Shown piece by piece: positions 1 to 64,000 of a DNA stretch of 64,000 nt. The stretch comes from Polyangia bacterium (GTDB lineage: Bacteria > Myxococcota_A > Polyangia > JAAYKL01): contig JBNKCR010000129.1 in assembly GCA_050287845.1 (NCBI GenBank), positions 7,364 through 71,363 on the forward strand. The letters are read 5' to 3'. How positions within the stretch are numbered: the first letter of the stretch is position 1; each line of letters starts with the position of its first letter. A program made the position numbers and the translations under genes. The notes beneath the pieces are model-generated. The model saw only the letters and a list, made by a program, of their open reading frames with translations, was not told the origin of the DNA and searched no databases.

Positions 1-314
1 AGAATGTTGATGTCCTGTCCCAGCTCCTGTACTTCCGGGCGTTTTTGCAGGTGAATATTTATGTTATTCACAACTTGCGAGATGGGTGGATCGATGCGGG
101 AATCGTATCGGAGACACAGGCAGGCATCGTCGTGGTCAAACAGGCGACAGGATGCCTGCAGCACTTTCTGAATCTGTTCATCGCTGGTGTAATCAGGCCA
201 GGCCAGGATGCGAACCATTGCATCGGTCCCCATGGGCCATGGTGTGTATGCTCTGGCGATCTCCGAGAGCAGTGGTTTCTTTTTATCGGGGCGAAATACG
301 TCTTCGGATGTCAT
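1..314 (-). CDS. hypothetical protein, N-terminal fragment (gene runs past window start)
   Basis: Reverse-strand frame open from an ATG near 312-314 to the window edge (about 104 codons, MTSEDVFRPDKKKPLLSEIARAYTPWPMG...). Purine-rich AAGGAAG lies just upstream. Same strand as, and about 58 nt downstream of, the methyltransferase gene. No family recognised. Confidence 0.4.
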   Translation of the reverse strand, partial: MTSEDVFRPDKKKPLLSEIARAYTPWPMGTDAMVRILAWPDYTSDEQIQKVLQASCRLFDHDDACLCLRYDSRIDPPISQVVNNINIHLQKRPEVQELGQDINI

Positions 315-372
315 CTGCTTCCTTCTTTCAAAAATGAAATTTCATTTCTGCAAAAAATGAAACGCTGCATAT

Positions 373-1284
373 TTATTTCCATGCGGCCAGATATCCAACC
401 CAGGCTTCCATGTTGTCGGTAGTCTCACAAATGGCATATTCGTCATTTCCATTATCTTCATCAAACCAGGTGTCGATTTGTCTGAAACCGGATTCTTCCA
501 GAATATCCCGCAATTCCGGCATTGTCCAGAGGCGCCAGTCATACGTGAATGCCTTTTGCAGTTTGCTGCCATCGCGAAAGTGGAAATGGATGTGGCAGAT
601 CGTGTGATGGGTGATGGGGCAGAACTGATCCTGGTCCCAGATATAATCGAACTCGCCCATGTCGGTTGGTTCTTCCATTTTGAACTGGGCATCCGGACCA
701 CCATGCAAATCCAGAAGAAGGACGCCTCCCGGTTTGAGCGCTTTTCTGGCATTTTTAAAATAGTCCAGCAGGATTCGGCGCTGATGAAAAATGAAGTATG
801 AGAAATTGAAGGCGGCAATAACGTCGAAATGAGGTTTCGTATCCGCGTCAAGTACATCCCGGCAAAGAAGTGATATCCGCTGGGAATCTTCTTTCAATGG
901 GCGGACATTGTTTGTCATTCCCCATTCAAGGGTGTCCGCATCCAGATCGATGCCAACGGCGGTTCGGTCTGTGGCACTTTTTACCCACTGTGCACAGAGC
1001 AGTGCTGTGCCGCAGAAATCTTCCCGCAGGGTCATCGCAATTCGGTCAGATCTGGATGCGAATATTTCATCCATAAAAGACTGGGTGATTTCGGCATCCT
1101 GCACGGAACGCTGGTACAGGTCGTGTTTGTCGGCGGTTTCAGCGGTGAGAGCGATAACCGGTTTTTGATTTCGGGGTCTTTTCGTTTTCTGCTGTTTTCT
1201 TTTATTTTTCCGTGTCATATGGTCCGGAAGAATGCCAGAGTCCATCATGGATGACAAGGATTTATACCTGTTCTTCCGATTCAC
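373..1284 (-). CDS. class I SAM-dependent methyltransferase
   Basis: 303-aa ORF with methyltransferase-like motifs (EDFCGTALL glycine-rich motif I, acidic GIDLD, GGVLLLDL motif II). Basic Lys/Arg-rich N-terminus. True start may be an internal Met (1248 or 1218). Confidence 0.7.
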   Translation of the reverse strand: MNRKNRYKSLSSMMDSGILPDHMTRKNKRKQQKTKRPRNQKPVIALTAETADKHDLYQRSVQDAEITQSFMDEIFASRSDRIAMTLREDFCGTALLCAQWVKSATDRTAVGIDLDADTLEWGMTNNVRPLKEDSQRISLLCRDVLDADTKPHFDVIAAFNFSYFIFHQRRILLDYFKNARKALKPGGVLLLDLHGGPDAQFKMEEPTDMGEFDYIWDQDQFCPITHHTICHIHFHFRDGSKLQKAFTYDWRLWTMPELRDILEESGFRQIDTWFDEDNGNDEYAICETTDNMEAWVGYLAAWK

Positions 1285-1323
1285 AATGTGCGATGTTCAG
1301 CTTGGATGCTGCGTGTCTATTTT

Positions 1324-2229
1324 ATGAATATCATTACAAGAAATCCATTTCTGTTTTTACTGGTGGGCATCGTGTTCATCAGTTTCTCACCGGTGCTGGT
1401 GCTGGTTTCGGGAACAACTGCGTTGAAGGCCGGATTGTACCGACATCTGTTTGGACTCCTGTTTCTGTTGCCCTTTGTGCTGTCCAGAAAGGTGCGCTGG
1501 TACCACGGAAAATGGACGGTGCTGTTACCCGTGATGGCAGGAGTACTTTTTTTTGTGGATTTATGGAGCTGGCATATCGCCATTGGCCTCATTGGTCCTG
1601 GGTTGTCCACCCTGATTGGGAATTTTCAGGTATTTTTTGTCACGCTGATAGGGGTTGCCTTTCTCAGGGAAAGGCCGCCTGTGCGATTTTATCTGTCGAT
1701 TCCATTGGCGCTGACCGGTGTGTATTTTATTGGCAATTCAGCGGATGGCGTCGGCTCGCCGCAACTCACAGGCATGGCTCTTTGCCTGCTGGCCGCGCTC
1801 TGTTATGCCTTCTTTCTGATTATCAATCGAAAATCGCAAACGCTGTCCAAAAAAATCAGTGCGGAAATGAATCTGCTGTACATGACCCTTTGCGCTGGAA
1901 CACTGTTTGCGTTGGCCGTTGGCGCATCGGGGGAATCGTATGCGCTTCCGGATACCCGGGCTTTTGCAGCGTTGTTCGCCTATGGGCTCTTTCCGCATTT
2001 TATCGGCTGGATCATTATCATCCGGTGTCTGCCACTGGTAAATGCCACCGTTGCCGGAATGACGTTGCTGTTGCAGCCTGTGCTGACATTTGTGTGGGAG
2101 GTATTGCTGCTCGGAAGGCAGTTTGAGCCGTTACAGCTGTTCGGTGGTGCGCTGGCCATTGCAGCGATATATCTGGGAACCATGAAATCAGAGTCGGCGC
2201 ATTCCGACAGCGGGAATTCGCCGCTCTAG
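1324..2229 (+). CDS. DMT-superfamily (EamA-like) transporter
   Basis: About 300 aa, roughly ten hydrophobic helices in two halves, typical of EamA/RhaT drug-metabolite transporters. Start chosen at MNIITRNPF; ORF opens at 1288. Confidence 0.75.
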   Translation: MNIITRNPFLFLLVGIVFISFSPVLVLVSGTTALKAGLYRHLFGLLFLLPFVLSRKVRWYHGKWTVLLPVMAGVLFFVDLWSWHIAIGLIGPGLSTLIGNFQVFFVTLIGVAFLRERPPVRFYLSIPLALTGVYFIGNSADGVGSPQLTGMALCLLAALCYAFFLIINRKSQTLSKKISAEMNLLYMTLCAGTLFALAVGASGESYALPDTRAFAALFAYGLFPHFIGWIIIIRCLPLVNATVAGMTLLLQPVLTFVWEVLLLGRQFEPLQLFGGALAIAAIYLGTMKSESAHSDSGNSPL

Positions 2230-2290
2230 CCCCACAACTCTATAAAAATCACCAATCGACCGAATCTGGCGTGTGTCTTCGCAACTCAAT

Positions 2291-3616
2291 TTAGTCGGTA
2301 TTTCTTTTTCGCAGGTTGGCAAGGTGTTCGGCGATGCGTTGTTCGAATCCGGAAGGTCCTGGGTTGTAGTATCTGGTTCCAGAGAGTGTATCGGGCAGAT
2401 AGGTTTCGCCGGCCGCAAAACCGCCTTCGCTGGGGGGATATCGGTAGCCATCCCCGTAGCCCATTTCCTTCATCAGTTTGGTGGGCGCATTGCGCAGTCT
2501 GGGAGGAACCGGCAGCGGGCCATGTTTTTTGATGTCGCCTTTGGGGCCATAGATGGCGTCCACCTGTGCGTTGGATTTCGGGGCGCAGGCCAGATAGGTG
2601 CAGAGCTGTGCCATGGGATACGCCCCTTCAGGCATTCCCAGACGTTGAAAAGCCTGATCCGCGACCACGGCCAGTTGCAGCGCTCTGGGGTCTGCGTTGC
2701 CGATGTCTTCCGACGCGAAAATAATCATCCGCCGAAGCACGAACAGTGGATCATCTCCCGCCTCCAGCATGCGAAACATCCAGTAAAGCGCTGCATCCGG
2801 ATCTGAACCCCGCATGCTTTTGATAAACGCTGAAACCACGTTGTAGTGTTCTTCTCCCGATTTATCGTACAATAGCGCTTTGGCCTGAGCGGCTTCTTCG
2901 ACGCAGGCCACATCCACCACTCTGTCGTCGCTGTCCATGGCGTGATGGACACTCATTTCCAACGCGGTCAGTGCGTAGCGGGCGTCGCCTCTGGCATTCT
3001 GCGACAGAAACTGCAATGCATCAGTGTCGATGCGGACATCAAATTTGCCAAGACCACGTTGGGAATCCGCGATGGCCCGTTCCAGTACCATCAGAATATC
3101 ATCCGGACCAAGGGGCGTGAGAGTGAGCACTTTACATCTGGAGAGCAATGCCGCAATCACTGAGAACGAAGGATTCTCCGTGGTGGCGCCCACCAGCGTC
3201 ACCACCCCCTGTTCCACGCTTGGCAGCAGCGCATCCTGCTGAGCCTTATTGAACCGATGAATTTCGTCGATAAACAGAATGGTGCGTTTGCGGTAGTGGC
3301 TGCGCGCCATCCTTGCTTTCTGGATAATTTCCCGGACGTCTTTGATGGAACCACCAACGGCGGAATACGAGATAAATTCCGCACCAGTGTGGGCGGCCAA
3401 TACTCTGGCGAGAGTGGTTTTCCCCACACCGGGAGGTCCCCAGAATATCAATGACGGAATTCTATCGGCGCGAATGGCTTTTTCGAGAAACCGACCCTCG
3501 GCCAGCAGATGTTGCTGGCCTGCAATTTCCGATAATTCTCTCGGCCGCATGCGATCCGGAAGTGGCGACAATCGAATGTCGTTGTTTGCGGCGTGGACGA
3601 ACAGATCCTCAGTCAT
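2291..3616 (-). CDS. rarA: replication-associated recombination protein A (AAA+ ATPase RarA/MgsA)
   Basis: 441 aa; Walker A GPPGVGKTT, Walker B ILFIDEIHRF, and the conserved C-terminal RarA region (YPPSEGGF...YLPD). Collinear with E. coli RarA over the whole length by eye. Confidence 0.9.
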   Translation of the reverse strand: MTEDLFVHAANNDIRLSPLPDRMRPRELSEIAGQQHLLAEGRFLEKAIRADRIPSLIFWGPPGVGKTTLARVLAAHTGAEFISYSAVGGSIKDVREIIQKARMARSHYRKRTILFIDEIHRFNKAQQDALLPSVEQGVVTLVGATTENPSFSVIAALLSRCKVLTLTPLGPDDILMVLERAIADSQRGLGKFDVRIDTDALQFLSQNARGDARYALTALEMSVHHAMDSDDRVVDVACVEEAAQAKALLYDKSGEEHYNVVSAFIKSMRGSDPDAALYWMFRMLEAGDDPLFVLRRMIIFASEDIGNADPRALQLAVVADQAFQRLGMPEGAYPMAQLCTYLACAPKSNAQVDAIYGPKGDIKKHGPLPVPPRLRNAPTKLMKEMGYGDGYRYPPSEGGFAAGETYLPDTLSGTRYYNPGPSGFEQRIAEHLANLRKRNTD

Positions 3617-3637
3617 TTGGTGGAAACCGGGGAGGGA

Positions 3638-3913
3638 TTATTTGTCGCTCTTGGTTTTGATGCTGCTCAATTCGTCTTCTACCCGTGCGAGCGTCCGTTT
3701 GACTTCGTCCAGATCTGCCTGGGTGGCGACCTCCATGAATGATGTCAGTTGCTCTTTGCGGGTCCGAATGGCCTCAGAAACCTTGACGGGTACGGATATG
3801 GCTTTTTCAATGATCGTTCCCACCTGCTCGCTTTCCATGGCTTTGGTAATTACCGGCGAGTTCAACAGCTGCATCCCTTTGCTGATGGCGAGTTCTTTTA
3901 AATTGTCTAACAT
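3638..3913 (-). CDS. small coiled-coil protein (phasin-like or UbiK-like), function unknown
   Basis: 91-aa ORF 21 nt downstream of rarA on the same strand; heptad-like charged pattern (LARVEDELSSIKTKSDK). Confidence 0.45.
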   Translation of the reverse strand: MLDNLKELAISKGMQLLNSPVITKAMESEQVGTIIEKAISVPVKVSEAIRTRKEQLTSFMEVATQADLDEVKRTLARVEDELSSIKTKSDK

Positions 3914-3981
3914 GGTGTAACCCTTTCATCTGTCTTCAGAGAATCTATAGACGGGGCTCATGGTTTGTCAATCAATGAATG

Positions 3982-4998
3982 TCAAAGTGGTAATTTAAGT
4001 TGCCTGGGAATTCTGGAGAAATACACGGAGAACCCGGCTTTCTGAAACGCTATCGCACTGTTTTCTCCGGCGCCCGGACTGAGAAACACCGTTTGCACAC
4101 CACAACTTCTGGCAAACTGGATGAGCCCGGTCACATTTTCGGGCTCTCCGAAACGAAAGTGTTCTCCACGGGGAAGCATGTCCGTTTCCCGTCCGCAGTG
4201 GCAGGTGGGAATCTGACTGTTGGTGGTAAAATCTGATTTTAAAAAGGCGTCCTTCGGAACAATGACCACCCCGTCAACGGGCCACCGTCGATTCAGTCGT
4301 TTCACGGCGAGTTTTTCACCGGCGCAGATAGCGACTTCCCGCAGCAGGGCATACGACCGCCGATGGGCCCATAACGGGTATTCGCAATCGGACAGCGCTC
4401 CGACCACATCGAAAAGTGCTGTTGCGGAGTCGTACGTTGCGGCCAGCGCGATGTGCGTGGTATCAGCCTGGGCTTTAATGGCATCCAATAGTCTTGGCTT
4501 CATGGTTCTGGGAGCCGGAGGCCGCGAAAGAGCCGGGACAAAGTCGACAACCATAATATCCCACTTCCCCCGATGCACTGCCGGGCCAAGGAGAGGTGCG
4601 GTGGTTCTGATGCCGGATGTATAAAGGATTTTTTTTTCTTTAAACGTGATTTCCAGCATGGCTGCCCCGGGTCCCATCCCTGATGGCAGCAGACGCAGGT
4701 CCATTTTGCCCAATTTAAACAGGCGTTCGTAAGACACGGCAATGGCATCCATATGCTGACGCCGATTGCCAAGGGTGGCGACTGCAATATCCGAGCCGAT
4801 GATACGCCTGGTTCTGGCTTTCACCTTCATGTTCAAATCCGAAAAGAAGAGCAGTCCCGGATTCTGACTGCCGTTGAATGCCAACGGCGTTCCGGGCAAC
4901 TTAAATCCGTTGTCGTAGACTATACTTCTGGGGCGTTTGTCGGCGCTGCGTAGAAATATCAGGTGTTGGTCCAACTTTTTATCAATTATGTCATCCAC
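3982..4998 (-). CDS. hypothetical protein
   Basis: 338-aa ORF with no competing long ORF on the other strand; no diagnostic motif recognised. Confidence 0.5.
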   Translation of the reverse strand: MDDIIDKKLDQHLIFLRSADKRPRSIVYDNGFKLPGTPLAFNGSQNPGLLFFSDLNMKVKARTRRIIGSDIAVATLGNRRQHMDAIAVSYERLFKLGKMDLRLLPSGMGPGAAMLEITFKEKKILYTSGIRTTAPLLGPAVHRGKWDIMVVDFVPALSRPPAPRTMKPRLLDAIKAQADTTHIALAATYDSATALFDVVGALSDCEYPLWAHRRSYALLREVAICAGEKLAVKRLNRRWPVDGVVIVPKDAFLKSDFTTNSQIPTCHCGRETDMLPRGEHFRFGEPENVTGLIQFARSCGVQTVFLSPGAGENSAIAFQKAGFSVYFSRIPRQLKLPL

Positions 4999-5268
4999 AC
5001 CGGCAGGCTAGAAAATCAGTGTGAAAGTGTCAAGTTGCAACCGTCTATTCTCCTGGTTCCGGGGAATCTATTTTTCAGCAATCATGAAATCGTCAGCTGG
5101 CGCAATCCGGTCCCCGGCGCTCCTTTTCTTGTGTACCATAGCCGTTTTCCGTAATATGACACGTTGAATAGAATCCGGCGCGATTCCGTTATCAATAGAT
5201 GTGACGCAATTATTTGCCCCGGCAGGTCATTATTCTGAAAACATTGAGGATAGCATGCAGCGAGGAGA

Positions 5269-6060
5269 GTGACAGTGAAAAAATACGCCTGTGTCAGTTG
5301 TTTTATTTGTGTATTTCTGTTTTGTGGTATGGGTGCCATGGGTAAACAGGCCAAACCATCCGCCAGGTCTGCGGACGAGGTTCTGCAACTGGTGGACGAC
5401 AACCTCCTGAAGATGGAAGACTCCACGTACACGGTTGAACTGACAGTGGAACGGTCCGGCAAAATCGTTAAAACGATGGAATTCGAGGTGAAGCTCAAGG
5501 GACTTTTCAAAAAGCATATCACCTTCCTTGCGCCAGGGGATCTGGCCGGTACCGCCATCGTAACTACGGAGGATAAAATCACGTATGTGTTTATGCCGGC
5601 GTATCGCAAGGTCCGCCGTGTGGCATCCCATGTGAACAATCAGGGGTTCATGGGAACGGATGTTTCCGGCGAGGAACTGGGAACCGCAGCGTTGTCGAAG
5701 GGATGGAAGGGGAGCATTATTGAAGAAACGGACCAGCACTGGATTTTGAAACTGGTTCCTGAAAAAAGCACTGAGACTACCTATGCCAAAATGATTGTCA
5801 CGGTTTCAAAGCAATGGGGCGGGGTAGTGAAAATAGATTCCTACAACGGGGATGGCAAAAAAGTGAAAACACAGGAAAGGTCTAACTGGGAGTCATTCAA
5901 ATCCTCTGATGGCAAGGTAACGGTTACAATACCTACAGAATTTGTATTCACCGATCATCTGACCGGTTCACAGACACGAATGACGTTTCTGGGGTGTCAG
6001 GTGAATCAGAATATTCCGGACAGCCTGTTTACCCGACGTGCGCTGATGCGTGGCAAATAG
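5269..6060 (+). CDS. LolA-like outer-membrane lipoprotein-sorting family protein
   Basis: GTG start (alternative GTG at 5275) preceded by GAGGAG; N-terminal signal peptide; about 260 aa beta-rich protein of the type usually encoded beside RND/MMPL exporters. Confidence 0.6.
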   Translation: MTVKKYACVSCFICVFLFCGMGAMGKQAKPSARSADEVLQLVDDNLLKMEDSTYTVELTVERSGKIVKTMEFEVKLKGLFKKHITFLAPGDLAGTAIVTTEDKITYVFMPAYRKVRRVASHVNNQGFMGTDVSGEELGTAALSKGWKGSIIEETDQHWILKLVPEKSTETTYAKMIVTVSKQWGGVVKIDSYNGDGKKVKTQERSNWESFKSSDGKVTVTIPTEFVFTDHLTGSQTRMTFLGCQVNQNIPDSLFTRRALMRGK

Positions 6061-6068
6061 GAGAAAAG

Positions 6069-6902
6069 ATGAAGCCAGCTAAACGATATATACTTGAACT
6101 GTGGACGATTCTCGCGGTGCTGTGTTGTGGACTTCCGCTGCTGGCTGTATCCACAGATATACTCCTTCTGCTTCCGGGGTTTCCGGGAACGCCTGCACAG
6201 GCACAGCCATATGTGGACAGAATGTTGCGATATCTGGAGTCCGAATTGTCTCTGGCCGAAGGGAGCATGAACGGTGTGTTTCTGACAGATGGAACACAGG
6301 CATCTGAAAAACTCACGTCGGTGAAACCCGGACTTGCCCTTCTGGGGCCGTCTGTATACGCCGCACACGCCGGTAAAATGAAGATGAAAGTGATTGCCCG
6401 GATAACCGCCAATGGCCGTGGCGAGCAGCAGTATCACGTTATTGTAAAAAAAGAAGGTCCGACATCGCTGCTTTCGTTGTCCGGTAAGGTGAGTGGGACG
6501 GTGGTGCACGATGAAAAATACGTGCTGAATGTACTGCTGGACGCAAAGGTGCCCACCGGACAACTGACTTTTGAACCCAACCCGCGACCACTGCGCGCGC
6601 TGCGTAGTTTGGCCGCTGGTAAGGTTGATGCCGTCATTGTCGACGATGAAACACTCAGGTATATGGAAGAACTGGACTTCGCGGCTTCGTTGAAGAAAAT
6701 TTACACCACCGATGCGGTTCCCGCCCCATGCGTGGTGGTGATGAACGATGGACTCTCCATGGAAAAACAGCTGAAAAAAGCATTGATAGGTCTGTGCGGG
6801 GGAGAATCCGGAAAGGCGTTGTGCGAATCTCTGACTATATCCTCCATCCGTGCCGCCGGGGATGGCGACTATAAAGCGCTTTTGAGGCGATATAACCGGT
6901 AG
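6069..6902 (+). CDS. periplasmic solute-binding-like protein (PhnD/SsuA-like), function unknown
   Basis: ATG 8 nt after the LolA-like stop with AGGAGAAAAG RBS; signal peptide (ILELWTILAVLCCGLPLLAV); motifs DAVIVDDETLRYMEE and PAPCVVVMNDG resemble type-2 periplasmic binding folds. Longer ORF from 5994 rejected. Confidence 0.55.
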   Translation: MKPAKRYILELWTILAVLCCGLPLLAVSTDILLLLPGFPGTPAQAQPYVDRMLRYLESELSLAEGSMNGVFLTDGTQASEKLTSVKPGLALLGPSVYAAHAGKMKMKVIARITANGRGEQQYHVIVKKEGPTSLLSLSGKVSGTVVHDEKYVLNVLLDAKVPTGQLTFEPNPRPLRALRSLAAGKVDAVIVDDETLRYMEELDFAASLKKIYTTDAVPAPCVVVMNDGLSMEKQLKKALIGLCGGESGKALCESLTISSIRAAGDGDYKALLRRYNR

Positions 6903-7052
6903 GTTCAATCCATCCTCCTCAGTCAGTCCCGGCGCCTCCAACAATGATTCGAGTCATCATCCAATTTTTTTCATTGCCAATTTCCGTTCAGAGGTCATCT
7001 TTTTAAGGTTCACTGCATAATAAATAACTGAAATACCGGAAGGGAGGCCTCC

Positions 7053-9797
7053 ATGGCAAACGAACCCGTTGGTGTCCGTCTGAAAGAAACGGCGGAAGGA
7101 AAACGTCTGTTTCTAGAACCAAGTGTCCGATTGAATCAGTGGCGGAAGTGGGGGCCATATCTGAGTGAGCGGCAATGGGGAACGGTGCGAGAAGACTACA
7201 GTGACAACGGGGCGGCGTGGGAGTTTTTTCCCCACGATCACGCCCGTTCGAGGGCTTATCGCTGGGGAGAGGATGGAATAGGCGGTATCTGCGACAATCA
7301 CCAGATTCTCTGTTTTGCACTGGGGATGTGGAATGGGGTGGATGATATTCTGAAAGAGCGGCTTTTCGGACTGACCGGCAACGAGGGAAATCACGGAGAG
7401 GATGTGAAGGAGGTGTATCACTATGTGGACAGCACTCCCACGCATTCGTATATGCGGTTTTTGTATCGATATCCTCAGGGGAAGTTTCCCTATGCCGATT
7501 TGGCCACTGCGAAGCGCAACCGGGACAAGGATCGCAATCAGTTTGAATATGAACTTCTGGACACGGGGGTCTTTGACGAAAACCGGTACTTCGATATTGA
7601 AGTGACGTACGCGAAGCAATCCGAAGAGGATATTGTTATTCAGATTACAGCGCACAACCGGGGTGCGCAGCGAGCGCCACTCACCATATTGCCCACGTTG
7701 TGGTTTCGCAATCTGTGGTCATGGGGACTGCCGGGAAAAAACCGTCCCACCATTCAAAAATTAAGTGATACGTGTGTCAGAGCCCACAGCGATGAACGCC
7801 AGTTCGGCGATATGTATCTGTATATTGATGATGCGGATGAAGTGCTGTTCTGTAACAACGAAACCAACATGGAGCGATTTCATTGGGGCAGCAATCATGG
7901 CGCCCCTAAAAAAGATGCCATTAACAATTATATTACCCGGAAAGGTGGCAGTTACAATCTGGATCCCGACACGGGGACCAGAGCCTCCTTTCATTGCAGG
8001 CTGGAAATAGATGGCGGTGCCAGCCGGCGAGTGACCCTTCGTCTGAGCAGAACCGAGCAGGATACGCCGTTTCATGCTGCGCAGGGAATTATTACTCAGC
8101 GACAGGCGGAGTGTGACGCGTATTATGAAGAACTGTTTCGCGCAAAGAATCTGGACGACGAGAGGAAGTCCATTTCCCGGCAGGCATTTGCGGGAATGCT
8201 CTGGAGCAAGCAGTTTTATCACTATGTGGTCGAAGACTGGCTGAATGGCGATCCCCTTCCGCCGCGTCCGCCGGAGTCCCGGAAATACGGTCGAAATGCG
8301 GGGTGGAAGACCCTGTACAATGAGGACATCATTTCGATGCCGGATAAATGGGAGTACCCCTGGTTCGCCACCTGGGATCTGGCGTTCCATACGGTAACGT
8401 TTGCCCATATCGACCCGGACTTTGCCAAGCATCAGCTGCGACTGTTCACCTGCGAGTGGTTTATGCATCCCCTCGGACAACTGCCGGCATATGAATGGAA
8501 TTTCAACGACGTGAATCCACCGGTCCATGCGTGGGCCACCTGGCGGGTATACGAGATGGAGCGGGAACTGTTCGGTGTTGCGGATTCGACCTTTCTCACC
8601 CGGGTGTTCAGCAAGCTGCTGCTGTATTTCACCTGGTGGGTCAACCGCAGGGACGCTGAGGGGAACAATCTGTTTGAAGGTGGATTTCTGGGGCTCGACA
8701 ACATCAGCGCCATCGATCGGAGCAATTTGGATCTTGTGGGAAATGAAACGCTGGAACAGGCCGATGGTACGGCATGGATGGGAATATTCTGTTTGAATAT
8801 GCTGCGGATATCCGTCGAATTGGGAACGTTGAACGCAACACCGGCGACGGGGCGCGGCAACACCTATAGCGATTTGGCGTATAAATTTTTTCAGCATTTC
8901 CTGCTGATTGCCAATGCCTTCAATACCCTGGGACTTTGGGATGAGGATGATGATTTCTATTACGATGTGCTCAGAGTACCTCGGTCCACCATAAAGAATT
9001 ATCCCGGAAACCCGTCCGGCTTTGAGACCATTCCGCTCCGTATCCGATCCATGGTTGGGCTGCTTCCCCTGGCTGCTGTGGAACAGATTCCCCATATCGG
9101 CCAGCTCAGTGGGTCCACGGATTTCCGGGACCGGGTGCATTGGTTTGTGAACCATCGCCCGGATTTGACACAGAACCAGAACATTTACCTGGATGCATCC
9201 AATGATAATTTATATCTGTCTCTGGTAGGGCCGGAGCGGATGAAACGGATTCTGGCTCGCATGGTCGATCCCAATGAGTTTTTCAGTGATTTCGGCATCC
9301 GGTCGCTTTCCGCTGCACACGCATGGGAAAGGCAGCCATTTAAAATGCCTTACGAATTGTATGCCGAAGGCGGTGGGACGATTCAGCCGGAAGTAAAATA
9401 TCTGCCTGCGGAATCCGATACGGGTATGTTCGGTGGAAACTCCAACTGGCGAGGCCCGGTTTGGATGCCGGTGAACTATCTGCTCGTTGATGCATTGCAG
9501 AAACACCAGGCGTATTATCAATCACAAATCACCATCGAGTTCCCCATAGGCTCGGGTCAGCAATGCGAGCTCAGTGTGATTGCCAGGGAAATTGCGCGTC
9601 GACTGGTTGCCATCTTTCTCTCTCGCGACGGGCAGCGACCCGTGTATGGGAGTACCACGAAGTTTCAGAACGATGACAACTGGAAGGACTTCATTCTGTT
9701 TTACGAGTATTTTCATGGCGACAACGGCGCGGGGATTGGCGCCAGTCACCAGACCGGATGGACAGGTCTGGTGGCCAACCTGATACTGGAGCAGTAA
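7053..9797 (+). CDS. GH63-family glycoside hydrolase (mannosylglycerate/glucosylglycerate hydrolase-like)
   Basis: 914 aa; strong GGAGG RBS; N-terminal block WGPYLSERQWGTVREDYSDNGAAWEFFPHDHARSRAYRWGEDG characteristic of bacterial GH63/MGH proteins. Confidence 0.75.
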   Translation: MANEPVGVRLKETAEGKRLFLEPSVRLNQWRKWGPYLSERQWGTVREDYSDNGAAWEFFPHDHARSRAYRWGEDGIGGICDNHQILCFALGMWNGVDDILKERLFGLTGNEGNHGEDVKEVYHYVDSTPTHSYMRFLYRYPQGKFPYADLATAKRNRDKDRNQFEYELLDTGVFDENRYFDIEVTYAKQSEEDIVIQITAHNRGAQRAPLTILPTLWFRNLWSWGLPGKNRPTIQKLSDTCVRAHSDERQFGDMYLYIDDADEVLFCNNETNMERFHWGSNHGAPKKDAINNYITRKGGSYNLDPDTGTRASFHCRLEIDGGASRRVTLRLSRTEQDTPFHAAQGIITQRQAECDAYYEELFRAKNLDDERKSISRQAFAGMLWSKQFYHYVVEDWLNGDPLPPRPPESRKYGRNAGWKTLYNEDIISMPDKWEYPWFATWDLAFHTVTFAHIDPDFAKHQLRLFTCEWFMHPLGQLPAYEWNFNDVNPPVHAWATWRVYEMERELFGVADSTFLTRVFSKLLLYFTWWVNRRDAEGNNLFEGGFLGLDNISAIDRSNLDLVGNETLEQADGTAWMGIFCLNMLRISVELGTLNATPATGRGNTYSDLAYKFFQHFLLIANAFNTLGLWDEDDDFYYDVLRVPRSTIKNYPGNPSGFETIPLRIRSMVGLLPLAAVEQIPHIGQLSGSTDFRDRVHWFVNHRPDLTQNQNIYLDASNDNLYLSLVGPERMKRILARMVDPNEFFSDFGIRSLSAAHAWERQPFKMPYELYAEGGGTIQPEVKYLPAESDTGMFGGNSNWRGPVWMPVNYLLVDALQKHQAYYQSQITIEFPIGSGQQCELSVIAREIARRLVAIFLSRDGQRPVYGSTTKFQNDDNWKDFILFYEYFHGDNGAGIGASHQTGWTGLVANLILEQ

Positions 9798-10165
9798 TTG
9801 GGCTGCCGAAGACAACAACCTGTCACCGTATCGCTTCTCAGTTATCCGGATACGCTCCTGTGGTTCTGCCGGTGTGGCAGCATCGATTGGAAGCAGAATT
9901 CGCTGACCCAGACGGTATTCGCCTGATTTGGCTGATAAAATTGGTGCGTGCATCGATTTGTGGGGACAGGGAACGATTTTATTTTAGTGAAACTGTTTAA
10001 TTATGTTATGTATGACCTCTCTCAGGCGTCGGACAGGCAAAAAGCGACGTTTTCTATCTGCATGGATTGGCGGCCTGATGATTTTTTTGTGGGTTGACGA
10101 ATTTTTCTTTCAGAATCGACTTTCTCAGACACTTGCAGCTTTGAACTGTAACACGGAGCAGGAAT

Positions 10166-11380
10166 ATGTATTCTTCAACAATTAAGCCGAATCATCAGGA
10201 TCTGATGGGAGAAGGCAAGCAGTGGAGCGGTGGCATCGGTGCATTTGAAACCGTTCAGGCCGGGATTATTCCCTGCAGGAAGTCGGGTACCAACGGAACA
10301 GAAACGGTTTCATCCAACTGCTGGACAATCTGTTTTACCGCGGATTGGGTGGTGGTGGTGATGTGCGCGGGGGATTCTCAGATGCCACTCTCCTATGTGG
10401 CCGCGAATCGGGCGGAAAATATCGGGATGTCGGTACTGCAGTATGTGGATGTCCAGGGTGCTGCGGACACAATGGATAAACATCTGGATTCATATCTCGC
10501 CCCCGATGGCATTCTGGCGATGGATGTCATCAAGCTGGCCAAAGATGAAATACAGAAATTGGCCTCGATTTCGGAAACCAGATTCAAGGGCGCATTTCAC
10601 GGTGAACTGTACAATCTGCATAAAACGGGGCTGTCCATGGCCATTGGCGTGGTGTGTATAGACCGGTCCAGTCGCGACGCAGTGCTGTGGAAGTGTGGCA
10701 ATATCGACATCCTGTATAAGTATGGTGTCGATTATCTGTTGCAGGCGGCGTTTGAGGAGGATTCAACAGTCTGGTCCAGTAAAACCGGGTTGACGGCGTC
10801 TGCCCAGCTGTTGAAGTGCCAGGGAGTGGCGCAAATCAGCATGCGCAGCGCCGGCGCCAGGGACATGGCCTGTGCCATTTCGGAAACCAGCCTGCCGGAC
10901 TCGGAGTTCCAGCTCATTCGCACCGAGGAGGATGCCGCCTGGGTAACATGGTGTGCGACATCGGCGCCGGAAGAATTGGTGGAAATCACCAGCCAGCAAT
11001 TTGAGCACGGAAGGGAATTCACCGAAAGCATCCGGCTGGCCGAGGAAAGTGGCCATGGATTCTTTTATCTGGGCAACAGATTCTTTTCCATAGAAAATAT
11101 AGAATCAATATTCAGTGAAGGGGCTGTGGCCAGCGAGACCATGGGGCTCTGTCTGGCCAACTGTTCCCTGATAGACGATGGGTGTATTGCGCTGTTAAGC
11201 AATCTCAGATATGTGCGGTATCTGGATTTACGACACACATCCATAACCCCTGCCAGTCTCACATACCTGCAGAAATTCAAGAATCTGACATTTCTCGATT
11301 TAACTGAAACCCAAATTCGCGCCAGCCATCTTTCGGGGTTGGACTTTCCCGAAGGTATGCGGTTGAGAATCGACATCTGA
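10166..11380 (+). CDS. hypothetical protein with C-terminal leucine-rich-repeat-like segment
   Basis: 404-aa ORF; C-terminus LSNLRYVRYLDLRHTSITPASLTYLQKFKNLTFLDLTETQI has LRR periodicity. Confidence 0.5.
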   Translation: MYSSTIKPNHQDLMGEGKQWSGGIGAFETVQAGIIPCRKSGTNGTETVSSNCWTICFTADWVVVVMCAGDSQMPLSYVAANRAENIGMSVLQYVDVQGAADTMDKHLDSYLAPDGILAMDVIKLAKDEIQKLASISETRFKGAFHGELYNLHKTGLSMAIGVVCIDRSSRDAVLWKCGNIDILYKYGVDYLLQAAFEEDSTVWSSKTGLTASAQLLKCQGVAQISMRSAGARDMACAISETSLPDSEFQLIRTEEDAAWVTWCATSAPEELVEITSQQFEHGREFTESIRLAEESGHGFFYLGNRFFSIENIESIFSEGAVASETMGLCLANCSLIDDGCIALLSNLRYVRYLDLRHTSITPASLTYLQKFKNLTFLDLTETQIRASHLSGLDFPEGMRLRIDI

Positions 11381-11664
11381 TTCTTCTCGTCCAGGTTCAT
11401 GCAATTTTTCGCTCATCGATTCTGAACCCGCTGTCCCGTCGAATCAGGGGACATCAATGGATTTCTCCGCTCCGGCAACGGAACATTTGTTCGATTTTTT
11501 CCTGAGCTGCACCACCGTTGTGACGTCTTTTCCCGGGAGGGCGATGTCTTTTCCGGGGCTTTTCGCTTTTTGGTTTGAACCGGCATGTAAACTGACTATG
11601 ATGACCGCGGTTTCTATGAAATTTACGACAAGTACAACCTGCTATACGATATTGGAATAATTAA

Positions 11665-14154
11665 ATGAAATTTGACCGCTTTCTTCAACGCTGGGCGAGC
11701 ATCGTCTGCCGCTACCCTGTTCGCATCACTGTTTTTGCCCTTGCTTTTGCCCTTGCCGGGGCATTTCTCGCCACTCACATTAAAATAAAGAGTAGTTTCA
11801 CCAATTTGCTTCCGGACAATTCGTCTTCGGTCATCGATTTAAAGGAGATTTCCGCACGCATGGGGGGAATGGGCACCCTGATGATTCAGGTGGAAGGCAA
11901 GAGCCGAAACGACTTGCCGGCCATGGAGAAGTTCGCCGATGATCTGGCGAAGCGAATGGCTGCGTACCCTAAAGATGAAGTGCTTTTTGTGGACTACAAA
12001 GTAGATGCGCCCAAAGGGTTTTTCGAGCGAAATAAATACCTGTATGCCGATAAACAGGAGCTTTCGGATATTTACAAAGAACTCAAGGATTACATCGGCG
12101 ACAAAAAAGCCAAAGCCAATCCGTTCTACATCGATCTCGGAGATAACGACGACGACGAAAAAAAAGAAGCGCTGAATGTGGATGAGTACCGGGAGAAGTA
12201 CAACGAAAAGCTGAGCCGTTTCGATAAATACATTGATGGATATCTTACCAACGAGGCCGGGGATATGCTCATTGTAGTGGTGAAAACCCCCGGCGAAAAT
12301 ACCGGCGTGGATTTTGCGCTTCGCTTTGTGGACAAAGTGGAAAAGGAGATCGCCCAGCTCAATCCCAAAAAGTATTCCAAAAACATGGAGGTGTATCTCA
12401 CCGGAGAGCTCAAAACCCTCCCCGAAGAATACAACGCCCTGCGCAATGACATTCTGTTTGTGTCCAATCTCTGCGTGCTGCTGGTGTTACTGGCCGTATC
12501 CATCTATTACCGGTCGTTCAAGTTGACATTGGTTCTCAGTATTGGCCTGGTGTGTGGGGTGACCACCACCTTCGGTATTGTCTACCTGGCCATCGGATAC
12601 CTCACGGCGGCAACGGCATTTCTTGCGGCGGTGGTTTCCGGGAATGGCATCAATTTTGGCATATACTTCCTGGCGCGGTTCATTGAGGAGCGTGCCAATG
12701 GCAAACCCATGGAAGATACCATCGCCACCACCCTGAAGAGCACGGTGGTGTCGGTGGCCACGGCCGCATTTGCCGCTGGCGCCTCCTATGCATCCCTGAT
12801 GGCCACCCAGTTCAAGGGATTCAACCAGTTCGGGTTCATTGGCGGTATTGGCATGTTGATTTGTCTGGTGTTTGCGCTGACCCTCAACCCCGCATTGCTG
12901 GTTCTGATGGAACGATACTGGCCACTTTCGCAAAAGACGATAAACTCGTTTAAAAACAAAAAGAGTCTGGCGCATGTGGCCGCATGGCTGGTGGAGAACC
13001 ATTCCAGAAAGCTTCTGGTGTTCGGTGCCGTGGCCATTCTGGTATCTACCGTATCCCTGGTGATGTTTCTCCGGGACCCCTTTGAGTACGATTTTCGAAA
13101 TCTTCGCAATCAGTCTTCTCAGAAGTCCGGATCCGGTAAGCGGAGTGGCGAAGCCGAAGCCATTCTGGGAGAGCGGTCCAGTCCACACATCGTACTGGCC
13201 GACAATCTGGAACAGGTGCCTCTCATTAAAAAAGCGCTACGCAAGTATTACAAGGATAATCCTGACGAGCGCTGGCAGGCCATTAAATTCATTAAAACCA
13301 TTTACGACTATCTTCCGGGAACGGTGGCAGAGCAGAAAGAAAAAATCGATATTCTCAATAAAATCCGCGCTCTGGTGCTGAAGAACATCGATTTGCTCGG
13401 TGACGATAAAAAGCGGGACGAAATCATGGAGTTTGTTCCGGAAAAAGAGTTGTCGCCGGTGACGGTGGAAACGGTTCCCGAAGAGCTGGTGCGGCCTTAT
13501 GTGGAGCTGGACGGCACCCGGGGCACGTTGCTGCTGGTGGATATGAACGGCAGTATATGGCGCAAGGAAACCATGGAACGGTTTTCACGGGTCATCAAGC
13601 GGATTCGTCTGGAAGATGGAACAGTTATCCGTTCCAGCGGCAAGGTGGTCATCTTTAACGACATGCTCGATTTTGTGGCCAACGAAGCCCCCTGGGCCAC
13701 CCTGGGGGCGTTCATTGCGGTGCTCATTATTATCGGTATTTCTTTTCGGCGGCTCAAGCATTCGCTCATTGTGGGGGGCGCCATGATGACAGGTGTGATT
13801 CTCATGATGGGCGTTGCAGTGGCGTTTGAACAGAAACTGAACTTCCTTAATTTTATCGCCATTCCCATTCAATTCGGTATCGGGGTGGATTATACGGTGA
13901 ATATCTACGCCCGTTTCCTGCAGGAAGGGCCGGGGTCTATGGGCAGCATCCTGCGAAAAACCGGAGGGGCCGTTCTCATTACCAGCACCACCACCATCAT
14001 CGGGTATGGGTCCATGTGGTTTTCCATCAACGGGGCCATCAACTCCATGGCAAACCTGGCCAACATTGGCGAAGTTACCTGTCTGTTTACAGCCATGTTG
14101 CTGATGCCCGCCTTCGTTGCGGTGTTCGCCCACGGGTTGAAAAAGAAGGCGTAG
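11665..14154 (+). CDS. MMPL-family RND-superfamily exporter (HpnN-like)
   Basis: 829 aa; N-terminal TM helix, large periplasmic loops and two blocks of about six TM helices with sterol-sensing-like GxxxG-rich segments. Confidence 0.8.
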   Translation: MKFDRFLQRWASIVCRYPVRITVFALAFALAGAFLATHIKIKSSFTNLLPDNSSSVIDLKEISARMGGMGTLMIQVEGKSRNDLPAMEKFADDLAKRMAAYPKDEVLFVDYKVDAPKGFFERNKYLYADKQELSDIYKELKDYIGDKKAKANPFYIDLGDNDDDEKKEALNVDEYREKYNEKLSRFDKYIDGYLTNEAGDMLIVVVKTPGENTGVDFALRFVDKVEKEIAQLNPKKYSKNMEVYLTGELKTLPEEYNALRNDILFVSNLCVLLVLLAVSIYYRSFKLTLVLSIGLVCGVTTTFGIVYLAIGYLTAATAFLAAVVSGNGINFGIYFLARFIEERANGKPMEDTIATTLKSTVVSVATAAFAAGASYASLMATQFKGFNQFGFIGGIGMLICLVFALTLNPALLVLMERYWPLSQKTINSFKNKKSLAHVAAWLVENHSRKLLVFGAVAILVSTVSLVMFLRDPFEYDFRNLRNQSSQKSGSGKRSGEAEAILGERSSPHIVLADNLEQVPLIKKALRKYYKDNPDERWQAIKFIKTIYDYLPGTVAEQKEKIDILNKIRALVLKNIDLLGDDKKRDEIMEFVPEKELSPVTVETVPEELVRPYVELDGTRGTLLLVDMNGSIWRKETMERFSRVIKRIRLEDGTVIRSSGKVVIFNDMLDFVANEAPWATLGAFIAVLIIIGISFRRLKHSLIVGGAMMTGVILMMGVAVAFEQKLNFLNFIAIPIQFGIGVDYTVNIYARFLQEGPGSMGSILRKTGGAVLITSTTTIIGYGSMWFSINGAINSMANLANIGEVTCLFTAMLLMPAFVAVFAHGLKKKA

Positions 14155-14336
14155 TTTTTTCCATTCCATTTATTGCCACAGGTTTCGCGCTTTATCCCCG
14201 AAGCAGGCTTCCTTTCCATTGTCGCTGCGAATTCCGCAGGTATGACAGTTGCCCGCCTCTCAGAAGCAATGGTTCATCTCTGGGGGTCATTTATGGATTA
14301 CTTTAGAGATACTTCCGTACATCTCCGGAAGGAGGA

Positions 14337-17177
14337 TTATCCCTTTTCGGCTTTCAGCATGTGAACCACCCGTGAAATGCCGGTGACGATGATGAGACCG
14401 AGGGCGTAGGACATAATGATGAGACTGCCGGTGGAGGTTTTGATGTAGGTATCGCCCGGGCAAAGGGAATAGGAAAAGAGCAGGTTGGAAAATACCACCT
14501 GCAGCAGTAGCAGCGCCGCCGCCAGGGTGGCGGGCAGATACAGATTCGGGCGGCTATCGGGGGTCGATGGCCGCACGGTGAGTCGCACTGTCAGCCAGGC
14601 CAGCAGCAGGGGCTGCAGATAATAAAACACGAGTAGCGCAACACTCACGGGAAGAACCATTGGCATCCGGTAGCCGATAAATGCCTTGAGCACCATGAAG
14701 TTTCCGGGAGTGAACAACTGTCCCTGCATGGTGAGTGTGTGAACAAAGAACACAATAATCAGAAACGCCACATACACATGCCGTCGGAGGCTCCCTTCGA
14801 TATAGGCATTGTGTGCGTACAGCCATCTGAATACCAGTGCCGAGACGAAAAGTACGGTGAACTCTCCCCCTGTTTGCTGCTGGGTCATTACCGCAAGCAG
14901 CAGCAGTAGTAGCCAGTAGTCCCCGTGACCGGGTTTCTCTTTTTTGAGGGCCACAATCAGGAACGCAACCGTTGCCGCGAACAGCACTGCCAGCATGAGA
15001 TTGGAGTCCATGGCACTCAATCGATAAAACAGATGAAGCGAATACACCGCCGCCAGTGCGCTGTAACGAATGGGACGTCCGGCGACACCTTTGTAATGGC
15101 GGTTGATCCAGTATCCGAATCCGGCCAGCGTCACAAAAAAGAGAATACTGTGGCTGAGGGAATTGGTGCGAAGATAAATGGGTAGCTGCCTGAAAAAGTT
15201 GAGGCCGAGTTCGGGAATCTGGCACACGCCGGCAAAGGCAATGATTCCCAGCAGGGGCAAGGCTTTCACCAGCCGGTTTGCCACCGCGCCCGCGTCTGTG
15301 GACTGGTGATAATACGCGGCCGCCAGCAGTACAATATATCCCAGTGGGATAACGTATTGATAGTATCGGCACGGGGTGGCAATGACGAATGCGGTACTGA
15401 GGCCCCACAGCAGCAACGCCCCAACGCCGGGAGCTTCCGTTTTTGTTCGGGAAGCAGTTTTAAGGGCAAATACCAGATACAGCATCGCCGAGATTCCCAG
15501 TGTGGCATACAGATACAGCGCCCGTACGCCCGCAGACTGCTTGAGATACACCTGCGACGGAAACCAGTAAAAAACAAATGAAACTGCGATGGCAGCGATG
15601 GACACAATGCCGGCAGGTCGGAGAATCTGTCGGTTCAGCGCGGGATACAGGGGCATCCCCAGAAGCAGGCTTCCCGCAAACAGCCACCATGAATACGCTT
15701 TGGGCACCGTGAAAATTGCAGCCAGACAAACGATGGCGATGCCGGTGTGCCACAGGGATACGGGGCGGTTGAAGCTGGATGCCCAGAGCAATATCAGGAC
15801 TATGGCCAGAAGAATCCTGGGCAGCAGCAACAACGATGCGCTGGCATCGAATTTAATGCGATTCACCCCGGCAAGGAGCGCATCAATGGATGATGTGTCC
15901 ACGGTTTCACTGTCGCCGAACTGAGCGTTCAATGCGGTGTATAGCTTTTGCTTCTGGTCAAAAAGCTCGCGTTGGGCCAGACTGATCTGGTCCTGATATG
16001 CGGCGGTGAAAATATCCGGGAGCGATCCGCAGTTCTGGGTGGCGAGGGGTGCGCCTGTGAGCACCGATACAATGTTGACAATATCCACCTGGGGAATGGA
16101 CGCCAGCGATGTGTTTTTGATGCCTTCGCCAAAGGCCCACAGAAACGAGGTCTGTTCGTCCTTGCTGATTCCCCCATGCTGTCCGCGTTCGGTGGTGCCA
16201 TGATCACTGAGTACGAGCCACGCAATTTTTTCATTTTTAAATTCATCGGTCAGGTGGAGAAGTTCGGTTTCCAGATGCTGGTGCAGTTCCCTGAGAGGTT
16301 TGCCGTACACACCGTATTTGTGAGACATATGGCCGGTTTCTGCGATATGAATGGTAATGAGACCATTGCGTTTATCGCTGATGGCGGCTCGAAGCTTTTC
16401 CATCATGGTATCTGAGCCGTACTCCACGAAAAGCCCGAGATCCCGTCGGGTGAAGGAATCGTTAATCCCTCGCTTGAAATTGTCCAGCCATAGCGCTTCG
16501 CCGATATGATAGGTGCGCCGACCAGTCATCTGAACATTCTCGAAAATATTGTTGGCCACGGCTTCTTCGGCAAGAAAATCGGATTTTACCTGTACCAGCG
16601 ATGGCTGATCCCCGGTGCCAAGGGTGTAGACACCGGCGATGGTGAAGGTGAAGCTGTCGAGCAGCACCTTTGCCACAAAACCATCATGTTCGGCTTTGGC
16701 GTGCACTCTCTTGAGATTGCGCAGGGCGGTGTCATTGCTCAGGTCATCGTAAATGAACATTACCGTCTGAGATGCAATCGCCTGTCGATCGGTTGGCTGG
16801 GGGGCGAGGTTTGCCACTACTCGGTTCTGAAACCGGAGTTCGAACCATTCGCGTTCATTCAATAGGAACGCGAACGCTACGCCGAAACAGAAAAAAATTA
16901 TTGAGAGTGATGTAATGACCCTGGGTTGGGATAGTCTGAATTCTTTTTGCACAATAACCCCGTTTACGCCGTTTACCCGATACCGGTTGCTGCAATCTGC
17001 TGATGCTGCAGCGACGAAAAGGGATATAGCCTTAAGCCAATAAATTACCAAGGAGAAAAACCGATGAACCTGGCGCTCAGAACGGGGCGATTGGGCAATT
17101 CGCATCATCATTTCGACCACTGTCATCGGGACTGCAAATGAAAAAGGGCAGATTTGGCTTTGTTTGCACTTTTCCAA
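14337..17177 (-). CDS. membrane protein with N-terminal alkaline-phosphatase-superfamily domain (phosphoethanolamine-transferase / PigN-like architecture)
   Basis: 946 aa; TM anchor near aa 87-106; catalytic-type motifs (MFIYDDLSND, HIAETGHMSHKYG, LVLSDHGTTERGQHGG); then about 500 aa of polytopic membrane domain. Start uncertain (alternative Met at 17105). Confidence 0.7.
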   Translation of the reverse strand: MEKCKQSQICPFSFAVPMTVVEMMMRIAQSPRSERQVHRFFSLVIYWLKAISLFVAAASADCSNRYRVNGVNGVIVQKEFRLSQPRVITSLSIIFFCFGVAFAFLLNEREWFELRFQNRVVANLAPQPTDRQAIASQTVMFIYDDLSNDTALRNLKRVHAKAEHDGFVAKVLLDSFTFTIAGVYTLGTGDQPSLVQVKSDFLAEEAVANNIFENVQMTGRRTYHIGEALWLDNFKRGINDSFTRRDLGLFVEYGSDTMMEKLRAAISDKRNGLITIHIAETGHMSHKYGVYGKPLRELHQHLETELLHLTDEFKNEKIAWLVLSDHGTTERGQHGGISKDEQTSFLWAFGEGIKNTSLASIPQVDIVNIVSVLTGAPLATQNCGSLPDIFTAAYQDQISLAQRELFDQKQKLYTALNAQFGDSETVDTSSIDALLAGVNRIKFDASASLLLLPRILLAIVLILLWASSFNRPVSLWHTGIAIVCLAAIFTVPKAYSWWLFAGSLLLGMPLYPALNRQILRPAGIVSIAAIAVSFVFYWFPSQVYLKQSAGVRALYLYATLGISAMLYLVFALKTASRTKTEAPGVGALLLWGLSTAFVIATPCRYYQYVIPLGYIVLLAAAYYHQSTDAGAVANRLVKALPLLGIIAFAGVCQIPELGLNFFRQLPIYLRTNSLSHSILFFVTLAGFGYWINRHYKGVAGRPIRYSALAAVYSLHLFYRLSAMDSNLMLAVLFAATVAFLIVALKKEKPGHGDYWLLLLLLAVMTQQQTGGEFTVLFVSALVFRWLYAHNAYIEGSLRRHVYVAFLIIVFFVHTLTMQGQLFTPGNFMVLKAFIGYRMPMVLPVSVALLVFYYLQPLLLAWLTVRLTVRPSTPDSRPNLYLPATLAAALLLLQVVFSNLLFSYSLCPGDTYIKTSTGSLIIMSYALGLIIVTGISRVVHMLKAEKG

Positions 17178-17300
17178 TGATTACCATGGAGTGGGTAAAG
17201 AAGTTCACAATGAACGATTTTTACGTTAAGAGTTCCAGATAGATTACTCGGGAGACGCCCCCGGACCGGGTGCTCCCCCAGGAGACAGGGTTACTGTAAG

Positions 17301-19436
17301 ATGGCTCATTTTGGTGAAGTTTCGATTGTCGCAACTGCTCTTTTAACACTGATTGCGGTTTGGTTGGGTCTGTTCAGAAAAGATGCGAAATCTGATGATG
17401 CATTACGACGAATCATTCTGGCTGCAGCCACCATGGGGACCGTGGCTGGTGCTGTGCTGGTGTTTTTACTGGTGACCCACGATTATCGCGTTGCATATGT
17501 GCGGATGTATGCGGCTCGCTCCATGACATTGGGATATCTCGTCACCGCTCTGTGGGGAGGCCAGCAGGGGTCGCTCATGTTCTGGGCAATGCTTCAGTCA
17601 TGGTGCATGGCCGCAGTGGCATACTGGTTCAGGGAAAAGGATGAGCGCCTTATCCGGGTTGCCCTTGGAATTCTGGGGGGGATTGCGGTGTTCTTCTGGC
17701 TGCTGGTGCTGACTCAATCGAACCCGTTCAAGTTGAACGGTGAGGATCCGCTCACCAGTTCCGGTCTGAATCCATTGCTGCGGAACCCGTATATGGTGTT
17801 TCACCCGCCCACGCTGTTTCTGGGATTTGCCGGCTTCTCCATCCCATTTGCGATTGGACTGGCGGCCATGGTCCGGGGTCGGAGCGACAGCGAGTGGCTG
17901 GTGCCGCTTCGCCCGTTTGTCCTGGTGGCATTTGCCTTTCTCAGTGTGGGCAATATTCTGGGAATGGTCTGGGCATATGAGGAACTCGGGTGGGGCGGAT
18001 ACTGGGGATGGGACCCGGTGGAAAACGCGTCCCTGATGCCCTGGTTTACCGGCACTGCACTGGTGCACGCCATGATGGCCCAACGCCGATGGGGAATCAT
18101 GAAGCGCTGGACGCTTTCGCTGATTGTTGTAACCTGGCTGCTCACCATTTTTGGCACCTTTCTTACCCGCAGCGGCATCATTCAATCGGTGCATGCATTT
18201 TCTGATGCCACGGAGGGACCGTATCTGCTGGGGATCATCGGACTGGTGCTGGTGGCGTTTATCATTCTGATGATTGGGCGGTACAAGTCTCTTCATCCCG
18301 ATATGAAAGTGGAGCTCTGGTCCAGACAATGGATGTTTGAGCTGTCCAACTGGCTTTTCACTGCGGCGCTGCTCTTTGTGGGGCTGACAACCCTGTGGCC
18401 GCTGTTTCACGGGCTTCTCGAAGGGGAACAGGCCATGGTACCACCGGCCTTCTTTAACAAGTGGATGGTCCCCATTGGTCTGACGCTGTTTGCCACCGTG
18501 GGTGCATGTACGTTGCTGCCCGGGTCCAAAGCCTTGCGTCGGCCCGAAATTAGGCGCACCGTGCTGTCTCAGGCCATTGTGATTTCGATACTTTCGGCGG
18601 GCGCGGGCCTGCTGGTGGGGATACATCCGAATCTCGGTGGCGCGATGTCTGTGGCACCGGCAATCTCTGTTGGTCTGATTGTATTTGTGATGTTGTCGTT
18701 GTTCATTCAGATGCGAAAGAGTTATCTGGCGGGAAGTCGGACACGGCTTGGCGGGCAAACCGTGCACCTGGCGATGGTGTTGATGTACATCGGGTTTACC
18801 GGTGCGGGATTTGTGACAGAGAAAAAGGCCAATGTGGGTATGGGCGAATTCATGTATCTCGACGATGTGAAAATCACGTTTCTCGGATTGCGCTCCGACG
18901 TCAATTATGAGCGGGAAGCGCTGTTTGCCGACCTGGAAGTGGTGGAATCCACTGGCGCCGTTACTCTGGTTTCTCCGGCCCGTTATCTGTATCATTCTCA
19001 TCCGAAGCAGCCCACCAGCGAGGTCAATATTCTGATGGGCGTTAAACGCGATTTGTTTTTTATTCTTGGGGAAACGGAGGCCCAGACCGGGCGGGCGGTG
19101 ATTAAAGTATTGTCAAATCCACTGGTGATCTGGATTTGGCTTGGCGGTGTGCTTCTCGTGTTTGGTGCGCTACTGGCAATGTCCCGGGCAGGACTCAGAG
19201 ATGTTCTGCAAATGAAGCCCGCTATGCGGCAGCGGCTGTTTCCACTGGGCGTTGGTGCGATAGCTGTCGCGGCGGTATTGCTACCCGGCTATCTGTGGCT
19301 GGGGGTCCCGGGCGCCATAGCCTTTTTCGGTGTCCTCGGGCTTTTGACCGCTTTCGGTCTTCTCATGTATGCCGTGGTGAAAAAGACGACCATTGGGGAT
19401 GGCAATACAATTGAGCATGCGGATGACGGCAATTGA
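17301..19436 (+). CDS. ccmF: cytochrome c-type biogenesis heme lyase CcmF
   Basis: 711 aa; WWD-domain signature WGGYWGWDPVENASLMPW (aa 231-248); collinear with E. coli CcmF including the N-terminal WGGQQGSLMFW block. Confidence 0.85.
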   Translation: MAHFGEVSIVATALLTLIAVWLGLFRKDAKSDDALRRIILAAATMGTVAGAVLVFLLVTHDYRVAYVRMYAARSMTLGYLVTALWGGQQGSLMFWAMLQSWCMAAVAYWFREKDERLIRVALGILGGIAVFFWLLVLTQSNPFKLNGEDPLTSSGLNPLLRNPYMVFHPPTLFLGFAGFSIPFAIGLAAMVRGRSDSEWLVPLRPFVLVAFAFLSVGNILGMVWAYEELGWGGYWGWDPVENASLMPWFTGTALVHAMMAQRRWGIMKRWTLSLIVVTWLLTIFGTFLTRSGIIQSVHAFSDATEGPYLLGIIGLVLVAFIILMIGRYKSLHPDMKVELWSRQWMFELSNWLFTAALLFVGLTTLWPLFHGLLEGEQAMVPPAFFNKWMVPIGLTLFATVGACTLLPGSKALRRPEIRRTVLSQAIVISILSAGAGLLVGIHPNLGGAMSVAPAISVGLIVFVMLSLFIQMRKSYLAGSRTRLGGQTVHLAMVLMYIGFTGAGFVTEKKANVGMGEFMYLDDVKITFLGLRSDVNYEREALFADLEVVESTGAVTLVSPARYLYHSHPKQPTSEVNILMGVKRDLFFILGETEAQTGRAVIKVLSNPLVIWIWLGGVLLVFGALLAMSRAGLRDVLQMKPAMRQRLFPLGVGAIAVAAVLLPGYLWLGVPGAIAFFGVLGLLTAFGLLMYAVVKKTTIGDGNTIEHADDGN

Positions 19437-20124
19437 ACGAATAGACCACATATCCATTAAAGAGGTGACCAAACTGTTCGGCGCGCAGGCAGCGCTGAAG
19501 AAAGTGTCACTCGATTTCCGAACAGGGGAAACTGTGGGGATTATCGGCCAGAACGGTGCGGGAAAGTCCACGTTGCTTTCCATTCTGTCCACGGTGATGA
19601 AACCGACTTATGGGTGCATGGAAGTGAATGGCGCCGCCGCTGGTCCCCTGTTGCGCGGCAGAATCGGGGTGTTGTCCCACAAGGCATTGGTATATCCCGA
19701 GTTGACCTGCGAAGAGAATCTTACCCTTTTTGCTGATTTGTACGGAGTCAATCGAAGCACGGTTACCCGTCTGGAAAAACAACTGTTTCTGACGGAATTT
19801 TTTGCAGATCGGCCCGCTGGAGTGTTGTCGCGGGGGCAGTTGCAGCGACTTTCGCTGGCCAGGGCGCTGATTGCTTCTCCGGATGTTCTATTGTTGGACG
19901 AACCCTCTTCAGGCCTGGATGGAAAGTCCACCCGGTTGATTGAAACACTGGTTGCCGAACATCGCGAGAAGCAGGGGATTTCCCTTATGGTGTCTCATGA
20001 TCCGGCACTGGTGGCGCACTTGTGTACTCGGGTTGTACTGCTGGTTCAGGGGCAGGTGAAAGTGGAATGCGGCGCATGTGACGCAACAGAAATTGCCCGG
20101 ATGCTGGAGGAGAGAGCGCTGTGA
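19423..20124 (+). CDS. ccmA: heme exporter ATP-binding protein CcmA
   Basis: Walker A GQNGAGKST, ABC signature LSRGQLQRLSLARAL, Walker B LLLDEP; overlaps the ccmF stop. ORF opens at 19393; start at MTAIERI chosen. Confidence 0.85.
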   Translation: MTAIERIDHISIKEVTKLFGAQAALKKVSLDFRTGETVGIIGQNGAGKSTLLSILSTVMKPTYGCMEVNGAAAGPLLRGRIGVLSHKALVYPELTCEENLTLFADLYGVNRSTVTRLEKQLFLTEFFADRPAGVLSRGQLQRLSLARALIASPDVLLLDEPSSGLDGKSTRLIETLVAEHREKQGISLMVSHDPALVAHLCTRVVLLVQGQVKVECGACDATEIARMLEERAL

Positions 20125-20798
20125 ACTGGATGAAAACGGCCTGGTGTATTTTTTTGAAGGATTTGCGTATCGAGCGAAAAACCGGGCAGATTGTACCCAC
20201 TACGTTTGTGTTTGCACTGCTGGTGGTGGTGCTGTGCGCGTTTGCGTTTGATTTGAATAAAAACACGGTGTCCAATGCCGGTGCCGGGGCGTTGTGGCTG
20301 GCCATTTGCTTTTCGGGCGTTCTGGCGGTGGGCCGAAGTTACCTCAAGGAAAGAGAAATGGGCGTATGGTCCGGGCTGCTCCTGTCGCCCGCTTCGAAGA
20401 CCGGTTTCTATCTGGGAAAACTACTGGGGCTCATGGTGTTCCTGTTGTTGGTTTCCGTATTGCTTCTGCCACTGGTGCAGCTCTTTTTTCATGTGTCCGT
20501 TTTTTCCAATCTACACCGCATCGCGCCCATTCTGCTGCTTGGTATTCTCGGATTCTGCGCTGCTGGCGCGCTGTTTGGTGCCATGATTGTGAGAACGTCC
20601 GTTCGGGATCTGGTATTGGGAGTGGTCCTTCTGCCACTGATATCGCCCGTGCTGATTCTGTGTTCCAAAGCTACCCAGCTGGCCGTTTCCGGTGCAGCGT
20701 TTTCGGCGATACTGGAGTATTTGCGACTGGTGGTAGTGGCGGACGTGCTTTTCCTTGCAACTGGCATATGGTTGTTTGAGTTTTTGATGGAGGACTGA
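20121..20798 (+). CDS. ccmB: heme exporter membrane protein CcmB
   Basis: 225 aa, six hydrophobic helices; ATGA start/stop overlap with ccmA. Confidence 0.8.
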   Translation: MNWMKTAWCIFLKDLRIERKTGQIVPTTFVFALLVVVLCAFAFDLNKNTVSNAGAGALWLAICFSGVLAVGRSYLKEREMGVWSGLLLSPASKTGFYLGKLLGLMVFLLLVSVLLLPLVQLFFHVSVFSNLHRIAPILLLGILGFCAAGALFGAMIVRTSVRDLVLGVVLLPLISPVLILCSKATQLAVSGAAFSAILEYLRLVVVADVLFLATGIWLFEFLMED

Positions 20799-21025
20799 AC
20801 TGCAAATACGGATGCATCTGCAGTACCGGTATCCGGAAATTAATCGCGAGTTTCACGTTCCTTTTCTTCGCCTGCCCAATTCAGTTTTATTATCCAAATG
20901 CTTTAATTTTACTGGAATGTTGAAAAGATTGGTTAAAAATGTGCATGACTTCTTGACCAGTGTTAGATTGGAGCTAAACAAACTTCGTTCAAATCATAAA
21001 TTGTATAGCAAGACGGAGGAGTGTC

Positions 21026-21376
21026 ATGTCGACTACGACTAAAAAGAAATCAGCACCTGCAAACAAAACCACCAGGAAGGCCAGCGCCCCGAAAGCAACC
21101 GCGAAGTCTGCCGCACCCAAAAAGCAGAGTACTTCGAAAACGGCGGCCCCCAAAACGGAGGCCCCTAAAAAAGCTGCGGCAAAGAAACCGTCTTCGGGGA
21201 ATGGCACATCCAGAGCAAAGGCGCAGTCCCGATTGCGTCAGCAGAGCGACAACATTGTCACCCATGAGATGATAGCAAATAAGGCGTACGACATCTGGGC
21301 TCAGAATGGCTATCCCCATGGCATGGATATGCAGAACTGGCTCCAGGCAGAGCGGGAACTGCGCGTTCACAACTGA
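21026..21376 (+). CDS. DUF2934-domain protein with Lys/Ala/Pro-rich N-terminal tail
   Basis: 116 aa; C-terminal motif IANKAYDIWAQNGYPHGMDMQNWLQAEREL matches the DUF2934 signature; N-terminal 70 aa is a histone-H1-like basic low-complexity tract. Confidence 0.65.
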   Translation: MSTTTKKKSAPANKTTRKASAPKATAKSAAPKKQSTSKTAAPKTEAPKKAAAKKPSSGNGTSRAKAQSRLRQQSDNIVTHEMIANKAYDIWAQNGYPHGMDMQNWLQAERELRVHN

Positions 21377-21594
21377 GTCGGGTTTCAGTTCACGCGTCAT
21401 AATGAGAATTATCATTCCAAAAAATATGTTTGCGAGACGCGGTAGACTGCGCGTGGCTCATGGTCTCGGGAAATAGTGTGTAAACGCCGCTTCGTTTGGA
21501 TGGGGGGAGGTGCAATGTGGTGGTCTGTGCCGGACCGGGGAAGGCATGGTTCAGGAATGGCCTTGCCGATTCATCAACGGTATATTGACCCGGC

Positions 21595-22917
21595 CTAATC
21601 CCAATTGGCCGACTTCGTATCCCATGCGGGATCAGAACAATAGGGGCAACTGTCGCCTACCAGCATTCCTTTTCCGGCGTCGCTTTCATCCCCTTTGAGG
21701 GTCCATTTGAGCCATGCCAGAATAATTTTCGTGAAATCGCCGCTCCCGCCCTGGCCCAGGTCGCCACCGTGTCCGATGTCCTTGCTGAAATACATAATCG
21801 GATTTTCAAGCTTGCTGATGGCATCGTAGTCGCGAAGTCCATTTTCGTAGGCCATATCACTGGGGCCGCCCTGCACAAACAGCACTGGCGTGTGAACGGT
21901 CTGATAAAAGGCATTGTCGGCCGCGAACATGCCGCTGCTGGTCAGCCCCCAGTTTGTCATCCGGGGATCACCTGCGGTGCCTTCGGCCATTAATCCACCG
22001 CAGGAGAAACCGTTGGCTGAGATTTTTGTGGGGTCAAGCTTGTGATAGTAGGGACTGCAGGGTTTGTGATTCTGCTCAATCGCCCAATCAATATATCTGA
22101 TTAGCGGTGCGCCCATTGCAGTCATGTCTCCGGTATCCATGCTGCGATTGCTGGCGTCGCCAGGGGTGCCATCCGCTACAACGAAAAATCCGTAGGAGGC
22201 AATTTCACCCATTGCTGCGGAGTTGGACCCGCCGTTTCGGGAACAAGCACCCTCACCCCATACAAATATGGGGAACCGTTCCTGGGCGTCCAGGTCGGCG
22301 GGACGGTAAATGGTGCCCTCGTTGATGCCGGAATCCGGATTTGTCTCTACCACCACATCATATGGACCGCTTCCGCTGGCGTTTATGCTGCTGACTTTCT
22401 GTGAATCTGTGCAGCTTCCATCAATATCCGGGCCGTCCACGTCACCGTCCGAATCTGTATCGGTGTCGGTGTCTGTATCGGTGTCGGTGTCGGTGTCTGT
22501 GTCTGTGTCGGTATCTGTATCGGTATCAGACTCCGGAATGGTCGCGCCTTCGCAACAGCGCAGCTCTCCTTCGCAGACGCCATTTCTTGCGGTGCCGTCC
22601 CACGAAACGCAGTGGGCCAGACATTCGTATGCGCAGATATCATCTGCATCGGAGTCCGTGTCTGTGTCTGTGTCGGAATCCGTGTCGGTGTCAGTGTCCG
22701 AATCTGTGTCGGTATCGGTATCCGAATCGGTATCAGTATCGGTATCCGAATCTGTGTCGGTATCGGTATCGGTATCCGAATCGGCGTCGCTGTCCGAATC
22801 AGAGTCGTCGGACGAGGAATCGTCTCCGGTGGTGTCCACTCCGCATGTCGGAAATGCGGTACATGCGAAAATCAGCAAAAATGCATACAGTACCATTTTT
22901 ATATTTTTTAACTTCAT
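21595..22917 (-). CDS. secreted alpha/beta-hydrolase esterase with Asp-Thr/Asp-Ser repeat linker
   Basis: Start chosen at MKLKNIKMVLYAFLLIFAC (signal peptide; ORF opens at 22977). Two acidic repeat tracts separated by a six-Cys segment, then a catalytic domain with nucleophile elbow GFSCGG. Confidence 0.75.
   Translation of the reverse strand: MKLKNIKMVLYAFLLIFACTAFPTCGVDTTGDDSSSDDSDSDSDADSDTDTDTDTDSDTDTDTDSDTDTDTDSDTDTDTDSDTDTDTDSDADDICAYECLAHCVSWDGTARNGVCEGELRCCEGATIPESDTDTDTDTDTDTDTDTDTDTDTDTDSDGDVDGPDIDGSCTDSQKVSSINASGSGPYDVVVETNPDSGINEGTIYRPADLDAQERFPIFVWGEGACSRNGGSNSAAMGEIASYGFFVVADGTPGDASNRSMDTGDMTAMGAPLIRYIDWAIEQNHKPCSPYYHKLDPTKISANGFSCGGLMAEGTAGDPRMTNWGLTSSGMFAADNAFYQTVHTPVLFVQGGPSDMAYENGLRDYDAISKLENPIMYFSKDIGHGGDLGQGGSGDFTKIILAWLKWTLKGDESDAGKGMLVGDSCPYCSDPAWDTKSANWD
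22425..22821 (-). repeat. coding hexanucleotide microsatellite (GAY-ACN/AGY)n encoding (D-T/D-S)n
   Basis: Runs of gtatcggtgtcggtgtctgt-type units on the plus strand (about 22440-22520 and 22640-22800), inside esterase codons 53-185. Confidence 0.8.
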
Positions 22918-23317
22918 TATATTGGTTCCTTTCAATTTGTTTTCAGGTCCCGGTTCCATTCGGGGCGAATACTCCATAAAAAATCACAGAATTTTCAGAG
23001 TTCCAGTATCCCGACAGCAAGTGAACAGCGCAGGAATAGTGACATTATTTATGCAAAATGCTGTTTTTCGGAAACGCGACGACTGCGTCGAAAAACATTC
23101 CACGCTGGTTGGTTTCAGTCTGATTGTCGCGTCGGATGCGGATTCGGAGCATATTGACTCCATGCGGATTGTCTAATAAGGAACCCATGAGAAACTGGGC
23201 TTCTGAGCATCTTTTTTTGTAAAGACATCTCAGGGGAAAATGGTAGGATGCCGTTTTTCTGAAAATCAGAAAATCACAATGTATGAACATTCGCAAACTG
23301 GAACATAGGCAACCTGC

Positions 23318-25612
23318 GTGAGTGACGATTCGAAAATTAATGAAGTGATAGCAGAGGAGCAGGCGCTCCTCTCAAAAGTAGTAGTTCATCTGACAACCTC
23401 CTCCAGAAAATCCAGTGTTTACGCCGATTATGATGCGGAATTAATCGAACTTCGGGATGCCCTGGCCGAAGCATTGCCTGAAGATGTACCGTCTCTTGTC
23501 GAGCAGATGACGCGTCTGCAGGCCATTGCGGCACAGCGGGGTCAGGGAGAAGATGTACCGGTGGATCCGGCAAGTCCGTATTTCGGCCACATGCAATTAG
23601 AAGAGGATGGCGAAATTCGGGATGTTCTCCTTGGCAAGCGTACCTACATTTCACCGGGGGATGGCATCCGTATCGTGGATTGGCGAAACGCGCCCGTGAG
23701 CCGTATGTATTACTGCTACGACGAGGGCGATGATTATGAAGAGAGTTTTGGCGGCAAGGTGCGCAGCGGCACTATTTCCACTCGCCGATCGATTACCATC
23801 ACCCGGGGCCAGTTGAGGCGCGTGGATTGTCCCCTGGGGACGTTGGTGAAAAAGGGGGAAGAGTGGATTCGGCTGCGAGAGGCCGGTGCAAAACTTTCAG
23901 GGGGACAGGGCAGTGCCATTCGGGGAACGCGGACGGGGAAATTGGGAGTGGATGCCTATGGCGACTTCAGACAGGACAAGCATTTGCCTGAGATTTCGGC
24001 CCTGCTCGACAAGGATCAGTTTGCACTGATTTCAAGTGATGAGGATGAGCTGCTTGCGGTTCAGGGAAGTGCGGGTTCCGGAAAAACCACAGTGGGACTT
24101 CATCGCATTGCGTATCTGGCATACAGCAGAACAGCTAAAGTGAAGCCATCGAATACTGTCATCATCGTATTGAACAGCGCGCTGGCATCGTACATTGCGG
24201 ATGTGTTGCCGTCTCTTGGGGTTCGCGGGGTCAAGGTCTGGACGTTTGAAAACTGGTGCTCGCGTCTGAGAAAACGGCACATCCCCGGTCTGCCGTCTTT
24301 ATACAGCGAATGGACGCCATCCATTGTGTCCCGTGTGAAAAAGCACCCGGCGTTGCTTCGCATTCTGGATGACTGGGTGGACATGCAGGACGAGACTCTG
24401 ACTGAGAAGATGCTGAAAACGGTCAGCGGTTACAATGATGCTGCCAGGGTGGAAAAAGCATGGAAAACCATTCAACGTCTGCCCATTGAGATTCGGAGGA
24501 GACGGATGCTCAAGTGGCTCGATGGCGAAGCGCGGATTGGGAGAGATACCGGTGATGGTCTTGATATGAAAACCGCGATTGCCCTCGATTCAGCGCTGCA
24601 GCGGATGGGGGAGGTGACAGATGATGTGGTGAATGACTGGGCTGATCTGTTTACGGATAAACGCCAGTTGAAGCATATGTTCGAAACCCACGCCCCGGCG
24701 GAATTTACGGAGTCGGAGCTGGATCGTGTTCATCAATGGTGCACAGATGCATATAAAAAAATATTTGATCAGATGGACGATGATGGCGAAGAGACGATTG
24801 AGGAAGATGACCGCGCAACTATTGACAGGGAAGACGACGCCATTTTGCTCCGACTTTATCAGCTGAAAAAGGGTTGGCTGCGGGAAGGGGGAAAACGTAT
24901 CGAATATGACCACATGATGGTTGATGAAGTGCAGGACTTCAGTGCGCTTGAAGTGCGGGTGTTGATTGGCGCTGTAGGGCAGAACCGTCCGATAACCCTT
25001 GCCGGAGATACAGCGCAGAAAATTGTTCGGGAAGGCGGATTTGATAATTGGGAAGGTTTCATTGACGACCTCGATGTTCAGAATGCCAGACTGGAGCCGC
25101 TTAAGATTGCATATCGGTCCACCATTGAGGTGATGGAAGTGGCGAGAGCCGTGCTCGGACCCCTTGCGGGAGATGAATCGGTGGCCACCCGTCATGGCGC
25201 CCCGGTGGAGGTTCACCAATTTTCAGATCCGGGGCAGGCGGTAGATTTTCTGGGTACCTCGCTTCGGGAACTGTTTCTCAGGGAGCCTCTGGCCAATGTG
25301 GCGATTATTGCCCGGCACGTGAACCAGGCAAAACTGTACTATCAGGGATTGAAGAAGGCGGAAATTCCCAGATTGCGTCTGGTTGTGGAACAGGATTTCT
25401 CTTTTACCCCCGGTATCGAAGTCACTGAAATCCGGCAGGTAAAAGGGCTGGAATTCGATTATGTGGTGATGGTGGAGTGTAATGAGGATTCCTACCCGGT
25501 CACCGACGAAGCCCGGCATCTGTTGCACGTGGGAATGACCCGTGCGGCTCACCAGTTATGGCTGATAACTACCGCGAATCCGTCTCAGCTCATCCCGAAG
25601 AATCTTCTTTGA
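23318..25612 (+). CDS. HelD-like UvrD-family helicase (RNA-polymerase-associated helicase IV type)
   Basis: 764 aa; GTG start; N-terminal region with IVDWRNAPVSRMYY motif; Walker A GSAGSGKTTVGLHRIAYL; C-terminal helicase motifs (LLHVGMTRA). Confidence 0.75.
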   Translation: MSDDSKINEVIAEEQALLSKVVVHLTTSSRKSSVYADYDAELIELRDALAEALPEDVPSLVEQMTRLQAIAAQRGQGEDVPVDPASPYFGHMQLEEDGEIRDVLLGKRTYISPGDGIRIVDWRNAPVSRMYYCYDEGDDYEESFGGKVRSGTISTRRSITITRGQLRRVDCPLGTLVKKGEEWIRLREAGAKLSGGQGSAIRGTRTGKLGVDAYGDFRQDKHLPEISALLDKDQFALISSDEDELLAVQGSAGSGKTTVGLHRIAYLAYSRTAKVKPSNTVIIVLNSALASYIADVLPSLGVRGVKVWTFENWCSRLRKRHIPGLPSLYSEWTPSIVSRVKKHPALLRILDDWVDMQDETLTEKMLKTVSGYNDAARVEKAWKTIQRLPIEIRRRRMLKWLDGEARIGRDTGDGLDMKTAIALDSALQRMGEVTDDVVNDWADLFTDKRQLKHMFETHAPAEFTESELDRVHQWCTDAYKKIFDQMDDDGEETIEEDDRATIDREDDAILLRLYQLKKGWLREGGKRIEYDHMMVDEVQDFSALEVRVLIGAVGQNRPITLAGDTAQKIVREGGFDNWEGFIDDLDVQNARLEPLKIAYRSTIEVMEVARAVLGPLAGDESVATRHGAPVEVHQFSDPGQAVDFLGTSLRELFLREPLANVAIIARHVNQAKLYYQGLKKAEIPRLRLVVEQDFSFTPGIEVTEIRQVKGLEFDYVVMVECNEDSYPVTDEARHLLHVGMTRAAHQLWLITTANPSQLIPKNLL

Positions 25613-25805
25613 AACAATTTGTTGATTTTTTTTGAAACAGTTTGTTACACCGGTGGGCAGATGAGTTATATCCGTAACTGAAATGAATCACTGTGACGCT
25701 GGGGGTACGGTGTGATGGCAGCGGCTTCCTGATTTGGCGATGTATATGCACGCGAGATAACCGAATCGTCGCATGTATTGTGCACAGGGAAGGATAATAA
25801 CCGCC

Positions 25806-27194
25806 ATGCATATTCCTGAAGAACTTTTTGAACTGGTGTTTCAGAGCATCAGCGAAGGGGTTTTCACTGTCGATGAAAATTTTCGAATTACCGCATTCAA
25901 CAGCGCTGCGGAGAAAATTACCGGAATTCCGGCGGAAATGGCCGTGGGACGAAAATGTCACGAAGTGTTTCGGGCCAATATCTGTCAGAACCGCTGTGCC
26001 CTGAAACATACCCTTCAAACGGGAAATCCCCGGTCGGATGTGCGGGTGGATGTACTGGATGCCAATATGGACCCCATTCCCATTGAAGTGTCCACTGCCG
26101 TTCTTCGCGATACGGACGGACGGATGATAGGCGGCGTGGAAATCTTTCGGGATATCAGTGAAATTGAACTGCTGCGGGGCGAGCTGGGGCAGCGGCACGA
26201 GTTTTCCCGCATCATTGGTGCCAGCCCTGCCATTCAGTCTGTCCTGTCGGTGGTGCCACAGGTGGCGCAGTCTGATGCGGCCGTGCTCATCCAGGGGCAG
26301 AGCGGCACCGGGAAGGAACTGGTTGCCGGTGCCATCCACGAACTGTCACGCCGCCGTGACAAGGCGCTTGTCAGAGTCAATTGTGCGGCATTGCCGGATA
26401 CGCTTCTGGAATCAGAACTTTTCGGATATATGAAAGGCGCATTTACCGGGGCGGTGGCGGACAAACCGGGCCGGTTTGCGCAGGCCGATGGGGGGACGCT
26501 GTTTCTGGACGAAATTGGAGACATATCACCGGCGTTTCAGGTAAAGCTGCTCCGCGTGCTCGAAGAAGGGGAGTTTCAACCTCTGGGCAGCACGCGAACC
26601 ATCACCGTTGATGTGCGATTGATTTGCGCCACAAATCTGGATTTGGCGCAGATGGTCCGCGATGGTACTTTCCGGGAAGATCTGTATTACCGGATTCGGG
26701 TGGTACCGTTGCATATGCCTTCCCTGGCAGAGCGCCGACAGGACATCCCCATGCTCATCGACCATTTCGTGAAACTGATTTCGGCCAGAATGGGTAGACG
26801 GCCGCCAGGGTTCAGTCCCCGTACCATGCGACTTTTATATGAATATCATTATCCTGGAAATGTACGTGAACTGCGAAACATTCTGGAGCGCGTTCTGGTG
26901 CTCTGCAACCAGGACGTGGTGGAACCACCGTGTTTGCCCCCGGAAATATACATGCCCCGTCATTTCGAATCCGCTTCGGTTGTCCCTGGGGAAGAGGCGG
27001 AACCGGGTAGATTGGCCGCCAATAACGATTCCCTTCGGAGAAGTGTTTCGCCGCCTTACCTGGCCGGAGATGAAGCGGCGACCTTGAAGCAGGCGCTGGC
27101 AGCTGCTTCCTGGAATCGGAATCTGGCGGCAAAACGCCTTGGAATCAGTCGTACTACACTCTGGCGCCGTATGAGAAAATACGGCCTCGAATAA
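25806..27194 (+). CDS. sigma-54-dependent transcriptional activator with N-terminal PAS domain
   Basis: PAS-like N-terminus; AAA+ sigma-54 interaction domain with Walker [15 protein letters not shown] motif, arginine finger region; C-terminal Fis-type HTH ([24 protein letters not shown]). ORF opens at 25773. Confidence 0.85.
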
Positions 27195-27282
27195 ATCTCC
27201 GTTCGAAGTGCAGATGTTATAGATGTTTTTTTGAACAGTCGTTTTGTTGATTTGCCCTTCCAGATAGGGCAACCATTTATGG

Positions 27283-27603
27283 ATGTCTTTTCGGGAAAAA
27301 TGGCGGCATGCATTTGCGCTGGAACCGGCTTTGCCGCCGGAGCCGGAGACACTGCCGGGTGTGCTGGAAAAATTTGCGGCACAGGTGGTGGAACGTCGGA
27401 TGGAGACACCGGCAATTCTGTTTCTGGAGATGGCGCGCCCCCTCAATTTCATTGGCAGCCAGTTGATATTTGCGGTCACTCCGGTAGCGGGGCTGTTTAA
27501 AACGGACCACGAGCTCAACGAAGTTGCCCGTGCGCTGGAACACCGGGGTGCCATTGAGAGAATGGTTCAGCGCATCGAGCAACTTTCCCTGGAACGGAAA
27601 TGA
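27283..27603 (+). CDS. hypothetical small protein (first gene of a three-gene operon)
   Basis: 106-aa ORF whose stop overlaps the start of the next gene (ATGA). Confidence 0.5.
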   Translation: MSFREKWRHAFALEPALPPEPETLPGVLEKFAAQVVERRMETPAILFLEMARPLNFIGSQLIFAVTPVAGLFKTDHELNEVARALEHRGAIERMVQRIEQLSLERK

Positions 27604-29378
27604 CTGACTTTGAAGGTGCCAATGAAGGTCGGGTCATCGTTATCACCGATTGCGGGTCCACTACCACCAAAGCCATTCTGATTGAGAAAACAAATGGCGT
27701 GTATCGGCAAGTCTGTCGCGGAGAATCTCCCACGACAGTGGAAGCACCGGTGGAAGACGTGACTGTAGGAGTAAAGCGCGCATTGACGGACTTGTCGGCA
27801 ATCAGTGGCAGACAGCTGATCGACGAAAAAAATGACATTATCCGACCGGCCCGGGGCAGGGTTGGATGCGACTGGTATATTTCCACATCGTCTGCCGGTG
27901 GTGGATTGCAGATGGCGGTTCTGGGACTGGTGAAAAACATCAGTGCATCGTCGGCGCTGAAAGCGGCCCTGGGGGCTGGTGCAATTGTGACCGAATGCAT
28001 CGCCAGTGATGATGAAAAGGATACCCTCGCTCAGGTGGAACGGCTGCGCAGGCTACGGCCGGATATGGTGCTGCTGGCCGGAGGCACCGATGGCGGGCAA
28101 ACGACAGGCGTGGTGGAATTGGCGGAACTGCTGGCCCTTGCGGAACCGCAACCCCGATTCGGGGACAGATTTCAGTTGCCGGTGGTGTATGCGGGAAATC
28201 GGGATGTCCGTGATGAGGTAGGTCGGATTCTATCGAAAACCGCAAAAGTGATTCATACAGACAATGTGCGTCCGACCATTGAAGCAGAGACACTGACATT
28301 TGCACGGGATCGCATTCATTCGCTTTTTCTGGAGCATGTGATGCAACAGGCGCCCGGCTTTTCAAAACTTCTCGCCCTGTGTGATACCGATGTGATGCCA
28401 ACACCGTCCGCGGTTGGAAAAATGCTGCAGCTTCTTGGCGAAAAGCAGGGCATCAATGCATTGTGCGTGGATATTGGCGGCGCGACCACCGACGTATTCT
28501 CTGTAATGAATGGCCAATTCAATCGGACGGTCAGCGCCAACCTGGGGATGAGTTACTCCGCTGCGTTTGTGCTGAAGGAATGTGGTCTCGAAAATATCAG
28601 TCGATGGTTGCCGGTTGAAATGGATGAGGGCGAATTGCTCAATCAGGTAATGAACAAGACCGTTCGCCCCACCACGATTCCCGATACGGAAGAAGCGCTG
28701 ATGGTGGAGCAGGCTCTGGCCCGGGAAGCATTGAGAATATCATTGGAACAGCACACGGCGTTTGCCCACGAATTGAAAGGTGCGGTGACAGAACGCAACA
28801 TTGATGGTGGATTTTCTTCGGGTCAGGTGGCGAAGTGGCGCATGGCCAATGTGAATCTGCTGATTGGTTCCGGCGGTGTGCTTTCCCATGCGCCCTGTGA
28901 AATGCAGACCGTGGCCATGCTGGTCGATGCCTTTTTGCCGGAGGGCGTAACAGTGATTGCCAGGGACTCGGTATTCATGATGCCCCACCTCGGGGTGTTG
29001 AGTGGCATGGATGAAAATGCCGCGCTGGAAGTGTTTTTCAACGATTGTGTTATTCCGCTGGTAACGTCCGTGGTGCCGAAGGGACGATGGAAAGCGGGAC
29101 AGTCAGTTGTATCCTATCGGTTTTCGTCTGAATCCGGTCAGCATTGGTCGGGGACGCTTCGCTGGGGCGAGCTCAAAATGTGCCGTGCGCCGGATGGCGG
29201 CATGTTGACCCTGACACCGGCGCGGCATGTGGATTCGGGATTCGGTCCGGGGAAACCGGGGACGATTTCAGTTAAGCCCTCGCGCCTGGGAATATTGTTT
29301 GATGGAAGATCCCGCCCTCTGGTCAACCGGGATGCCAACCTGTGGCAATCACTTTTTAAGGAGGGGCCCCATGAGTAA
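27600..29378 (+). CDS. ASKHA-fold ATPase, glutamate-mutase-L (GlmL/MutL)-like
   Basis: 592 aa; two nucleotide-binding-like motifs in the arrangement seen in GlmL: ITDCGSTTTKAIL near the N-terminus and VDIGGATTDVFSV mid-protein. Confidence 0.6.
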   Translation: MTDFEGANEGRVIVITDCGSTTTKAILIEKTNGVYRQVCRGESPTTVEAPVEDVTVGVKRALTDLSAISGRQLIDEKNDIIRPARGRVGCDWYISTSSAGGGLQMAVLGLVKNISASSALKAALGAGAIVTECIASDDEKDTLAQVERLRRLRPDMVLLAGGTDGGQTTGVVELAELLALAEPQPRFGDRFQLPVVYAGNRDVRDEVGRILSKTAKVIHTDNVRPTIEAETLTFARDRIHSLFLEHVMQQAPGFSKLLALCDTDVMPTPSAVGKMLQLLGEKQGINALCVDIGGATTDVFSVMNGQFNRTVSANLGMSYSAAFVLKECGLENISRWLPVEMDEGELLNQVMNKTVRPTTIPDTEEALMVEQALAREALRISLEQHTAFAHELKGAVTERNIDGGFSSGQVAKWRMANVNLLIGSGGVLSHAPCEMQTVAMLVDAFLPEGVTVIARDSVFMMPHLGVLSGMDENAALEVFFNDCVIPLVTSVVPKGRWKAGQSVVSYRFSSESGQHWSGTLRWGELKMCRAPDGGMLTLTPARHVDSGFGPGKPGTISVKPSRLGILFDGRSRPLVNRDANLWQSLFKEGPHE

Positions 29379-30432
29379 TCCGGCATCGCCTGTGCTGACT
29401 GTCTGCGGCAATATGAGTCTTGCACGAACGCGTAGGATACCGCCCGGGGCAAGGATCACCGTGGAACGGCATAGCGGAGTATGCGCGACGGATGTGGTGG
29501 CAACAGCGGACGTTTCGGGGCAGATGGTGTCGGTGGATGCCGCGGCGTTATTGGGCGTGGCCAAGGGGAGAATCCTCGATTGTCTGGCAGTTGGTATTGG
29601 CGACAAAGTAACTGAAGGTCAGGTGATTGGACGACGGGATGCGCTTATGGGAATATTTAAAACCGTACTTGTATCGCCTCTGAATGGCACCGTGGAAAGT
29701 GTATCCCGGGTGTCTGGACATCTGATGATACGCGAAACATCGCATCCGGTAAATGTGCGCGCGTATATCGCTGGACGTGTTGAAAAGATAGACCAGAAGA
29801 ACGGAGTGACGGTTTCAACCACCGGTGCACTGATTCAGGGGGTCGTCGGTGTAGGCGGCGAAGTGACTGGCACACTCTGTTCGACTCGGGACGAAAATCT
29901 GGCCGGTCGAATTGTGTGTGCCTTTGAATCGATAGATGCGCAGGGACTTCGTCATTTTCGCGATGCAGGTGCGCTTGGTGTGATTGCACCGGGGATTGAT
30001 GGAAAAGCGTTGATGAATTTTTGTGGTGCGCATTTGAATCCAGCGGCGACCGGGGATGAAAACGTGGGAATTACCATGGTGTTCACAGAAGGGTTCGGTG
30101 CGCTGCCAATGGCGGCGAAAACCCGAAGTATACTGATGGCGCTGATGAACCGGGAAGTATCGATGAGCGGCGTCACTCAGGTGCGGGCGGGAGTGATTCG
30201 ACCGGAGCTGATTGGTCCGCCAGTGACGGTGGCTGATGGTGAAAATTCTCATTCTATCCCCGGGCGTCTCGTTAAAATCCTCCGGGGACGCCACATGGGG
30301 CGCGAAGCCCTTATCATGGATGAACCGGCAACCCCCCAACTTCTGCCATCCGGCATTTCTGCGCTCATCTACAGGCTGAAACTGACCGATAGCGGAGACG
30401 TCATCACTGTTCCAAGGGTAAATGTGGAGTAG
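29371..30432 (+). CDS. hypothetical protein, translationally coupled to the GlmL-like gene
   Basis: Start at MSNPASPVLT overlaps the upstream stop by 8 nt; 353 aa; Gly/Val-rich with a barrel-sandwich-hybrid-like segment (GQVIGRRDALMGIFKTVLVSPLNGTV). ORF opens at 29227. Confidence 0.55.
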   Translation: MSNPASPVLTVCGNMSLARTRRIPPGARITVERHSGVCATDVVATADVSGQMVSVDAAALLGVAKGRILDCLAVGIGDKVTEGQVIGRRDALMGIFKTVLVSPLNGTVESVSRVSGHLMIRETSHPVNVRAYIAGRVEKIDQKNGVTVSTTGALIQGVVGVGGEVTGTLCSTRDENLAGRIVCAFESIDAQGLRHFRDAGALGVIAPGIDGKALMNFCGAHLNPAATGDENVGITMVFTEGFGALPMAAKTRSILMALMNREVSMSGVTQVRAGVIRPELIGPPVTVADGENSHSIPGRLVKILRGRHMGREALIMDEPATPQLLPSGISALIYRLKLTDSGDVITVPRVNVE

Positions 30433-30523
30433 ACACACACATAGATGCGTCATTGAATTTGCTCTATACTCTACGTTCGGGAATTTGCATCGGCACAGAC
30501 AGAGGCTTCGGTCTCAGATTCCT

Positions 30524-31441
30524 TCATGTGGTTTTTGCTTTTGCGTATTCAATTTCCGGATAGATTTTTTTAATGCACGCTGGACAGATGCTGTGACTGA
30601 AAATCACGTCAGCGTGCCGGGACAGATAAATCTCCATCTGGTTCCAGTATCCTTTGTCGTCCCGAATCTGCTTGCACGACGAACAGATTGGTAACAGTCC
30701 CTGTAACGTTTGGCTTTTTTCGATGGAATCCAGCATCTGGGCGGACACAACGTATCGCTTGCGACTGACAAACTCAGTGTAATATGCGAGAAATGTGAAC
30801 GCGAGCATGAAACTGATAAAAAAGAAGTTGTAAATAAGAAATATAAACGCATTTGTTGGCACGATGACCCCAATCAAGAGCTCAAAAATGACCATGCTGC
30901 CCATGAGGGCGAAAATGGAGTATGTGAAGCCGATACCCACAGTACAGAATATGCCGCAGAAAGAAAGCACAACGCCCATGATATACGGAGAGAATACGCC
31001 GGGGGGACTGAGCGCTGTCTGGATGGTGCAGAATGTACCCACCAGAATAATAAAAAGCGTTGAACTCCACACCAGATAGGGTCTGATGGGATGCCACCAC
31101 GAGAAAGCCAGCATTGCACCTGCCAGACTCAACAGAATGATTCTTGAGGTGATGACCAGAGCGGCCTGCGGTCCAAAGAAGGGCTTGTCCAGGATGCTGA
31201 AAATACTGCCGAACAGGATCACCATGATCCACGCGACACGGACAAAATTTATCGTTGAATCAACCGTTGTCTGACGGTATTTTTTTTCGATTTGATTATC
31301 CAGAAAGTGTAACAGAAATTTGTGGAGTCGATACTTTTCGGCGTTCATATTCACATCTTCAATTGCAGTGCCTGATTGGTTCGAAACAGCCGAATCCGGG
31401 TGCGGAATAACCAGGGCGTTGTCAGTCAGCTTGAGCAGCAA
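30524..31441 (-). CDS. polytopic membrane protein with C-terminal CxxC-N(27)-CxxC tail
   Basis: About six hydrophobic helices followed by the cytoplasmic tail LPICSSCKQIRDDKGYWNQMEIYLSRHADVIFSHSICPACIKKIY. Start may be the internal MNAEKYRL (31348). Confidence 0.6.
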   Translation of the reverse strand: MLLKLTDNALVIPHPDSAVSNQSGTAIEDVNMNAEKYRLHKFLLHFLDNQIEKKYRQTTVDSTINFVRVAWIMVILFGSIFSILDKPFFGPQAALVITSRIILLSLAGAMLAFSWWHPIRPYLVWSSTLFIILVGTFCTIQTALSPPGVFSPYIMGVVLSFCGIFCTVGIGFTYSIFALMGSMVIFELLIGVIVPTNAFIFLIYNFFFISFMLAFTFLAYYTEFVSRKRYVVSAQMLDSIEKSQTLQGLLPICSSCKQIRDDKGYWNQMEIYLSRHADVIFSHSICPACIKKIYPEIEYAKAKTT

Positions 31442-31585
31442 CTATGTCCAGTGATCAAATGTGTTTCAAATTGCGGCTTTTGCAAATGAAAAGGAGCGGG
31501 TGCATGCATTTCTGGAGAAAAGGTGGCAAATGGACTGCAGGGTTATTGGTTTACTTGTCACCCGCGATGAACGGCGGCACCCCAT

Positions 31586-34500
31586 TCAGGGAGTATGCGG
31601 TTTGAACCCGCCTCCACCGGGGGTTTCGATGGTGAGGATGTCCCCGGGAAATACATCTACCGTATCACAGCCCCCCAGTGAAAGTTGCGTACCGTCTGCC
31701 CGTTGCAGGCTGTTTTTTCCCGGAGCGCCATTTTGACCGCCAAAGAGCCCTCTGGGGGCGTGGACGCGGTGACTCGATACAATGCTGACCGTCAGAGGCT
31801 CTTTGAAGGCAATGCGACGGATAGCACCGTTTCCGCCATTGAAGCGCCCCGGACCGCCGCTGCCATGCCGCACGGAAAACTGTTCCAGTTTCACTGGAAA
31901 TCGGGATTCCAGCACCTCGGGGTCCGTTATTCTGGAGTTGGTCATGTGGCATTGAATCGCGTCGGTGCCGTGAAACGATTGGCCGGCCCCACTGCCGCCA
32001 CAGATGGTTTCGTAGTATTGATACTGATAATTGCCGAAAGTGAGGTTGTTCATAGTCCCCTGGGAACCAGCCAGTTTGCCAAGGGCCTGCAACAGAACAT
32101 CCACGATGTGCTGGGAGGTTTCCACGTTGCCTGCCACCACGGCCATGGGATAGCCGGGGTGGAGTATGCATCCTTCCGGTACAATGATTTCAAGGGGAAT
32201 GAGACAGCCGCTGTTCAACGGAATGTCTCTTGTGAGTGTGCGAAAGACATAGAGTACCGCGGCATGGGTGATGGACAGGGGGGCATTGAAATTGTGTCCG
32301 GGGTTTTGCGGTGAGGTCCCGGTAAAATCAATTCGGGCGGTTCGTGCCGGCTGGTCGATATGAACACTCACACAAATCCGGTCTCCTGTATCCATTTCAA
32401 TTTCGGCAGCGCCGTTCTGCAGGGTAGTGAGCACCTCCCGCACCGATGCGGCGGCGTTGTTCTGGACGTGGGTCATGTAGTTGGTGACCACGACCGTTCC
32501 GAACTGGCTCACCAGATGACAGAGCTCCGCATCGCCTTTGGCATTGGCGGCCACCTGCGCACTGATGTCGGCGATATTGCACTGCACATCTCTGGCCGGA
32601 TGCGCAGATGCCAGAAACCGCTGTTGCAGTTCAGCTTCCTGGAATTCTCCGCGGTGGGCTATCCTTATTCCGTCGAACAGGATGCCCTCGTCATCAATGT
32701 GCACACTGTCGGGGGGGATCGAACCGGGGGTGGTGCCGCCGACATCGGCGTGATGTCCCCGGCTGGCAACAAAAAAGAGAGGCGTTTTTGCATTGGCCGC
32801 AAACACCGGCGTCACCACCGTGAGGTCAGGCAGGTGGGTACCGCCGTGATAGGGGGAATTGAGCAGGAACACATCGCCTTTTTCCATGGGGGAGTATTTC
32901 TCAATGATGGCCCTGACACTGGGGGACATGGAACCAAGATGAACGGGAATATGTGGGGCATTGGCCACCAGATTTCCCTGTGCGTCAAACACGGCGCAGG
33001 AAAAGTCCAGCCGTTCCCGGATATTGACTGACGCTGCCGTATTCTGGAGGGTGTATCCCATCTGTTCGGCCACGTTCATAAAACGGTTGTTGAACAGTTC
33101 CAGAAACACGGGGTCCACATCAGTGCCGACGGCAACCGTTTTGGGTAATGGCTTATGTCGGGTAAGGAAAAAGTGTCCGGCCGTGTGCAGCGTGGCCTGC
33201 CAACCCGGTTCAACCACGATGGTGGAATTGGGCTCGATGATAATACACGGACCGGTCAGTACCGCGCCCGGATGCAGGTCGTGGCGAAGGAAGATACTCG
33301 CATCCAACCATTTGCCGCCGGTAAAGAAACGGGTGTGCTTTCCCTCTTCAAGGATATATGAATCAGTAAGTGTTTCCGAAGCGTCTCGGGGCGTCATGCC
33401 TCCCTGACGTACTTCACACACGGCCTTGGCCACTTCGATGGGTTTTCGATTGAAAACAAATCCGAACCGGTTGCGGTGAATTTCTTCAAACTCTTTACGC
33501 ATCTGAGTGATGGCGCCGAACGGGACTGAAAGGGGGCTGTCTGTCCCTGAATATCGAAGCAGCAACCGCTGATACACCACCGGCGGTCGAAAGTGGGAGG
33601 AAAGCTCGGTGGCACACGCCCGGTTCAGTTTTTCAAATATGGCATGGAGCCCGGGGATATTTTCTTCCACCAGTTCGAGAAGTACCGAACGTTCCTTTAC
33701 CACCACGTTGTCGGCCAGTCCCATCCCCAGGGCGGAGAGCACGCCCGCTTCGGGATGGATGAACACGCGGGTCATTCCCAGCACGTCAGCTGTGCGGCAG
33801 GCATGCTGCCCCCCGGCGCCGCCGAAGCAGCACAGGGTGTATTCCCGAACGTTGTATCCCCGTTGCACTGAAATTCGCTTGATGGCCTGCGCCATATTTT
33901 CCACGGCGATGTCCAGAAAGCCTTCCGCGATGTCGGCGACGCTTCTGGATGTTCCGAAGGACCGGTTGATTTCGTCGGTCAAGGTCTCAAGCCGCAACAC
34001 CGCAGCCGCCCTATCGAGAGACTCGTCGCCGGATGGACCGAATACCTTTGGAAAATACTCGGGCAATATTTTTTTCAGCACCACGTTGCAGTCTGTCACC
34101 GTGGGCGGTCCGCCGCGGCGGTACGATGCCGGACCGGGACTGGCACCGGCGGATTCCGGTCCCACCTGGCAGCGGCCATCACTGAATTTGAGAATGGATC
34201 CGCCGCCCGCCGCCACGGTGTGAATGTTGAGCATGGGGCACTGCAGGCGGACATCGGCGATTTCGGATTCGTAGTTGAGTTCGTACTCACCGTTAAAGTG
34301 GGCGACGTCCGTGGAGGTGCCTCCCATATCAAAGGTAATCACGTTGTGATATCCGGCGGCCCGGCAAGTGGTGACTGCGCCAACGATGCCTCCGGCCGGC
34401 CCCGAAAGAATGCTGTCTTTGCCCTGAAAATGGGCGGCATCTATGAGGCCGCCATGGGATTGCATGAACATAAGCGACGGCATACCGCCATCCGGCGTTG

Positions 34501-35224
34501 CAGCGTTTGTATGCAGGCTTGATTGTACCTGCGAAACATAGCGTTTGAGGAGCGGTGACAGATATGCATCCACCACGGTGGTATCACCGCGACTGATAGC
34601 CTTGATGGATGGACTGATGCGGTGCGATACCGATATGTGATGAAAACCCATTTCAACCGCAATATCTGCAATCCGGTTTTCATGGGTCCCGTTGCGGTAT
34701 CCGTGCAACAGCACAATCGCCACGGTCCGAACGCCGGAAGACAGGATACTTTTCAGAACTCTGCGGGTATGGGGTTCATCCAATGGTGTCAATATAACGC
34801 CATTTGCATCAATCCGCTCCCGAATTTCATGGACACTTTCGTACAGGGCCAGCGGTCTCTGAATGTGCAGTCTGAATAGATCGCGGCGATGCTGATAGCC
34901 GATGTGAAGCAAATCTCCGAAGCCTTCGGTCACCAGAAGTGCCACCCGTTCCCCCCTGCGTTCCAGCAGCGCATTGGTACCTACCGTGGTACCCATCTTC
35001 ACCACTTCGATTTTGTCGGTGGTCCATGGGGAAGGATCTGCATCGGCGAGAAGTTTGCGGATGCCAAAAATGGCAGCATCCTTGTACTGCTCCGGATTTT
35101 CAGACAAGTATTTGGCGGAATGAATCTGCCCATCGGGCGAGCGGCCGACCACGTCGGTGAAGGTGCCCCCCCGATCTATCCAGAATTGCCATCGGCGGGT
35201 TTCGGAATGTTTTTTTCTGTTCAC
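31586..35224 (-). CDS. 5-oxoprolinase / hydantoinase family protein (fused HyuA-HyuB type)
   Basis: 1212 aa; N-terminal hydantoinase-A ASKHA motif [13 protein letters not shown] and a C-terminal hydantoinase-B-like half, in one polypeptide. Confidence 0.85.
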
Positions 35225-35367
35225 TGGGGTTTTCCTTCAACATCGGTCAGGCTCATGTCGCTGCATTTTGTTGCTGCTCAGCAACAGTTTTGGCGGGAAG
35301 ATAACACATTCGACAAATGGATGTCGTGCCAAATCAATGGGTGTAACGCGCCAATAGAGTGTCATCA

Positions 35368-36840
35368 TCAGGCTGGATTCGCCTGGCGCATCCGGCGTCG
35401 CAGCATGCAGCCGGTGACTTCAATGGGGTGACTGCGCAGACTTTCGTTGATGCTCGACAGGGTACGGTTGTCAACCGCTGTTTCACCGGATGAGAGTCCT
35501 TTGCCAATCACCGTTGTATCCACTGTGGTCATGAAATCGCGCAACAACGGGATGCAGGCGTTTGAAAAGAGGTAGTTGCCGTACTCTGCAGTATCCGAGA
35601 TGGTGATGTTCATTTCTTTCAGTTTTTTGCGGGCAATGGTGTTGGCAATGAGGGGCGTCTCATGGAGCGCCTCATAATATGCCGACTCCGGATAAATGCC
35701 GGCGGCGGTCATGGCTTCAAATGCCAGCTCCACCCCGGATTTGATAAACGCCACCATCAGAATACCGTTTTCAAAATAGTCCTGCTCCGGAATACTGTCC
35801 TTATCATCGCTTCTGGAATTTTCAAAGGGCGTCCGGGCGGTTTCCGAACGCCATCTGAGCAGATCCGCATCGTTGTTGGCCCAGTCCGCTATCATGGCGG
35901 CCGAGAAGTCGCCGGTGAGAATTTGCTCCATGTGTTTTTCAAACAATGGCCGCAGGATGTCCTTCAGGGTATCCGCCAGCTCGCAGGCCCGCACCCGGGC
36001 GGGATTGGACAGCCGGTTGAGCATCAGTGTGATGCCGCCCTGCTTGAGTGCATCGGTGATGGTTTCCCATCCATACTGAACCAGCGTTGCCGCATAGGAA
36101 GGGGCGATGCCGCCGGCAATCATTCTGTCGTAGCACAGGATGGATGCGGTCTGCTGGATCCCGCAGAGAATGGTCTGTTCTCCCATCAAATCCGATTTCA
36201 CCTCCGCCACAAATGAGGATTCCAGTACCCCCGCCCTATCACAACCCAATCCGCAGCAATAGGCTTTGGCCGTTTCGATTCCCCCGTTTTCCGGGTCATT
36301 CTCCCGGTGAACGGCAATGAGCGCCGGCACGCCGAATCCCCGCACATATTCCGCACGCACTTCTGAACCGGGCGATTTCGGCGCCACCATAATCACCGTG
36401 ATGTCGTCGCGAATGCGCATGCCTTCCTCGACAATATTGAATCCATGGGCGTACAGAAGCGTTGCCCCTTTTTTCATCAGAGGCATCACCGTTTCCACCA
36501 CCGCTGAATGTTGCCGGTCCGGTGTCAGATTGGCCACAACGTCGGCGGTGGGAATCAGCGTGTCACTGGTGCCCACTTCAAAGTGGTTTTCAACTGCCCG
36601 AATGTAACTGGGGCCGCGGTTGTCAATGGCTTCCTGTCGCAGGGCATAGGCCACATTCAAACCACTGTCTCTCAGATTGAGTCCCTGGTTGAGCCCCTGG
36701 GCGCCGCATCCGACAATGACAATCCGCTTACCCCGAAGACGCGCCACGCCGAAAAACTCGCTCGCATCCATCATTCGACAGCAGCCGAGTTCTCTGAGCT
36801 TCTGTGCAAAAGTCAGGGTATTGAAAAAATTCTGTCCCAT
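35368..36840 (-). CDS. ilvC: ketol-acid reductoisomerase, class II
   Basis: Start at MGQNFFNTL aligns with E. coli IlvC Met1 (MANYFNTL); Rossmann motif [12 protein letters not shown]; conserved [19 protein letters not shown] and C-terminal [13 protein letters not shown] blocks. ORF opens 24 codons upstream. Confidence 0.9.
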
Positions 36841-36964
36841 TGGTGTTTTCCTTTCACGAATCCACACGCCGATTTCGCCAGTGTGCGCACGTGTGGGGGC
36901 GGCAATTGCCAACCGTACAGAAAGTTTAGGAAAGAAGACTTGTTGCGTAAAGTGAATCTATGTA

Positions 36965-36995
36965 AATATGTAATTGCGTAATATGCAACAATAGG
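36965..36995. promoter_or_regulatory. putative LysR-type (IlvY) operator, TTGC-N7-GCAA dyad in the ilvC-ilvY divergent intergenic region
   Basis: Sequence ttgcgtaatatgcaa about 17 nt upstream of the ilvY start, fitting the T-N11-A LysR box architecture; position approximate. Confidence 0.35.
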
Positions 36996-37005
36996 ATGGC
37001 GAAGT

Positions 37006-37902
37006 ATGGACCATGGTGATTTACGAAATTTTATTGCCCTTGCTGAAACACTGCATTTTGCAAAAGCGGCAGCGCGGGTGCACATCAGTCCCTCCGCGCT
37101 CACCCGGGGAATTCAGCGGCTGGAATCCGAGGTGGGCCATACCCTCTTTGCCCGGGGAAACCGACATGTGAAGCTTACCCCGGCGGGGCGGACTTTTCTT
37201 ACTTACGCCGAAGGGGTGCTGGCGGACTGGGAGACCTGTCGTGCCACCCTGCAGAAAAAGGGCGACGTGGTGGAGGGCTCCCTCTCCATCTACAGTTCGA
37301 TTACCGCAGTGTACACCATTCTTTCCGCAGTGCTGCGTCCCTTTCGCAATCGATATCCGGCGGTACAGGTGAATCTGTCCACTGGCGCGGCGGCGGATGC
37401 CATTGGCAGGGTGCGAGACGGTCTGGCGGATTGTGCGGTGGCGGCTATGCCGGAGACGCTGCCTGCCTCGGTTTCTTTTTTGAACCTCACCACCACGGCC
37501 CTGGTGTGTATCGCCCCGGTGGGATTCAGGCGGATTCCCCGATTCAATCCGGCGGGGGGAGTGGATTGGCAGCGTACCCCCATCATTATGCCGGACAGAG
37601 ATGCGGCGCGAACCATGCAGCAGAAATGGTTTCTGGCCCAGGGCATTGCGCCGTTGATTTTTGCGGAAGTGGCCGGAAATGAAGCCATCATTGCCATGGT
37701 CAGCCTTGGATTCGGTGTGGGGATTGTTCCGGAAATCGTGCTGAATCAGAGTCCATTGCGGGAAAAGGTGCAGATCCTCAATATTTTGTCACCATTGCCC
37801 CCGTATGCCATCGGTGTTGTCTACGCAACCCGCCGGGAGACGGACCCCAGAATTGCCGCCTTCTGCGACGTTGCCCGGGAAACTGCCCTGGGAACCGGTT
37901 GA
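37006..37902 (+). CDS. ilvY: LysR-family transcriptional regulator IlvY
   Basis: 298 aa; N-terminal wHTH (LHFAKAAARVHISPSALTRGIQRLE); divergent from ilvC as in enterobacteria; collinear with E. coli IlvY by eye. Confidence 0.8.
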   Translation: MDHGDLRNFIALAETLHFAKAAARVHISPSALTRGIQRLESEVGHTLFARGNRHVKLTPAGRTFLTYAEGVLADWETCRATLQKKGDVVEGSLSIYSSITAVYTILSAVLRPFRNRYPAVQVNLSTGAAADAIGRVRDGLADCAVAAMPETLPASVSFLNLTTTALVCIAPVGFRRIPRFNPAGGVDWQRTPIIMPDRDAARTMQQKWFLAQGIAPLIFAEVAGNEAIIAMVSLGFGVGIVPEIVLNQSPLREKVQILNILSPLPPYAIGVVYATRRETDPRIAAFCDVARETALGTG

Positions 37903-37919
37903 AGCGCGGGAGTATCCGC

Positions 37920-38456
37920 TTATTCAACTTTTATAAAGCGGTCCGGGGAAACATTGCAGACGGGACAATCTTCGGTGGGTTCTCCCACGTGCACATATCC
38001 ACAGACGGAACATACGTAATAATCGCTTTCCCGTTCATCGAGCATGTGGTCAATGGCGCTCCGGTACAGTTTGCCATGCACCTCTTCGGCATCCCGCGCC
38101 TGAGAAAAGCTGATTTCCGCAGCGCGGTTCCCCTCCTCAATGGCAGTTTTGATGAACCTGGGATAAATGCCTTCGCTGATTCGGGTTTCGCTTTCAAAAC
38201 TCTCCTGGAGATTCTCCTGGGTGGATTTAATGACGCGCAGGATGCGCAGATGTTTCAGGGCGTGAATCTCCTCCGCGGCACTGATGGCGCGGAACAGACG
38301 AGCCATCTGGGGATATCCCTCCCTATCCGCCTTTTCGGCAAACCCTTTAAGACGCAACGCTGCCGTTGCTTCCCCGACAAACGCTTCGTAAAGATTGTCC
38401 TCGGTTTTCTGTTTTTCCGGTTTGAGTTTCAAAGCTTCCATTTCCTGCTCCATCAT
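37920..38456 (-). CDS. rbr: rubrerythrin
   Basis: 178 aa; ferritin-like diiron four-helix region with E-x-x-H pairs, then C-terminal rubredoxin-like CSVCGYVH...CPVC. Confidence 0.85.
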   Translation of the reverse strand: MMEQEMEALKLKPEKQKTEDNLYEAFVGEATAALRLKGFAEKADREGYPQMARLFRAISAAEEIHALKHLRILRVIKSTQENLQESFESETRISEGIYPRFIKTAIEEGNRAAEISFSQARDAEEVHGKLYRSAIDHMLDERESDYYVCSVCGYVHVGEPTEDCPVCNVSPDRFIKVE

Positions 38457-38527
38457 TTGCCATCGGTATATTGGTGATACCCGGCGATTTTATCCATGTC
38501 TGTTGCCATTGAAATATGAGTTTATTG

Positions 38528-38564
38528 CGCTGCTAACTGGTATAGTAATACCAGTTAGCAGAAT
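38528..38564. promoter_or_regulatory. perfect 13-bp inverted repeat (TGCTAACTGGTAT-N4-ATACCAGTTAGCA), candidate operator upstream of rubrerythrin
   Basis: Read directly from the sequence; about 75-105 bp upstream of the rbr start and followed by a TATAAT-like hexamer; position approximate. Confidence 0.4.
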
Positions 38565-38989
38565 TACTATAATCACAGATTCCGGATTCTCACCTGAATT
38601 TGCGATAAAATGTGTACTTTTTTCAGTGGCACACTGCGGCACAGTCGCCGAATCGGTGTTCAAACCGAATTCATCTTTAAATTCAGGCACATAACATAAA
38701 TGGAGCTAAGCAATCGGCAGTGGAATAGCACTTGCATCCGGAGTGGGCGTATAAAAAAGCCATCTCGCGGACCAGACGCTTTATTGGCCGAAACGGCCAT
38801 CCCGGGTTCGCCCGTACCGCAGGAGGGGTAAAAATTGCCATGGTACGGGCGAACCCATATTTCAGACACCCCGGTTCAGATTCCCGCAGATAATCCGCCC
38901 ATACTGTTGACGTTGCTCACCGGATTTCTTAGGTATCGCATCCGGACAGATATGCGCGGTGCGAAGAAAACCGGTGGGGATGAAGGCCT

Positions 38990-41077
38990 ATGACACAGAA
39001 CAGAACGCAGACTGAAGAAAAGCACTATCTCGATACCATACAGGGCAAGCTGAAAACGGCCTATGCATCGCTGGACCATCGGGTGAACCGGTACGCAAAG
39101 GAAATCCAGGAGCAGAAAACATATCTGTGGGAGCAGCGCAGCGACATGGATCATGCGGAAAAGGTCTCTTCGAGGCAGGCAGCGCTGCAGATGGTTCGGA
39201 GCGGAGAAATGGCGCAGAAAAGCCAGTCCCGGATAGCCCGGCTGATTCAGTCGCCCTGGTTCGGTCGAATCGATTTCAGACGCACGCCATCCGCCGATTC
39301 GTCGCGAATGATATATGTGGGAGTTCACTCCTTCTCCGACGATGACACTGGCAATATTTTCATCCACGACTGGCGCGCCCCCGTGTCCACCATGTTTTAC
39401 GACTTTGAACTCGGTCCGGCCCGATACGATTCTCCGGACGGCCTGATTGACGGAGAGCTCACCCTGAAACGTCAGTTTCGAATTCGCAACGGCGAAATGG
39501 AGTTCATGCTCGAAAGCGGGCTGAACATCATGGATGACGTTCTCCAGGAGGAACTCAGTCGCACATCGGATGAGCGGATGAAAAACATTGTGGCCACCAT
39601 TCAGCGGGATCAGAATGCCATCATTCGAAACGAAGACGCCGACGTGCTGATTATTCAGGGGGTTGCCGGGTCGGGGAAAACATCCATTGCCCTTCACCGG
39701 ATAGCGTTTCTTCTTTATCGTCACCGGGAGACATTATCATCGAAAGATATCCTCATTATTTCACCCAATCGGGTGTTCGGGGATTTTATCGCCAACGTGC
39801 TGCCGGAATTGGGCGAAGAACAGATCGCGGAGCTGGGTATGGACGACCTCGCCGACGAGCTGCTGGAGCGCAAAATAAAGTTTCAGACTTTTTTTGAAGA
39901 AACCCTGGCCCTGATGGAAAAAGGCGATGATGCGCTGCGGCAACGCATTGCGGCGAAATCAACGGTGGACTTCATCCGAAAGCTCGACGCGTATATCGCC
40001 CATGTGGAATCCACCCGTTTCGCGGCCACGGATGTATGGATTGGCAACTATGCGGTGCCCGCCTGGGTTGTCGAGCAGGCTTTCAGCAAGCGGCCGGATC
40101 TTCCGCTGACAAAGCGAATCGGATGGGCGGCAGAAGTGGTGGTGCACGAAGTCTGGGTGAAGTACCGGTATGAAGTCCCGGCGAAGGAGCGGGCGCAGCT
40201 CAAACGGGATATTGGCAAAATGGTTAAAAAATCGACGTTGCGGGCCCTGTACAGGGAATTCTTCGCCTGGCAGGGGAGGCCGGAGCTGTTCAAAGCGGGG
40301 CCTCGGGGGAAGTTGGAACACGCGGACGTGTATCCGTTGATATATCTGAAAATAAAAGTGGAAGGCATTTCTTTGCCCTATCCGCAAATCAGACATCTGC
40401 TGGTGGATGAAATGCAGGATTATACACCGGTGCAGTATGCGGTACTCGGCAAACTGTTTTCGTGTGCCAAAACGATTCTCGGCGATTCGTCCCAATCTGT
40501 GAATCCCTACAGCTCGTCGAAATCAGAAACCATCGGCGAGGTGTTTGCGTCTGCTGAATGTGTGCAGCTCCAGAAGAGTTATCGGTCCAGCTATGAAATT
40601 ACCCGGTTCGCCGGCGCCATGTTTCCGGACTTGAATATCGAAGCGATTGAGCGCCACGGTGAATCGCCGAATGTGCGGCCGTGCAAATCCCGGAAAGAGG
40701 AGATGGACACCATACAGACAGAGCTCCGTCACTTTAAACAGGGGAGCGCACGAACTATTGGCGTCATCTGTAAAAGCCAGAAACAGGCGCAGAAACTGTA
40801 TAGCGAAATTGTAACGAATTTTCCCGAGGCGCAATTGCTCACGGAAAAAAGCAATGCATTCAAAAAAGGTATCATCGTTGCGGCGGTGCACATGTCAAAG
40901 GGACTCGAATTCGACGAGGTGCTGCTGCCCAATGCATCTGCCGAAAATTATGGCAATCGGATGGATCGTCATCTGCTGTACGTGGCCACGACGCGGGCCA
41001 TGCACCGACTGACCCTGACGTACTCCGGATTGCCATCTCCCTTTATTCCCGAACCACCGCTGAACGAATCAGAGTAG
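38990..41077 (+). CDS. HelD-like UvrD-family helicase, second paralog
   Basis: 695 aa; IHDWRAPVSTMFY motif; Walker A GVAGSGKTSIALHRIAFL; C-terminal LLYVATTRA. Confidence 0.75.
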   Translation: MTQNRTQTEEKHYLDTIQGKLKTAYASLDHRVNRYAKEIQEQKTYLWEQRSDMDHAEKVSSRQAALQMVRSGEMAQKSQSRIARLIQSPWFGRIDFRRTPSADSSRMIYVGVHSFSDDDTGNIFIHDWRAPVSTMFYDFELGPARYDSPDGLIDGELTLKRQFRIRNGEMEFMLESGLNIMDDVLQEELSRTSDERMKNIVATIQRDQNAIIRNEDADVLIIQGVAGSGKTSIALHRIAFLLYRHRETLSSKDILIISPNRVFGDFIANVLPELGEEQIAELGMDDLADELLERKIKFQTFFEETLALMEKGDDALRQRIAAKSTVDFIRKLDAYIAHVESTRFAATDVWIGNYAVPAWVVEQAFSKRPDLPLTKRIGWAAEVVVHEVWVKYRYEVPAKERAQLKRDIGKMVKKSTLRALYREFFAWQGRPELFKAGPRGKLEHADVYPLIYLKIKVEGISLPYPQIRHLLVDEMQDYTPVQYAVLGKLFSCAKTILGDSSQSVNPYSSSKSETIGEVFASAECVQLQKSYRSSYEITRFAGAMFPDLNIEAIERHGESPNVRPCKSRKEEMDTIQTELRHFKQGSARTIGVICKSQKQAQKLYSEIVTNFPEAQLLTEKSNAFKKGIIVAAVHMSKGLEFDEVLLPNASAENYGNRMDRHLLYVATTRAMHRLTLTYSGLPSPFIPEPPLNESE

Positions 41078-41394
41078 TAGATTCTGTATATGTTCTTGCC
41101 ATCGTAAGCCCGCCGGAACAGCGGTCGGCCCACCCAGGGCAGTACAAATATAAATTTTTTATTCGATTGGAAAATATCTCATTCAATGGGACGATAGAGT
41201 GACGATTCGCAAAAAATAAACTACCGACTCCACAAAATGAAAAAAATGGTGTACATGAGGATTACGTTGCTGATTTATGCGAAAAAATCATCACATCCCT
41301 ACCGGCATTCTGCTTTAAGCTGCGCTGGTTAGATTACGTTACTCACATATCTGAAGCTTTTGTATCAGACATTGACCCCGGGCAATTTGGAGGA

Positions 41395-42747
41395 ATGACT
41401 ATGGATAAATTTTTTGAAACACTCAGTAGAGAAGTCAGGGAGAACGATGCCATTTCGAATGATATGTTCAAGAAGTTCAATGTCAAACGGGGGCTGCGCA
41501 ACGAAGATGGCAGTGGCGTGCTGGTGGGTCTTACGGAAATCTCAAGTGTTATGGGGTATACGAAATACGACGAGGAAGTAGTTCCTGTTGAAGGCCGTCT
41601 GTTCTATCGGGGATTCGATGTGAAAGACCTTGTTACCCTCGATGTCGAGCTTCAGGCGAAGCATTCTCTTTTCGAAGAAACGGCATATCTTCTTCTGGCG
41701 GGCAAACTTCCAGATCAGAAGGAACTTGCGTATTTCCGTCAATTGCTGGCATCCAATCGCAGATTGCCGAAAAATTTTGTGCGGGATCAGCTCTCCACAT
41801 TCCGGACGCCTGATATTATGAACGCACTGGCACGTTCGGTGCTCACTCTGTATATGTCGGATTCAAACCCGGACGACACAGCTCTTGACAATCTGCTTCG
41901 GCAGTCGGTGGAGCTGATTGCCAAAGTGCCATCCATTGTGGCCTATGCGTATCGGGTGTATCTGGAAGCTTTCAAACAGCAGAGTCTGATTATTCACAAA
42001 TCGAATCCGGAATACACCACCGCGGAGAACTTCCTGCATCTGATTCGAGATAACGGTCAGTTCACCGATACCGAAGCCCGGGTTCTCGATACGGCCCTGG
42101 TGCTGCATGCCGACCACGGTGGCGGAAACAACTCCACGTTTGCCGCGCGGGTTGTCACGTCCAGTGGCACGGACACCTACTCGGCCATCGCCGCAGCGCT
42201 TGGTTCGTTGAAAGGGCCTCTGCATGGTGGCGCCAATCTCTACGTGATGAAAATGATGGACAGTATTAAAGCCGATGTATCGGACTGGAATGACAACGAG
42301 CAGCTGCGCAGTTACATCCTGAAAATATTGAATGGAGAGGTGGGGAACGGCTCCGGAAAGGTTTATGGATTCGGGCATGCCGTGTATACCCTGAGCGATC
42401 CCAGAGCCAAAATCCTTAAACAATACGCTGAACAACTGGCCAATGAGAAAAATCGAACCGAGGAATTTGCGCTGTATGCCAAGTTGGAAGAAATTGTCCC
42501 CGAGGCATTTGCCGAGTTTAAGGGCGGCGGGAAAGTGGTGGCTCCGAACGTGGATTTCTACAGCGGATTTGTGTACGACTGCATGGGGATTCCAAGGGAA
42601 GTATATACCCCTCTGTTTGCCATGGCGCGCGTCGCAGGCTGGGTGTCCCATCGCATAGAGGAAATACTGGTTCAGCGGCGCATCATGCGTCCCGCTTACA
42701 AAAACGTCACGACCATCCGAACTCATACGCCGCTCAATAAACGATAG
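41395..42747 (+). CDS. citrate synthase (or 2-methylcitrate synthase)
   Basis: 450 aa; signature GFGHAVY and HADHGGGNNSTF active-site region; ADHEG-type catalytic His context. Confidence 0.85.
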   Translation: MTMDKFFETLSREVRENDAISNDMFKKFNVKRGLRNEDGSGVLVGLTEISSVMGYTKYDEEVVPVEGRLFYRGFDVKDLVTLDVELQAKHSLFEETAYLLLAGKLPDQKELAYFRQLLASNRRLPKNFVRDQLSTFRTPDIMNALARSVLTLYMSDSNPDDTALDNLLRQSVELIAKVPSIVAYAYRVYLEAFKQQSLIIHKSNPEYTTAENFLHLIRDNGQFTDTEARVLDTALVLHADHGGGNNSTFAARVVTSSGTDTYSAIAAALGSLKGPLHGGANLYVMKMMDSIKADVSDWNDNEQLRSYILKILNGEVGNGSGKVYGFGHAVYTLSDPRAKILKQYAEQLANEKNRTEEFALYAKLEEIVPEAFAEFKGGGKVVAPNVDFYSGFVYDCMGIPREVYTPLFAMARVAGWVSHRIEEILVQRRIMRPAYKNVTTIRTHTPLNKR

Positions 42748-43144
42748 ACTCAATCAATTCAGAATCCGCTCGTCTGGCCCGGTTTGGGGCGTCACAATCA
42801 TCGGTTCACTTTCTGTTGAAAAAATAGCGGCAACGTACAATCAGGTTTCTGCATACTCCATGCAGCAGTTTTCGGATAACTTTCCCGTGAATTGCCACCT
42901 GCATTCAGCTTTCGCACACCCTGTAAAAAGCACAGTGCACGATACAGATAGTCTGGGCTTCAATTGTAAAACACTTTTTTTAATTTGCAGGCCCATCCGG
43001 AGTGTGACTGGCATTTCCTGTGCAATGAACACGAACATACTCTTTGCCGGCGAGGAAACCGGGATGCGTTCCGTTTTTGCAGCGCGTCTCAAACAAACAC
43101 TTTTACATTTCCTTAACTATGGGGAAAGACCAGGAGAAAGAATT

Positions 43145-43807
43145 ATGAAAAGAAGAAGTATTTTTGCATTGGTATTGTCGACGATTCTGTCATTTTCAGC
43201 ATTGGCTTCTGCACAGGAAATTATTCCGTCGTTTCAACTTCGTCTCGACAATGAAATTTATCCCATGACTCAGAGTGACCCACAAAGTGAGCCACAGACA
43301 TGGACCGCCGTGTTTTATCTGAACGAGGAGGAAGCTGAGCGAAATGAAGGGGTTCAGGCCAATATTGACTTCCAGATTGGGGATTTGACAGGGGGCACCA
43401 GCTGGTCCTATTGCTACTATCTGGAGGAGAATGTTTCCGTTCCCGAAACCGGACTGATTACAGAGAAAGGTGATATCAATCAGGTGCCTTTCCGCCTGTC
43501 TGCGGACGACCAGATTCCGGGCCGGTACAAAGCAGTACTTAACGCCAGTAGCGGTGCCATCGATTTCACATATCTGGATGAAGGCACCCTGGGAGACGTG
43601 AACCTTGATGGGGTTGTGGATATCGTAGATTCGCTGCTGATTTCTCAGGACTACGTCCACACCCCCATTACCTCTACCTACGAAACGGATCTTGCGGATG
43701 TTAATTGTGATGGAAGCGTGAATGTCGTTGATTCATTGCTGATTGCCCAGGCGTACGTTCAGGTTCAAAGCGCCATCGACACAATCGCGGAATGTGCCGC
43801 CAACTGA
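43145..43807 (+). CDS. secreted protein with C-terminal dockerin-type tandem repeat
   Basis: Start at MKRRSIFALVLSTILSFSALASA (signal peptide, GGAGAAAG RBS upstream; ORF opens at 42860). C-terminus has two Ca-binding-loop-like repeats, DVNLDGVVDIVDSLLISQDYV and DVNCDGSVNVVDSLLIAQAYV. Confidence 0.7.
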   Translation: MKRRSIFALVLSTILSFSALASAQEIIPSFQLRLDNEIYPMTQSDPQSEPQTWTAVFYLNEEEAERNEGVQANIDFQIGDLTGGTSWSYCYYLEENVSVPETGLITEKGDINQVPFRLSADDQIPGRYKAVLNASSGAIDFTYLDEGTLGDVNLDGVVDIVDSLLISQDYVHTPITSTYETDLADVNCDGSVNVVDSLLIAQAYVQVQSAIDTIAECAAN

Positions 43808-44002
43808 AGCGCTGACCACTTAACTCTCCATTTTGATTCGCCTGACCCCGTTTTCTCAATACAATTGAAGCTGACGTTATCAGATGCAGAAATGCGCAGT
43901 CAGTGCCACCAAACAAAATCATTCCGAGCGTATGTGTTGGGGCACTGATGGGAGCAAAGGTGTGGGCGTTCCCACAGCGCATGACGAGGGAAAAAATGGG
44001 GG

Positions 44003-45199
44003 TCAGAACTGGGAGAAAAACGCCCATGTATCAGCGGGAACCCAGGAAGACGCGCCTCCCGGCGTTGGTGTGTTGCCACCGACGAAGATGCAGGCCCGTA
44101 CGGGGTACCCCTGTTGGCAACCTTCGAAATCAACGCACTCCGGTGTATTACCGCTACTATCAGTGGGGTCGGGCATGGCCTCGGCAAATGCATCCCGGCC
44201 CATGCCCGGGTCCGGCGCTATGCACCCGTTTGTCTTCGCAAAATCCTGCAGCGGTGGTACGCCGTACCCCGGATATTTGCAGACACTGTCGTTGATGCCA
44301 TGGGTCATATAATAGGCAACGGGACTGCTGTGCTGCTCGCAGCCACTCATTGGGCCCCCGGAATGAGCCGCAACCGCGCGAATCACATCCCCCATGGCGC
44401 AGGCCATGGCATAGGACATGGAACCGCCCATACTGAAACCCTCGCAGAAAATGCGCGATTTATCGATGCAAAGTTCGTCCTCCATTTTTGAGATCAGCTG
44501 ACGGGAAAATTCGACATCATCCCCATTGCGGTTCCACCAGGCATTGTTCAGCCCCTGGGGGGCGACAAAAATCGTACTCCCCTCGGCCAGATTCCATAGA
44601 CCATAATAGGAGCCCTGACTGACCCAATCCGACGTTTCGCCCATCGAATGATACGCCATCATTAAACGATATGGTTTATTGTTGTCGTAATCATCCGGAA
44701 TCTTGAGGTTGTATGAGCGGCTTGAGCCCGAGACATCTATGGATAGTCCGTTTCCACTCGAAAGCGTCGATGTTTTCCCGCAGCCGGCGCTTTTGTCGGG
44801 ATCACCATCTGTATCGGTATCCGTGTCGGTAACCATTTCCGTTTCCGTTTCCGTTTCCGTTTCCGTTTCCGTTTCCGTTTCCGTGTCCGTGTCGGTATCG
44901 GTATCGGTATCGGTGTCTGAACCCGTGTCGGAATCCGAATCAGAGTCTGAATCCGTGTCGGAGTCTGAATCCGTGTCGGAGTCGGAATCCGTGTCGGAGT
45001 CGGTATCCGAATCTGTATCTGTATCTGTATCGGAATTGGTATCGGTAGCTGTATCGGTATCCGAATTTGAATCGGCATCACTGCTGTTGATGTCACTAGT
45101 CTTATCTTGATTGACTAGTTCTGTATCGACGCACGTTGCCAGGGCAAATGAGATAATCATCAGAAAAAACAGATGTTTCCAGTCAGATATGCAATCCAT
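44003..45199 (-). CDS. secreted esterase (PHB-depolymerase / feruloyl-esterase-like alpha/beta hydrolase) with Asp-Thr/Asp-Ser/Glu-Thr repeat linker
   Basis: Start at MDCISDWKHLFFLMIISFALATC (signal peptide; ORF opens at 45298); about 100-aa acidic repeat tract; catalytic domain with GFSMGGSMSYAMACAMGD nucleophile elbow and several Cys. Confidence 0.75.
   Translation of the reverse strand: MDCISDWKHLFFLMIISFALATCVDTELVNQDKTSDINSSDADSNSDTDTATDTNSDTDTDTDSDTDSDTDSDSDTDSDSDTDSDSDSDSDTGSDTDTDTDTDTDTETETETETETETETEMVTDTDTDTDGDPDKSAGCGKTSTLSSGNGLSIDVSGSSRSYNLKIPDDYDNNKPYRLMMAYHSMGETSDWVSQGSYYGLWNLAEGSTIFVAPQGLNNAWWNRNGDDVEFSRQLISKMEDELCIDKSRIFCEGFSMGGSMSYAMACAMGDVIRAVAAHSGGPMSGCEQHSSPVAYYMTHGINDSVCKYPGYGVPPLQDFAKTNGCIAPDPGMGRDAFAEAMPDPTDSSGNTPECVDFEGCQQGYPVRACIFVGGNTPTPGGASSWVPADTWAFFSQF
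44797..45094 (-). repeat. coding hexanucleotide microsatellite encoding (D-T/D-S/E-T)n
   Basis: Runs of gtatcggtatcggtgtc and gtttccgtttccgtttcc units on the plus strand inside the esterase gene. Confidence 0.8.
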
Positions 45200-45378
45200 A
45201 AAAAGTCTCCCTTCTTCGGTAAACCCTCTAACCGCAACAGAACTTCGCTGCGGTGATGTATTCTCCCGCTGTCTCGGTAGGTTGCCGTGCCAATACAAAG
45301 TGTTGAGGAGAAGGAGAAATGGGTTGGGATATCTGAACTATCGGCGGATGTCAAGATAGTTGTCGCATGAGTGTTGCA

Positions 45379-46224
45379 TCATGCGGCCTCCTTAATTGAG
45401 ACTTTTGCCGGATTGAGGGACACCGTTTCTACCGGGATCCAGTTTCGTGTTTTTCCAGTCCAACGGTTTGGTTCTTTTTGTTTTGCACTCTCATAAACCA
45501 AATGTCGTTGACGCAAAATTTCTTTATCATCACCATTATGGCGCGCCTCGGGGGTAACGAAGCGGATGCCGCTGTGTAAGTGTTTTGTATTGTACCAAAT
45601 CACAAATTTCTCCATCCAGCGCCTTGCTGAATCGATGGATTCAAACGGCTTGTGAGGGTATTCTGGTCTGTACTTTAATGTTCTGAAGATTGACTCGGAA
45701 TAGGGGTTATTATCGCTTACTCCCGGGCGACTGAAAGATGCCATCACGCCAGGCTGGTCAAGTGTCGCAAGCATTGTGGCGCCTTTCATCGGGCCGCCGT
45801 TGTCTGAATGCAAAGAAAGCTGATTTGCATCTACACCATTGGCGTCAATAATCTGGACAATCATGGCAGATGAAATTTCCATACACTCACGGTCGTGAAT
45901 TTCCCATCCAATAATCTTTCTGCTCCAAACGGCCAGCACAAGATACGGATAATAAAACGTTCCTCTGACCGCTGCAGGCAAGTACGAAATATCCCAACTC
46001 CACACCTGATTGGGGCCCGTTGCCAAAAGTTCATCGGGTCGATTGTGCGTTGCGGGTTTTGAGGATTCTCGATGTTGCTGTTGTCCCTCCTCACGAAGAA
46101 TCCGATACATGGGAGACTCGGATGCCACGTACACGCCGCTATCAGCCAACCTGGGTACAATTTGATAGTTCCCTTGAAGGGTTGACCGATACGCCCAAAG
46201 AAGCGCTGACAATGGGCATCGCAT
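45379..46224 (-). mobile_element. IS3-family transposase remnant (OrfB integrase-core part only; OrfA and the 5-prime part missing)
   Basis: Integrase-core (rve) signature PNQVWSWDISYLP...YYPYLVLAVWSRKIIGWEI and the DDE region; no HTH OrfA frame upstream; transposase-like similarity starts only about 30 codons into the ORF. Confidence 0.7.
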
Positions 46225-46439
46225 CTATTCTTGACGCAAAAGAAATCGCGATGCTGGCCATTGGAAAACACAAATCGAAGATTCTTCAGCGGATAGTTGA
46301 GTCACCCCCTTCAATAATGGTACCGGCATCTTTTCTCTTTTCGCACCCTCAGACAGTTATTTTCGCAGACAGTGCAGCCGGCCAACTTCTCGATCGACAA
46401 CGCGCTGACGTGACCTGGTTTCCATCCCCTCTGAAGTAA
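46130..46439 (+). pseudogene. glucosamine-6-phosphate deaminase (NagB/6-phosphogluconolactonase family) 3-prime fragment
   Basis: C-terminal about 80-100 aa (ALTMGIASILDAKEIAMLAIGKHKSKILQRIVE...SHPQTVIFADSAAGQL) parallels E. coli NagB residues about 185-250; no upstream two-thirds of the gene; abuts the IS3 remnant. Confidence 0.6.
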
Positions 46440-46575
46440 CACGTGAACAATTCTGACCAGTGTCGTATTGATGCCGCATCTAAAACGTTTCAGCGGAAGT
46501 GGTCAAGTAAGAGTCGAATATCCTTTTCGCCCTGATTGTCTGTGAAAGGCACTATAACCGGCTCTGAGAGTTCTG

Positions 46576-47448
46576 CTACATGTGCCTGGCGAACAGTTTG
46601 CTCATGGCATCCCGGGAGATGGGGGGCTGTTTTACGAGTGGTGTGGTCTCGATTTGGGGAATCCGGTCCTGGAAAGCGTTGCCGCTGTCATCGTGGTAAA
46701 AGAGCCCCACCGGAATCTCGTCGCCCCAGGCCATGGCTTTTTCAATGGCCCGGATGCGATCGTTGGTTGGATAATCCGGGTCATCGTTGATATTCACGAT
46801 GCGGTCTTTGTACCACTTGAAGGTGTTCACTTTGTTCATGCTCACACAGGGTTGGAGAATTTCGATGTAACTGAGGCCTCTGTGCTTCACGCCCATCTGA
46901 ATCAATTCGGACAGATGTTTGGTGTCGCCTGAAAAACTGCGCGCCACAAAACGACATCCAAGGGTCAGCGCCAGCGCCGGTCCGCGCAGGGGATACGATA
47001 TCACGCCACGGGGCTGAAGCCTGGTCTGCAGTCCCATGTCACTGGTGGGGGACGCCTGCCCCTGGGTCAATCCATAAATCTGATTGTTGTGAACCATCAG
47101 CGTCACATCAATGTCCCTGCGGAGGGTATGCAGAAAATGTCCGCCACCTTCACCATACATATCCCCATCCCCGGAGTTCAGGAGAATGGTCATATCTTCA
47201 TTGGCCAGCTTGGCGCCGGTGGCGGCAGGCAGTGCACGTCCATGAAGACCACAGTATGCGTTGGCCGTGATGTACTGGGGCAGCTTGGCTGCCTGACCGA
47301 TTCCAGCCATCATCATCACTTCGTGGGGTTCTTTGCCCAGCGCTTCCAGTGCGTCCTTTACGGCGGCAAGAATGCCAAAATCGCCGCAACCGGGGCACCA
47401 TGCGGTTTCTTTTACTGTACAGATATTGAACGATTTGCACTCACTCAT
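46576..47448 (-). CDS. 2-oxoacid:ferredoxin oxidoreductase, beta (TPP-binding) subunit
   Basis: 290 aa; N-terminal Cys cluster (CPGCGDFG); TPP-binding GDG motif (NSGDGDMYGEGGGH); overlaps the alpha gene stop/start. Confidence 0.85.
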   Translation of the reverse strand: MSECKSFNICTVKETAWCPGCGDFGILAAVKDALEALGKEPHEVMMMAGIGQAAKLPQYITANAYCGLHGRALPAATGAKLANEDMTILLNSGDGDMYGEGGGHFLHTLRRDIDVTLMVHNNQIYGLTQGQASPTSDMGLQTRLQPRGVISYPLRGPALALTLGCRFVARSFSGDTKHLSELIQMGVKHRGLSYIEILQPCVSMNKVNTFKWYKDRIVNINDDPDYPTNDRIRAIEKAMAWGDEIPVGLFYHDDSGNAFQDRIPQIETTPLVKQPPISRDAMSKLFARHM

Positions 47449-49148
47449 TTTACCACCTCCAGAACCGCTTCGGTCAGGTCTTCGACAATATAGGGCCGAC
47501 CATCGTATTTCGTCATGATTTCGGGCTTGATGCCGGTGCTCTGAGCGATGATGGCTGCCAGTTGACCCGTACTGTTGCCTTCCACCGAGATGATGCGTTT
47601 GCTTTTTTCAACCGCGCTGCTGAACTGTCTGGTTGGAAATGGCCAGATATCCGTGAGATGCACGTGATTGAGATGCACCCCCCGTTCTTTCAGAATGGCC
47701 ACGGACTCTGACAGGGTATCTCCAGTGGAACCCCAGCTGACCACTGCCACTTCAGCGTCCCTTGTGCCACTGGTCTGCACATTGTACGTGGCACTCAGTC
47801 GCGCGGTTTTCCGTGCGCGCTTTTCAACCATAGCCTTTCTGATTTTCGGATCATCCGTAATGTGGCCGGTCTCCACATGTTCGTGGCTGTCGGTGAGCAT
47901 CAGATGTTTGCTCTGCCCCGGGTACGCTCTGGGAGAAATGCCTGAATCCGTAATGGCATATCGTTTGTACTCAGTCATCTGAGACAGTGTTCTGGTTGAG
48001 ATCATCGACGTTTCTGTGGGAATCCGATCCAGATTGTACTGATCAACCGTGAAGAACGAATCCGCAATATGCTGGTCAGAAAGCACAATCACCGGAATCT
48101 GGTATCGGTCGGCGATATTGAATGCCCTTGCGGTGATGTAAAAAATATCTTCCGCGTTGGTGGCGGCCAGAACCGCCCGGGGGAAATCCCCATGGCCGGT
48201 GAACGTGGAGAAGAGCAGATCGGCTTGCTCCTGACGGGTGGGAAGCCCGGTTCCAGGACCGCCGCGCTGGCAGTTGACAATGACAAGAGGCACCTCTGAA
48301 ATACCGCAGAGGGAAATCGTTTCACTCATAAGCGCCATACCGCCACCGGATGTGGATGTCATGGCGCGAACGCCCGCCATGGACGCGCCCACTGCCTGAT
48401 TCACCGCGGCGATTTCGTCTTCTGCCTGTTCTGTGACGATGCCTGCAGTCACCTCGGCATTGGCCAGGTAGGTGATAATACCGGTGGAAGGCGACATGGG
48501 ATAGCAACTGATGAATTTCATGTTCGCCGAAAGCGCTCCCAGCGCAGCGGCTTCGTTTCCGTTGAGAAACAATCTGGATGGCGCGCCGTCAATGGTTGGA
48601 AGCGAACCCAGTCTGCCCGCATGGGCTTTTCCCCGGGTGTTGCCTTCCGCTGCCGCACCGATGTTACCGGCCGAGATGGTCTCGTCCCTGAAACGCTCCC
48701 TGAAAAGGGTATTGAGAAGTTCAATATCCAGACCAAGGACACCCAAAACGAATCCCACCGCTGCGGAGTTGGAGTAAATGGGCTTCTTTCCAGTCTCCAT
48801 CGCAATCTGTCTGAGTGGGACATCGATAATCCGGGGATCGGCGATGTTCGCCTTCAGTGTAGCATTGTCAACGATCGCAATGCCATCTTTGTGGAGCGCT
48901 TCAATGTCGCTCTCCATTTTTTCCCTGTCGAGGGTGACCAGTAAATCCACCTGCTTTTTCATCGCCCACACGGGGACATCGCTGATGCGCAGTTGAAAAA
49001 AGTTATGTCCGGCGCGAATTCGCGACTCTGAATCCTGCACGCCAAACACGTGGTAACCGGCCCGCACGCAGGCCTTTCCCAGCAGTTTTCCGGTACTCAG
49101 AAGTCCCTGTCCGGCTGCTCCAGCCAATCTGATATTAATGTCGGTCAT
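47445..49148 (-). CDS. 2-oxoacid:ferredoxin oxidoreductase, fused gamma-alpha subunit
   Basis: 567 aa; N-terminal gamma-type domain (LAGAAGQGLLSTGKLL) fused to an alpha-type domain (CYPMSPSTGI, GGPGTGLPT). Confidence 0.85.
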   Translation of the reverse strand: MTDINIRLAGAAGQGLLSTGKLLGKACVRAGYHVFGVQDSESRIRAGHNFFQLRISDVPVWAMKKQVDLLVTLDREKMESDIEALHKDGIAIVDNATLKANIADPRIIDVPLRQIAMETGKKPIYSNSAAVGFVLGVLGLDIELLNTLFRERFRDETISAGNIGAAAEGNTRGKAHAGRLGSLPTIDGAPSRLFLNGNEAAALGALSANMKFISCYPMSPSTGIITYLANAEVTAGIVTEQAEDEIAAVNQAVGASMAGVRAMTSTSGGGMALMSETISLCGISEVPLVIVNCQRGGPGTGLPTRQEQADLLFSTFTGHGDFPRAVLAATNAEDIFYITARAFNIADRYQIPVIVLSDQHIADSFFTVDQYNLDRIPTETSMISTRTLSQMTEYKRYAITDSGISPRAYPGQSKHLMLTDSHEHVETGHITDDPKIRKAMVEKRARKTARLSATYNVQTSGTRDAEVAVVSWGSTGDTLSESVAILKERGVHLNHVHLTDIWPFPTRQFSSAVEKSKRIISVEGNSTGQLAAIIAQSTGIKPEIMTKYDGRPYIVEDLTEAVLEVVK

Positions 49149-49337
49149 GAGGTCTCGGGCTCCATTTTCTGTTGATATACATTGAGAATAGTATCTCGCT
49201 TTCTATATTCGCAATCACCAGAGTTAAACACATCTCAGGCTGAGTGCAACCTCACCGTCGTAACATCCGGCCTTCATCGGACAGATGCTTCGGGAATTAC
49301 ATCAGACATGAAAGTAAACATGATGCTGCGCGGCCAA

Positions 49338-49853
49338 TCAGGCGCCATCGAGACCATGACGCTCTGATGCGTCAAACCAGGCTTCGGGGTCCTGCAGATA
49401 CGCAAGGGAATCTTCGATGGAAAGCTGGTGATCATGTTCGATTTTTTTCAGAAAACCGAAGAATTCCTGTTCTCTGGGGTTCTTGCATTTTTTCACCAGA
49501 TCCGCATAGAAGTCTGCGGCGTCTTTTTCAAACTGAGCTGCCGCTTTCAATGCTTCAATATCACTGTCGTCGTGGGCTTTTGTTTCTTCAGCCTTGTAGT
49601 CGAGTTTTTCGAGCTCTTCTTTTACATTGCTGTCCTGCATTTCCAGGTTCACATCTTCTGGCCATGCGCCATCCGCCAGGAGCGTACTGTGGAGTTTGTT
49701 AATCCACCGTTTGTGGTCTTCCTCTTCCTCCGCCAGCGTTTCAAGCAGACGTTTCACCACGGGATTGGTCGAACGGGCCGCCTCTTTCAGATAGTAATCT
49801 TTTTCGCGTTGCTCATTGTCCATTGCAAATTTTATTGAAGAAATTTTATCCAT
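49338..49853 (-). CDS. ferritin-like / rubrerythrin-like diiron domain protein
   Basis: 171 aa; paired E...E-x-x-H helices (TLAEEEEDHKRW, KKIEHDHQL); no rubredoxin module. Confidence 0.6.
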   Translation of the reverse strand: MDKISSIKFAMDNEQREKDYYLKEAARSTNPVVKRLLETLAEEEEDHKRWINKLHSTLLADGAWPEDVNLEMQDSNVKEELEKLDYKAEETKAHDDSDIEALKAAAQFEKDAADFYADLVKKCKNPREQEFFGFLKKIEHDHQLSIEDSLAYLQDPEAWFDASERHGLDGA

Positions 49854-49896
49854 AACTTTGCTCCTTTACAAAAATCGATGTCCACAAAAGTGAAAA

Positions 49897-50385
49897 CTAG
49901 TTTTCCACCAGCACAACCTCATCGTATTCGACTTCAAATCGCAGTTTGTGCTTTGCTTCTTCCTGGGCCAGCGCAAGAAACAGCGCTTTAATCTCGGGGG
50001 TATCCACTCGACTCGCCAAATCCATGTACAGGCGGAATGCCTGTTTCTCCTGTTGCATGGCAAACAGCAGAATATCCTGGTACGACGGGGATTCACCCAG
50101 CTTCACAGGAACTGTATAATCCGAGAGCTTCATATCGGATGTCGCCGAAGCGCTCTCCAGTACATCTTCGCCTTCCAGAACGTCCTCAAGCTTTTTCCGG
50201 TGTTCCATTTCTTCTTCAGCGTACTCCAGAAAGATTTTTCTGATTTCATTGTTCTTCGCCCTGGCGGCCAGATCGGTATAGAGTACCGCTGAGCGCTGTT
50301 CAAGAGATATGGCATACTCCAGGATGTCCTTTGTGCTCAGGTGTCCGGTCATCGTTATATTCTCACCATTACGTAAGACAGGCAC
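49897..50385 (-). CDS. ferritin-like / rubrerythrin-like diiron domain protein
   Basis: 162 aa; YAEEEMEHRKKL and LAQEEAKHKLRF motifs; start may be the internal MTGHLSTKDI (50352). Confidence 0.6.
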   Translation of the reverse strand: MPVLRNGENITMTGHLSTKDILEYAISLEQRSAVLYTDLAARAKNNEIRKIFLEYAEEEMEHRKKLEDVLEGEDVLESASATSDMKLSDYTVPVKLGESPSYQDILLFAMQQEKQAFRLYMDLASRVDTPEIKALFLALAQEEAKHKLRFEVEYDEVVLVEN

Positions 50386-50441
50386 GGGTGTTGCGCAAAA
50401 CGCTTACGGATTCGGGCAACACTTTCGCGCCTGCGGATTCA

Positions 50442-50984
50442 TCAGAAATATCGTTTCAACAGTCCGGCAAATGCCTGACCGTGCCTTGCTTCGTCTTTGC
50501 ACATTTCATGTACGGTATCGTGAATGGCATCGTAATTCAGCTGTTTGGCTTTGGTTGCGATGTCCTTTTTCCCCTGGCAGGCGCCGTGCTCCGCAGCGAC
50601 GCGCATTTCCAGGTTTTTCTTTGTGTCTGCCACAAGCACTTCACCCAGAAGCTCAGCAAACTTGGCCGCATGTTCCGCTTCTTCGAATGCAATGCGTTTG
50701 TATGCTTCGGCAACTTCCGGATACCCTTCGCGTTCCGCCTGTCGGCTCATGGCGAGGTACATGCCCACCTCCGTGCATTCGCCCATGAAATTCTGACGCA
50801 ATCCTTCCAGTATTTCGGCGTCAACATCTTTGGCCACGCCAATGCGATGCTCATCCGCCCAGGTCATTCCGGTACCGGACTGCTCCTGAAATTTTTCTTT
50901 GGGGGCGCCGCATTGGGGGCATTTGTCCGGCGCACTGTCGCCTTCGTATACGTAACCACAAATGGTGCAAATGTATTTTTTCAT
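50442..50984 (-). CDS. reverse rubrerythrin (N-terminal rubredoxin-like, C-terminal ferritin-like)
   Basis: Start at [15 protein letters not shown] (ORF opens at 51005); CxxC...CxxC at the N-terminus (CTICGY...CPQCGAP), then a diiron four-helix region ([20 protein letters not shown]). Confidence 0.8.
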
Positions 50985-51065
50985 TTGATACTCCTCTTTT
51001 TTCAATCGGTTAATTGTTGTTGATGTGATTGCATCATTAATGTCTCCGCGCGTATTGTCAATCGC

Positions 51066-51311
51066 TCATGTGTGCCACTTGCCTGCAATCCGATGCTTCT
51101 CACACTCTTTTTCTGTGAGTTTGATCAGTCTGTAGGCGGTATCGCGCAAAATACTGTAAATCACGCCACAGGAATCATCATCCCTGTCCCGGTCGCCCTC
51201 ATCCGCCAATGCCAGCATTTCCTGGCTGAGTCGCATGGTTCTGAGCAGATTGTCGTTGTACGGTTTGTACGGTTTTGTCATCTCGCCATCCATTCTGCGA
51301 TGTATCACCAT
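51066..51311 (-). CDS. hypothetical small protein
   Basis: 81-aa ORF directly upstream, same strand, of the reverse rubrerythrin gene; no motif recognised. Confidence 0.35.
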   Translation of the reverse strand: MVIHRRMDGEMTKPYKPYNDNLLRTMRLSQEMLALADEGDRDRDDDSCGVIYSILRDTAYRLIKLTEKECEKHRIAGKWHT

Positions 51312-51635
51312 TTTTCCGCCGGCATCGCGATGGCAGGCTATTTAGCGAATGCCATGCCAGTTTAAAAAAACGTTTAATATCAACCTGTTGATTGAATTGT
51401 TGTTCAAAAATGTCTCATTGGCAGTGTCTCGGCGCGTTGCTTCCGGGGCTGTGAGACAAACGGCCGACGAGACAGATACTGCGGCGACAAATCGGTGTTG
51501 GTGCGGTCAAATCCTGCCTGAAAGAGATTGTGTCGAGGTTCGCAGTAGCGGCGGGAACTTCCATGATTACAGTGGTGAAACAGCAGATCACAATCATATA
51601 TAACCGTGCAGTTTGCACAGTGATACAGGAGAACA

Positions 51636-51902
51636 ATGATGAGCAGCCCCAAAACCTATGAATACAGGGCCAATCTTTCCCGGGAACAGATTCTGGAATA
51701 TCTCGAGAATGTTGCAGCCGGTATCCGGTCCGGTAAAGTGATATTACAAAACGGACAGGGGGAGCTGGCGCTGGAAACAACCCCCACCACCAGGCTCGAA
51801 GTGTCTGTGAAGCAGAGCGCTAAATCCACCGGTCTGAAACTCAAGTTCAAGTGGCGAAATGATACCGATTCCCGGGATGAGTCCAGTACCGCGGAGAACT
51901 GA
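51636..51902 (+). CDS. hypothetical small protein (amphi-Trp-domain-like)
   Basis: 88-aa ORF with GGAGAA RBS; pattern ELALETTPTTRLEVSVKQSAKSTGLKLKFKW resembles the amphi-Trp small-protein family. Confidence 0.45.
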   Translation: MMSSPKTYEYRANLSREQILEYLENVAAGIRSGKVILQNGQGELALETTPTTRLEVSVKQSAKSTGLKLKFKWRNDTDSRDESSTAEN

Positions 51903-52200
51903 GCGCCGCCGGGATGAGTTCTCTCCCCGGAATGCCGGGATGCGATTCCCATGGTTTTACTGATGGTGAATATTTACCGGATTTTTGAAAACGGATGTTT
52001 TATCACCGAAATATGCCGAAAAAGTGGAAACCCGGTCTTCAGCACTGTCCGGAAATGCCGATTTTCAGGGTGTCTCTCAATTGCGCATGTATCGCTTATG
52101 CGAGCAAACCAGTTGGCAGAAACATTGAACAGAACTGAAGCATTGAACAGAATTGAAACATTGAAATCATCACCATACGAACCCGGGATAATGAGAGATC

Positions 52201-53019
52201 ATGACCTTTTTGGAACCGTATTCGAGCCCGCGTGTACTTGCCACGGCCGGTCTCCCCAATGAGCAGGATCGCTTTTCAGACGCAGGGATAATTTCGAAAG
52301 CGCCCGTGGAGGTGACCCACGAACTGGCTTCGCTGCTGGCGCACCTGCATGAGCGCGTATCTCCCAACTATCGTCCGCGCGAAATCATTCTGGAGCTGTT
52401 GGCCGAGCTCGAAAGAAAATCGGCATTCACCGCCCAGCATTCGATGAAGGTGGCCACCGTTGCCCGCATTCTCGCCAAATCACTGCATCTCGATATTGTG
52501 GCCCTGGAGCGAATCAGCCTTGCTGCGTTACTCCACGACGTGGGCAAACTGGTGATTCCCATCCGCATCCTGAACAAAAAGAAAGCGTTGTCGGATGCAG
52601 AACGCCGTTGCATCCAGACCCATGCCGTATTCACCGATGTCATCCTCTCCGCATTTCCCATCTTCGATGCCATTCGGGGGATTGCCACACTGCATCACGA
52701 ACACCTCAATGGCACCGGGTATCCGTTCGGGTATGGCGGCAGCGACCTTTCCATGGAAACGCGGATTATCACCGTGTCCGACATCTTTGTTGCATTGACC
52801 GAAGATAGACCCTATCGCCCCGGCGTGACCCAATCCGCCGCACTCCACAAGCTGCAGATGCTGGCCAGTGAGGATATTGTGGACCGCAGGCTGGTGGAAA
52901 GTGCCAGGCAACATCTGCTTCCCCACAACCACTCTTCCGCCATCTGGTTTCCATCCCGGACCGCCATCTCCATCGCCCTCGATTTCGAGTCCCTGCAGAC
53001 TGCCGGAATGATTTCGTAA
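52201..53019 (+). CDS. HD-GYP domain phosphohydrolase (putative c-di-GMP phosphodiesterase)
   Basis: 272 aa; HD motif LLHDVGKL and GYP motif HLNGTGYPFG. Confidence 0.8.
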   Translation: MTFLEPYSSPRVLATAGLPNEQDRFSDAGIISKAPVEVTHELASLLAHLHERVSPNYRPREIILELLAELERKSAFTAQHSMKVATVARILAKSLHLDIVALERISLAALLHDVGKLVIPIRILNKKKALSDAERRCIQTHAVFTDVILSAFPIFDAIRGIATLHHEHLNGTGYPFGYGGSDLSMETRIITVSDIFVALTEDRPYRPGVTQSAALHKLQMLASEDIVDRRLVESARQHLLPHNHSSAIWFPSRTAISIALDFESLQTAGMIS

Positions 53020-53114
53020 TCACCTTTCTTTCAGGGACATAAGAAATATGCGACGTGCGGGTCCTGTGCTATAACAATCTCTGGTTTACAAAGCGTGACA
53101 ACAAGGGAGGTCCT

Positions 53115-53999
53115 ATGAATCGATTGGGTATCAGTCTCTGTATCTGCATCTTTGCCATCGGTTGCGGTGGCGGTAATCCAGCCATATCGGATTCGGCAGT
53201 TTCACCTGCCCGGGAAAATTCTGATGGAAACGTTTCCACGGCACCGGGAGGCGTTGATGAGTTCGGCACCAGAACCGGTGATGCATCCGGGGGCGGGGTC
53301 AGTGGTTCGAAGTTGACCCCCACGGAAACCGAAGCCGTGCTGAAACTGATTGTGCAGTCCGAAGGCGTTGGGCCAATGGCGAAGGTGGTGGTGAGAGCGG
53401 TGACTTTGGACGGAAAGAAATTTTACACGCCGGAAACGGATTCCATGGGATACACGGAAATTCTGGTGCCCAGGGGAGCGCAGTTGACGCTCACGTATCT
53501 GTCTCTGTTCACCGATGATATTCAGAAGCAGACCGTCATTCCCGACAAACCCCATGTGACCATGAAACTGACACTCACCTGGATTCCCCCCAAACCCCGG
53601 CCCATTGAAACGCCGGATCCCGGGGTGCTGATTGCGCAATCCCCATCTGCTGAACCATCTCTCATCCTGGATGGCGTGGTGTTCGATACCGGCAAATCCA
53701 CGCTTCGTCCGGAATCCTACGAGCACATTGAATCGGTGCTGGAATACCTCACATATAAACCCAGTGCGATTATTGAGCTGTCCGGTCACACGGACAACGT
53801 GGGCAATCCGAAGAAGAATCTGAATCTTTCCGAAGATCGGGCAAACGCGGTGCGGGACTATCTGATTTCAAAGGGGATAGATGGCAGTCGCATCATTGCA
53901 GTGGGATATGGCGAGCAACGGCCGATTGCGTCCAACAATACCGAAGAAGGACGCCAATTGAATCGACGTACCGAAGCCAAAGATATCGCAAAACTATAG
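53115..53999 (+). CDS. OmpA-family lipoprotein (peptidoglycan-binding OmpA/MotB C-terminal domain)
   Basis: Start at MNRLGISLCICIFAIGC with AGGGAGG RBS (ORF opens at 53055); lipobox AIGC; C-terminal domain with NLSEDRANAVRDYL...GYGEQRPI. Confidence 0.8.
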   Translation: MNRLGISLCICIFAIGCGGGNPAISDSAVSPARENSDGNVSTAPGGVDEFGTRTGDASGGGVSGSKLTPTETEAVLKLIVQSEGVGPMAKVVVRAVTLDGKKFYTPETDSMGYTEILVPRGAQLTLTYLSLFTDDIQKQTVIPDKPHVTMKLTLTWIPPKPRPIETPDPGVLIAQSPSAEPSLILDGVVFDTGKSTLRPESYEHIESVLEYLTYKPSAIIELSGHTDNVGNPKKNLNLSEDRANAVRDYLISKGIDGSRIIAVGYGEQRPIASNNTEEGRQLNRRTEAKDIAKL

Positions 54000-54222
54000 C
54001 GCCACGGGCAGGACGGTGCGACGCTTCCCCGGTGCGCCGGGATGTGAAGCCCACCGCATCGCCGGTCTGTCGCCTAAACAACGAGACGGCCTTTCGTAAT
54101 ATTATTAATTTAGCAATTATTTGTTTTCGGTAAGTACAGAAAATACGTGTAGTTTTTGGTTCGCGCAGTGGTATAAACCTTTGGAACGGATAAAAAATGA
54201 TTTTCGCAACCCCGGACCAGAT

Positions 54223-55851
54223 ATGACATTGATCCGTTTTTTATTGAGTGCGTCCCTGAAAATGACGCTGCTCACCATATTCGTGGCACTGCTCAGCGGC
54301 GCATTCAGCGGCGCCGTTGTGGCTGTGGTGCATCGGACGATTGAATCAGACCGTGAACTGACGCTGCTGCTGGGTATCGCATTTGTTCTGGCGGCGACCG
54401 GTAAACTGATTACCGGATATTTCAGTGAAGTCATGCTCACCAGAAGAGCGCAGACCGCCGTCGCCGCGTTGCGTCTGGACCTGGTTCGCAAACTGCAGCG
54501 GGTGCCGTTCAAGCGCTTTGAGGAGTTGGGACAGGCGAGGATTCTCACCACCTTCACCGACGATGTGGCGTCAGTAAGCCAGGGGCTGTACCAGCTGCCG
54601 GCATTCACCATCAACGTTGCGGTGTCTCTGGGCGGGGCGCTGTACCTGGTATATCTGTCGTGGCAGACACTGTTTCTCCTCGGCGGGCTGTCGCTCATTG
54701 GCGCCCTGGTGTATCGCTTCATGCTGAGACGTGCATGGCGGGTGTATGGCCTGGCGCGCGATGAGCGGGATCGACTGAACAATCACCTCGTTACATTGAC
54801 CCGGGGTATGAAGGAACTCAAACTGCACCGACCGCGACGTCATGCCTATACCGAAGTTGAGCTCCAACACAGCACCGACAGGCTCATGGAACTGGATGTC
54901 AAATCCCACTCGCGGTATATTCTGGCCCACAGCACCACCCATTTTTTTCTGATGGTCCTCATCGGACTGATTGTATTTGTCTCGCCCCAGCTCCTGCATA
55001 TTTCCGAAACCACGGTGACCGGATATGTGTTGATTGCACTTTTTCTGATGGGACCCCTGAGCGGGATTGCCGGCACCATGCCGGTATTCAGCCGGGCCGG
55101 GGTGGCTGTGGATCGCATCCGCAAACTGGGGATTTCATTCGATTCCGGCAAGCAGGAAAAAGCGGTGGTCACTGCAGAGGACGCCGCGTCGTTTATGGAA
55201 ATATCGCTGAATGAGGCCACATGTGTCTATGAAAGGGAAGGGGACGCCCCCTTTACCCTTGGACCGGTGAACCTGAAATTCGGTCCGGGCGAATTGATTT
55301 TTATTACCGGCGGAAATGGAAGTGGCAAGTCTACCCTCGCGAAGTTACTCACCGGTCTGTATGCACCCGGGGACGGTCAGATTCTGTGGAATGGCACACC
55401 GGTGACTGACGAAAATCGGGATGATTACCGGCAGCTGTATACCACGGTGTTTTCAGATTTCTTTTTATTTGAATCGCTGCTGGGACTGGATTCCCCCAAT
55501 CTGGACACCCGGGCGCAGAGCCATTTGAAAAATCTGGGACTCGATAAAAAAGTGCGCATTGAACATGGCGCATTGTCAACGGTGAATCTTTCAACCGGAC
55601 AACGAAAGCGGCTGGCATTGCTGACCGCATATCTTGAAAATCGACCAATCTATGTGTTTGACGAGTGGGCAGCGGACCAGGACCCGTCGTTCAGAAAAGT
55701 GTTTTATGAAGAACTGATTCACGATTTGAAAGCAGAGGGCAAAACAATCCTCGTGATTACGCATGATGACAGATATTTTCACCTGGCGGACCGACATTTT
55801 GAAATGAGGGACGGGCAGATGGCAGAACGGGACAGACAAAAAAAGGAATAG
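54223..55851 (+). CDS. cyclic-peptide/siderophore-type ABC exporter (fused permease-ATPase)
   Basis: Start at MTLIRFLL (ORF opens at 54121); N-terminal six-helix permease; C-terminal ATPase with Walker A GGNGSGKST, signature LSTGQRKRLALL, Walker B IYVFDEW. Confidence 0.8.
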   Translation: MTLIRFLLSASLKMTLLTIFVALLSGAFSGAVVAVVHRTIESDRELTLLLGIAFVLAATGKLITGYFSEVMLTRRAQTAVAALRLDLVRKLQRVPFKRFEELGQARILTTFTDDVASVSQGLYQLPAFTINVAVSLGGALYLVYLSWQTLFLLGGLSLIGALVYRFMLRRAWRVYGLARDERDRLNNHLVTLTRGMKELKLHRPRRHAYTEVELQHSTDRLMELDVKSHSRYILAHSTTHFFLMVLIGLIVFVSPQLLHISETTVTGYVLIALFLMGPLSGIAGTMPVFSRAGVAVDRIRKLGISFDSGKQEKAVVTAEDAASFMEISLNEATCVYEREGDAPFTLGPVNLKFGPGELIFITGGNGSGKSTLAKLLTGLYAPGDGQILWNGTPVTDENRDDYRQLYTTVFSDFFLFESLLGLDSPNLDTRAQSHLKNLGLDKKVRIEHGALSTVNLSTGQRKRLALLTAYLENRPIYVFDEWAADQDPSFRKVFYEELIHDLKAEGKTILVITHDDRYFHLADRHFEMRDGQMAERDRQKKE

Positions 55852-55859
55852 TATTTTTT

Positions 55860-58800
55860 ATGTTGGCATATGGAATAGATACCATCAACGAAGCTTTAAA
55901 ACGAAATGCAGAGCAGTATGGCGACGACATTGCGTTCCGATTCATCCAGGGCGGTACAGATGAAAAGAGTATCACCTACGCCGAACTGTATTCGAGAGCG
56001 CTGCAGATAGCTTCGCAGTTTCGATTGGCAGAAATCCCGTTACAGTCGAAGGTATTGATTCTGTATCCGTCCTCCCTTGAATACATCTGCACGCTGTTCG
56101 GTTGTTTTCTGGCGGGGACAACCGCGATACCGGCGTATCCACCGGTGTTCAACCGGTCACTCTCCGCCCTGCGGAATATCGTTCTCGATTCCGGAGCAAC
56201 CATCGCCTGTGTGGAATCGGCGATTCGGGAGCAGTTGCAACCGTTGCTTCACACGGAGTCCTGGCTCGAAAATCTGAACTGGATGACCCCGGAAGAAGAT
56301 GTTGACGACGCCGTCGATACGAGCGCCCTGCCAGATGTGGCGCCGGAAGACCTGGCCGTTCTGCAATACACGTCCGGTTCCACCAGTGCCCCCAAAGGCG
56401 TGATGTTGTCCCATCGAAATCTGGTGGCCAATGCCCATATGCTCATGGCGCGTGTGCAGGCGACCGCCCGGGTAGACAGAATGGTCGCCTGGCTGCCCCC
56501 GTTTCACGATATGGGTCTCATCGGGAGTATTCTGGCGCCGGTATGCGCCCGGGTGGAATCCACCCTGATGCCCCCCAGTTCGTTTATCAAAAAGCCCCTT
56601 CGCTGGCTGGAAGCGATTTCCAGATATCGGGGAACCATCACTGCGGCGCCGGATTTCGCGTACGAGATGTGTGTGCATCGCACCCCTCCGAAGCAGCGGG
56701 AACTGGTGGATCTCTCCAGCCTGCGCGTGGCCCTGAACGGGGCGGAGAAGGTTCGCGAAGACACGCTGAACCTGTTCTGTGATGCGTTTAAATCGCAGGG
56801 ATTCTCAATGTCGGCATTTGCGCCGTCCTACGGGTTGGCGGAAGCGACACTGGGGGTTGCCATCAAACGGAATGGCAATACGCCGCTTGCCCGCCGATTT
56901 GATACGGAGAAACTGAAGGAAGGGTTGGCGGTCCCGGTCGGCGGCGATGACGGCACATCCCTGGTCACCTGCGGCAAGCCCCTCGATGGCGTGGATGTGA
57001 AAATTGTTTCCATTGAAACGCGGCAAGTCGTTACACCCGGGATGATTGGCGAAATTTGGGTGCGCAGCGCCAGCGTGTCCAGGGGATACTGGCAGAAAAT
57101 CGAGTTGAGTCGTGAGATTTTTGAAGGAACGCTGCCTTCGGATGGCAGACCGGATGAGAAGTATCTGGCCACCGGTGATTTGGGATTCCTGTATGACAAT
57201 GAATTGTATGTGACCGGCCGCCACAAGGATCTGATCATTGTGCTGGGGGTCAATCATTATCCGGAAGACATCGAGAAAACAGTTGAATCCGCCCATCCCG
57301 CCATCCGGCAACATACTGTCATTGCGTTTGCGCTGCCGATAAACGGGACCGAGCGCGTGGTGGTGACCACTGAGATTGCCCGGGGCAATGAATTCGCCCT
57401 CGACGACATCATTGGTGCCATCCGCAATGCCATCAGCACCCGACATCAGTTGCCGGTGTACGATATTGTGCTGCTTCCCCAGGGAGGACAGGTGGCCAGG
57501 ACCACCAGCGGGAAGCCACGGCGCAGCGCGTCCCGGCAGAAGTACGAAGCCAACGGGTTTACGCCGCTGGGAAGCAGTCAGATGCAGCAGGGGACAGAAT
57601 CGGGTTCTCCGGCGGAAGAAATTGCAGTGGTCCAGCGGGTCATGGCGGAAGTGCTTTCGGTGGACCGGGTTTCAGCAGACGACGACTTCTTTGCCCTGGG
57701 CGGACATTCGCTCATCGCCACCCAGCTGGCCTCCCGGTTGGCATCTCTCTGGGAAAGAGAGGTGCCCGTGCGGGTGATATTCGAGCGGCCGACGGCTGCC
57801 CGGCTGGCGGGGGTGCGGCACTCGCTGCCGGTGACCGGAAAACGGAATCAGATACAGAAGGTGGACCGAAGCGGTCCGCTGGTGCTTTCCCACTCTCAGG
57901 AGCGAATGTGGCTGTTGCACCAGCTGGAACCGGATGGCACGGCATACAATGTTTCCGGTGCGGTAGTGGTGGATGGTCCGTTCAACGTGGTCCATTGCCA
58001 GACGGCGATGCAGCGCCTGGTTGACCGCCATGAAACCCTGCGAACCACTTTCCCTTCCGAAGGCGGTACGGTTTCTCCCATGATTCACTCCAATGTGAAA
58101 ATCAACGTTGTTTGTGAAGACCTGTCGAGCGCCGATGACCCGCTGGAACAGGCCGCACGCAAGGGGTCGCTGCTGGCCCACAGGCCGTTTGATCTGGCGA
58201 GGGATTTGCTGATACGGGTTGCCATATTCAAAGTTGCCGACGTTCGGCATGCCATTGTCATTTCGATGCATCATGTCATCTCCGATGCATGGTCTCTGGG
58301 CGTGGTGCTCAAAGAAATCATGGAAGACTACCTGGCATTGAACCGGGGCGAAGTTCCGACTTCGGTGGTGCCGGACATTCAGTATGTGGATTACGCGGCC
58401 TGGTTCCGGCCCGTCGTGGAAAGTGAACGGTTCAATGATGAACTGTCGTATTGGCGGAACCGACTGCAGGGCACACCGAATCTTGAACTGCCCACCGATC
58501 GGTCCCCGGGTTCGAATGTGAGTTCAGCAGGGGAAATGGAACGACTGCAAATTTCGGAAACCCTGCGCAATGAAATTGAGGATTTGGCCCATCAACATGG
58601 CGCCACGCCATTCATGGTGATGCTGCTGGCCTTTGAAACCCTGTTGTACCGGTACAGCCGGCAAACGGATTTTGCCATCGGGGTGCCCATTGCCAACCGC
58701 AATCATCATCAGTCCGAACATCTGGTTGGCACCCTGGTCAATACCCTGGCTTTCCGCGCGAATCTGAATCCAAAGGAGGCATTCAGTGCGCAACTGGAAC

Positions 58801-61775
58801 GCATCCGGGAAGACTGCCTCGATGCGTATGCCCATCAGCAGTTGCCGTTTGAGCGGCTGGTGCAGGAACTGCATCTCGAACGGCGAGCGGGACAGACGCC
58901 CCTGGTGCAGGTGATGTTTGACTACGCCAATCCGCCCATGCCAAAGGCCCGGACCGACGAATTTTCGCTATCGCCCCTGTTCATTTCGAGACGGGCTGCC
59001 CAGTTTGATTTGAGTCTGCTCACCCTGGATTCCGAAATCGGATTCGTGACAGCGATGGAATATAGGAGCGATTTATTCGATGCGTCCACCGTGCGGCGCA
59101 TGCTGGACCATTACCTGCGTATTCTGAAATTGGCGGTCACCAATCCCACTCAGCGTCTTTGTGACATGGCGTTTCTTTCTCAGGATGAAATCCGGGAAAT
59201 CGTTGCTCTCGGCGCCAGCACAAATATGAAACCGGTTTCATCGGATACCACGGTCGCGCGCATTGTGGCTGGTGCCGATGGGGTGACAGGTAAAATGGCG
59301 GTGACAGATGAAGTCGATGGGATCACGTACGGCAGGTTGATGGAACTGACTCGTACGGCTGCCGCAAAGATGGCTGCGGCCAACGTGGCAGCGGGAAGCC
59401 GGGTGGCAGTATGTCTGGAACGGTCACGGCTGATGCCGGCGGCACTGCTGGCGGTGCACTGGCTGGATGCGGCGTACGTACCCATCGACCCGCATTTCCC
59501 GGCTGAACGGGTGAGATACATGCTGTCGGAGACCACGCCCGCGGTGGTGGTCTGCGATGAGGCCACCACCGCCGCGTATCCGGAGTTGGCGCAATACCCG
59601 TGTCTGCGGATTGAAGACGTGGTACAGAGCGAGCCCCTCACGCCACCACCTCTGACCACCCGACCCGATTCCACGGCGTATATTATTTTTACTTCCGGCT
59701 CCACGGGAAAACCAAAAGGAGTGGAGATTCCCCAGCGCGCCATGCTGAACTTTCTGGAGTCCATGGCCCATACACCGGGAATGACTGCCACCGATCGCCT
59801 GCTGTCCGTCACCACCATATCGTTTGACATTTCAGTGCTCGAAATCTTTTTACCGCTGCTCTGTCAGGCCGAAGTGAAGATTGTCGGCAGCGATACGGCA
59901 TTGAACGCCCAGAAACTGCGGGGAATACTGGAAGAGACTGATGTCACCGTGATGCAGGCCACGCCGGTCACCTGGCGGATGCTCATTGAATCCGGATGGG
60001 CAGGCAGCGATTTGTTGACGGTACTCTGCGGCGGTGAAGCAATGCCCGCTGATCTGGCGGAACAGTTGGTTACTCGCAGTAAAGCCCTGTGGAATATGTA
60101 TGGGCCTACGGAAACCACCGTGTGGTCCACGGTTCAGCAAATCAGAACAAAGGAAGCCATTGATATTGGCCGGTCCATTGATCGGACCGCAGTGTATATT
60201 CTGGATGCCACAAAACAGCTTTGTCCCATTGGTGTCACTGGCGAAATCTATATCGGCGGCGCCGGCGTGGCCAAAGGATATTTCAAGCGTCCGGAACTCA
60301 CGCAGGAGCGATTTGTCAAAGACCCCTTTACCCCCGGATTCGGCGATCGCATGTATGGTACCGGCGATCTTGGACGCATGCGATCGGATGGCACATTCGA
60401 ATGTTTCGGTCGTCTGGATCATCAGGTGAAAATTCGTGGATACCGCATTGAGCTGGGTGAAATTGAAGTTGCGCTGAAACAATTGCCCGAAGTGGCGGAT
60501 GCGGTGGTCATTCCCTGGGAGGTAACCCCCGGGGATGCGCGTCTTTCCGCCTATATTATCGCAGAAGGGACGGCGCCAGAGAGCGAGCAACTGCGAAATG
60601 TACTTCGAAAATCGCTGCCGGGATACATGGTGCCCAGCTGGTTCACGGTGATGGCCCAGTTCCCCACCACGCCCAACGGTAAAATTGACCGCAAGGCACT
60701 GCCTGGCCCCGATGCGAAACTGGAAGTGCAGAGCCCGCTGAGAGTCGCCCCGCGGAGTGAGACAGAGAAAGCGCTGGCCGTCCTGTGGGCCCGGACCCTG
60801 GATGTGACCCATCCGAGTATTACCGACAACTTCTTCGATGTGGGACACTCGCTGCTGGCTGCCCGGTTGTTCGGGCAAATCGAAAAAGAGATGGGGGTTT
60901 CGCTCCCCCTGTCGGTGCTGTTTTCGCATCCCACCATTGAGATGCTGTCCGCATACATCGACGGACAGGTCGATGAACTGGGGTATTACGAACTGAAATA
61001 TGTGGTGCCCATCAAACCCCGGGGGCGCGCCACGCCGGTGTTCTGTATCCACGGCGCCGGGGGGAACGTGCTCAATTTTGAGTCCCTCGCAAGGCATATC
61101 GACGCGGATTGTCCACTGTATGCCATCCAGGCCCGTGGGGTGCATGGCACGGAAACGCCCTTTGACACCATTGAAAAGACGGCGTCGGCCTATCTGGAAG
61201 AAGTCATGGAGATTCAACCGACCGGTCCATACATTATCATGGGATACTGCGCCGGTGGGGTTGTGGCATTTGAAATGGCCAGGCAGATTCAGTTGAAAGG
61301 TGACATGGTGCGGGATTTGATTCTGATAGATACGTTCCGTCCCGGGGTTGGCTATACCATTCCCTCATTCGGCAAACGGGTGCTTCGCGCGGCGACCAAA
61401 GGTCCGGGGCATTTCTTCCGACACAGTTTCTCCAGGCTGCATCGAATTAAAGAGGACAACGCCAATCTGAAGGCGCTGAACAGGCACCTGAGCGCCGGCG
61501 AGCCGGTGCCCCACGAACTGAGGACCCTTTGGCTGACCCGGGCGTTTCTGGACTCCGTTGAAAAGTACCAGCTGCCGGTGTACGATGGGGCACTCACCAT
61601 CTTTGAAGCGGCGGATGTTCCTTCGGATCTGGTGTGCAGTGAGCCCAATCTGGGATGGGATGGATACGCTGCGTCCATCAGTTGCACCAAAGTGCCGGGA
61701 GGCCACCTCACCCTCACCGACGAACCCAACGCAAAAGTCCTGGCCACCGAACTCTGCAACCGCCTCCACCGCTGA
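55860..61775 (+). CDS. non-ribosomal peptide synthetase, FAAL - carrier - C - A - carrier - TE (single amino-acid module with lipid-loading domain)
   Basis: 1971 aa. FAAL-like domain aa 1-565 (TSGSTSAPKGV). Carrier GGHSL (Ser617). C domain HHVISDAWS (aa 804-812). A domain core motifs FTSGSTGKPKGV, FDIS, NMYGPTE, GEIYIGGAGVAKGY, YGTGDL, GRLDHQVKIRGYRIELGEIE, LPGYMVP, PNGKIDRKAL. Second carrier FFDVGHSL (Ser1664). TE with IHGAGGN and GYCAG. Confidence 0.9.
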   Translation: MLAYGIDTINEALKRNAEQYGDDIAFRFIQGGTDEKSITYAELYSRALQIASQFRLAEIPLQSKVLILYPSSLEYICTLFGCFLAGTTAIPAYPPVFNRSLSALRNIVLDSGATIACVESAIREQLQPLLHTESWLENLNWMTPEEDVDDAVDTSALPDVAPEDLAVLQYTSGSTSAPKGVMLSHRNLVANAHMLMARVQATARVDRMVAWLPPFHDMGLIGSILAPVCARVESTLMPPSSFIKKPLRWLEAISRYRGTITAAPDFAYEMCVHRTPPKQRELVDLSSLRVALNGAEKVREDTLNLFCDAFKSQGFSMSAFAPSYGLAEATLGVAIKRNGNTPLARRFDTEKLKEGLAVPVGGDDGTSLVTCGKPLDGVDVKIVSIETRQVVTPGMIGEIWVRSASVSRGYWQKIELSREIFEGTLPSDGRPDEKYLATGDLGFLYDNELYVTGRHKDLIIVLGVNHYPEDIEKTVESAHPAIRQHTVIAFALPINGTERVVVTTEIARGNEFALDDIIGAIRNAISTRHQLPVYDIVLLPQGGQVARTTSGKPRRSASRQKYEANGFTPLGSSQMQQGTESGSPAEEIAVVQRVMAEVLSVDRVSADDDFFALGGHSLIATQLASRLASLWEREVPVRVIFERPTAARLAGVRHSLPVTGKRNQIQKVDRSGPLVLSHSQERMWLLHQLEPDGTAYNVSGAVVVDGPFNVVHCQTAMQRLVDRHETLRTTFPSEGGTVSPMIHSNVKINVVCEDLSSADDPLEQAARKGSLLAHRPFDLARDLLIRVAIFKVADVRHAIVISMHHVISDAWSLGVVLKEIMEDYLALNRGEVPTSVVPDIQYVDYAAWFRPVVESERFNDELSYWRNRLQGTPNLELPTDRSPGSNVSSAGEMERLQISETLRNEIEDLAHQHGATPFMVMLLAFETLLYRYSRQTDFAIGVPIANRNHHQSEHLVGTLVNTLAFRANLNPKEAFSAQLERIREDCLDAYAHQQLPFERLVQELHLERRAGQTPLVQVMFDYANPPMPKARTDEFSLSPLFISRRAAQFDLSLLTLDSEIGFVTAMEYRSDLFDASTVRRMLDHYLRILKLAVTNPTQRLCDMAFLSQDEIREIVALGASTNMKPVSSDTTVARIVAGADGVTGKMAVTDEVDGITYGRLMELTRTAAAKMAAANVAAGSRVAVCLERSRLMPAALLAVHWLDAAYVPIDPHFPAERVRYMLSETTPAVVVCDEATTAAYPELAQYPCLRIEDVVQSEPLTPPPLTTRPDSTAYIIFTSGSTGKPKGVEIPQRAMLNFLESMAHTPGMTATDRLLSVTTISFDISVLEIFLPLLCQAEVKIVGSDTALNAQKLRGILEETDVTVMQATPVTWRMLIESGWAGSDLLTVLCGGEAMPADLAEQLVTRSKALWNMYGPTETTVWSTVQQIRTKEAIDIGRSIDRTAVYILDATKQLCPIGVTGEIYIGGAGVAKGYFKRPELTQERFVKDPFTPGFGDRMYGTGDLGRMRSDGTFECFGRLDHQVKIRGYRIELGEIEVALKQLPEVADAVVIPWEVTPGDARLSAYIIAEGTAPESEQLRNVLRKSLPGYMVPSWFTVMAQFPTTPNGKIDRKALPGPDAKLEVQSPLRVAPRSETEKALAVLWARTLDVTHPSITDNFFDVGHSLLAARLFGQIEKEMGVSLPLSVLFSHPTIEMLSAYIDGQVDELGYYELKYVVPIKPRGRATPVFCIHGAGGNVLNFESLARHIDADCPLYAIQARGVHGTETPFDTIEKTASAYLEEVMEIQPTGPYIIMGYCAGGVVAFEMARQIQLKGDMVRDLILIDTFRPGVGYTIPSFGKRVLRAATKGPGHFFRHSFSRLHRIKEDNANLKALNRHLSAGEPVPHELRTLWLTRAFLDSVEKYQLPVYDGALTIFEAADVPSDLVCSEPNLGWDGYAASISCTKVPGGHLTLTDEPNAKVLATELCNRLHR

Positions 61776-61799
61776 ATCACTGAATTCGAACAGGAAGAC

Positions 61800-61860
61800 A
61801 TCGGATACGCCTGGTTGGCGTATCCCCGGGATCGCTGGGCTCCAGTCCTGTTTTCTGCAG
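61800..61860 (+). terminator. candidate intrinsic terminator after the NRPS gene
   Basis: Perfect 9-bp stem GGATACGCC/GGCGTATCC with 5-nt loop about 28 nt after the stop, and a short T run (tgttttctg) about 25 nt further on; the T tract is not adjacent, so weak. Confidence 0.3.
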
Positions 61861-62094
61861 TGCACATTGATGTGTAGAGGAGGGGAAGACGATAATGACG
61901 GTCATTGCTTTCTGATATCGGCGCCGTTTTGCACTGCTGCTTCGGATAGATCATGATAAATTTTTAAACATGTTTCTGAAATTGGTGGCGATGAAGATGC
62001 CTCCAGAACACTCCGCCATTGTTTCAGCAATTTCTCCATCTCAGGACAGTGATCATTATAAAATTGCCACCTTGCTTCCGCTGCATCCCGCCCG

Positions 62095-62365
62095 ACTTCG
62101 TTGCTCGTCGGTCGCATACCCCGGTATGTTCCGCTCCTCGCGCCTTGCCGGTCCGGCGCAGCAAATGCCATGTTGGAAATTTTATTTCGACCACTGTCCT
62201 TAGGTCTTGCTCATAAATAACTCTGCCATTCATGCAACAAACTTGACATCCCTGCTGCGTTGCTCCTCCTCGCCATACCGCCAGTATGACTCGTTGTCGC
62301 GCCTTGCCGGATATGTCATCCTGTTACCTGAATCAACAGATTTATTTATGAGCAAACCCTTAGAC
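62095..62365. repeat. intergenic composite repeat: about 55-bp imperfect direct repeat plus about 20-bp inverted repeat (ttgctcataaataa core)
   Basis: Copy A about 62099-62155 and copy B about 62258-62312 share cgttgctc...cgcgccttgccgg; inverted copies of (c)ttgctcataaataa at about 62204-62220 and 62341-62361. Confidence 0.4.
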
Positions 62366-62444
62366 AAAATTAAATCTGAAGTTTAATTTTGTCTGATTTT
62401 GTTTTGGGGAACAGGAGATCTCCCCTGCTGGATGCATAAACCAT

Positions 62445-63116
62445 TCAATTCAGAATATGGGGCAAAACGAGGCGCAGGTCTTTGTGTGGGATTTCCACGT
62501 CGCAGAGGTTGGCGAGGGTTTGGGATTTGCAGTTGAAGGCAATGGAGAGGCCGGCGGATTTGGCAATCCAGATGTCGTTTTCGTTGTCGCCCACAAATAC
62601 GGCCTGTTCTGTGGCGATGCCCGCCTTTTCGCACAGATGACGCAACCCGTCGGCTTTGGCTTCCACGTCAAACGGGGTGTGAATGCCCCCGTCAATATCG
62701 CCGGATGCATTGAAATGGATGCGGTTGATGAGCACGTCGTCGAAGGCGAAATGGGGAAACAGCACATCGAGCACCGTCTGAATGGAACCGGACACCACGG
62801 CCACCGCCAGTCCCGCAGCCTTCAGGGTCTTAAGGGTTTCCATGGCGCCGCACATGGGTTTCAGTGTGCGACACATCTGAATGATACCGTTGCGGTTGGC
62901 CCCGGCTGCCCGAAGCAGTTTTAAATCGTGGCGAAACCATTCTTCGTAGGTGATGGCGCCGGAAAAATAGTCGTCGTAGGCCTGCTGTCGTTCTTTGGGG
63001 TCGGTATGGAACCCTTCGTGCAGGGTTTTCCAGATGTACACCGTATCGTCAACCAGGGTGCCGTCCAGATCGAAACATACAAGGGAATAGGGGAGCGGGA
63101 ATTCAGATGTGTTCAC
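62445..63116 (-). CDS. HAD-superfamily hydrolase (phosphatase-like)
   Basis: 223 aa; motif I LVCFDLDGTLVDD near the N-terminus; motif IV region VFVGDNENDIWIAKSAG. Confidence 0.75.
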   Translation of the reverse strand: MNTSEFPLPYSLVCFDLDGTLVDDTVYIWKTLHEGFHTDPKERQQAYDDYFSGAITYEEWFRHDLKLLRAAGANRNGIIQMCRTLKPMCGAMETLKTLKAAGLAVAVVSGSIQTVLDVLFPHFAFDDVLINRIHFNASGDIDGGIHTPFDVEAKADGLRHLCEKAGIATEQAVFVGDNENDIWIAKSAGLSIAFNCKSQTLANLCDVEIPHKDLRLVLPHILN

Positions 63117-63988
63117 AGTCGGTTCCGTTTTAAAAATTCTTCAATCTTAAGACTGATGAGGTCCGGATATTCCAGGGGAACAAAATGGGTGCCGCCTTTT
63201 ACCAGTAAAAATTCCCGATGGGATTTGTCGCCCCGGGTGAACTCCCGGGTGCGCCTTTGCGGAATGAGTTTGTCCATACTGCCGGAAACCGCCAGTATGG
63301 GGTTCTGGGAATCTTTTACAATGGCGGAGGCATTGTGTCTGGATGCCATCTGCTGGTAGTAGGTGTAGTGGCGGGTGGGGATGTTCACAAAGTCGCGAAT
63401 GATGGCATCCATAATCAGTTCGTCGGCGGAAGGCGCCATCAGGCCCAGTCTTCTGGCCCAGCGACTGGGATGTTCATTCTTTCGAATCATCTTGCGAAGT
63501 CTCGAGACCGCTTCTTCCTTCTGGGACAGCCATTCCACCGTCTGGGTGAGGTTGGGGCGGATGCCAATGGTTTCAAACAGGGGGTCGCTCAAGTGGGCAA
63601 ACGGTTTTCCGGCAACGCCACTGATGGCGACCAGGGCCGCAATATCGGACGACGCCAGACACTCCGCTGCCACCTGAGTCCCGAAGGACCAGCCAATCAG
63701 AATGGCTCTTCTGTGACCGTCCTGCGCCATCAACTCCTGTTGAAACCCCGCCAGCAGCGGGACATCCAGCTCCCGTTTGGCAAAGAGCGAAGATGATGCG
63801 TCGTAGCCGGGATACTCAATCATGTAGAGCGGATGATTGCTTCGCAGCACGGCGGCAAGGCTGGACCAGATAAGATAGGTGCCAAATACGCCACCCCACA
63901 TGTAGACGGGGATTCCGGAATCGTTGTCACAGATGCTGCGCACGGTGAGTTCGCAGTCACAATGCATCTTCCGGGATTCAATCTGCAT
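63113..63988 (-). CDS. alpha/beta-fold hydrolase
   Basis: 291 aa; nucleophile elbow GWSFG (ILIGWSFGTQVAAE); stop overlaps the HAD gene start; start codon lies 12 nt from the window end. Confidence 0.7.
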   Translation of the reverse strand: MQIESRKMHCDCELTVRSICDNDSGIPVYMWGGVFGTYLIWSSLAAVLRSNHPLYMIEYPGYDASSSLFAKRELDVPLLAGFQQELMAQDGHRRAILIGWSFGTQVAAECLASSDIAALVAISGVAGKPFAHLSDPLFETIGIRPNLTQTVEWLSQKEEAVSRLRKMIRKNEHPSRWARRLGLMAPSADELIMDAIIRDFVNIPTRHYTYYQQMASRHNASAIVKDSQNPILAVSGSMDKLIPQRRTREFTRGDKSHREFLLVKGGTHFVPLEYPDLISLKIEEFLKRNRL

Positions 63989-64000
63989 GGTCAGTCCATC

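Follow-up and report, generated by a model that had tools for sequence, protein, structure and literature searches.

Three genes of a Polyangia bacterium, here called orfA, orfB and orfC, travel together across many bacterial phyla. We propose that they form a tightly packed cytoplasmic module around orfB, a GlmL-paralogous ASKHA ATPase whose subfamily is large, highly conserved and uncharacterised and is unconnected with B12 mutases. We put the probability of this reading as a whole at roughly 0.55.

The triad occupies one strand of the window, the 64-kb stretch of DNA analysed here. As the original prediction had it, three overlapping genes follow a PAS-containing activator: orfA (27283..27603, plus strand; 106 aa), orfB (27600..29378, plus strand; 592 aa) and orfC (29371..30432, plus strand; 353 aa). 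The orfA/orfB overlap is 4 nt, an arrangement frequent at other loci too, and the orfB/orfC overlap is 8 nt. Against a 91%-identical relative, dN/dS is 0.145 for orfA, 0.141 for orfB and 0.278 for orfC. Because these values are low and homologues of orfB and orfC are numerous, all three are real genes under purifying selection. The activator, a sigma-54 enhancer-binding protein of the OrpR type (25773..27194, plus strand), is a neighbour and not part of the module; its longest ORF, from 25773, encodes 473 aa, and 25806, from which the original prediction counted, is an alternative start. When the 20 largest of the remaining ORFs in the window were scanned against Pfam, none had a mutase or B12-binding domain, in line with the predicted lack of a mutase at the locus. 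On the minus strand, 1.1 kb past the triad, lies a gene for a 1212-aa HyuA/HyuB fusion (31586-35224), which is also found in the closest relative (L006).

Conservation of the triad is broad. All 8000 scored candidates of the orfB homologue search had E<=1e-5, at least 596 species held a relative in one scan, and homologues measured ~590-640 aa among the 120 matches listed. At the best 80 loci orfB is 50-68% identical, and these come from Planctomycetota (including anammox bacteria), Latescibacterota, Zixibacteria, Ignavibacteria, Acidobacteriota, Nitrospirota, Nitrospinae, Methylomirabilis, Elusimicrobia, Armatimonadota, Binatia and deltaproteobacterial metagenome-assembled genomes. The triad thus spans at least ten phyla at an orfB identity of 50% or more. 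Among the 76 loci with room for both neighbours, orfA lies upstream of orfB in 63 and orfC is present in 68, so the three genes are conserved together, a point on which the original prediction had staked itself. Metagenome gene calls also yielded two orfB-orfC fusions, with one contig inspected: P0194 (995 aa) joins a full-length orfB (residues 11-577, 51% identity) to orfC (622-993), and the gene order at its locus is A-[BC]-D-E-F.

Four membrane-protein genes, D-G, come directly after the triad in most genomes and extend it to a cluster of seven genes, of which it forms the first half; this extension lies beyond what had been predicted. D is present in 40 of 58 loci and the complete D-G set in 34. 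D has a signal peptide, an Fn3 domain and a DUF6754 domain between two transmembrane (TM) segments; E has about five TM segments, F has one at each end and G is polytopic, these three belonging to no known family. For A, C, D (DUF6754 part), E, F and G, there were no relatives among defence systems, NCBIfam or PDB sequences. D-G are absent from the window and from the loci of its nearest relatives, where orfA-orfB-orfC stand alone. No mutase-like neighbour family recurs among 82 related loci.

Judged by its sequence, orfB is a true paralogue of GlmL and an actin-fold (ASKHA) ATPase. The profile search proposed with the original prediction gave a strong match to Pfam MutL (PF13941; E 1.6e-120), with every NCBIfam cut-off of the GlmL type missed: 234 bits against 475 for GlmL, 218 against 600 for Or-4 and 176 against 204 for TIGR01319. 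Both predicted motifs are present, DCGSTTTK at residues 17-24 and DIGGATTD at 291-298, and the phosphate-1, phosphate-2 and adenosine motifs are all intact. The AF2 model has a Rossmann-like insert (approximately residues 92-220) and, at about 484-570, a C-terminal beta domain specific to the subfamily, an extra ~110 aa. Genuine GlmLs share 24-32% identity with orfB (32% over residues 13-428, E 2e-43) and are encoded between glmS and glmE. The expectation that GlmL-type ATPases accompany mutases stands for GlmL proper and fails for the mutase-less ~600-aa subfamily; orfB falls outside any characterised family whose partners match its flanking genes.

Foldseek paired orfB with hydantoinase-A-type subunits, Hsp70 nucleotide-binding domains, PilM, FtsA and DdrA, at low TM-scores against the PDB (<0.4). 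Its best structural matches are enzyme subunits of the hydantoinase-A type, not chaperones.

The third protein, orfC, is beta-rich and, as predicted, rich in glycine and valine (11.9% Val, 11.6% Gly); a profile search returned 3951 matches at E<=1e-3. Its N-terminal domain is a lipoyl-like barrel-sandwich hybrid, its centre a swivelling beta/beta/alpha domain carrying a nearly invariant TEGFG loop, the most conserved loop of the protein, and its C-terminal domain KOW/SH3-like. No His, Cys, Lys or Asp is conserved anywhere in orfC. The soluble orfA has no Pfam or NCBIfam match and no transmembrane segment was found in it. Its conserved motifs are an N-terminal AF (in HAFAL), a short stretch highly conserved among homologues, then R..M..PA..FLE..RPLNF.GSQ and LE.R.

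Our guess at the function is an ATP-driven chaperone-like module. By analogy of fold, orfB would bind and hydrolyse ATP and, like the ASKHA reactivases DdrA, EutA and GlmL, would move a partner through nucleotide-dependent closure of its domains, not phosphorylate a small molecule. The moved partner would be orfC, whose TEGFG loop we take to sit at the phospho-histidine position of Enzyme I, going by the strand-loop-helix pattern of the model and the Enzyme I motif, not by superposition. orfA, a small protein, may act as adaptor or regulator. In genomes that have D-G, orfA-orfB-orfC may dock on them and drive assembly, gating or ligand exchange in a membrane complex; as D-G are absent from the window and from its nearest relatives, this coupling may not apply here. 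We regard the mechanism as a whole, from an ATPase that moves orfC to docking on D-G, as possible rather than probable.

The structural matches also suggest a catalytic role, in which orfB, with orfC, would use ATP to act on small molecules in the manner of hydantoinases, oxoprolinases or acetone carboxylases and might work with the HyuA/HyuB fusion. The top Foldseek matches are acetophenone and acetone carboxylase subunits and N-methylhydantoinase, Pfam Hydantoinase_A hits orfB at 4.5e-06, and both the window and L006 have the hydantoinase/oxoprolinase gene 1.1 kb downstream. However, the Pfam hit covers just 37 residues, at the phosphate-2 loop. The neighbouring gene is on the opposite strand and recurs only in the 91%-identical relative, being missing from L001, L003, L005 and the other loci, and orfC has no conserved residue of a catalytic type (His, Cys, Lys or Asp). 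We consider this role unlikely.

Somewhat more doubtful still is a structural role, with orfB as a membrane-tethered actin-like scaffold of the PilM/FtsA type that organises D-G and binds the orfA N-terminal peptide, much as PilM binds PilN. Foldseek did match orfB to PilM and FtsA, membrane-protein genes are conserved downstream, and the N-terminal motif of orfA is short and highly conserved. Yet the sequence of orfB places it in the GlmL and hydantoinase branch, where no polymer formers are known, orfA lacks a transmembrane segment, and D-G are absent from the window.

The original prediction paired the activator with the operon and called the regulatory link unproven; as a functional unit, the PAS protein would sense a signal and switch on the triad from a sigma-54 promoter. 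The two share a strand, with 88 bp between them, and the activator is intact, with PAS, Sigma54_activat, AAA_lid_14 and HTH_8 Pfam domains and GAFTGA in its AAA+ domain. However, the 88-bp gap (27195..27282) has no -24/-12 site and, as anticipated, no TGGCAC-N5-TTGC. No sigma-54 or sigma-70 consensus was detected in the native triad leader (27219..27282, plus strand), which is conserved in L006 and, in part, in L001, and which contains an inverted repeat, TTGCCCT (27252-27258) / AGGGCAA (27266-27272). The sole nearby site with at most one mismatch, TGGAACCGGCTTTGC (27320-27334, plus strand), is of a kind found only about seven times in 128 kb (both strands). It lies inside orfA codons 13-17 between conserved residues (AFA, P15), is kept in L006 only as part of the orfA coding sequence and is absent from L001; we judge it a chance match. 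With no triad promoter identified, control through a non-canonical site is formally possible, but we hold activation of the triad by this protein from a sigma-54 promoter to be very unlikely.

Comparison with relatives accounts for the adjacency. In L006, a 96% identical orthologue of the activator has a perfect TGGCACATGCCTTGC site after it, then orp-like genes and an opposite-strand sensor gene, and the triad comes 5 kb on. By blastn, L006 350-4492 aligns with window 23063-27206 and L006 9620-12844 with window 27219-30443. This is a clean indel, with 12 nt (27207..27218) in place of 5.1 kb that hold a sigma-54 promoter, three NifX-like genes, a MinD-like gene and the opposite-strand PAS sensor gene. 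The activator adjoins the triad because this block is absent here; in L001, the next relative, and at all other inspected loci no activator gene lies beside it. Its cysteine signature, C62-x8-C71-x3-C75 with E64 (Glu at +2), has the spacing of C52/C61/C65 with D/E54 in OrpR (PMC8359166), which on sequence grounds makes it an OrpR-type redox regulator, and OrpR of D. vulgaris targets orp operons only (PMC8359166). The activator very probably does not control the triad, and its own operon is most likely a different one, with orp-like targets and a sigma-54 promoter, that is missing at this position.

Published work describes GlmL as a chaperone that reactivates glutamate mutase (PMC4682846), and the clear homology of orfB to it could point to a trans-acting reactivase of an adenosylcobalamin-dependent mutase encoded elsewhere, but this classical GlmL/Or-4 role is the least probable of all, since orfB scores under every NCBIfam GlmL, Or-4 and glmL_fam cut-off, has an additional C-terminal domain, belongs to a subfamily whose members stay at 50% identity or more from phylum to phylum with A, C and D-G as conserved partners, and has no recurrent mutase-like neighbour at the 82 loci.

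Several known systems resemble parts of this locus. The activator shares PAS, sigma-54 AAA+ and HTH domains and the cysteine signature with OrpR (DVU2106) of Desulfovibrio vulgaris, and its L006 orthologue has an OrpR-like setting, beside NifX-like and MinD/Mrp-like genes behind a perfect sigma-54 promoter; in the window those genes and the promoter are missing, and the published OrpR palindrome was not found. PilM-PilN and FtsA-FtsN share the ASKHA fold, and bitopic and polytopic membrane proteins lie near the triad in most genomes, but there is no specific sequence relation, orfA is soluble, and the cluster has no pilus, secretion or division genes. The phosphohistidine swivelling domains of Enzyme I, PPDK, PEP synthase and rifampin phosphotransferase differ from orfC, which lacks a conserved His and is not matched by the Pfam PEP-utilizers families; the nucleotide partner here is ASKHA, not ATP-grasp. 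The diol/glycerol dehydratase reactivase DdrA-DdrB (PDB 2d0o) shows no sequence similarity, and its swivel domain is inserted, whereas that of the triad is a separate chain, or C-terminal in fusions; the triad has no identified DdrB-like subunit or B12 enzyme partner, and orfC has barrel-sandwich and KOW-like domains in addition. Or-4, a GlmL relative from the D-ornithine aminomutase (ornithine-degradation) cluster (NF040744), has a homologous ASKHA domain (E 1.4e-64), but the locus of the triad contains neither an aminomutase nor genes for breaking down ornithine. GlmL/MutL, the glutamate/methylaspartate mutase accessory protein (NF040745), shares with orfB the Pfam family, the ASKHA core, the Rossmann-like insert and the motifs D.GST.TK, SSA.GGL.M, GGTDGG, MPTP.AV and D.GGATTDV.S. 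GlmL has 461 aa and orfB 592, with the added C-terminal beta domain, and at the loci inspected orfB keeps company not with glmS and glmE but with orfA, orfC and usually D-G.

The three genes downstream of the sigma-54 activator form a tightly packed unit, the orfA-orfB-orfC triad. A six-frame ORF listing confirmed the predicted run of four same-strand, partly overlapping genes: the regulator, a sigma-54 enhancer-binding protein of 473 aa (25773–27194, + strand; the start originally called, 25806, is its Met12), followed by orfA (27283–27603, 106 aa), orfB (27600–29378, 592 aa) and orfC (29371–30432, 353 aa). The overlap is 4 nt between orfA and orfB and 8 nt between orfB and orfC. Against a 91%-identical relative, dN/dS values of 0.145 for orfA, 0.141 for orfB and 0.278 for orfC indicate, at the level of sequence, that each gene is under purifying selection.

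orfB is a member of the Pfam MutL family and of the ASKHA superfamily, and its original reading as a GlmL/MutL-like ATPase stands. Its Pfam MutL match (PF13941) is full-length (residues 13–482, E = 1.6e-120, 403 bits where the cut-off is 27), yet orfB fails all three NCBIfam GlmL-type cut-offs, scoring 234.2 bits against GlmL NF040745 (cut-off 475), 218.3 against Or-4 NF040744 (600) and 175.9 against the GlmL-family subfamily model TIGR01319 (204). A planctomycete orthologue likewise reaches 237 bits, below the 475 of NF040745. The DCGSTTTK and DIGGATTD motifs first noticed are present, and the phosphate-1, phosphate-2 and adenosine motifs (D17–K24, D291–D298 and S424–G426) are invariant among 21 homologues. 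BLASTP aligns residues 13–428 with the 461-aa GlmL of Peptoclostridium acidaminophilum, from a glmS-glmL-glmE-mal locus, at 32% identity (E 2e-43) with every family motif in common. Identity to orfB is only 24–32% for GlmLs annotated on plasmids and chromids. Judged by these alignments, orfB is a genuine GlmL paralogue. An AlphaFold2 model (pLDDT 78.7, pTM 0.76) together with Foldseek confirmed a predicted ASKHA fold, comprising the ASKHA core, a Rossmann-like insert at about residues 92–220 and a well-predicted extra beta domain at 484–570.

GlmL-type ATPases are expected beside B12-dependent mutases, and the reported lack of one here was borne out: a Pfam scan of the 20 largest other ORFs of the window detected no mutase or B12-binding domain. 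These ORFs include a GH63-like protein, MMPL, CcmF, PFOR, citrate synthase, KARI, two UvrD-like helicases (23318–25612, +, immediately upstream of the triad region, and 38990–41077, +) and an NRPS-like protein of 1971 aa (55860–61775, +) with two AMP-binding regions and condensation, PP-binding and thioesterase domains, preceded by an ABC exporter gene (54121–55851). The window also encodes a predicted secreted protein of 460 aa (21595–22977, −), in which long Thr-Asp/Ser-Asp repeat tracts (…DTDTDTDSDTDTDTD…) flank a Cys-rich segment ahead of a C-terminal globular domain, and which has no Pfam match at 1e-5.

orfB represents a known Pfam family, but a distinct, very large and mis-annotated subfamily of it. 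We scored at least 8000 candidate homologues, all at E ≤ 1e-5. The best 120 of these are 53–93% identical to orfB and about 590–640 aa long, and many carry the label ‘glutamate mutase L’ or ‘methylaspartate mutase’. When one genome per species was scanned, at least 596 species had a relative, species of Gimesia, Schlesneria, Singulisphaera and Phycisphaera among them, and orfB identity of at least 50% held over more than 10 phyla. In its best 80 loci, where orfB is 50–68% identical, the hosts are Planctomycetota (including Brocadia, Scalindua and Anammoxibacter), Latescibacterota, Zixibacteria, Ignavibacteria, Acidobacteriota, Nitrospirota, Nitrospira, Nitrospinae, Methylomirabilis, Elusimicrobia, Armatimonadota, Binatia and ‘Deltaproteobacteria’ MAGs. 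The mutase labels are almost certainly wrong for this subfamily, which amounts to thousands of database proteins, and they imply glutamate fermentation or B12 chemistry where the locus encodes none.

The unit proper is a strongly conserved cluster of three to seven genes. At 82 unique related loci we called ORFs, identified the triad genes with an HMM of each, and grouped the other neighbours by clustering. The triad is kept together elsewhere, as the original prediction needed: orfA lies upstream of orfB on the same strand in 63 of the 76 loci with room (adjacent in 57), and orfC lies downstream in 68 of 76 (adjacent, within 650 nt, in 55). No mutase-like family recurs among the 82 loci. The sole other recurrent families are four membrane-protein genes directly 3' of orfC, which we call D, E, F and G. 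D was found in 40 of the 58 loci with room, and all four together in 34 of 58. D (~426 aa) runs from a signal peptide through an Fn3 domain, a transmembrane (TM) segment and DUF6754 to a second TM segment; E (~224 aa) has about five TM segments, F (~286 aa) has TM segments at both ends, and G (~250–300 aa) is polytopic. Leaving the DUF aside, Pfam, NCBIfam, PADLOC and the PDB contain no relative of E, F, G or the DUF6754 region of D. We rejected an anti-phage defence system, as A–G gave no match to the PADLOC defence models.

The window itself carries only A-B-C, with no D–G homologue anywhere in its 64 kb, as do its close relatives L001 and L006 and the more distant loci L005, L010 and L014. 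In a rough neighbour-joining tree rooted on true GlmL, which should be treated with caution, the A-B-C-only loci form a basal grade. Other loci carry lineage-specific extras, including a bPH-like gene upstream at some and, in Nitrospira, a Memo-like gene that follows G. Several Ignavibacteria and Zixibacteria loci have a ~284-aa gene between orfB and orfC, and orfA is often undetectable there; some Ignavibacteriales and Zixibacteria (L076 269–6215, − strand, and L048) hold the D-E-F-G module in two tandem copies beside a single orfB and orfC. Some Latescibacterota (L085 9834–14108; also L051, L073 and L086) place OppA/OppB/OppC-like genes, that is SBP_bac_5 and two permeases, between orfB and orfC, with no ABC ATPase gene seen in the stretch. 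This insert may point to a role of the cluster connected with peptides or solutes.

The partners of orfB are less easily placed. orfA has no family match in Pfam or NCBIfam and no TM segment. Its N-terminus is conserved (Met1, AFA 10–12 and Pro15), so the annotated start is right, and a central motif, R..M..PA..FLE..RPLNF.GSQ, is conserved as well. orfC is Gly/Val-rich, as first described (11.9% Val, 11.6% Gly), and contains a swivelling beta/beta/alpha fold like that of the PEP-utiliser phosphohistidine domain. Against Pfam it gives only weak KOW, RnfC_N barrel-sandwich and Biotin_lipoyl matches, and the searches placed NqrA, RnfC and HlyD barrel-sandwich and KOW matches in the flanking domains. 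The NqrA/RnfC-type N-terminal barrel raised the idea of an Rnf/Nqr-like complex, which we rejected, D–G having no Rnf, Nqr or FMN_bind Pfam match. Conservation in orfC is highest at T239-E-G-F-G243 and then at R272-A-G-x-x-R-P-E279, and across 41 homologues no position of the protein keeps a His, Cys, Lys or Asp at ≥70%. PEP-utiliser domains bear the phospho-acceptor His in the tip loop, which in orfC reads TEGFG and has no conserved His; biotinyl and lipoyl carriers bear the modified Lys at a hairpin tip, and orfC has no conserved Lys. It is therefore neither a phospho-His nor a biotin/lipoyl carrier, and a phospho-relay or carrier role, with His, Lys and Cys all unconserved, was rejected. 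PDB searches with orfB alone and with profiles of orfB, orfC and D–G gave no matches apart from the Fn3 domain in D and, in orfC, KOW/biotinyl fragments.

Gene fusions tie orfB to orfC. The orfC profile matched 3951 representatives at E ≤ 1e-3, of which 1381 reach E ≤ 1e-30; two matches are proteins of about 1000 aa. One, P0194, joins a full-length orfB (residues 11–577, 51% identity) to orfC (622–993), and the gene order around it is A-[BC]-D-E-F. This fusion is Rosetta-stone evidence, drawn from gene architecture, that orfB and orfC would act jointly. Among other orfC variants, those of about 450–475 aa (P0210, P0226, P0229, P0254, P0256 and similar proteins) have an N-terminal extension of ~80 aa and match the profile in two stretches; P0256 has the clearest extra match, a weak PTS_EIIA_1 in the extension with a weak Peptidase_M23 just after it.

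The conserved, tightly packed A-B-C unit, the invariant ATP-binding motifs of orfB, the orfB-orfC fusions and the frequent linkage to four membrane proteins are established. We propose, with a probability of roughly 0.4, a seven-gene, ATP-driven membrane machine not recognised before, in which orfA-orfB-orfC would be the cytoplasmic motor and the GlmL-like actin-fold ATPase and its swivel-domain partner would be paired with the DUF6754 protein and three novel membrane proteins. orfB might work like other ASKHA ‘reactivase’ chaperones such as DdrA and EutA: nucleotide-driven closure of orfB would shift a partner domain, the swivel domain of orfC, with orfA as a possible adaptor and the D–G complex, where present, as client or anchor. 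By analogy such a chaperone-like mechanism is conceivable, and we hold it more tentatively than the membrane machine itself. If the proposal is right, the cluster would serve a near-housekeeping function in Planctomycetota, Nitrospirota, Acidobacteriota, FCB-group phyla and others, and the reactivase mechanism would be newly used outside B12 enzymology, for example in envelope-complex assembly, gating or ligand exchange. Conservation at this level usually marks a core cellular function. The carriers of the cluster include environmentally important groups, among them anammox bacteria, Nitrospira, Methylomirabilis, Planctomycetes and Acidobacteria, and its strong conservation marks it out as a well-defined target for structural studies and, in planctomycetes that are tractable, for genetics. 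Besides the paralogy of orfB with GlmL, the cluster proteins have no characterised relative, and literature searches on a mutase-less GlmL-like subfamily, PF13941, TIGR01319 and DUF6754 found nothing relevant.

Other ASKHA proteins offer two competing roles for orfB. Foldseek matched it to the hydantoinase-A-type subunits of acetophenone and acetone carboxylases, N-methylhydantoinase, Hsp70 nucleotide-binding domains, PilM, FtsA and the diol dehydratase reactivase DdrA; all TM-scores are low, indicating a generic ASKHA fold, and neither sequence nor profile search found a PDB relative. A hydantoinase-type role for orfB, as an enzyme using ATP on a small molecule, is improbable. A second ASKHA-containing protein, a HyuA-HyuB hydantoinase/oxoprolinase fusion of 1212 aa, is encoded on the other strand 1.1 kb beyond the downstream end of the triad (31586–35224, −), but we rejected a link to it because the synteny is confined to the closest relative. 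A PilM/FtsA-like scaffold, also a Foldseek match, is slightly less credible again.

It is very unlikely that the triad is under sigma-54/OrpR control, and the regulatory link suggested by ‘activator followed by operon’ did not hold up. The activator itself is as described, with Pfam PAS, Sigma54_activat, AAA_lid_14 and HTH_8 matches. As originally noted, no canonical promoter precedes the operon: the 88-bp gap (27195–27282) has no TGGCAC-N5-TTGC site, and a sigma-70 promoter and terminator scan of 25500–31600 found nothing in this gap. We rejected the sole near-match, a one-mismatch site at 27320–27334, since it is intragenic (the flanking residues are conserved) and absent from L001.

Comparison with the closest locus, L006, suggests how the adjacency arose. 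In L006 and L007 (orfB 93% identical), the order is a UvrD-like helicase, the activator, three Nitro_FeMo-Co (NifX-like) genes, a small MinD/CbiA-like gene, an opposite-strand PAS sensor (791 aa) and then the triad, so that in L006 5.1 kb and an opposite-strand gene separate regulator and triad. A perfect TGGCACATGCCTTGC lies 26 nt upstream of the first NifX-like gene of L006, whose NifX/MinD-like genes match the C-terminal part of MrpORP and are thus orp-like. blastn aligned L006 with the window in three collinear blocks (350–4492 with 23063–27206, 9620–12844 with 27219–30443, and 13533–18251 with 30523–35242). The 5.1 kb holding the promoter, orp-like genes and sensor (L006 4481–9619) corresponds to 12 nt in the window. 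The L006 contig is 92% identical to the window, and the window regulator is intact (96% identical to that of L006). A second indel directly 3' of orfC sets ~0.69 kb of L006 (12845–13532, with a 137-aa ORF) against 79 nt (30444–30522). In L001 (orfB 68% identical), UvrD is followed directly by the triad; other loci also lack the activator. The helicase at 23318–25612 is the only triad neighbour common to the window, L006 and L001.

We conclude that an indel produced the adjacency and that regulation of the triad by the activator is improbable; the original title should lose its sigma-54 part. The locus is a clean example of how activator–operon adjacency misleads when left by a recent indel. 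The leader at 27219–27282 belongs to the triad and is kept in L006, where the activator is far off. It includes an inverted repeat, TTGCCCT-N7-AGGGCAA (27252–27272, 7-bp arms, 10 nt upstream of the orfA start), that has the same sequence in L006, survives in part in L001 and could be an operator or RNA hairpin.

The regulator has its own counterpart. Desulfovibrio vulgaris OrpR is a PAS-[4Fe-4S] sigma-54 activator with conserved C52, C61 and C65 and an acidic residue 54, and its targets are orp operons only (PMC8359166). The window regulator aligns with C62-x8-C71-x3-C75 and E64 (C51, C60 and C64 from the 25806 start), and thus has the three Cys, the acidic residue at +2, and the PAS, AAA+ and HTH domains of OrpR. 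Whereas OrpR adjoins an orp operon with a sigma-54 promoter, no such operon lies beside the window regulator or elsewhere in the window. By these sequence features it is an OrpR-type Fe-S/PAS sigma-54 activator ‘orphaned’ of its orp-like genes.

For the triad, the nearest known systems include B12-enzyme reactivases. PMC4682846 describes GlmL as a glutamate mutase-reactivating chaperone; that orfB reactivates a B12 mutase in trans is the least likely of the readings considered, with no such enzyme in the window scan or recurring at related loci. Or-4 belongs to an ornithine aminomutase context, and no such genes appear near orfB among the 20 largest other ORFs. DdrA/DdrB reactivases have a B12-dependent dehydratase partner and the DdrB small subunit, whereas the window scan found no dehydratase or mutase and orfA has no detectable family. 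GlmL is encoded with glmS and glmE and consists of the MutL domain alone (~460 aa), whereas in orfB (592 aa) that domain ends at 482 and the beta domain 484–570 is added. orfB is best filed as a variant among GlmL-type ASKHA accessory ATPases, and with orfC it appears to reproduce the two domain types of DdrA, the ASKHA core and the swivelling domain, on two chains.

Follow-up and report, generated by a model that had tools for sequence, protein, structure and literature searches.

A short conserved dyad within a recently perfected palindrome in a rubrerythrin promoter region, a candidate regulatory site

Here, we describe a perfect inverted repeat with arms of 14 nt in the promoter region of a rubrerythrin gene (rbr). 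It occurs only once in the window, by which we mean the whole 64-kb stretch of DNA that was analysed. What related rbr promoters have in common with it is the inner part, five plus five bases around four spacer nucleotides, and the changes that separate the full palindrome from its closest relatives are clustered in one of the two arms. As judged from these sequence comparisons, the inner core GGYAT-N4-WTRCY is a real phylogenetic footprint, and the outer symmetry is best explained as a recent, lineage-specific extension that would have arisen by template-switch homogenisation of the arms. Since only the inner 5+5 bases are conserved and the rest is a recent extension at the strain level, the dyad should be seen at most as an ordinary candidate for a regulator-binding site or cis-element. 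We tentatively favor the reading in which the core is an operator and the palindrome an expansion of it. The inverted repeat had been noticed in a first-pass annotation of the same DNA; the observation itself is confirmed and is non-random, and its interpretation is partly supported by the data presented here.

The rubrerythrin gene, which is the presumed target of the dyad element, is located on the minus strand (37920..38441) and encodes a protein of 173 aa with the Pfam domains Rubrerythrin and RUBY_RBDX. Its start is the third ATG at 38441 (MEALK..., preceded by GGAG), and the gene callers of public assemblies use the same start. Neither of the two ATGs that precede it is conserved, since L046, the outgroup of our comparison (rbr 91% identical), has AAC AAC in their place. 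Because 38441 is the conserved start, the dyad has to be placed 89-120 nt upstream of rbr; the earlier value of 75-105 nt was counted from a non-conserved ATG at 38456 and is corrected here. The dyad resides in a divergent intergenic region of 548 bp, with rbr (minus) on one side and the gene of a UvrD-like helicase, HelD by NCBIfam (38990-41077, plus), on the other. Downstream of rbr and convergent with it is the gene of the LysR-type protein IlvY (37006-37902; NF008722), divergently paired with ilvC. In protein searches the window Rbr groups with metagenomic sequences, the nearest named ones being 'Deltaproteobacteria bacterium' MAGs, and a metagenome scan with Rbr found two loci only, both of them distant. 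Also encoded in the window are a second UvrD/HelD-like helicase paralogue (23318-25612, plus) and an rve-type integrase of an IS element (45379-46224, minus). In the related locus L004 an insertion of ~160 bp (about 3210-3372; alignment columns 141-302) is found beside the helD start when compared with the window, L051/52 and L053.

On the plus strand, the arms of the dyad are CTGCTAACTGGTAT (38530-38543) and ATACCAGTTAGCAG (38548-38561). They are 100% complementary and flank the 4-nt spacer AGTA. Read in the sense of rbr, on the minus strand, the promoter-proximal arm (38548..38561) is CTGCTAACTGGTAT, the spacer (38544..38547) is TACT and the rbr-distal arm (38530..38543) is ATACCAGTTAGCAG; the core dyad GGTAT-TACT-ATACC occupies 38539..38552. 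Enumeration of the perfect inverted repeats with loops of up to 12 nt identified this dyad as the longest in the window. Arms of 14 bp were reached in one of 60 first-order Markov simulations of the window, 57 of which had arms of 11 bp or less, and the analytical expectation of ~0.003 such dyads per window places it beyond chance. Thus, the first-pass annotation was right in reporting a perfect repeat upstream of rubrerythrin and in calling it unlikely by chance, with the amendment that the arms measure 14 nt rather than 13. The sole comparable close-spaced dyad of the window is an AT-rich, perfect 13-bp repeat at 62362-62394 (AGACAAAATTAAA-TCTGAAG-TTTAATTTTGTCT), situated between an 89-aa ORF and the gene of a HAD hydrolase.

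A scan of the intergenic region returned a single promoter-like site, the predicted sigma-70-like promoter GTGAGA-16-TATAGT on the minus strand (38566..38593), which lies immediately upstream of the dyad in the rbr sense. The TATAAT-like hexamer that had been described as following the dyad does exist on the plus strand (38568-38573); in the direction of rbr, however, it precedes the dyad and reads TATAGT. The plus-strand TATAAT is changed to TATAAC in L046, whereas all five alignable orthologues retain the minus-strand TATAGT unchanged. A promoter block of ~100 nt (38553..38645, minus) is near-invariant in the ingroup and shares 80-90% identity with L046, while the aligned intergenic region is 64% identical to L046 overall and 65% outside the dyad. 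The proximal arm of the dyad belongs to this conserved block, and the distal arm opens the least conserved stretch. Within the block we also observed a direct repeat, TGTGCC-GCAG-TGTGCC in the rbr sense (38628-38644), with a periodicity of 10 nt. This repeat is near-invariant in the alignable orthologues, and L006, which otherwise cannot be aligned, has the counterpart TGTGCC-GGAG-TGCGC. The spacing between the repeat and the core dyad varies by lineage (73 nt vs 47 nt), and the repeat may be a second protein-binding site.

Conservation of the core was analyzed in five distinct upstream regions that can be aligned, those of the window (= L001), L004, L051/L052, L053 and L046, and in six more distant ones (L005, L006, L007, L047/48, L049 and L050). 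Nucleotide divergence of rbr is 4-5% within the ingroup and 13-14% to L046. Nine of these 11 regions carry the family pattern GGYAT-N4-WTRCY in the sense direction, 94-113 nt before the ATG, and the upstream regions of L007 and L050 are without it. In the ingroup the core sites are found at -109 to -113 from the ATG. The strict form of the pattern, GGTAT-N4-AT[AG]C[CT], was set on the alignable regions and occurs also at -98 in L006 and at -94 in L005, hence in two of the six independent regions, which was equalled by 2 of 20,000 shuffles. A relaxed form, GG[TC]AT-N4-[AT]T[AG]C[CT], that was defined post hoc, after the data had been seen, adds L047/48 (-95) and L049 (-98) and thereby comes to four of six, a count that no shuffle reached. 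All four of these lineages, L005, L006, L047/48 and L049, are otherwise unalignable with the window. Throughout 110 kb, comprising the window and the related loci, the strict pattern marks rbr sites only. Both half-sites of the core fit RGYAW, which would suit a site bound by a homodimer, the right one being degenerate across lineages, and the spacer always has 4 nt, with TGCT, TACA and TAAT as variants in the orthologues. Operators in general are recognized as dyad-symmetric sites conserved at a fixed position in orthologous promoters, and the 5+5 core, but only this core, has that property. The position of the core relative to predicted promoters is inconsistent: in the window it lies downstream of the -10 hexamer, in L006 it is located 9 nt upstream of the -35 hexamer of a very strong predicted promoter (TTGCCA-18-TATAAT with a TG, 11/12).

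The outer part of the dyad has a different history. Out of 14 possible Watson-Crick pairs, the window forms 14, L004 11, L053 9, and L051/52 as well as the outgroup L046 only 6, to which 2-3 G-T oppositions can be added in the latter two. In line with these counts, the predicted RNA fold energy changes from -22 kcal/mol in the window to -15.3 in L004, -10.2 in L053, -6.5 in L051/52 and -3.6 in L046, and the fold z-score is -6.5 in the window and -0.16 in L046. The rate at which the dyad region as a whole diverges is no lower than that of the intergenic DNA around it. The falling pair counts, together with divergence at the background rate, mean that the long perfect palindrome is not a conserved feature. 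Phylogenetic footprinting, which had been suggested as a check of the dyad, therefore speaks for the core in 9 of 11 regions and against the outer arms, whose long perfect symmetry is absent from L046. It had also been stated that a dyad occurring only once and without conservation in orthologous promoters would argue against an operator. Both largely apply, as the dyad occurs once in the window and its long form is unconserved, but the core is nonetheless footprinted.

The direction of change can be read from the alignment. When the window is compared with L051, the distal arm differs at 8 of 14 positions and the proximal arm at 0 of 14, as against 55 of 387 elsewhere (a background of 14%; Fisher p=3.4e-4), and the window states of the distal arm are all the complement of the proximal arm. 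The proximal arm itself is identical in the window, L004 and L051/52, with one change in L053 and three changes in L046. Because L051 and the outgroup L046 share non-complementary states, the palindrome is derived, and the ancestral sequence was, on the evidence of this alignment, already a quasi-palindrome. The best-supported split in the 1.1-kb alignment unites the window, L004 and L053 against L051 and L046 (14 sites), and three shared-derived sites fall into the 14-nt distal arm where 0.14 are expected (p=4e-4); the underlying tree of five sequences is star-like with conflicting splits and poorly resolved. Two pair-creating changes, at positions 12 and 14 of the distal arm, are private to the window, and the spacer is not inverted. 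With a graded series (14/11/9/6) and two changes unique to the window, a single template switch explains the data no better than several events or selection for pairing would.

Several publications describe how template switching corrects and expands imperfect inverted repeats, both in bacteria and close to promoters (PMC5941160, PMC7202029, PMC8794818, PMC13100816). Similar to these cases, the outgroups of the locus described here carry an imperfect repeat, substitutions are clustered in one arm, the derived bases all complement the other arm, and the repeat has grown outward, starting at a short core that lies close to a promoter. Unlike in those cases, the history seen here is graded (6, 9, 11 and 14 pairs) and not a single event, and there is no spacer inversion. 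The comparison draws on five sequences, whose tree is poorly resolved, and the likeness is one of pattern.

Taken as an operator, GGYAT-N4-WTRCY in the rbr promoter region would most likely be the candidate binding site of a rubrerythrin-specific dimeric transcription factor. In the lineage of the window strain this short inverted repeat was extended outward to the perfect 14-bp palindrome, the rbr-distal flank having been rewritten to complement the conserved flank on the promoter side. Rewriting of this kind is what arm homogenisation leaves behind when replication switches templates at a quasi-palindrome, and it may have taken several steps or been aided by selection. If TATAGT (38571-38566) is a real promoter element, the site would span about +8 to +21, and a dimer bound at this position might repress rbr by blocking RNA polymerase. 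The dimeric-operator reading of the first-pass annotation is thus retained for the short 5+5 core that is conserved at rbr promoters and given up for the long perfect dyad, which is not. A more specific scenario can be formulated, in which an uncultured deltaproteobacterial (Desulfobacterota-like) lineage has a rubrerythrin-specific regulator not yet described, with the core as its operator, and in which template switching seeded on the short dyad strengthened it in the window strain and so changed repression of an oxidative-stress gene between close strains. We regard this full chain of events as improbable.

None of the known regulator families accounts for the dyad. A regulator of the PerR/Fur/Rex class had been put forward, with the remark that the repeat does not match the consensus boxes of these proteins. 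Comparison with the consensus boxes bears out the remark. Pfam scans of ~50 ORFs, essentially all of those in the window, detected no Fur-family, Rex or GntR-type gene. The DNA-binding regulators that were found in the 64 kb are IlvY and a PAS/sigma-54 activator (25773-27194, plus) at a distance of 12 kb, and no others. IlvY, which pairs with ilvC, is not a candidate, because the locus of L006 keeps the core and lacks IlvY.

The PerR/Fur box is an AT-rich 7-1-7 element (TTATAATNATTATAA or GATAATGATNATCATTATC), whereas the dyad, CTGGTAT-AGTA-ATACCAG, has a 7-4-7 arrangement and does not match. The PerR box of B. subtilis is TTATAATNATTATAA, and the box predicted for Desulfovibrio PerR is AAYAGGAATnRTTCCTRTT, a 9-1-9 element (PMC545781 Table 7); PerR signals vary strongly among deltaproteobacterial lineages and regulation is mostly local (PMC545781). 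As with PerR/Fur operators at rubrerythrin genes, a palindromic site is found here in the rbr promoter region. The half-site AACTGGTAT agrees with the Desulfovibrio PerR half-site AAYAGGAAT in 7 of 9 positions, and those of L046 (AACAGGTAT) and L047 (AATAGGCAT) agree in 8 of 9 each; a signal of the Desulfovibrio type was rejected on account of the spacer, which has 4 nt here vs 1 nt there. Unlike in local PerR regulation, no perR-like gene is present beside rbr or elsewhere in the 64 kb, and the other rubrerythrin genes of the window are without the site. Of the Rex box TTGTGAANNNNTTCACAA, only a lone half-like GTGTGAA/GTGAGAA is seen in the conserved block, and its partner is absent. Operators of the GntR family (FadR, PdhR, DasR/NagR) follow the scheme TGGT-Nx-ACCA with 1-3 nt between the halves. 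The arms of the dyad likewise contain TGGTA...TACCA, but 8 nt separate TGGT from ACCA here and the window has no GntR gene.

A search for further copies of the half-site upstream of oxidative-stress genes had been suggested. None turned up in the 64 kb. Allowing up to 3 mismatches, no second copy of the half-site or of the 18-nt core AACTGGTAT-N4-ATACCAGTT exists in the window, and no dyad-like site lies upstream of the three other rubrerythrin-family genes (49338-51005). These three form a cluster on the minus strand (49338-49853, 49897-50385 and 50442-51005, coding for 171, 162 and 187 aa), in which the 187-aa member carries its rubredoxin-like domain at the N-terminus, the arrangement of a reverse rubrerythrin. 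The cluster is preceded by a small acidic ORF of ~83 aa (51072-51320, minus) without a Pfam match. As a motif common to the dyad and this second rubrerythrin cluster only the 10-mer GTGTGCCACT was found; it is at chance level and lies inside a small ORF there, and was discarded. With no second site found in the window, there is no evidence of a regulon.

An exact scan for the 18-nt core in 185,579 reference genomes gave 38 loci, all of them unrelated, and a viral scan gave 2 matches, which is chance level. None of the 38 loci is from a relative of the window. With regard to a repeated element, the searches yield one copy in 64 kb, and the reference scan covered genomes other than that of the source organism. 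The 38 loci fall into three groups: an Akkermansiaceae repeat family, an orthologous terminator-like hairpin of Methanomethylovorans, and scattered hairpins with A- and T-run flanks; further terminator-like hairpins and chance matches are among them. In two Akkermansiaceae MAGs, UBA4581 and UBA4589, the 22-nt string AACTGGTAT-N4-ATACCAGTT is the center of a multi-copy element, which accounts for ~19 of the 38 loci and has ~45 nt of conserved flank per side, unrelated to the flanks in the window. In several Methanomethylovorans MAGs the same 22-nt string is a conserved gene-end hairpin that is followed by a T-run. Rfam contains no family matching the intergenic region or the whole window, and a literature search with the half-site strings and 'operator' found nothing.

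The strongest competitor of the operator reading does without a dedicated regulator. The palindrome could be a neutral by-product of template switching at a pre-existing quasi-palindrome, with the core and the proximal arm kept as part of the core promoter or the initially transcribed region, a possibility that we consider doubtful but serious. It would explain why divergence of the entire dyad matches the background rate, why the proximal arm is contiguous with the conserved block of ~100 nt and the distal arm begins the least conserved stretch, and why the dyad is single-copy. A -10-like hexamer adjoins the core in several lineages of the alignment. Perfect inverted repeats are moreover over-represented in bacteria, an excess that is put down to template switching (PMC5941160). 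However, a plain -10 or start-site region would not need a 5+5 symmetry around exactly 4 nt, and this symmetry is kept in lineages whose flanks cannot be aligned. The core is also no good sigma-70 -10 element, since its hexamers TATTAC and TATTAA lack the T at -7.

An RNA element was considered as well. Here, the rbr mRNA, transcribed from the TATAGT promoter, would carry at its 5' end or close to it a stem-loop that stabilises it or modulates its translation, and selection would have lengthened the stem in the window lineage. Hairpins at the 5' terminus, such as that of the ompA leader, protect mRNAs from 5'-end-dependent decay. Similar to these, the window has a strong hairpin about where the transcript is predicted to start: the stem is very stable (-22 kcal/mol, z -6.5), and a start ~7 nt after TATAGT, itself a prediction, would coincide with the first bases of the stem. 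Allowing G-U, 79.7% of cells pair on the rbr-sense strand, and in L004 and L053 folding is slightly more favorable for the sense strand than for the antisense strand. Unlike ompA-type stem-loops, however, the hairpin is weak or absent in close relatives that keep the promoter; it is strong only in the window and L004, and L046 and L051 are essentially without a stable one. There is no overall strand asymmetry, as G-U counts are 1/1, 3/1, 3/3 and 2/3 (sense/antisense), and the shuffle controls for covariation were not significant. In L047, C-A and T-T oppositions interrupt the 5-bp core stem. The strongest promoter predicted in L006 is situated downstream of its core, which would thus not be transcribed from it. 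We consider an RNA function of the dyad unlikely.

The same intergenic region contains a second perfect inverted repeat, at 38804-38856 (plus), with 15-bp arms (GGGTTCGCCCGTACC / GGTACGGGCGAACCC) and a 23-nt loop that includes a conserved GCAGGAGGGGTAA, about 134 nt upstream of the HelD start. Across the orthologues full pairing is kept only on the plus (helD-sense) strand. A compensatory double change from G:C to A:T is seen in L004, one G-U in L051/52 and three G-U pairs in L053, and on the rbr-sense strand the same changes are A-C mismatches. The hairpin has no match in Rfam and probably folds as an RNA stem-loop within a plus-strand transcript. The strand-specific RNA signal that is seen at 38804-38856 is not seen at the 38530-38561 dyad.

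Other structures, namely an intrinsic terminator, a REP/MITE-type repeat, a sigma-54 promoter or a part of the small ORF 38490..38690 (minus), are very unlikely, and everything else together fares about as poorly or only slightly better. The 22-nt core string does recur in the Akkermansiaceae repeat and the terminator-like hairpin of Methanomethylovorans, but those copies have unrelated flanks and the dyad is single-copy here; no terminator is called at the dyad, and neither strand has a T-run 3' of the stem. TGGTAT-N4-WTGC resembles the -24/-12 pair of sigma-54 promoters, which have GG and GC exactly 10 nt apart (TGGCAC-N5-TTGCW); the core TGGTAT-N4-WTRC is one nucleotide short of this spacing, and the invariant GC is not conserved, being replaced by AC in the window, L004, L053, L005 and L047. 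Small genes have been called nearby in relatives, one of 52 aa in L046 (149-307) that overlaps the decayed dyad (287-300) and one of 60 aa in L004 (3462-3644) that ends ~100 nt upstream of the L004 dyad (3747-3768). The reverse ORF of 66 codons that overlaps the dyad in the window had been called speculative from the beginning, and conservation agrees that it is not a gene: orthologues differ by indels of 1-2 nt at 38662, the frame is interrupted by a stop in L004, the most conserved block is read in another frame in L046, where the ORF ends inside the dyad, and changes are not in excess at third codon positions.

A word of caution is appropriate for similar loci. The perfection of the dyad is evidence of a recent mutation history and not of conservation, which will not surprise a specialist. 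Whatever its function, the locus shows cleanly how nature can produce a perfect palindrome within a few percent of divergence. Rubrerythrin is an oxygen and peroxide defence gene of anaerobes. Should the short core indeed be an operator, it would represent a new binding motif for rubrerythrin control in a lineage that is known from metagenomes only, and it would offer a handle for finding the regulator.

Follow-up and report, generated by a model that had tools for sequence, protein, structure and literature searches.

The locus considered here occupies part of a 64-kb window (the whole stretch of DNA that was analysed) and is centered on helD, a gene coding for a 695-aa protein, whose neighbours are the citrate synthase gene gltA and a divergently transcribed rubrerythrin-family gene, rbr (Table 1). 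The helD ORF is real, with an ATG start and no in-frame start further upstream. The first-pass annotation had rbr divergent from helD across an intergenic region at 38457..38989 (533 bp), and this arrangement stands as claimed for the longest rbr ORF, on the minus strand at 37920..38456. The true rbr start, however, is probably the ATG at 38441, because its GGAG Shine-Dalgarno sequence is kept in three strains, both upstream ATGs are lost in the related locus L099, and another pipeline also calls a 173-aa product; with this start the intergenic region would be 548 bp long. The rbr product falls below the NCBIfam cut-offs for rubrerythrin and nigerythrin. As a separate observation, the window is rich in rubrerythrin-family genes, with three besides rbr.

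Table 1. Features of the helD locus and its comparator; residue numbers refer to the 695-aa protein
Feature	Position	Strand	Basis
rbr, rubrerythrin family with C-terminal rubredoxin-like domain, 173 aa	37920..38441 (longest ORF to 38456)	-	Pfam Rubrerythrin (PF02915) and RUBY_RBDX (PF21349)
Palindrome CTGCTAACTGGTAT-AGTA-ATACCAGTTAGCAG, 14-nt arms, 4-nt spacer; in pattern form AACTGGTAT-N4-ATACCAGTT	38530..38561	.	inverted-repeat search
rbr promoter-like site GTGAGA, 16-nt spacer, TATAGT	38566..38593	-	consensus scan, 9/12 positions
Second perfect inverted repeat, 15-nt arms, 23-nt loop, GGGTTCGCCCGTACC ... GGTACGGGCGAACCC	38804..38856	.	
helD promoter-like motif TTGACG, 17-nt spacer, TAGGTAT; 54-83 nt upstream of ATG	38907..38936	+	
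helD, Class I-type HelD (RNA polymerase recycling motor ATPase), 695 aa	38990..41077	+	ORF call
Secondary-channel arm, antiparallel coiled coil, residues 3-48 and 55-87	38996..39250	+	DSSP on AF2 model
Acidic tip loop QRSDMD of secondary-channel arm	residues 49-54		DSSP on AF2 model
DWRAP motif, D127-P131, Trp-cage tryptophan W128	39368..39382	+	invariant in 50-homolog alignment
Walker A GVAGSGKTS, K230 = B. subtilis K239	39659..39685	+	invariant in 50-homolog alignment (GSGKT)
Clamp arm inserted in domain 1A, ~residues 283-464, ~182 aa	39836..40381	+	boundaries via phmmer alignment
Walker B DEMQD, residues 473-477	40406..40420	+	invariant in 50-homolog alignment
Other HelD, Class III type (DWRNAP), 764 aa; comparator outside the helD locus	23318..25612	+	

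The 695-aa protein had been described as HelD-like on the strength of two motifs, both of which are present (IHDWRAPVSTMFY at residues 125-137 and GVAGSGKTS at residues 224-232), and stronger wording is now allowed. It passes the cut-off of the NCBIfam equivalog model for HelD_BACSU (NF041464; 516.9 bits vs 419) and scores far under the cut-offs of all other family models. Its top sequence match in the PDB is 6wvk_H, the Bacillus subtilis HelD (E 2.8e-109), and the AF2 model (pLDDT 84.9, pTM 0.78) recovers the same chain, from the complex with RNA polymerase (RNAP), in a Foldseek search (E 3.4e-48, TM 0.70), vs a TM of 0.57 to the Mycobacterium smegmatis HelD and ~0.4 to UvrD/PcrA/Rep. Thus, judged by sequence and predicted fold, the protein clearly belongs to the established HelD family of RNAP-recycling helicase-like motors.

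The domain architecture, as transferred through the alignment with B. subtilis HelD, has a domain 1A comprising residues 195-282 and 465-536, a helical arm between these segments, and a domain 2A comprising residues 537-695. Hence, as is characteristic of HelD, 1A is interrupted by the clamp arm in place of a 1B domain, while 2A is continuous, with no 2B. The clamp-arm boundaries are those of residues 292-538 (247 aa) of the B. subtilis protein carried over by phmmer; the AF2 model shows it as helical, and it is among the least conserved regions of the protein (59-66% identity vs 88-92% for domain 1A-1). At the N-terminus, a helical hairpin predicted with block pLDDT values of 85-92 presents an acidic tip comparable to that formed by D56/D57 in B. 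subtilis HelD (Newing et al. 2020, PMC7749167). An alignment of 50 sequences shows no variation at the tip residues D54, E57 and K58, and the arm-tip motif (D/E)MDH(A/V/I)EK is kept throughout the family. The Trp-cage motif DWR is absolutely conserved among HelD proteins, mostly in the form DWR[A/S]P, and DWRAP occurs with no extra residue in all of the best 120 homologs (120/120). The Walker A lysine K230 corresponds to B. subtilis K239, whose replacement in the K239A mutant abolishes both ATPase and recycling activity (PMC7749167).

From its homology to B. subtilis HelD, we infer that the 695-aa protein binds and recycles RNAP. The N-terminal coiled-coil arm with its acidic tip would enter the secondary channel of RNAP, while the arm inserted in domain 1A would reach into the primary channel and open the clamp, so that a stalled or post-termination RNAP would let go of its nucleic acids; the cycle, and the release of HelD, would be powered by the Walker A/B site as it binds and hydrolyses ATP. 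One point counts against an uncomplicated transfer of this mechanism, namely that an arm of B. subtilis length may not fit the host RNAP: the trigger-loop and beta insertions in the RNAP of Gram-negative lineages partly clash with HelD in models (Larsen et al. 2021, PMC8655204), and rpoB/rpoC lie outside the window.

The window codes for a further HelD, the 764-aa comparator of Table 1, and the first-pass annotation had called the two genes paralogs. Comparison of the two proteins bears out that both are HelDs, but the label is loose: they are only 27-28% identical, in two blocks, and belong to different HelD classes. Class I is characterised by an uninterrupted DWR[A/S]P, a long secondary-channel arm, lack of a PCh loop and closest affinity to the Firmicute proteins. 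The 695-aa protein agrees with this description, and our call of a Class I-type protein rests on the motif, the arm length, the model scores (HelD_BACSU far above Class II) and the TM values given above. It falls well short of the Class II and HelR models (113.9 bits vs 1051 for HelD_MYCSM; 134.3 vs 750 and 129.9 vs 1100 for HelR), and does not belong to Class III because its DWRAP has no inserted residue. The extended motif DWRX[A/S]P is the hallmark of Class III (Larsen et al. 2021, PMC8655204), and DWRxAP is seen in 116/120 of the best homologs of the 764-aa protein. This protein itself carries DWRNAP, and therefore the genome has one HelD of each class, as does that of the sister MAG GCA_016935665.1, which codes for a protein 87% identical to it in a conserved ccm/sigma-54-activator context.

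Where one organism has several helD genes, all of them reportedly fall in the class that typifies it (Larsen et al. 2021, PMC8655204), so that a Class I-type and a Class III gene in one genome depart mildly from the published description. Moreover, the 2021-2022 literature consulted restricts Class I to Firmicutes and Bacteroidia and leaves the Proteobacterial helD genes unverified. The closest relatives of the 695-aa protein come from MAGs labelled Deltaproteobacteria, Polyangia, Desulfobulbaceae, Syntrophobacterales and Nitrospirae, and relatives at 50-53% identity are found in Marinilabiliales, Hymenobacter, Halomonas, Thioalkalivibrio and other cultured isolates, many of them labelled "HelD family protein" by NCBI. 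One might propose that the lineage stably keeps two motors, a native Class III HelD (87% identity, syntenic) and a small Class I-type HelD (66% identity, with a secondary-channel arm of B. subtilis length), though we regard this as doubtful. If the two motors do share the work, they would offer a natural system for asking what purpose arm lengths and classes serve, and how an RNAP of Gram-negative type accommodates a Class I HelD with a long arm; the work might be divided between different stalled states or different RNAP holoenzymes, or one motor might be deployed against an RNAP-targeting toxin.

The region between rbr and helD contains two perfect inverted repeats. The "perfect 13-bp palindrome" of the first-pass annotation is both real and perfect, but is actually an inverted repeat whose 14-nt arms are separated by a 4-nt spacer. 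The 15-nt-arm repeat closer to helD went unmentioned there. When arms of 13 nt or longer are required, the 64-kb window contains just three perfect inverted repeats, two of them being those in this one intergenic region, against a chance expectation of 0.05 on average (forty first-order Markov simulations of 64 kb); chance falls far short of accounting for the two intergenic repeats. Measured upstream from the two start codons, the palindrome is 89-120 nt from the rbr ATG but 429 nt from that of helD; it begins 5 nt downstream of the -10-like hexamer TATAGT of the rbr promoter-like site, which is one of the two best-conserved intergenic islands (96% identity to strain L098 and 86% to L099). 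Its position indicates that the palindrome most likely belongs to rbr, where it could serve as an operator that overlaps the transcription start or, alternatively, form a stem-loop at the 5' end of the rbr mRNA.

The 15-nt-arm repeat is 92% identical to its counterpart in L098 and 89% to that in L099, vs 90% and 64% for the whole intergenic region, and shows one compensatory change in L098 (G-C to A-T); it has neither an Rfam match nor a U-tract. No further copy of either repeat, or of the entire intergenic region, occurs in the window or in 98 fetched loci, and a metagenome scan for TAACTGGTAT-N4-ATACCAGTTA returned five matches, all on unrelated low-GC contigs (28-38% GC), two of which are the same sequence. 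Rfam searches gave nothing across 37500-41600 at E<=1 and only chance eukaryotic miRNA/snoRNA matches across 41080-41420 at E<=10, and the conserved block upstream of gltA shows no covariation, with folding z-scores of ~0 on both strands, so that we do not propose an RNA structure there. A flanking 13-nt repeat (92% complementary; compatible with chance, ~0.08 by estimate) raised the prospect that 38510-38864 is a MITE, which we rejected as there is neither a target-site duplication nor any other copy. Among the small ORFs of the region, a 52-aa frame at 38835..38993, with AGGAGG 8 nt before its TTG and a TGA overlapping the helD ATG, was not accepted as a gene because the helD promoter-like motif sits inside it and it has no tblastx homolog; a minus-strand ORF at 38683..38841 is frame-shifted relative to L098 and was likewise set aside. 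No remnant of the 972/985-aa gene that precedes helD in loci L082 and L084 was found in the window.

The divergence of helD might suggest a role other than general recycling, namely that of a HelR-like resistance factor that shields RNAP from a rifamycin-type or other RNAP inhibitor. Such a function would accord with the presence of a second HelD isoform beside the native Class III gene of the lineage, with the faster divergence of the 695-aa protein (66% identity to the sister MAG vs 84-87% for the proteins of neighbouring genes), with 25 non-synonymous vs 17 synonymous changes in helD between the window and the very close strain L081, and with the conserved inverted repeat upstream of helD, which loosely recalls the rifamycin-associated element of Actinobacteria. 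However, the HelR models reach only 130-134 bits against cut-offs of 750-1100, and more distant relatives lack the 15-nt-arm repeat upstream of their helD genes. The substitution pattern is ordinary at greater divergence: dN/dS against L098 is 0.116 overall and 0.02 in domain 1A-1, which indicates that helD is under purifying selection. We accordingly rejected fast or positive evolution of helD, the window-L081 dN/dS of 0.44, with values >1 in two domains, being based on small counts. Overall, a HelR-like function appears very unlikely.

Turning to how helD might be expressed, the form TTGAC(G/T)-N17-TAGGTATCG(C/T) precedes helD in an identical position in the window and in L082, L084/L085 and L089, and the corresponding place in L001 and L087 features TTGAC-N17/18-TA(T/A)TTT. 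The upstream genes differ among the four motif-bearing lineages (a divergent rbr, a tandem 972/985-aa gene and a divergent DEAD helicase gene), and in 1.1 Mb of fetched loci, searched on both strands, the composite motif was found upstream of helD only. Furthermore, 52/53 positions of the predicted helD 5' UTR are identical in L098. We therefore consider that helD is most likely transcribed from its own proximal predicted promoter at 38907-38936, and, this being so, its regulation is probably independent of that of the divergent rbr. It counts against this reading that TAGGTAT is not a canonical TATAAT and has no T at position 6; the motif could instead be a transcription-factor site or an alternative-sigma promoter. 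A by-eye search for the sigma-54 promoter consensus in both intergenic regions gave no match. In L098, a 157-nt MITE-like insertion splits the motif yet leaves helD intact, suggesting that in that strain the motif is either dispensable or has been re-created.

These observations bear directly on the first-pass proposal that the divergent genes helD and rbr are co-regulated in oxidative stress, with a shared palindrome as the point of control. The proposal draws on the divergent orientation of the genes, on the presence between them of the two longest perfect inverted repeats of the window, on the recurrence of the rbr-helD-gltA order in the sister MAG locus L001 and in L098, and on the many rubrerythrin-family genes in the window. 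However, the adjacency is lineage-specific: rbr adjoins helD in just 1/80 of the helD loci from other species, and relatives at 63-67% identity carry other upstream genes. Moreover, the palindrome is proximal to rbr and, as seen from helD, lies beyond the separate conserved motif of the latter. At orthologous loci, where its absence would, by the first-pass annotation's own criterion, refute the claim, the palindrome is absent from the sister MAG locus L001, decayed in L099 (its arms pair at 5/9 positions) and reduced to the inner 9-nt arms in L098; nor does it have a copy upstream of the three other rubrerythrin-family genes of the window. It is also unlike the published candidate delta-proteobacterial PerR boxes, which are 19-bp (9-1-9) sites such as AATAGGAATCGTTCCTGTT (Rodionov et al. 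2004, PMC545781). A PerR/Fur-type operator was accordingly rejected on a by-eye comparison made with no scoring matrix, the palindrome having 9- to 14-nt arms, a 4-nt spacer and different half-sites. Co-regulation with rbr through the palindrome is thus not supported and, in our assessment, very improbable.

A further alternative would count the 695-aa protein among the ordinary SF1 DNA helicases, those of the UvrD/PcrA/Rep/helicase IV type, with a part in DNA repair or replication restart. Pfam indeed reports only the UvrD-helicase, UvrD_C and AAA_19 domains, and several source databases name its relatives "DNA helicase II / PcrA". This interpretation is highly improbable given that equivalog models for UvrD, PcrA, Rep and helicase IV yield 55-65 bits vs cut-offs of 543-1144, that the fold is far closer to HelD than to these enzymes by TM, and that the HelD-specific N-terminal arm and DWRAP are present, with the HelD arrangement replacing domains 1B and 2B. 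A role in anti-phage defence, for example as GajB, the helicase component of a Gabija system, is extremely improbable and was rejected, as the matches of PADLOC GajB and other UvrD-type models (E 1e-18 or weaker) are partial, cover only the generic helicase core and reach <=64 bits vs 517 bits for HelD, and no gene for GajA or another partner lies near helD.

Taken together, we consider it quite probable that helD codes for a small Class I-type HelD, an SF1-helicase-like ATPase that acts on RNAP instead of unwinding DNA, and is expressed from its own proximal promoter under control independent of rbr, to which the palindrome would belong. In terms of annotation, beyond which there is little here, the gene at 38990..41077 should be named "Class I-type HelD family protein" rather than "DNA helicase II/PcrA". 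Two modest points could interest HelD specialists: Class I-type HelDs occur widely across Proteobacteria-like lineages, cultured isolates among them, a matter left open in 2021-2022, and Class I-type and Class III genes can combine in one genome. The conserved promoter-like motif, in turn, provides a concrete target for mapping helD expression in these bacteria.

Among known systems, the Escherichia coli RapA, a Swi2/Snf2 ATPase, is a functional analogue in that it recycles DNA-trapped RNAP (PMC8666675), but it is of an unrelated fold and family and has no sequence or structural match to the 695-aa protein. The Class II M. smegmatis HelD and actinobacterial HelR share the family and general fold (TM 0.57), but differ in model scores (114-134 bits vs cut-offs of 750-1100) and in the short N-terminal arm and the PCh loop of the clamp arm that typify their class. 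The Class III HelDs of Deltaproteobacteria (e.g., Myxococcus xanthus MXAN_5482) have the overall HelD plan and the host group in common with the 695-aa protein; their hallmark DWRNAP, however, is found in its 764-aa companion. The Class I HelD of B. subtilis (YvgS; PDB 6WVK, 6ZCA) resembles the 695-aa protein in its secondary-channel arm, split 1A, clamp arm, unsplit 2A, DWRAP Trp-cage and Walker A/B motifs, with the acidic tip at 52-54 here vs 56-57 there; the differences are a structure-based identity of ~30%, a clamp arm ~65 aa shorter here (~182 vs 247 aa), and the host, which here is an uncultured bacterium labelled Deltaproteobacteria whose RNAP probably has the Gram-negative insertions. 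Firmicute Class I HelD also works together with the delta subunit, which the host bacteria are not expected to carry. Bacillus cereus and clostridia have small second isoforms (689-709 aa; Larsen et al. 2021) that agree with the 695-aa protein in size class and Class I motif, and the small Class I HelDs of Bacteroidia (671-693 aa; Larsen et al. 2021) share with it the size class, the Class I motif and Gram-negative hosts.

The long intergenic region between helD and the divergent rubrerythrin gene rbr is real as first described, at 533 bp, and becomes 548 bp with what is probably the true rbr start, an ATG at 38441, which we prefer because it follows a conserved GGAG Shine-Dalgarno sequence, the close strain L099 lacks the two ATGs further upstream and another pipeline called a 173-aa product. 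From the layout, with a palindrome in this region, the first-pass annotation had suggested possible co-regulation of the two genes. The inverted repeats here are not due to chance: perfect repeats with arms of 13 nt or more occur three times in the 64-kb window, twice in this region, whereas Markov simulations yielded 0.05 per 64 kb on average. The palindrome is perfect, as had been claimed, but has spaced 14-nt arms rather than spanning 13 bp. It precedes the probable rbr start by 89-120 nt and the helD start by 429 nt, and begins 5 nt after the TATAGT hexamer of a GTGAGA-N16-TATAGT promoter-like site. Few islands of the region are as well conserved as this rbr site (96% identity to the close strain L098, 86% to L099); the palindrome has 88% and 68%, the region as a whole 90% and 64%. 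L098 retains only the inner 9-nt arms, with uncompensated outer changes, 5 of the 9 arm positions still pair in L099, and the rbr-helD region of the sister MAG (L001) shows no similarity to that of the window and lacks the palindrome, which is thus not conserved across orthologous loci. Nor does it match the candidate delta-proteobacterial PerR boxes (PMC545781).

The sister MAG is also the only one among 80 other-species helD loci in which rbr adjoins helD; upstream of helD relatives of 63-67% identity we found a 972/985-aa gene, cstA, an efflux operon and a DEAD-box helicase. Moreover, a rubrerythrin next to helD is unremarkable, as the window has three further genes of that family. With so rare a linkage, an rbr-proximal and unconserved palindrome and a promoter-like element belonging to helD itself, co-regulation is not borne out. 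The simplest reading is that of two independent back-to-back promoters, with the palindrome acting on rbr only, where it could be either an operator covering the transcription start or a stem-loop in the 5' part of the mRNA. Upstream of the rbr promoter-like site, an island conserved in all three strains (ACTGTGCCGCAGTGTGCCACTGAAAAAAGTACACATTTT in the minus-strand reading), which includes the direct repeat TGTGCC-N4-TGTGCC, may be a transcription-factor site for rbr.

The helD promoter-like motif has equivalents at the same position in the relatives' loci L082, L084/L085 and L089, and L001 and L087 there display TTGAC-N17/18-TA(T/A)TTT; across 1.1 Mb of loci, searched on both strands, the composite motif is seen upstream of helD only. 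The 53-nt leader that follows is the same in L098 at 52 positions. In that strain, whose Rbr and HelD are 98% and 92% identical to those of the window, a 157-nt MITE-like element separates the TAGGTAT of the motif from the spacer, precisely at their junction; hence, the motif either tolerates disruption or is re-created there. The element, of which the window has no copy, is bounded by imperfect terminal inverted repeats of ~33 nt, has duplicated 5 nt of its target (CTTAG) and is predicted to fold with -71.6 kcal/mol. Two contigs of JGI sample 3300077100 stop on opposite sides of this same spot in the helD promoter region, one (L081) beginning 31 nt upstream of helD and the other (L099) within the loop of the 15-nt-arm repeat, which fits an assembly break caused by a repeat or a strain-variable insertion.

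This second inverted repeat sits 51 nt upstream of the -35-like hexamer of helD. Its identity is 92% in L098, with one compensatory exchange (G-C to A-T), and 89% in L099, and its loop is conserved too. It matches no Rfam family, lacks a U-tract and has no equivalent before helD in the more distant relatives; it may be a protein-binding site, an insulator or a hairpin. A 52-aa ORF has an AGGAGG 8 nt before its TTG start, within the loop of this repeat, and a TGA stop overlapping the helD ATG (ATGA); it was not accepted as a gene because it encloses the helD promoter-like motif and has no detected homolog. The third perfect repeat of the window is AGACAAAATTAAA / TTTAATTTTGTCT.

Features of the window (nucleotides), of related loci and of the helD protein (residues)
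Feature	Coordinates	Strand	Remarks
Extra ORF	21595-22977	-	460 aa; between ccmB and Class III helD
Other HelD gene	23318-25612		764 aa
PAS / sigma-54 activator gene	25773-27194		follows other HelD gene
Imperfect palindrome	36892-36919		centred on GGCAATTGCC
rbr	37920-38456	-	rubrerythrin with C-terminal rubredoxin-like domain; Pfam PF02915, PF21349
Palindrome	38530-38561		perfect; 14-nt arms, 4-nt spacer
Conserved island	38594-38699		
15-nt-arm repeat	38804-38856		perfect; 23-nt loop
52-aa ORF	38835-38993	+	rejected as gene
helD promoter-like motif	38907-38936		TTGAC(G/T)-N17-TAGGTATCG(C/T); 54-83 nt upstream of ATG
MITE-like insertion	L098 3209-3370		~ window 38929/38930
helD	38990-41077	+	ATG start, 695 aa
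gltA-upstream block	41236-41350		helD-gltA intergenic region
Same, relatives	L001 8211-8323; L082 5677-5771; L084 7231-7340		
Inserted genes	42860-43807; 44003-45298; 45379-46224		dockerin-domain protein; 431-aa protein; rve-family integrase/transposase
Oxidoreductase-rubrerythrin cluster	46576-51005	-	
Rubrerythrin/ferritin-like genes	49338-49853; 49897-50385; 50442-51005	-	
Third inverted repeat	62362-62394		13-nt arms, 7-nt spacer
IHDWRAPVSTMFY	125-137		helD protein
GVAGSGKTS	224-232		helD protein
Secondary-channel arm	1-194		limits transferred from B. subtilis HelD
Domain 1A	195-282; 465-536		as above
Clamp arm	283-464		as above
Domain 2A	537-695		as above

We also uncovered a non-coding block of ~100 nt upstream of the citrate synthase gene gltA, which moves with gltA and not with helD. 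It is 92%, 89% and 83% identical to its counterparts in three lineages (L001, L082 and L084), whose coding DNA shows 74-76% (gltA) and 69-71% (helD) identity, and has a nearly invariant core of ~70 nt. Rfam gave no match to it, no ORF is conserved, owing to a 1-nt indel, covariation is absent and folding z-scores are ~0; a structured RNA is thus less likely than a dense regulatory region at the DNA level. Between gltA and the oxidoreductase genes, three genes are inserted relative to L082, with which the window shares the order gltA-OFOR-rbr-rbr. The cluster beyond comprises 2-oxoacid:ferredoxin oxidoreductase beta and alpha genes, then the three rubrerythrin/ferritin-like genes, the last displaying an N-terminal rubredoxin-type CxxC...CxxC motif ("reverse rubrerythrin"; domains read from the translation). 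Elsewhere, ilvC (class II ketol-acid reductoisomerase) and an ilvY-like LysR gene are divergent, and the imperfect palindrome lying between them could be an IlvY operator.

The 695-aa ORF exists as claimed, with both named motifs and no in-frame start further 5', and its HelD-like identification can be refined. Pfam recovers generic UvrD-type helicase domains only; the NCBIfam HelD_BACSU equivalog scores 516.9 bits (cut-off 419), with the HelR, HelD_MYCSM, UvrD, PcrA, Rep and helicase IV models far under their own cut-offs, and the closest solved structure by sequence is B. subtilis HelD (6wvk_H, E 2.8e-109). The gene was correctly spotted, and its family is a known one. An AlphaFold model (50-sequence alignment; pLDDT 84.9, pTM 0.78) displays an N-terminal hairpin of two antiparallel helices (residues 3-48 and 55-87, tip loop QRSDMD), a domain 1A split by an inserted helical arm and an unsplit 2A; Foldseek ranks RNAP-bound B. 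subtilis HelD first (TM 0.70), followed by M. smegmatis HelD (0.57) and UvrD/PcrA/Rep (~0.4). The alignment shows no variation in DWRAP, GSGKT (K230) or DEMQD, nor at D54, E57 and K58 of the tip. With the domain boundaries from Newing et al. 2020 (PMC7749167) carried over via alignment to 6wvk_H, the clamp arm is ~182 aa, as against 247 aa in B. subtilis HelD. The gene is under purifying selection: dN/dS relative to L098 is 0.116 for the whole gene, with 0.02 for domain 1A-1 and 0.21 for 2A (rbr 0.033, ilvC 0.133). A raised value relative to the very close strain L081 (0.44; 25 non-synonymous and 17 synonymous changes; gltA 0.013) reflects few changes and is gone at the greater divergence of L098.

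The first-pass annotation saw a second HelD paralog; two HelDs are indeed present, but their identity is 27-28%, confined to two blocks, and, judged from their motifs, they are of different classes rather than recent paralogs. Larsen et al. 2021 (PMC8655204) take an extended motif, DWRX[A/S]P, as the defining mark of deltaproteobacterial Class III HelD; the other HelD has DWRNAP, with DWRxAP in 116 of its 120 best homologs, and DWRAP is present in the helD protein and in every one of its own 120. The sister MAG (GCA_016935665.1) holds both genes, the Class III one at 87% identity in the same ccm/sigma-54-activator context and the Class I-type one at 66%. There (L095), the Class III gene and the activator gene are kept together with the upstream ccmF-ccmA-ccmB; the extra ORF of the window, absent from L095, has no Pfam match. 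This pair of Class I-type and Class III genes in one genome, with the nearby conserved non-coding features, merits a second look by specialists. In the literature consulted here, Class I HelD is assigned to Firmicutes and Bacteroidia, Proteobacterial helD is left unverified, and multiple helD genes of one organism are of that organism's own class (Larsen et al. 2021, PMC8655204). Relatives of the helD protein at 50-57% identity, often named "HelD family protein" by NCBI, come from many Proteobacteria-like MAGs and cultured isolates (among them Halomonas, Alkalilimnicola ehrlichii, Thioalkalivibrio, Salinisphaera, Fodinicurvata and Hymenobacter); hosts of this Proteobacteria-like kind modestly extend what is known of Class I-type HelD, without adding a new kind of protein.

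Follow-up and report, generated by a model that had tools for sequence, protein, structure and literature searches.

A small exported protein with a dockerin, a head of predicted X25-like fold and a probable sigma-54 promoter in an anaerobic myxobacterial lineage

The gene, its upstream region and its neighbours

The gene described here lies in a window (the whole stretch of 64,000 nucleotides that was analysed) and encodes a rare, exported, non-catalytic and acidic protein of two modules, from an uncultured lineage of anaerobic myxobacteria. An N-terminal domain, called here the head, follows the signal peptide, and a dockerin with a C-terminal extension closes the protein (Table 1); with the signal peptide removed, the computed mature product has 197 aa, a mass of 21.6 kDa and a pI of 4.05. 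Six full-length relatives were found for the 220-aa protein, giving a family of seven members with the window protein included, and in public databases the relatives already carry the PF00404 tag. Three orthologous loci, L003, L001 and L014, encode proteins that are respectively 87%, 50% and 37% identical to the window protein. Against the 87%-identical ortholog, dN/dS is 0.13 overall, 0.12 in the head and 0.10 in the dockerin: both domains are under purifying selection, and the gene is real and constrained. An ORF on the opposite strand, 43196..43660 (-), was set aside as spurious, since the Pfam match and the dN/dS of 0.13 belong to the plus-strand frame.

Table 1. Position of the gene, of its upstream elements and of the parts of its product, counted from the first nucleotide of the window
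Feature	Position	Strand	Remarks
Sigma-54 -24/-12 element TGGCATTTCCTGTGCA (probable)	43009..43024	+	GG 43010-43011, GC 43022-43023; 136 nt 5' of ATG
Shine-Dalgarno AGGAG	43132..43136	+	8 nt 5' of ATG, read from sequence
Coding sequence	43145..43807	+	ATG, 220 codons and stop; intact ORF
Sec (type I) signal peptide, aa 1-23	43145..43213	+	predicted cleavage between ASA and QE, by inspection
N-domain (head), aa 24-148	43214..43588	+	lineage-restricted beta-sandwich, predicted X25-like (SusE/SusF/Sca5-type) fold; putative glycan-binding module
Dockerin module, aa 149-205	43589..43759	+	two 21-residue Ca-loop and helix segments, 13-residue linker
Segment 1 DVNLDGVVDIVDSLLISQDYV, aa 151-171	43595..43657	+	verbatim as first quoted
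Segment 2 DVNCDGSVNVVDSLLIAQAYV, aa 185-205	43697..43759	+	verbatim as first quoted
Cys188	43706..43708	+	position 4 of Ca loop 2 (DVNCDG)
C-terminal extension helix, aa 206-220	43760..43804	+	carries Cys217
Cys217	43793..43795	+	in C-terminal helix

Concerning the start codon, the GGAGAA block at the Shine-Dalgarno site is also kept in L003 and L001 when the upstream regions are aligned, and a start of the form MK(R/K) is common to five of the six full-length relatives, the sixth, P0001, being called from an upstream ATG. In the window an alternative ATG at 42860 also opens a longer frame. The public call of P0001 (JGI, 99% identical, 260 aa) begins 40 codons upstream, with MNTNILFAGE..., and, given the other five relatives and the Shine-Dalgarno site, is probably mis-annotated; the ATG that it uses lies just 3' of the -24/-12 motif, close to where transcription would be expected to start. 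By inspection, the signal peptide, MKRRSIFALVLSTILSFSALASA followed by QE, has a KRR n-region, a hydrophobic core and an AxA site and has no lipobox Cys, a layout kept across all relatives in the alignment. As the host is presumably a diderm, a type I signal peptide alone places the protein only as far as the periplasm.

Exact occurrences of TGGCAY-N6-TGCW in the window are two against 0.84 expected, a number that alone is not significant. An exact occurrence is nevertheless found upstream of the start at all four loci, at 136 nt in the window, 137 in L003, 146 in L001 and 139 in L014, and the alignment of the first three shows a block CTGGCAT...TGCAATG kept amid diverged DNA. In L001 both the upstream neighbour gene and the flanking DNA differ from those of the window, and still the motif is retained. 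The element has the GG/GC spacing of TGGCAC-N5-TTGCW, is intergenic, is oriented with the gene and is conserved. From this pattern of conservation we consider a sigma-54 promoter very probable for this gene; it would require an enhancer-binding activator and would hence make expression dependent on a signal.

No promoter-like site was found on the plus strand in a sigma-70 scan, a search for inverted repeats upstream gave nothing convincing, and Rfam returned nothing at E<=1 for 42700..44050. The terminator scan gave one weak hairpin with a T-run in the leader, 43060..43073, at chance level. The predicted leader itself, 43041..43078, contains a hairpin CCGG-N8-CCGG followed by this weak stem and T-run (TTTTTG), kept in L003 and not in L001. 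Upstream of the sigma-54 element we also observed by eye a palindrome, CTGCAT-N5-ATGCAG, at 42849..42865, and a second block containing CTGCAT, TGCCACCTGCAT, at 42888..42900, both partly kept in L003 and L001; these CTGCAT blocks may be a binding site for the activator or a chance resemblance. A gene for an enhancer-binding protein with PAS, sigma-54 AAA+ and Fis-HTH domains, 25773..27194 (+), encodes a candidate activator for sigma-54 promoters of the region; nothing ties it to the dockerin gene, and a homolog lies at the left end of L003.

Wherever a locus extends far enough to tell, the dockerin gene is located 3' of genes for a UvrD-like helicase and a citrate synthase, and its slot between citrate synthase and 2-oxoacid:ferredoxin oxidoreductase is kept even in L001, where the protein is only 50% identical. 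Downstream, L001 and the window share the order 2-oxoacid:ferredoxin oxidoreductase, three rubrerythrins, HDOD and OmpA. Into this frame the window inserts an esterase, 44003..45298 (-), and an IS-type transposase, 45379..46224 (-), with an rve integrase core (Pfam rve, 50.4 bits); L003 inserts a GH2-like lipoprotein and the same esterase; L001 has instead a VIT/TPR protein upstream, and the esterase is absent from the corresponding position. Since the inserts differ among loci, adjacency to hydrolases is variable while the housekeeping frame is conserved, and since the dockerin and oxidoreductase genes are directly adjacent in L001, the esterase and the transposase of the window represent a local insertion or rearrangement. 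The original prediction placed the gene beside secreted hydrolases, and this holds for one flank, where the convergent esterase lies, the other flank being occupied by citrate synthase. A tRNA scan of the window found none, and thus no sign of an integration site.

Housekeeping proteins of the window are 65-92% identical to those of L001, which is contig JAFGWT010000387 of a MAG from Zodletone spring labelled 'Deltaproteobacteria bacterium'. JAFGWT is among six anaerobic Myxococcota MAGs, five of which fall in the novel order JAFGXQ01 of the class Polyangia; the Zodletone Myxococcota are characterised as non-social organisms that ferment or reduce nitrite and that are rich in CAZymes for the degradation of polysaccharides (bioRxiv 10.1101/2021.07.06.451402). 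The window probably derives from a related, uncultured myxobacterium that is also anaerobic. Elsewhere in the window we noted a GH63/MGH1-like glycoside hydrolase, 7053..9797 (+), and a small biosynthetic locus of lipopeptide type, 54121..61775 (+), which is absent at the corresponding position of L001. In it the gene of an ABC transporter precedes that of an NRPS-like protein of 1971 aa, in which two AMP-binding regions, a condensation domain, two carrier domains and a thioesterase were recognised.

The dockerin module and its cysteine pair

Two C-terminal segments of about 22 residues had been read as fitting the type-I dockerin pattern. Both are present verbatim, with canonical Ca loops and helices, and the Pfam Dockerin_1 profile (PF00404) matches aa 149-201 over profile positions 1-53 of 57 with 38.1 bits (E 1.7e-9), well above its gathering cut-off of 22.9 bits; the relatives score 42-50 bits. 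The Ca ligands at loop positions 1, 3, 5, 9 and 12 are D151, N153, D155, D159 and D162 in the first loop and D185, N187, D189, N193 and D196 in the second, so that all ten positions hold a canonical Asp or Asn, and the structure model predicts helices at aa 160-168 and 194-204. Among PDB sequences, phmmer matched at least 20 dockerins (best 2y3n_B, E 5e-5), and the predicted fold resembles that of solved dockerins in three-dimensional comparison. Together these results establish a genuine dockerin with duplicated segments at the C-terminus; its Ca2+-dependent folding and its docking to a cohesin are putative, by analogy with known dockerins. When all six frames of the 64 kb window were scanned for the Ca-loop pattern, it occurred only in these two loops and in one unrelated match within a TD-repeat linker.

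The two segments share 15 of 21 amino acids and only 44 of 63 nucleotides, which points to an old internal duplication held at the protein level and not to a recent DNA repeat. They are nearly symmetric, with I-V and V-V at positions 10/11 and S-Q and A-Q at positions 17/18, an arrangement associated in dockerins with a dual binding mode. Type I dockerins of C. (Acetivibrio) thermocellum, such as those of Xyn10B (2ccl_B, 1ohz_B) and Cel48S (1daq), also consist of two 22-residue segments with 12-residue Ca loops and helices, and show the same kind of near-internal symmetry tied to dual binding. The predicted backbone of the window dockerin lies within 1.3-1.4 A of theirs, at an identity of only 24-31%. 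It differs from them in its hydrophobic residues at positions 10/11, where the C. thermocellum dockerins have a Ser-Thr pair, in a conserved Cys at position 4 of the second loop and in an extra C-terminal helix with a second Cys.

This fourth helix, aa 208-219, is predicted with pLDDT above 90, and Cys188 and Cys217 are invariant in all seven family members. To the family we added nine dockerin-only matches, mostly proteins of Spirochaetales MAGs, and two ORFs of the Spirochaetales locus L006. Among the 15 dockerins so compared, both cysteines are present in 12 and neither in two; in the remaining one the C-terminal Cys pairs instead with a Cys just before loop 1. Co-variation of this kind argues for a disulfide clasp, and we infer that Cys188 and Cys217 probably form a bond that holds the C-terminal helix against Ca loop 2. 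It should be noted, however, that an exposed disulfide may not persist in the habitats of the relatives, which are sulfidic and strongly reducing. Dockerins of Ruminococcus flavefaciens (ScaH 8ajy_D; ScaA, PMC3821032) have extra structural elements or an intramolecular clasp; the clasp proposed here would differ in being covalent, from Cys to Cys, between Ca loop 2 and the C-terminal helix. In a non-exhaustive search of the literature we found no report of a covalent Cys-Cys clasp in bacterial dockerins. A compact dockerin of this type (about 72 aa) might find practical use as a stabilised tag for docking.

The head domain

The N-terminal region had been estimated at about 200 residues and described as devoid of recognisable catalytic motifs. 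The first figure is too high, for the region before the dockerin has 148 aa including the 23-aa signal peptide, leaving about 125 aa in the mature protein; the second statement is borne out, as searches of Pfam, NCBIfam and PDB assigned the region to no catalytic family. Indeed the head, aa 24-148, has no sequence match of any kind in these three collections: Pfam at E<=0.1 gives only the dockerin, and AliD, at E 0.39, is all that a head profile retrieves from PDB sequences. A head profile built from six sequences retrieved only two genuine clusters among 1.84 billion cluster representatives. Eleven other matches, to long repeat proteins (Big_9/cadherin-like, ankyrin, low complexity), were treated as noise because they sum weak stretches and because hhalign gives a probability of 11% for the head against the best Big_9 protein. 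With the family alignment, the GTDB species representatives yielded one full-length relative (the JAFGWT01 MAG) and the JGI metagenome contigs none, all other matches in these genome and metagenome scans being to the dockerin only. From these searches the head appears to be close to an orphan domain, confined to a narrow clade of uncultured anaerobic Myxococcota.

Structure prediction of the N-terminal domain, suggested with the original prediction, was carried out with AlphaFold2, and the head was modelled as a seven-strand beta-sandwich from the full-length protein and from the head alone alike. Confidence in this model is moderate (mean pLDDT about 66 from an alignment of 6-7 sequences, with aa 79-109 below 50). 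The modelled domain is a beta-sandwich of about 120 residues with X25 topology, and its nearest folds, the SusE/SusF/Sca5 set, are X25 modules, themselves beta-sandwiches of about 120 aa (PMC9112005). Identity to X25-type structures in the structural alignments is 8-14%, and neither Pfam at E<=0.1 nor the head profile against PDB detects sequence homology to the X25 family. As modelled, then, the head is closest in fold to the X25 starch-binding modules, a resemblance at the level of fold, and with it the X25-like binding modules would gain a very divergent branch.

Aromatic residues are conserved in the family alignment at W52/Y, W85/Y, F57, F116 and Y128, and an aromatic-rich stretch, SWSYCYY, sits in the unmodelled loop of the head. 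By analogy with X25 modules, the head may bind a polysaccharide. Starch is doubtful as its ligand, since the Zodletone Myxococcota are not enriched in GH13 amylases compared with their soil relatives (bioRxiv 10.1101/2021.07.06.451402).

A beta-sandwich of roughly cohesin size, with no other obvious partner nearby, also raises the question of self-assembly: the head could be a divergent cohesin into which another copy inserts its dockerin, so that chains or oligomers form. We hold this to be very unlikely. No Pfam Cohesin match is obtained for the head at E<=0.1, the profile search of PDB sequences returned no cohesin, and the model has seven strands against the nine of the cohesin jelly roll. 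A kinship of the head with the N-domains of about 125 aa of three Spirochaetales dockerin proteins (P0008, P0013 and P0015) was also considered and rejected, at an hhalign probability of 0.4%; searches of PDB and Pfam with those N-domains gave no cohesin and no other match.

Docking partners and possible role

The Pfam Cohesin profile matched none of the 31 window ORFs scanned, in agreement with the original prediction that no cohesin partner lies in the window, and none of the genes called in L001 and L003. Likewise, the window together with the related Myxococcota loci, some 100 kb, gave no second dockerin: there is one dockerin-bearing family member per locus in every relative, and the DNA sampled does not hold several dockerin-bearing enzymes. 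The roughly 100 kb of lineage DNA sampled for cohesins and dockerins are a small fraction of a multi-megabase genome. Three secreted hydrolases are encoded nearby (the esterase, an alpha/beta hydrolase at 21595..22977 and the GH2-like enzyme of L003), all without dockerin. With a single dockerin and dockerin-less hydrolases, nothing indicates a multi-enzyme docking system or a cellulosome, and the functional link of the gene to its neighbouring hydrolases is weak, the esterase being moreover missing in L001. A dockerin next to a secreted esterase might suggest a catalytic subunit of the cellulosome type, docked together with the neighbouring hydrolases. Given a head of about 125 aa with no match to a catalytic family (Pfam, NCBIfam, PDB), neighbours that have no dockerin and an adjacency that is not kept in L001, this can be regarded as extremely improbable.

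These three hydrolases, the esterase 44003..45298 (-), the alpha/beta hydrolase 21595..22977 (-) and L003 10728..13427 (-), have (T/S)D dipeptide linkers of about 100 aa between an N-terminal signal or lipoprotein-like sequence and the catalytic domain, and the linkers yield spurious MSCRAMM/Sdr matches. The esterase is PHB-depolymerase/CE1-like (NF050058, 68.5 bits, below its cut-off), the alpha/beta hydrolase is family-less with a Cys-rich insert within the linker, and L003 10728..13427 (-) is a GH2-like enzyme.

It had also been supposed that dockerins imply a cohesin partner. That step is unsafe: in the summary of Peer et al. 2009 given in PMC9012536, cohesin and dockerin modules are widespread in bacteria and archaea that make no cellulosome, with implications that are unclear. 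The window dockerin could be an orphan with no cohesin receptor, a module that confers stability or solubility in a Ca2+-dependent way or that addresses a target other than a cohesin (an envelope polysaccharide or another protein family), in a free periplasmic or secreted binding protein. That the roughly 100 kb sampled gave one dockerin and not a single cohesin, with a single dockerin-bearing family member per locus in all relatives, agrees with this explanation, as does the spread of such modules outside cellulosome producers according to that summary. Like the non-cellulosomal dockerins, as far as they are described there, the window protein has no known cellulosome in its organism and no scaffoldin in view; compared with the dockerin-like modules in the same description, it has fully canonical Ca loops, strong symmetric conservation and a subtype that is carried by CAZymes. 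Several points speak against an orphan. The segments are nearly symmetric and their helix faces (positions 10, 11, 17 and 18) are kept under strong purifying selection, which is what a maintained binding surface would show; the same subtype is joined to CAZymes in other taxa, and about 100 kb is a small part of a multi-megabase genome. We consider the orphan explanation, the strongest of the alternatives, rather unlikely on the whole. If it is true, the protein shows once more that a dockerin HMM match by itself is no predictor of a cohesin system, which calls for caution in the annotation of metagenomes.

The reading that we tentatively prefer, judging it a little short of probable, is that of a non-catalytic glycan-binding adaptor similar to Sas20, with an X25-like head, plugged in by its dockerin and controlled by sigma-54. 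The Sec pathway would export the small acidic protein across the inner membrane, the dockerin would fold on binding Ca2+ and would slot into a cohesin-like receptor, carried either by the cell envelope or by some other exported protein, and the head would then hold the polymer; the final location could be the periplasm, the surface or the medium. Transcription from the sigma-54 promoter would make all this dependent on an activator and on a signal. If docking is true, dockerin-based assembly reaches beyond the Gram-positive degraders of fibre and starch, into myxobacteria living on polysaccharides and under signal-dependent sigma-54 control. In the window, two large proteins with hardly any family assignment, one of 404 aa, 10166..11380 (+), with a weak LRR match and one of 945 aa, 14337..17177 (-), with a marginal phosphodiesterase match, are candidate envelope partners if they are exported.

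In Sas20 of Ruminococcus bromii the signal peptide is followed by starch-binding domains, and the dockerin at the C-terminus docks to a Sca5 cohesin (PMC9112005). The window protein has the same order of signal peptide, non-catalytic binding module (putative here) and C-terminal dockerin, and domain 2 of Sas20 consists of X25 modules, the fold class nearest to the head, although no sequence similarity between the head and X25 is detectable. Several differences separate the two proteins. Sas20 has 657 aa and two large domains, against 220 aa and one small head; its host belongs to the Firmicutes and not to the Myxococcota, presumed diderms; its dockerin has a defined cohesin, while for the window protein no cohesin and no other dockerin proteins were seen in the DNA sampled; and it binds starch, a doubtful ligand here. 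The putative Cys-clasped C-terminal helix and the probable sigma-54 promoter further set the window protein apart. Dockerins outside cellulosome producers were already known, and Sas20 is a precedent for a binding module combined with a dockerin; new are the near-orphan head of predicted X25-like fold, the subtype with its probable Cys clasp, the conserved promoter motif of sigma-54 type and the host lineage.

The Cys-pair subtype of dockerin is also found in Spirochaetales MAGs, on a GH11-like xylanase (L006) and on a CE4 deacetylase (P0009), from which it follows that the subtype is used on carbohydrate-active proteins. Spirochaetes could harbour an undescribed dockerin-based system; no cohesin was identified in L006, the one Spirochaetales locus searched. 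A wider form of the preferred reading is that a sigma-54-controlled cohesin-dockerin system exists in anaerobic, non-social Myxococcota, that its Cys-clasped subtype is shared with Spirochaetales, probably by horizontal transfer, and that the protein is a glycan adaptor which could dock onto the scaffold of other species. Taken as a whole we hold it unlikely; if true, surface assemblies comparable to the amylosome and the cellulosome extend to a diderm phylum and to communities of sulfidic springs.

Another explanation is adhesion or docking between cells or across species, in which an Ig-like head would make protein-protein contacts and the dockerin would act as a tether, possibly onto receptors of co-resident Spirochaetales. 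The window dockerin is as similar to Spirochaetales dockerins (45-54%) as it is to those of its own distant orthologs (54-59%), and, judging from isolate names, its closest dockerin matches and the closest named relative of the family both stem from MAGs of Zodletone spring. The head profile gives weak, repeat-summed matches to giant Big_9/cadherin-like adhesins, and for ANME consortia a role of dockerin-cohesin systems in the interaction between cells has been proposed (PMC9012536). However, hhalign at 11% reduces the likeness of the head to Big_9 to the level of motifs, and L006 showed no Spirochaetales cohesin; this explanation appears quite unlikely to us.

Cys-pair dockerins were observed in P0007-P0009, P0012, P0013 and P0015, some of them from Zodletone spring. 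In L006 the GH11-like xylanase, 768..1673 (+), adjoins a 558-aa protein with an N-terminal dockerin, 1924..3600 (+), and several small Spirochaetales proteins combine a family-less N-domain of about 125-150 aa with a dockerin.
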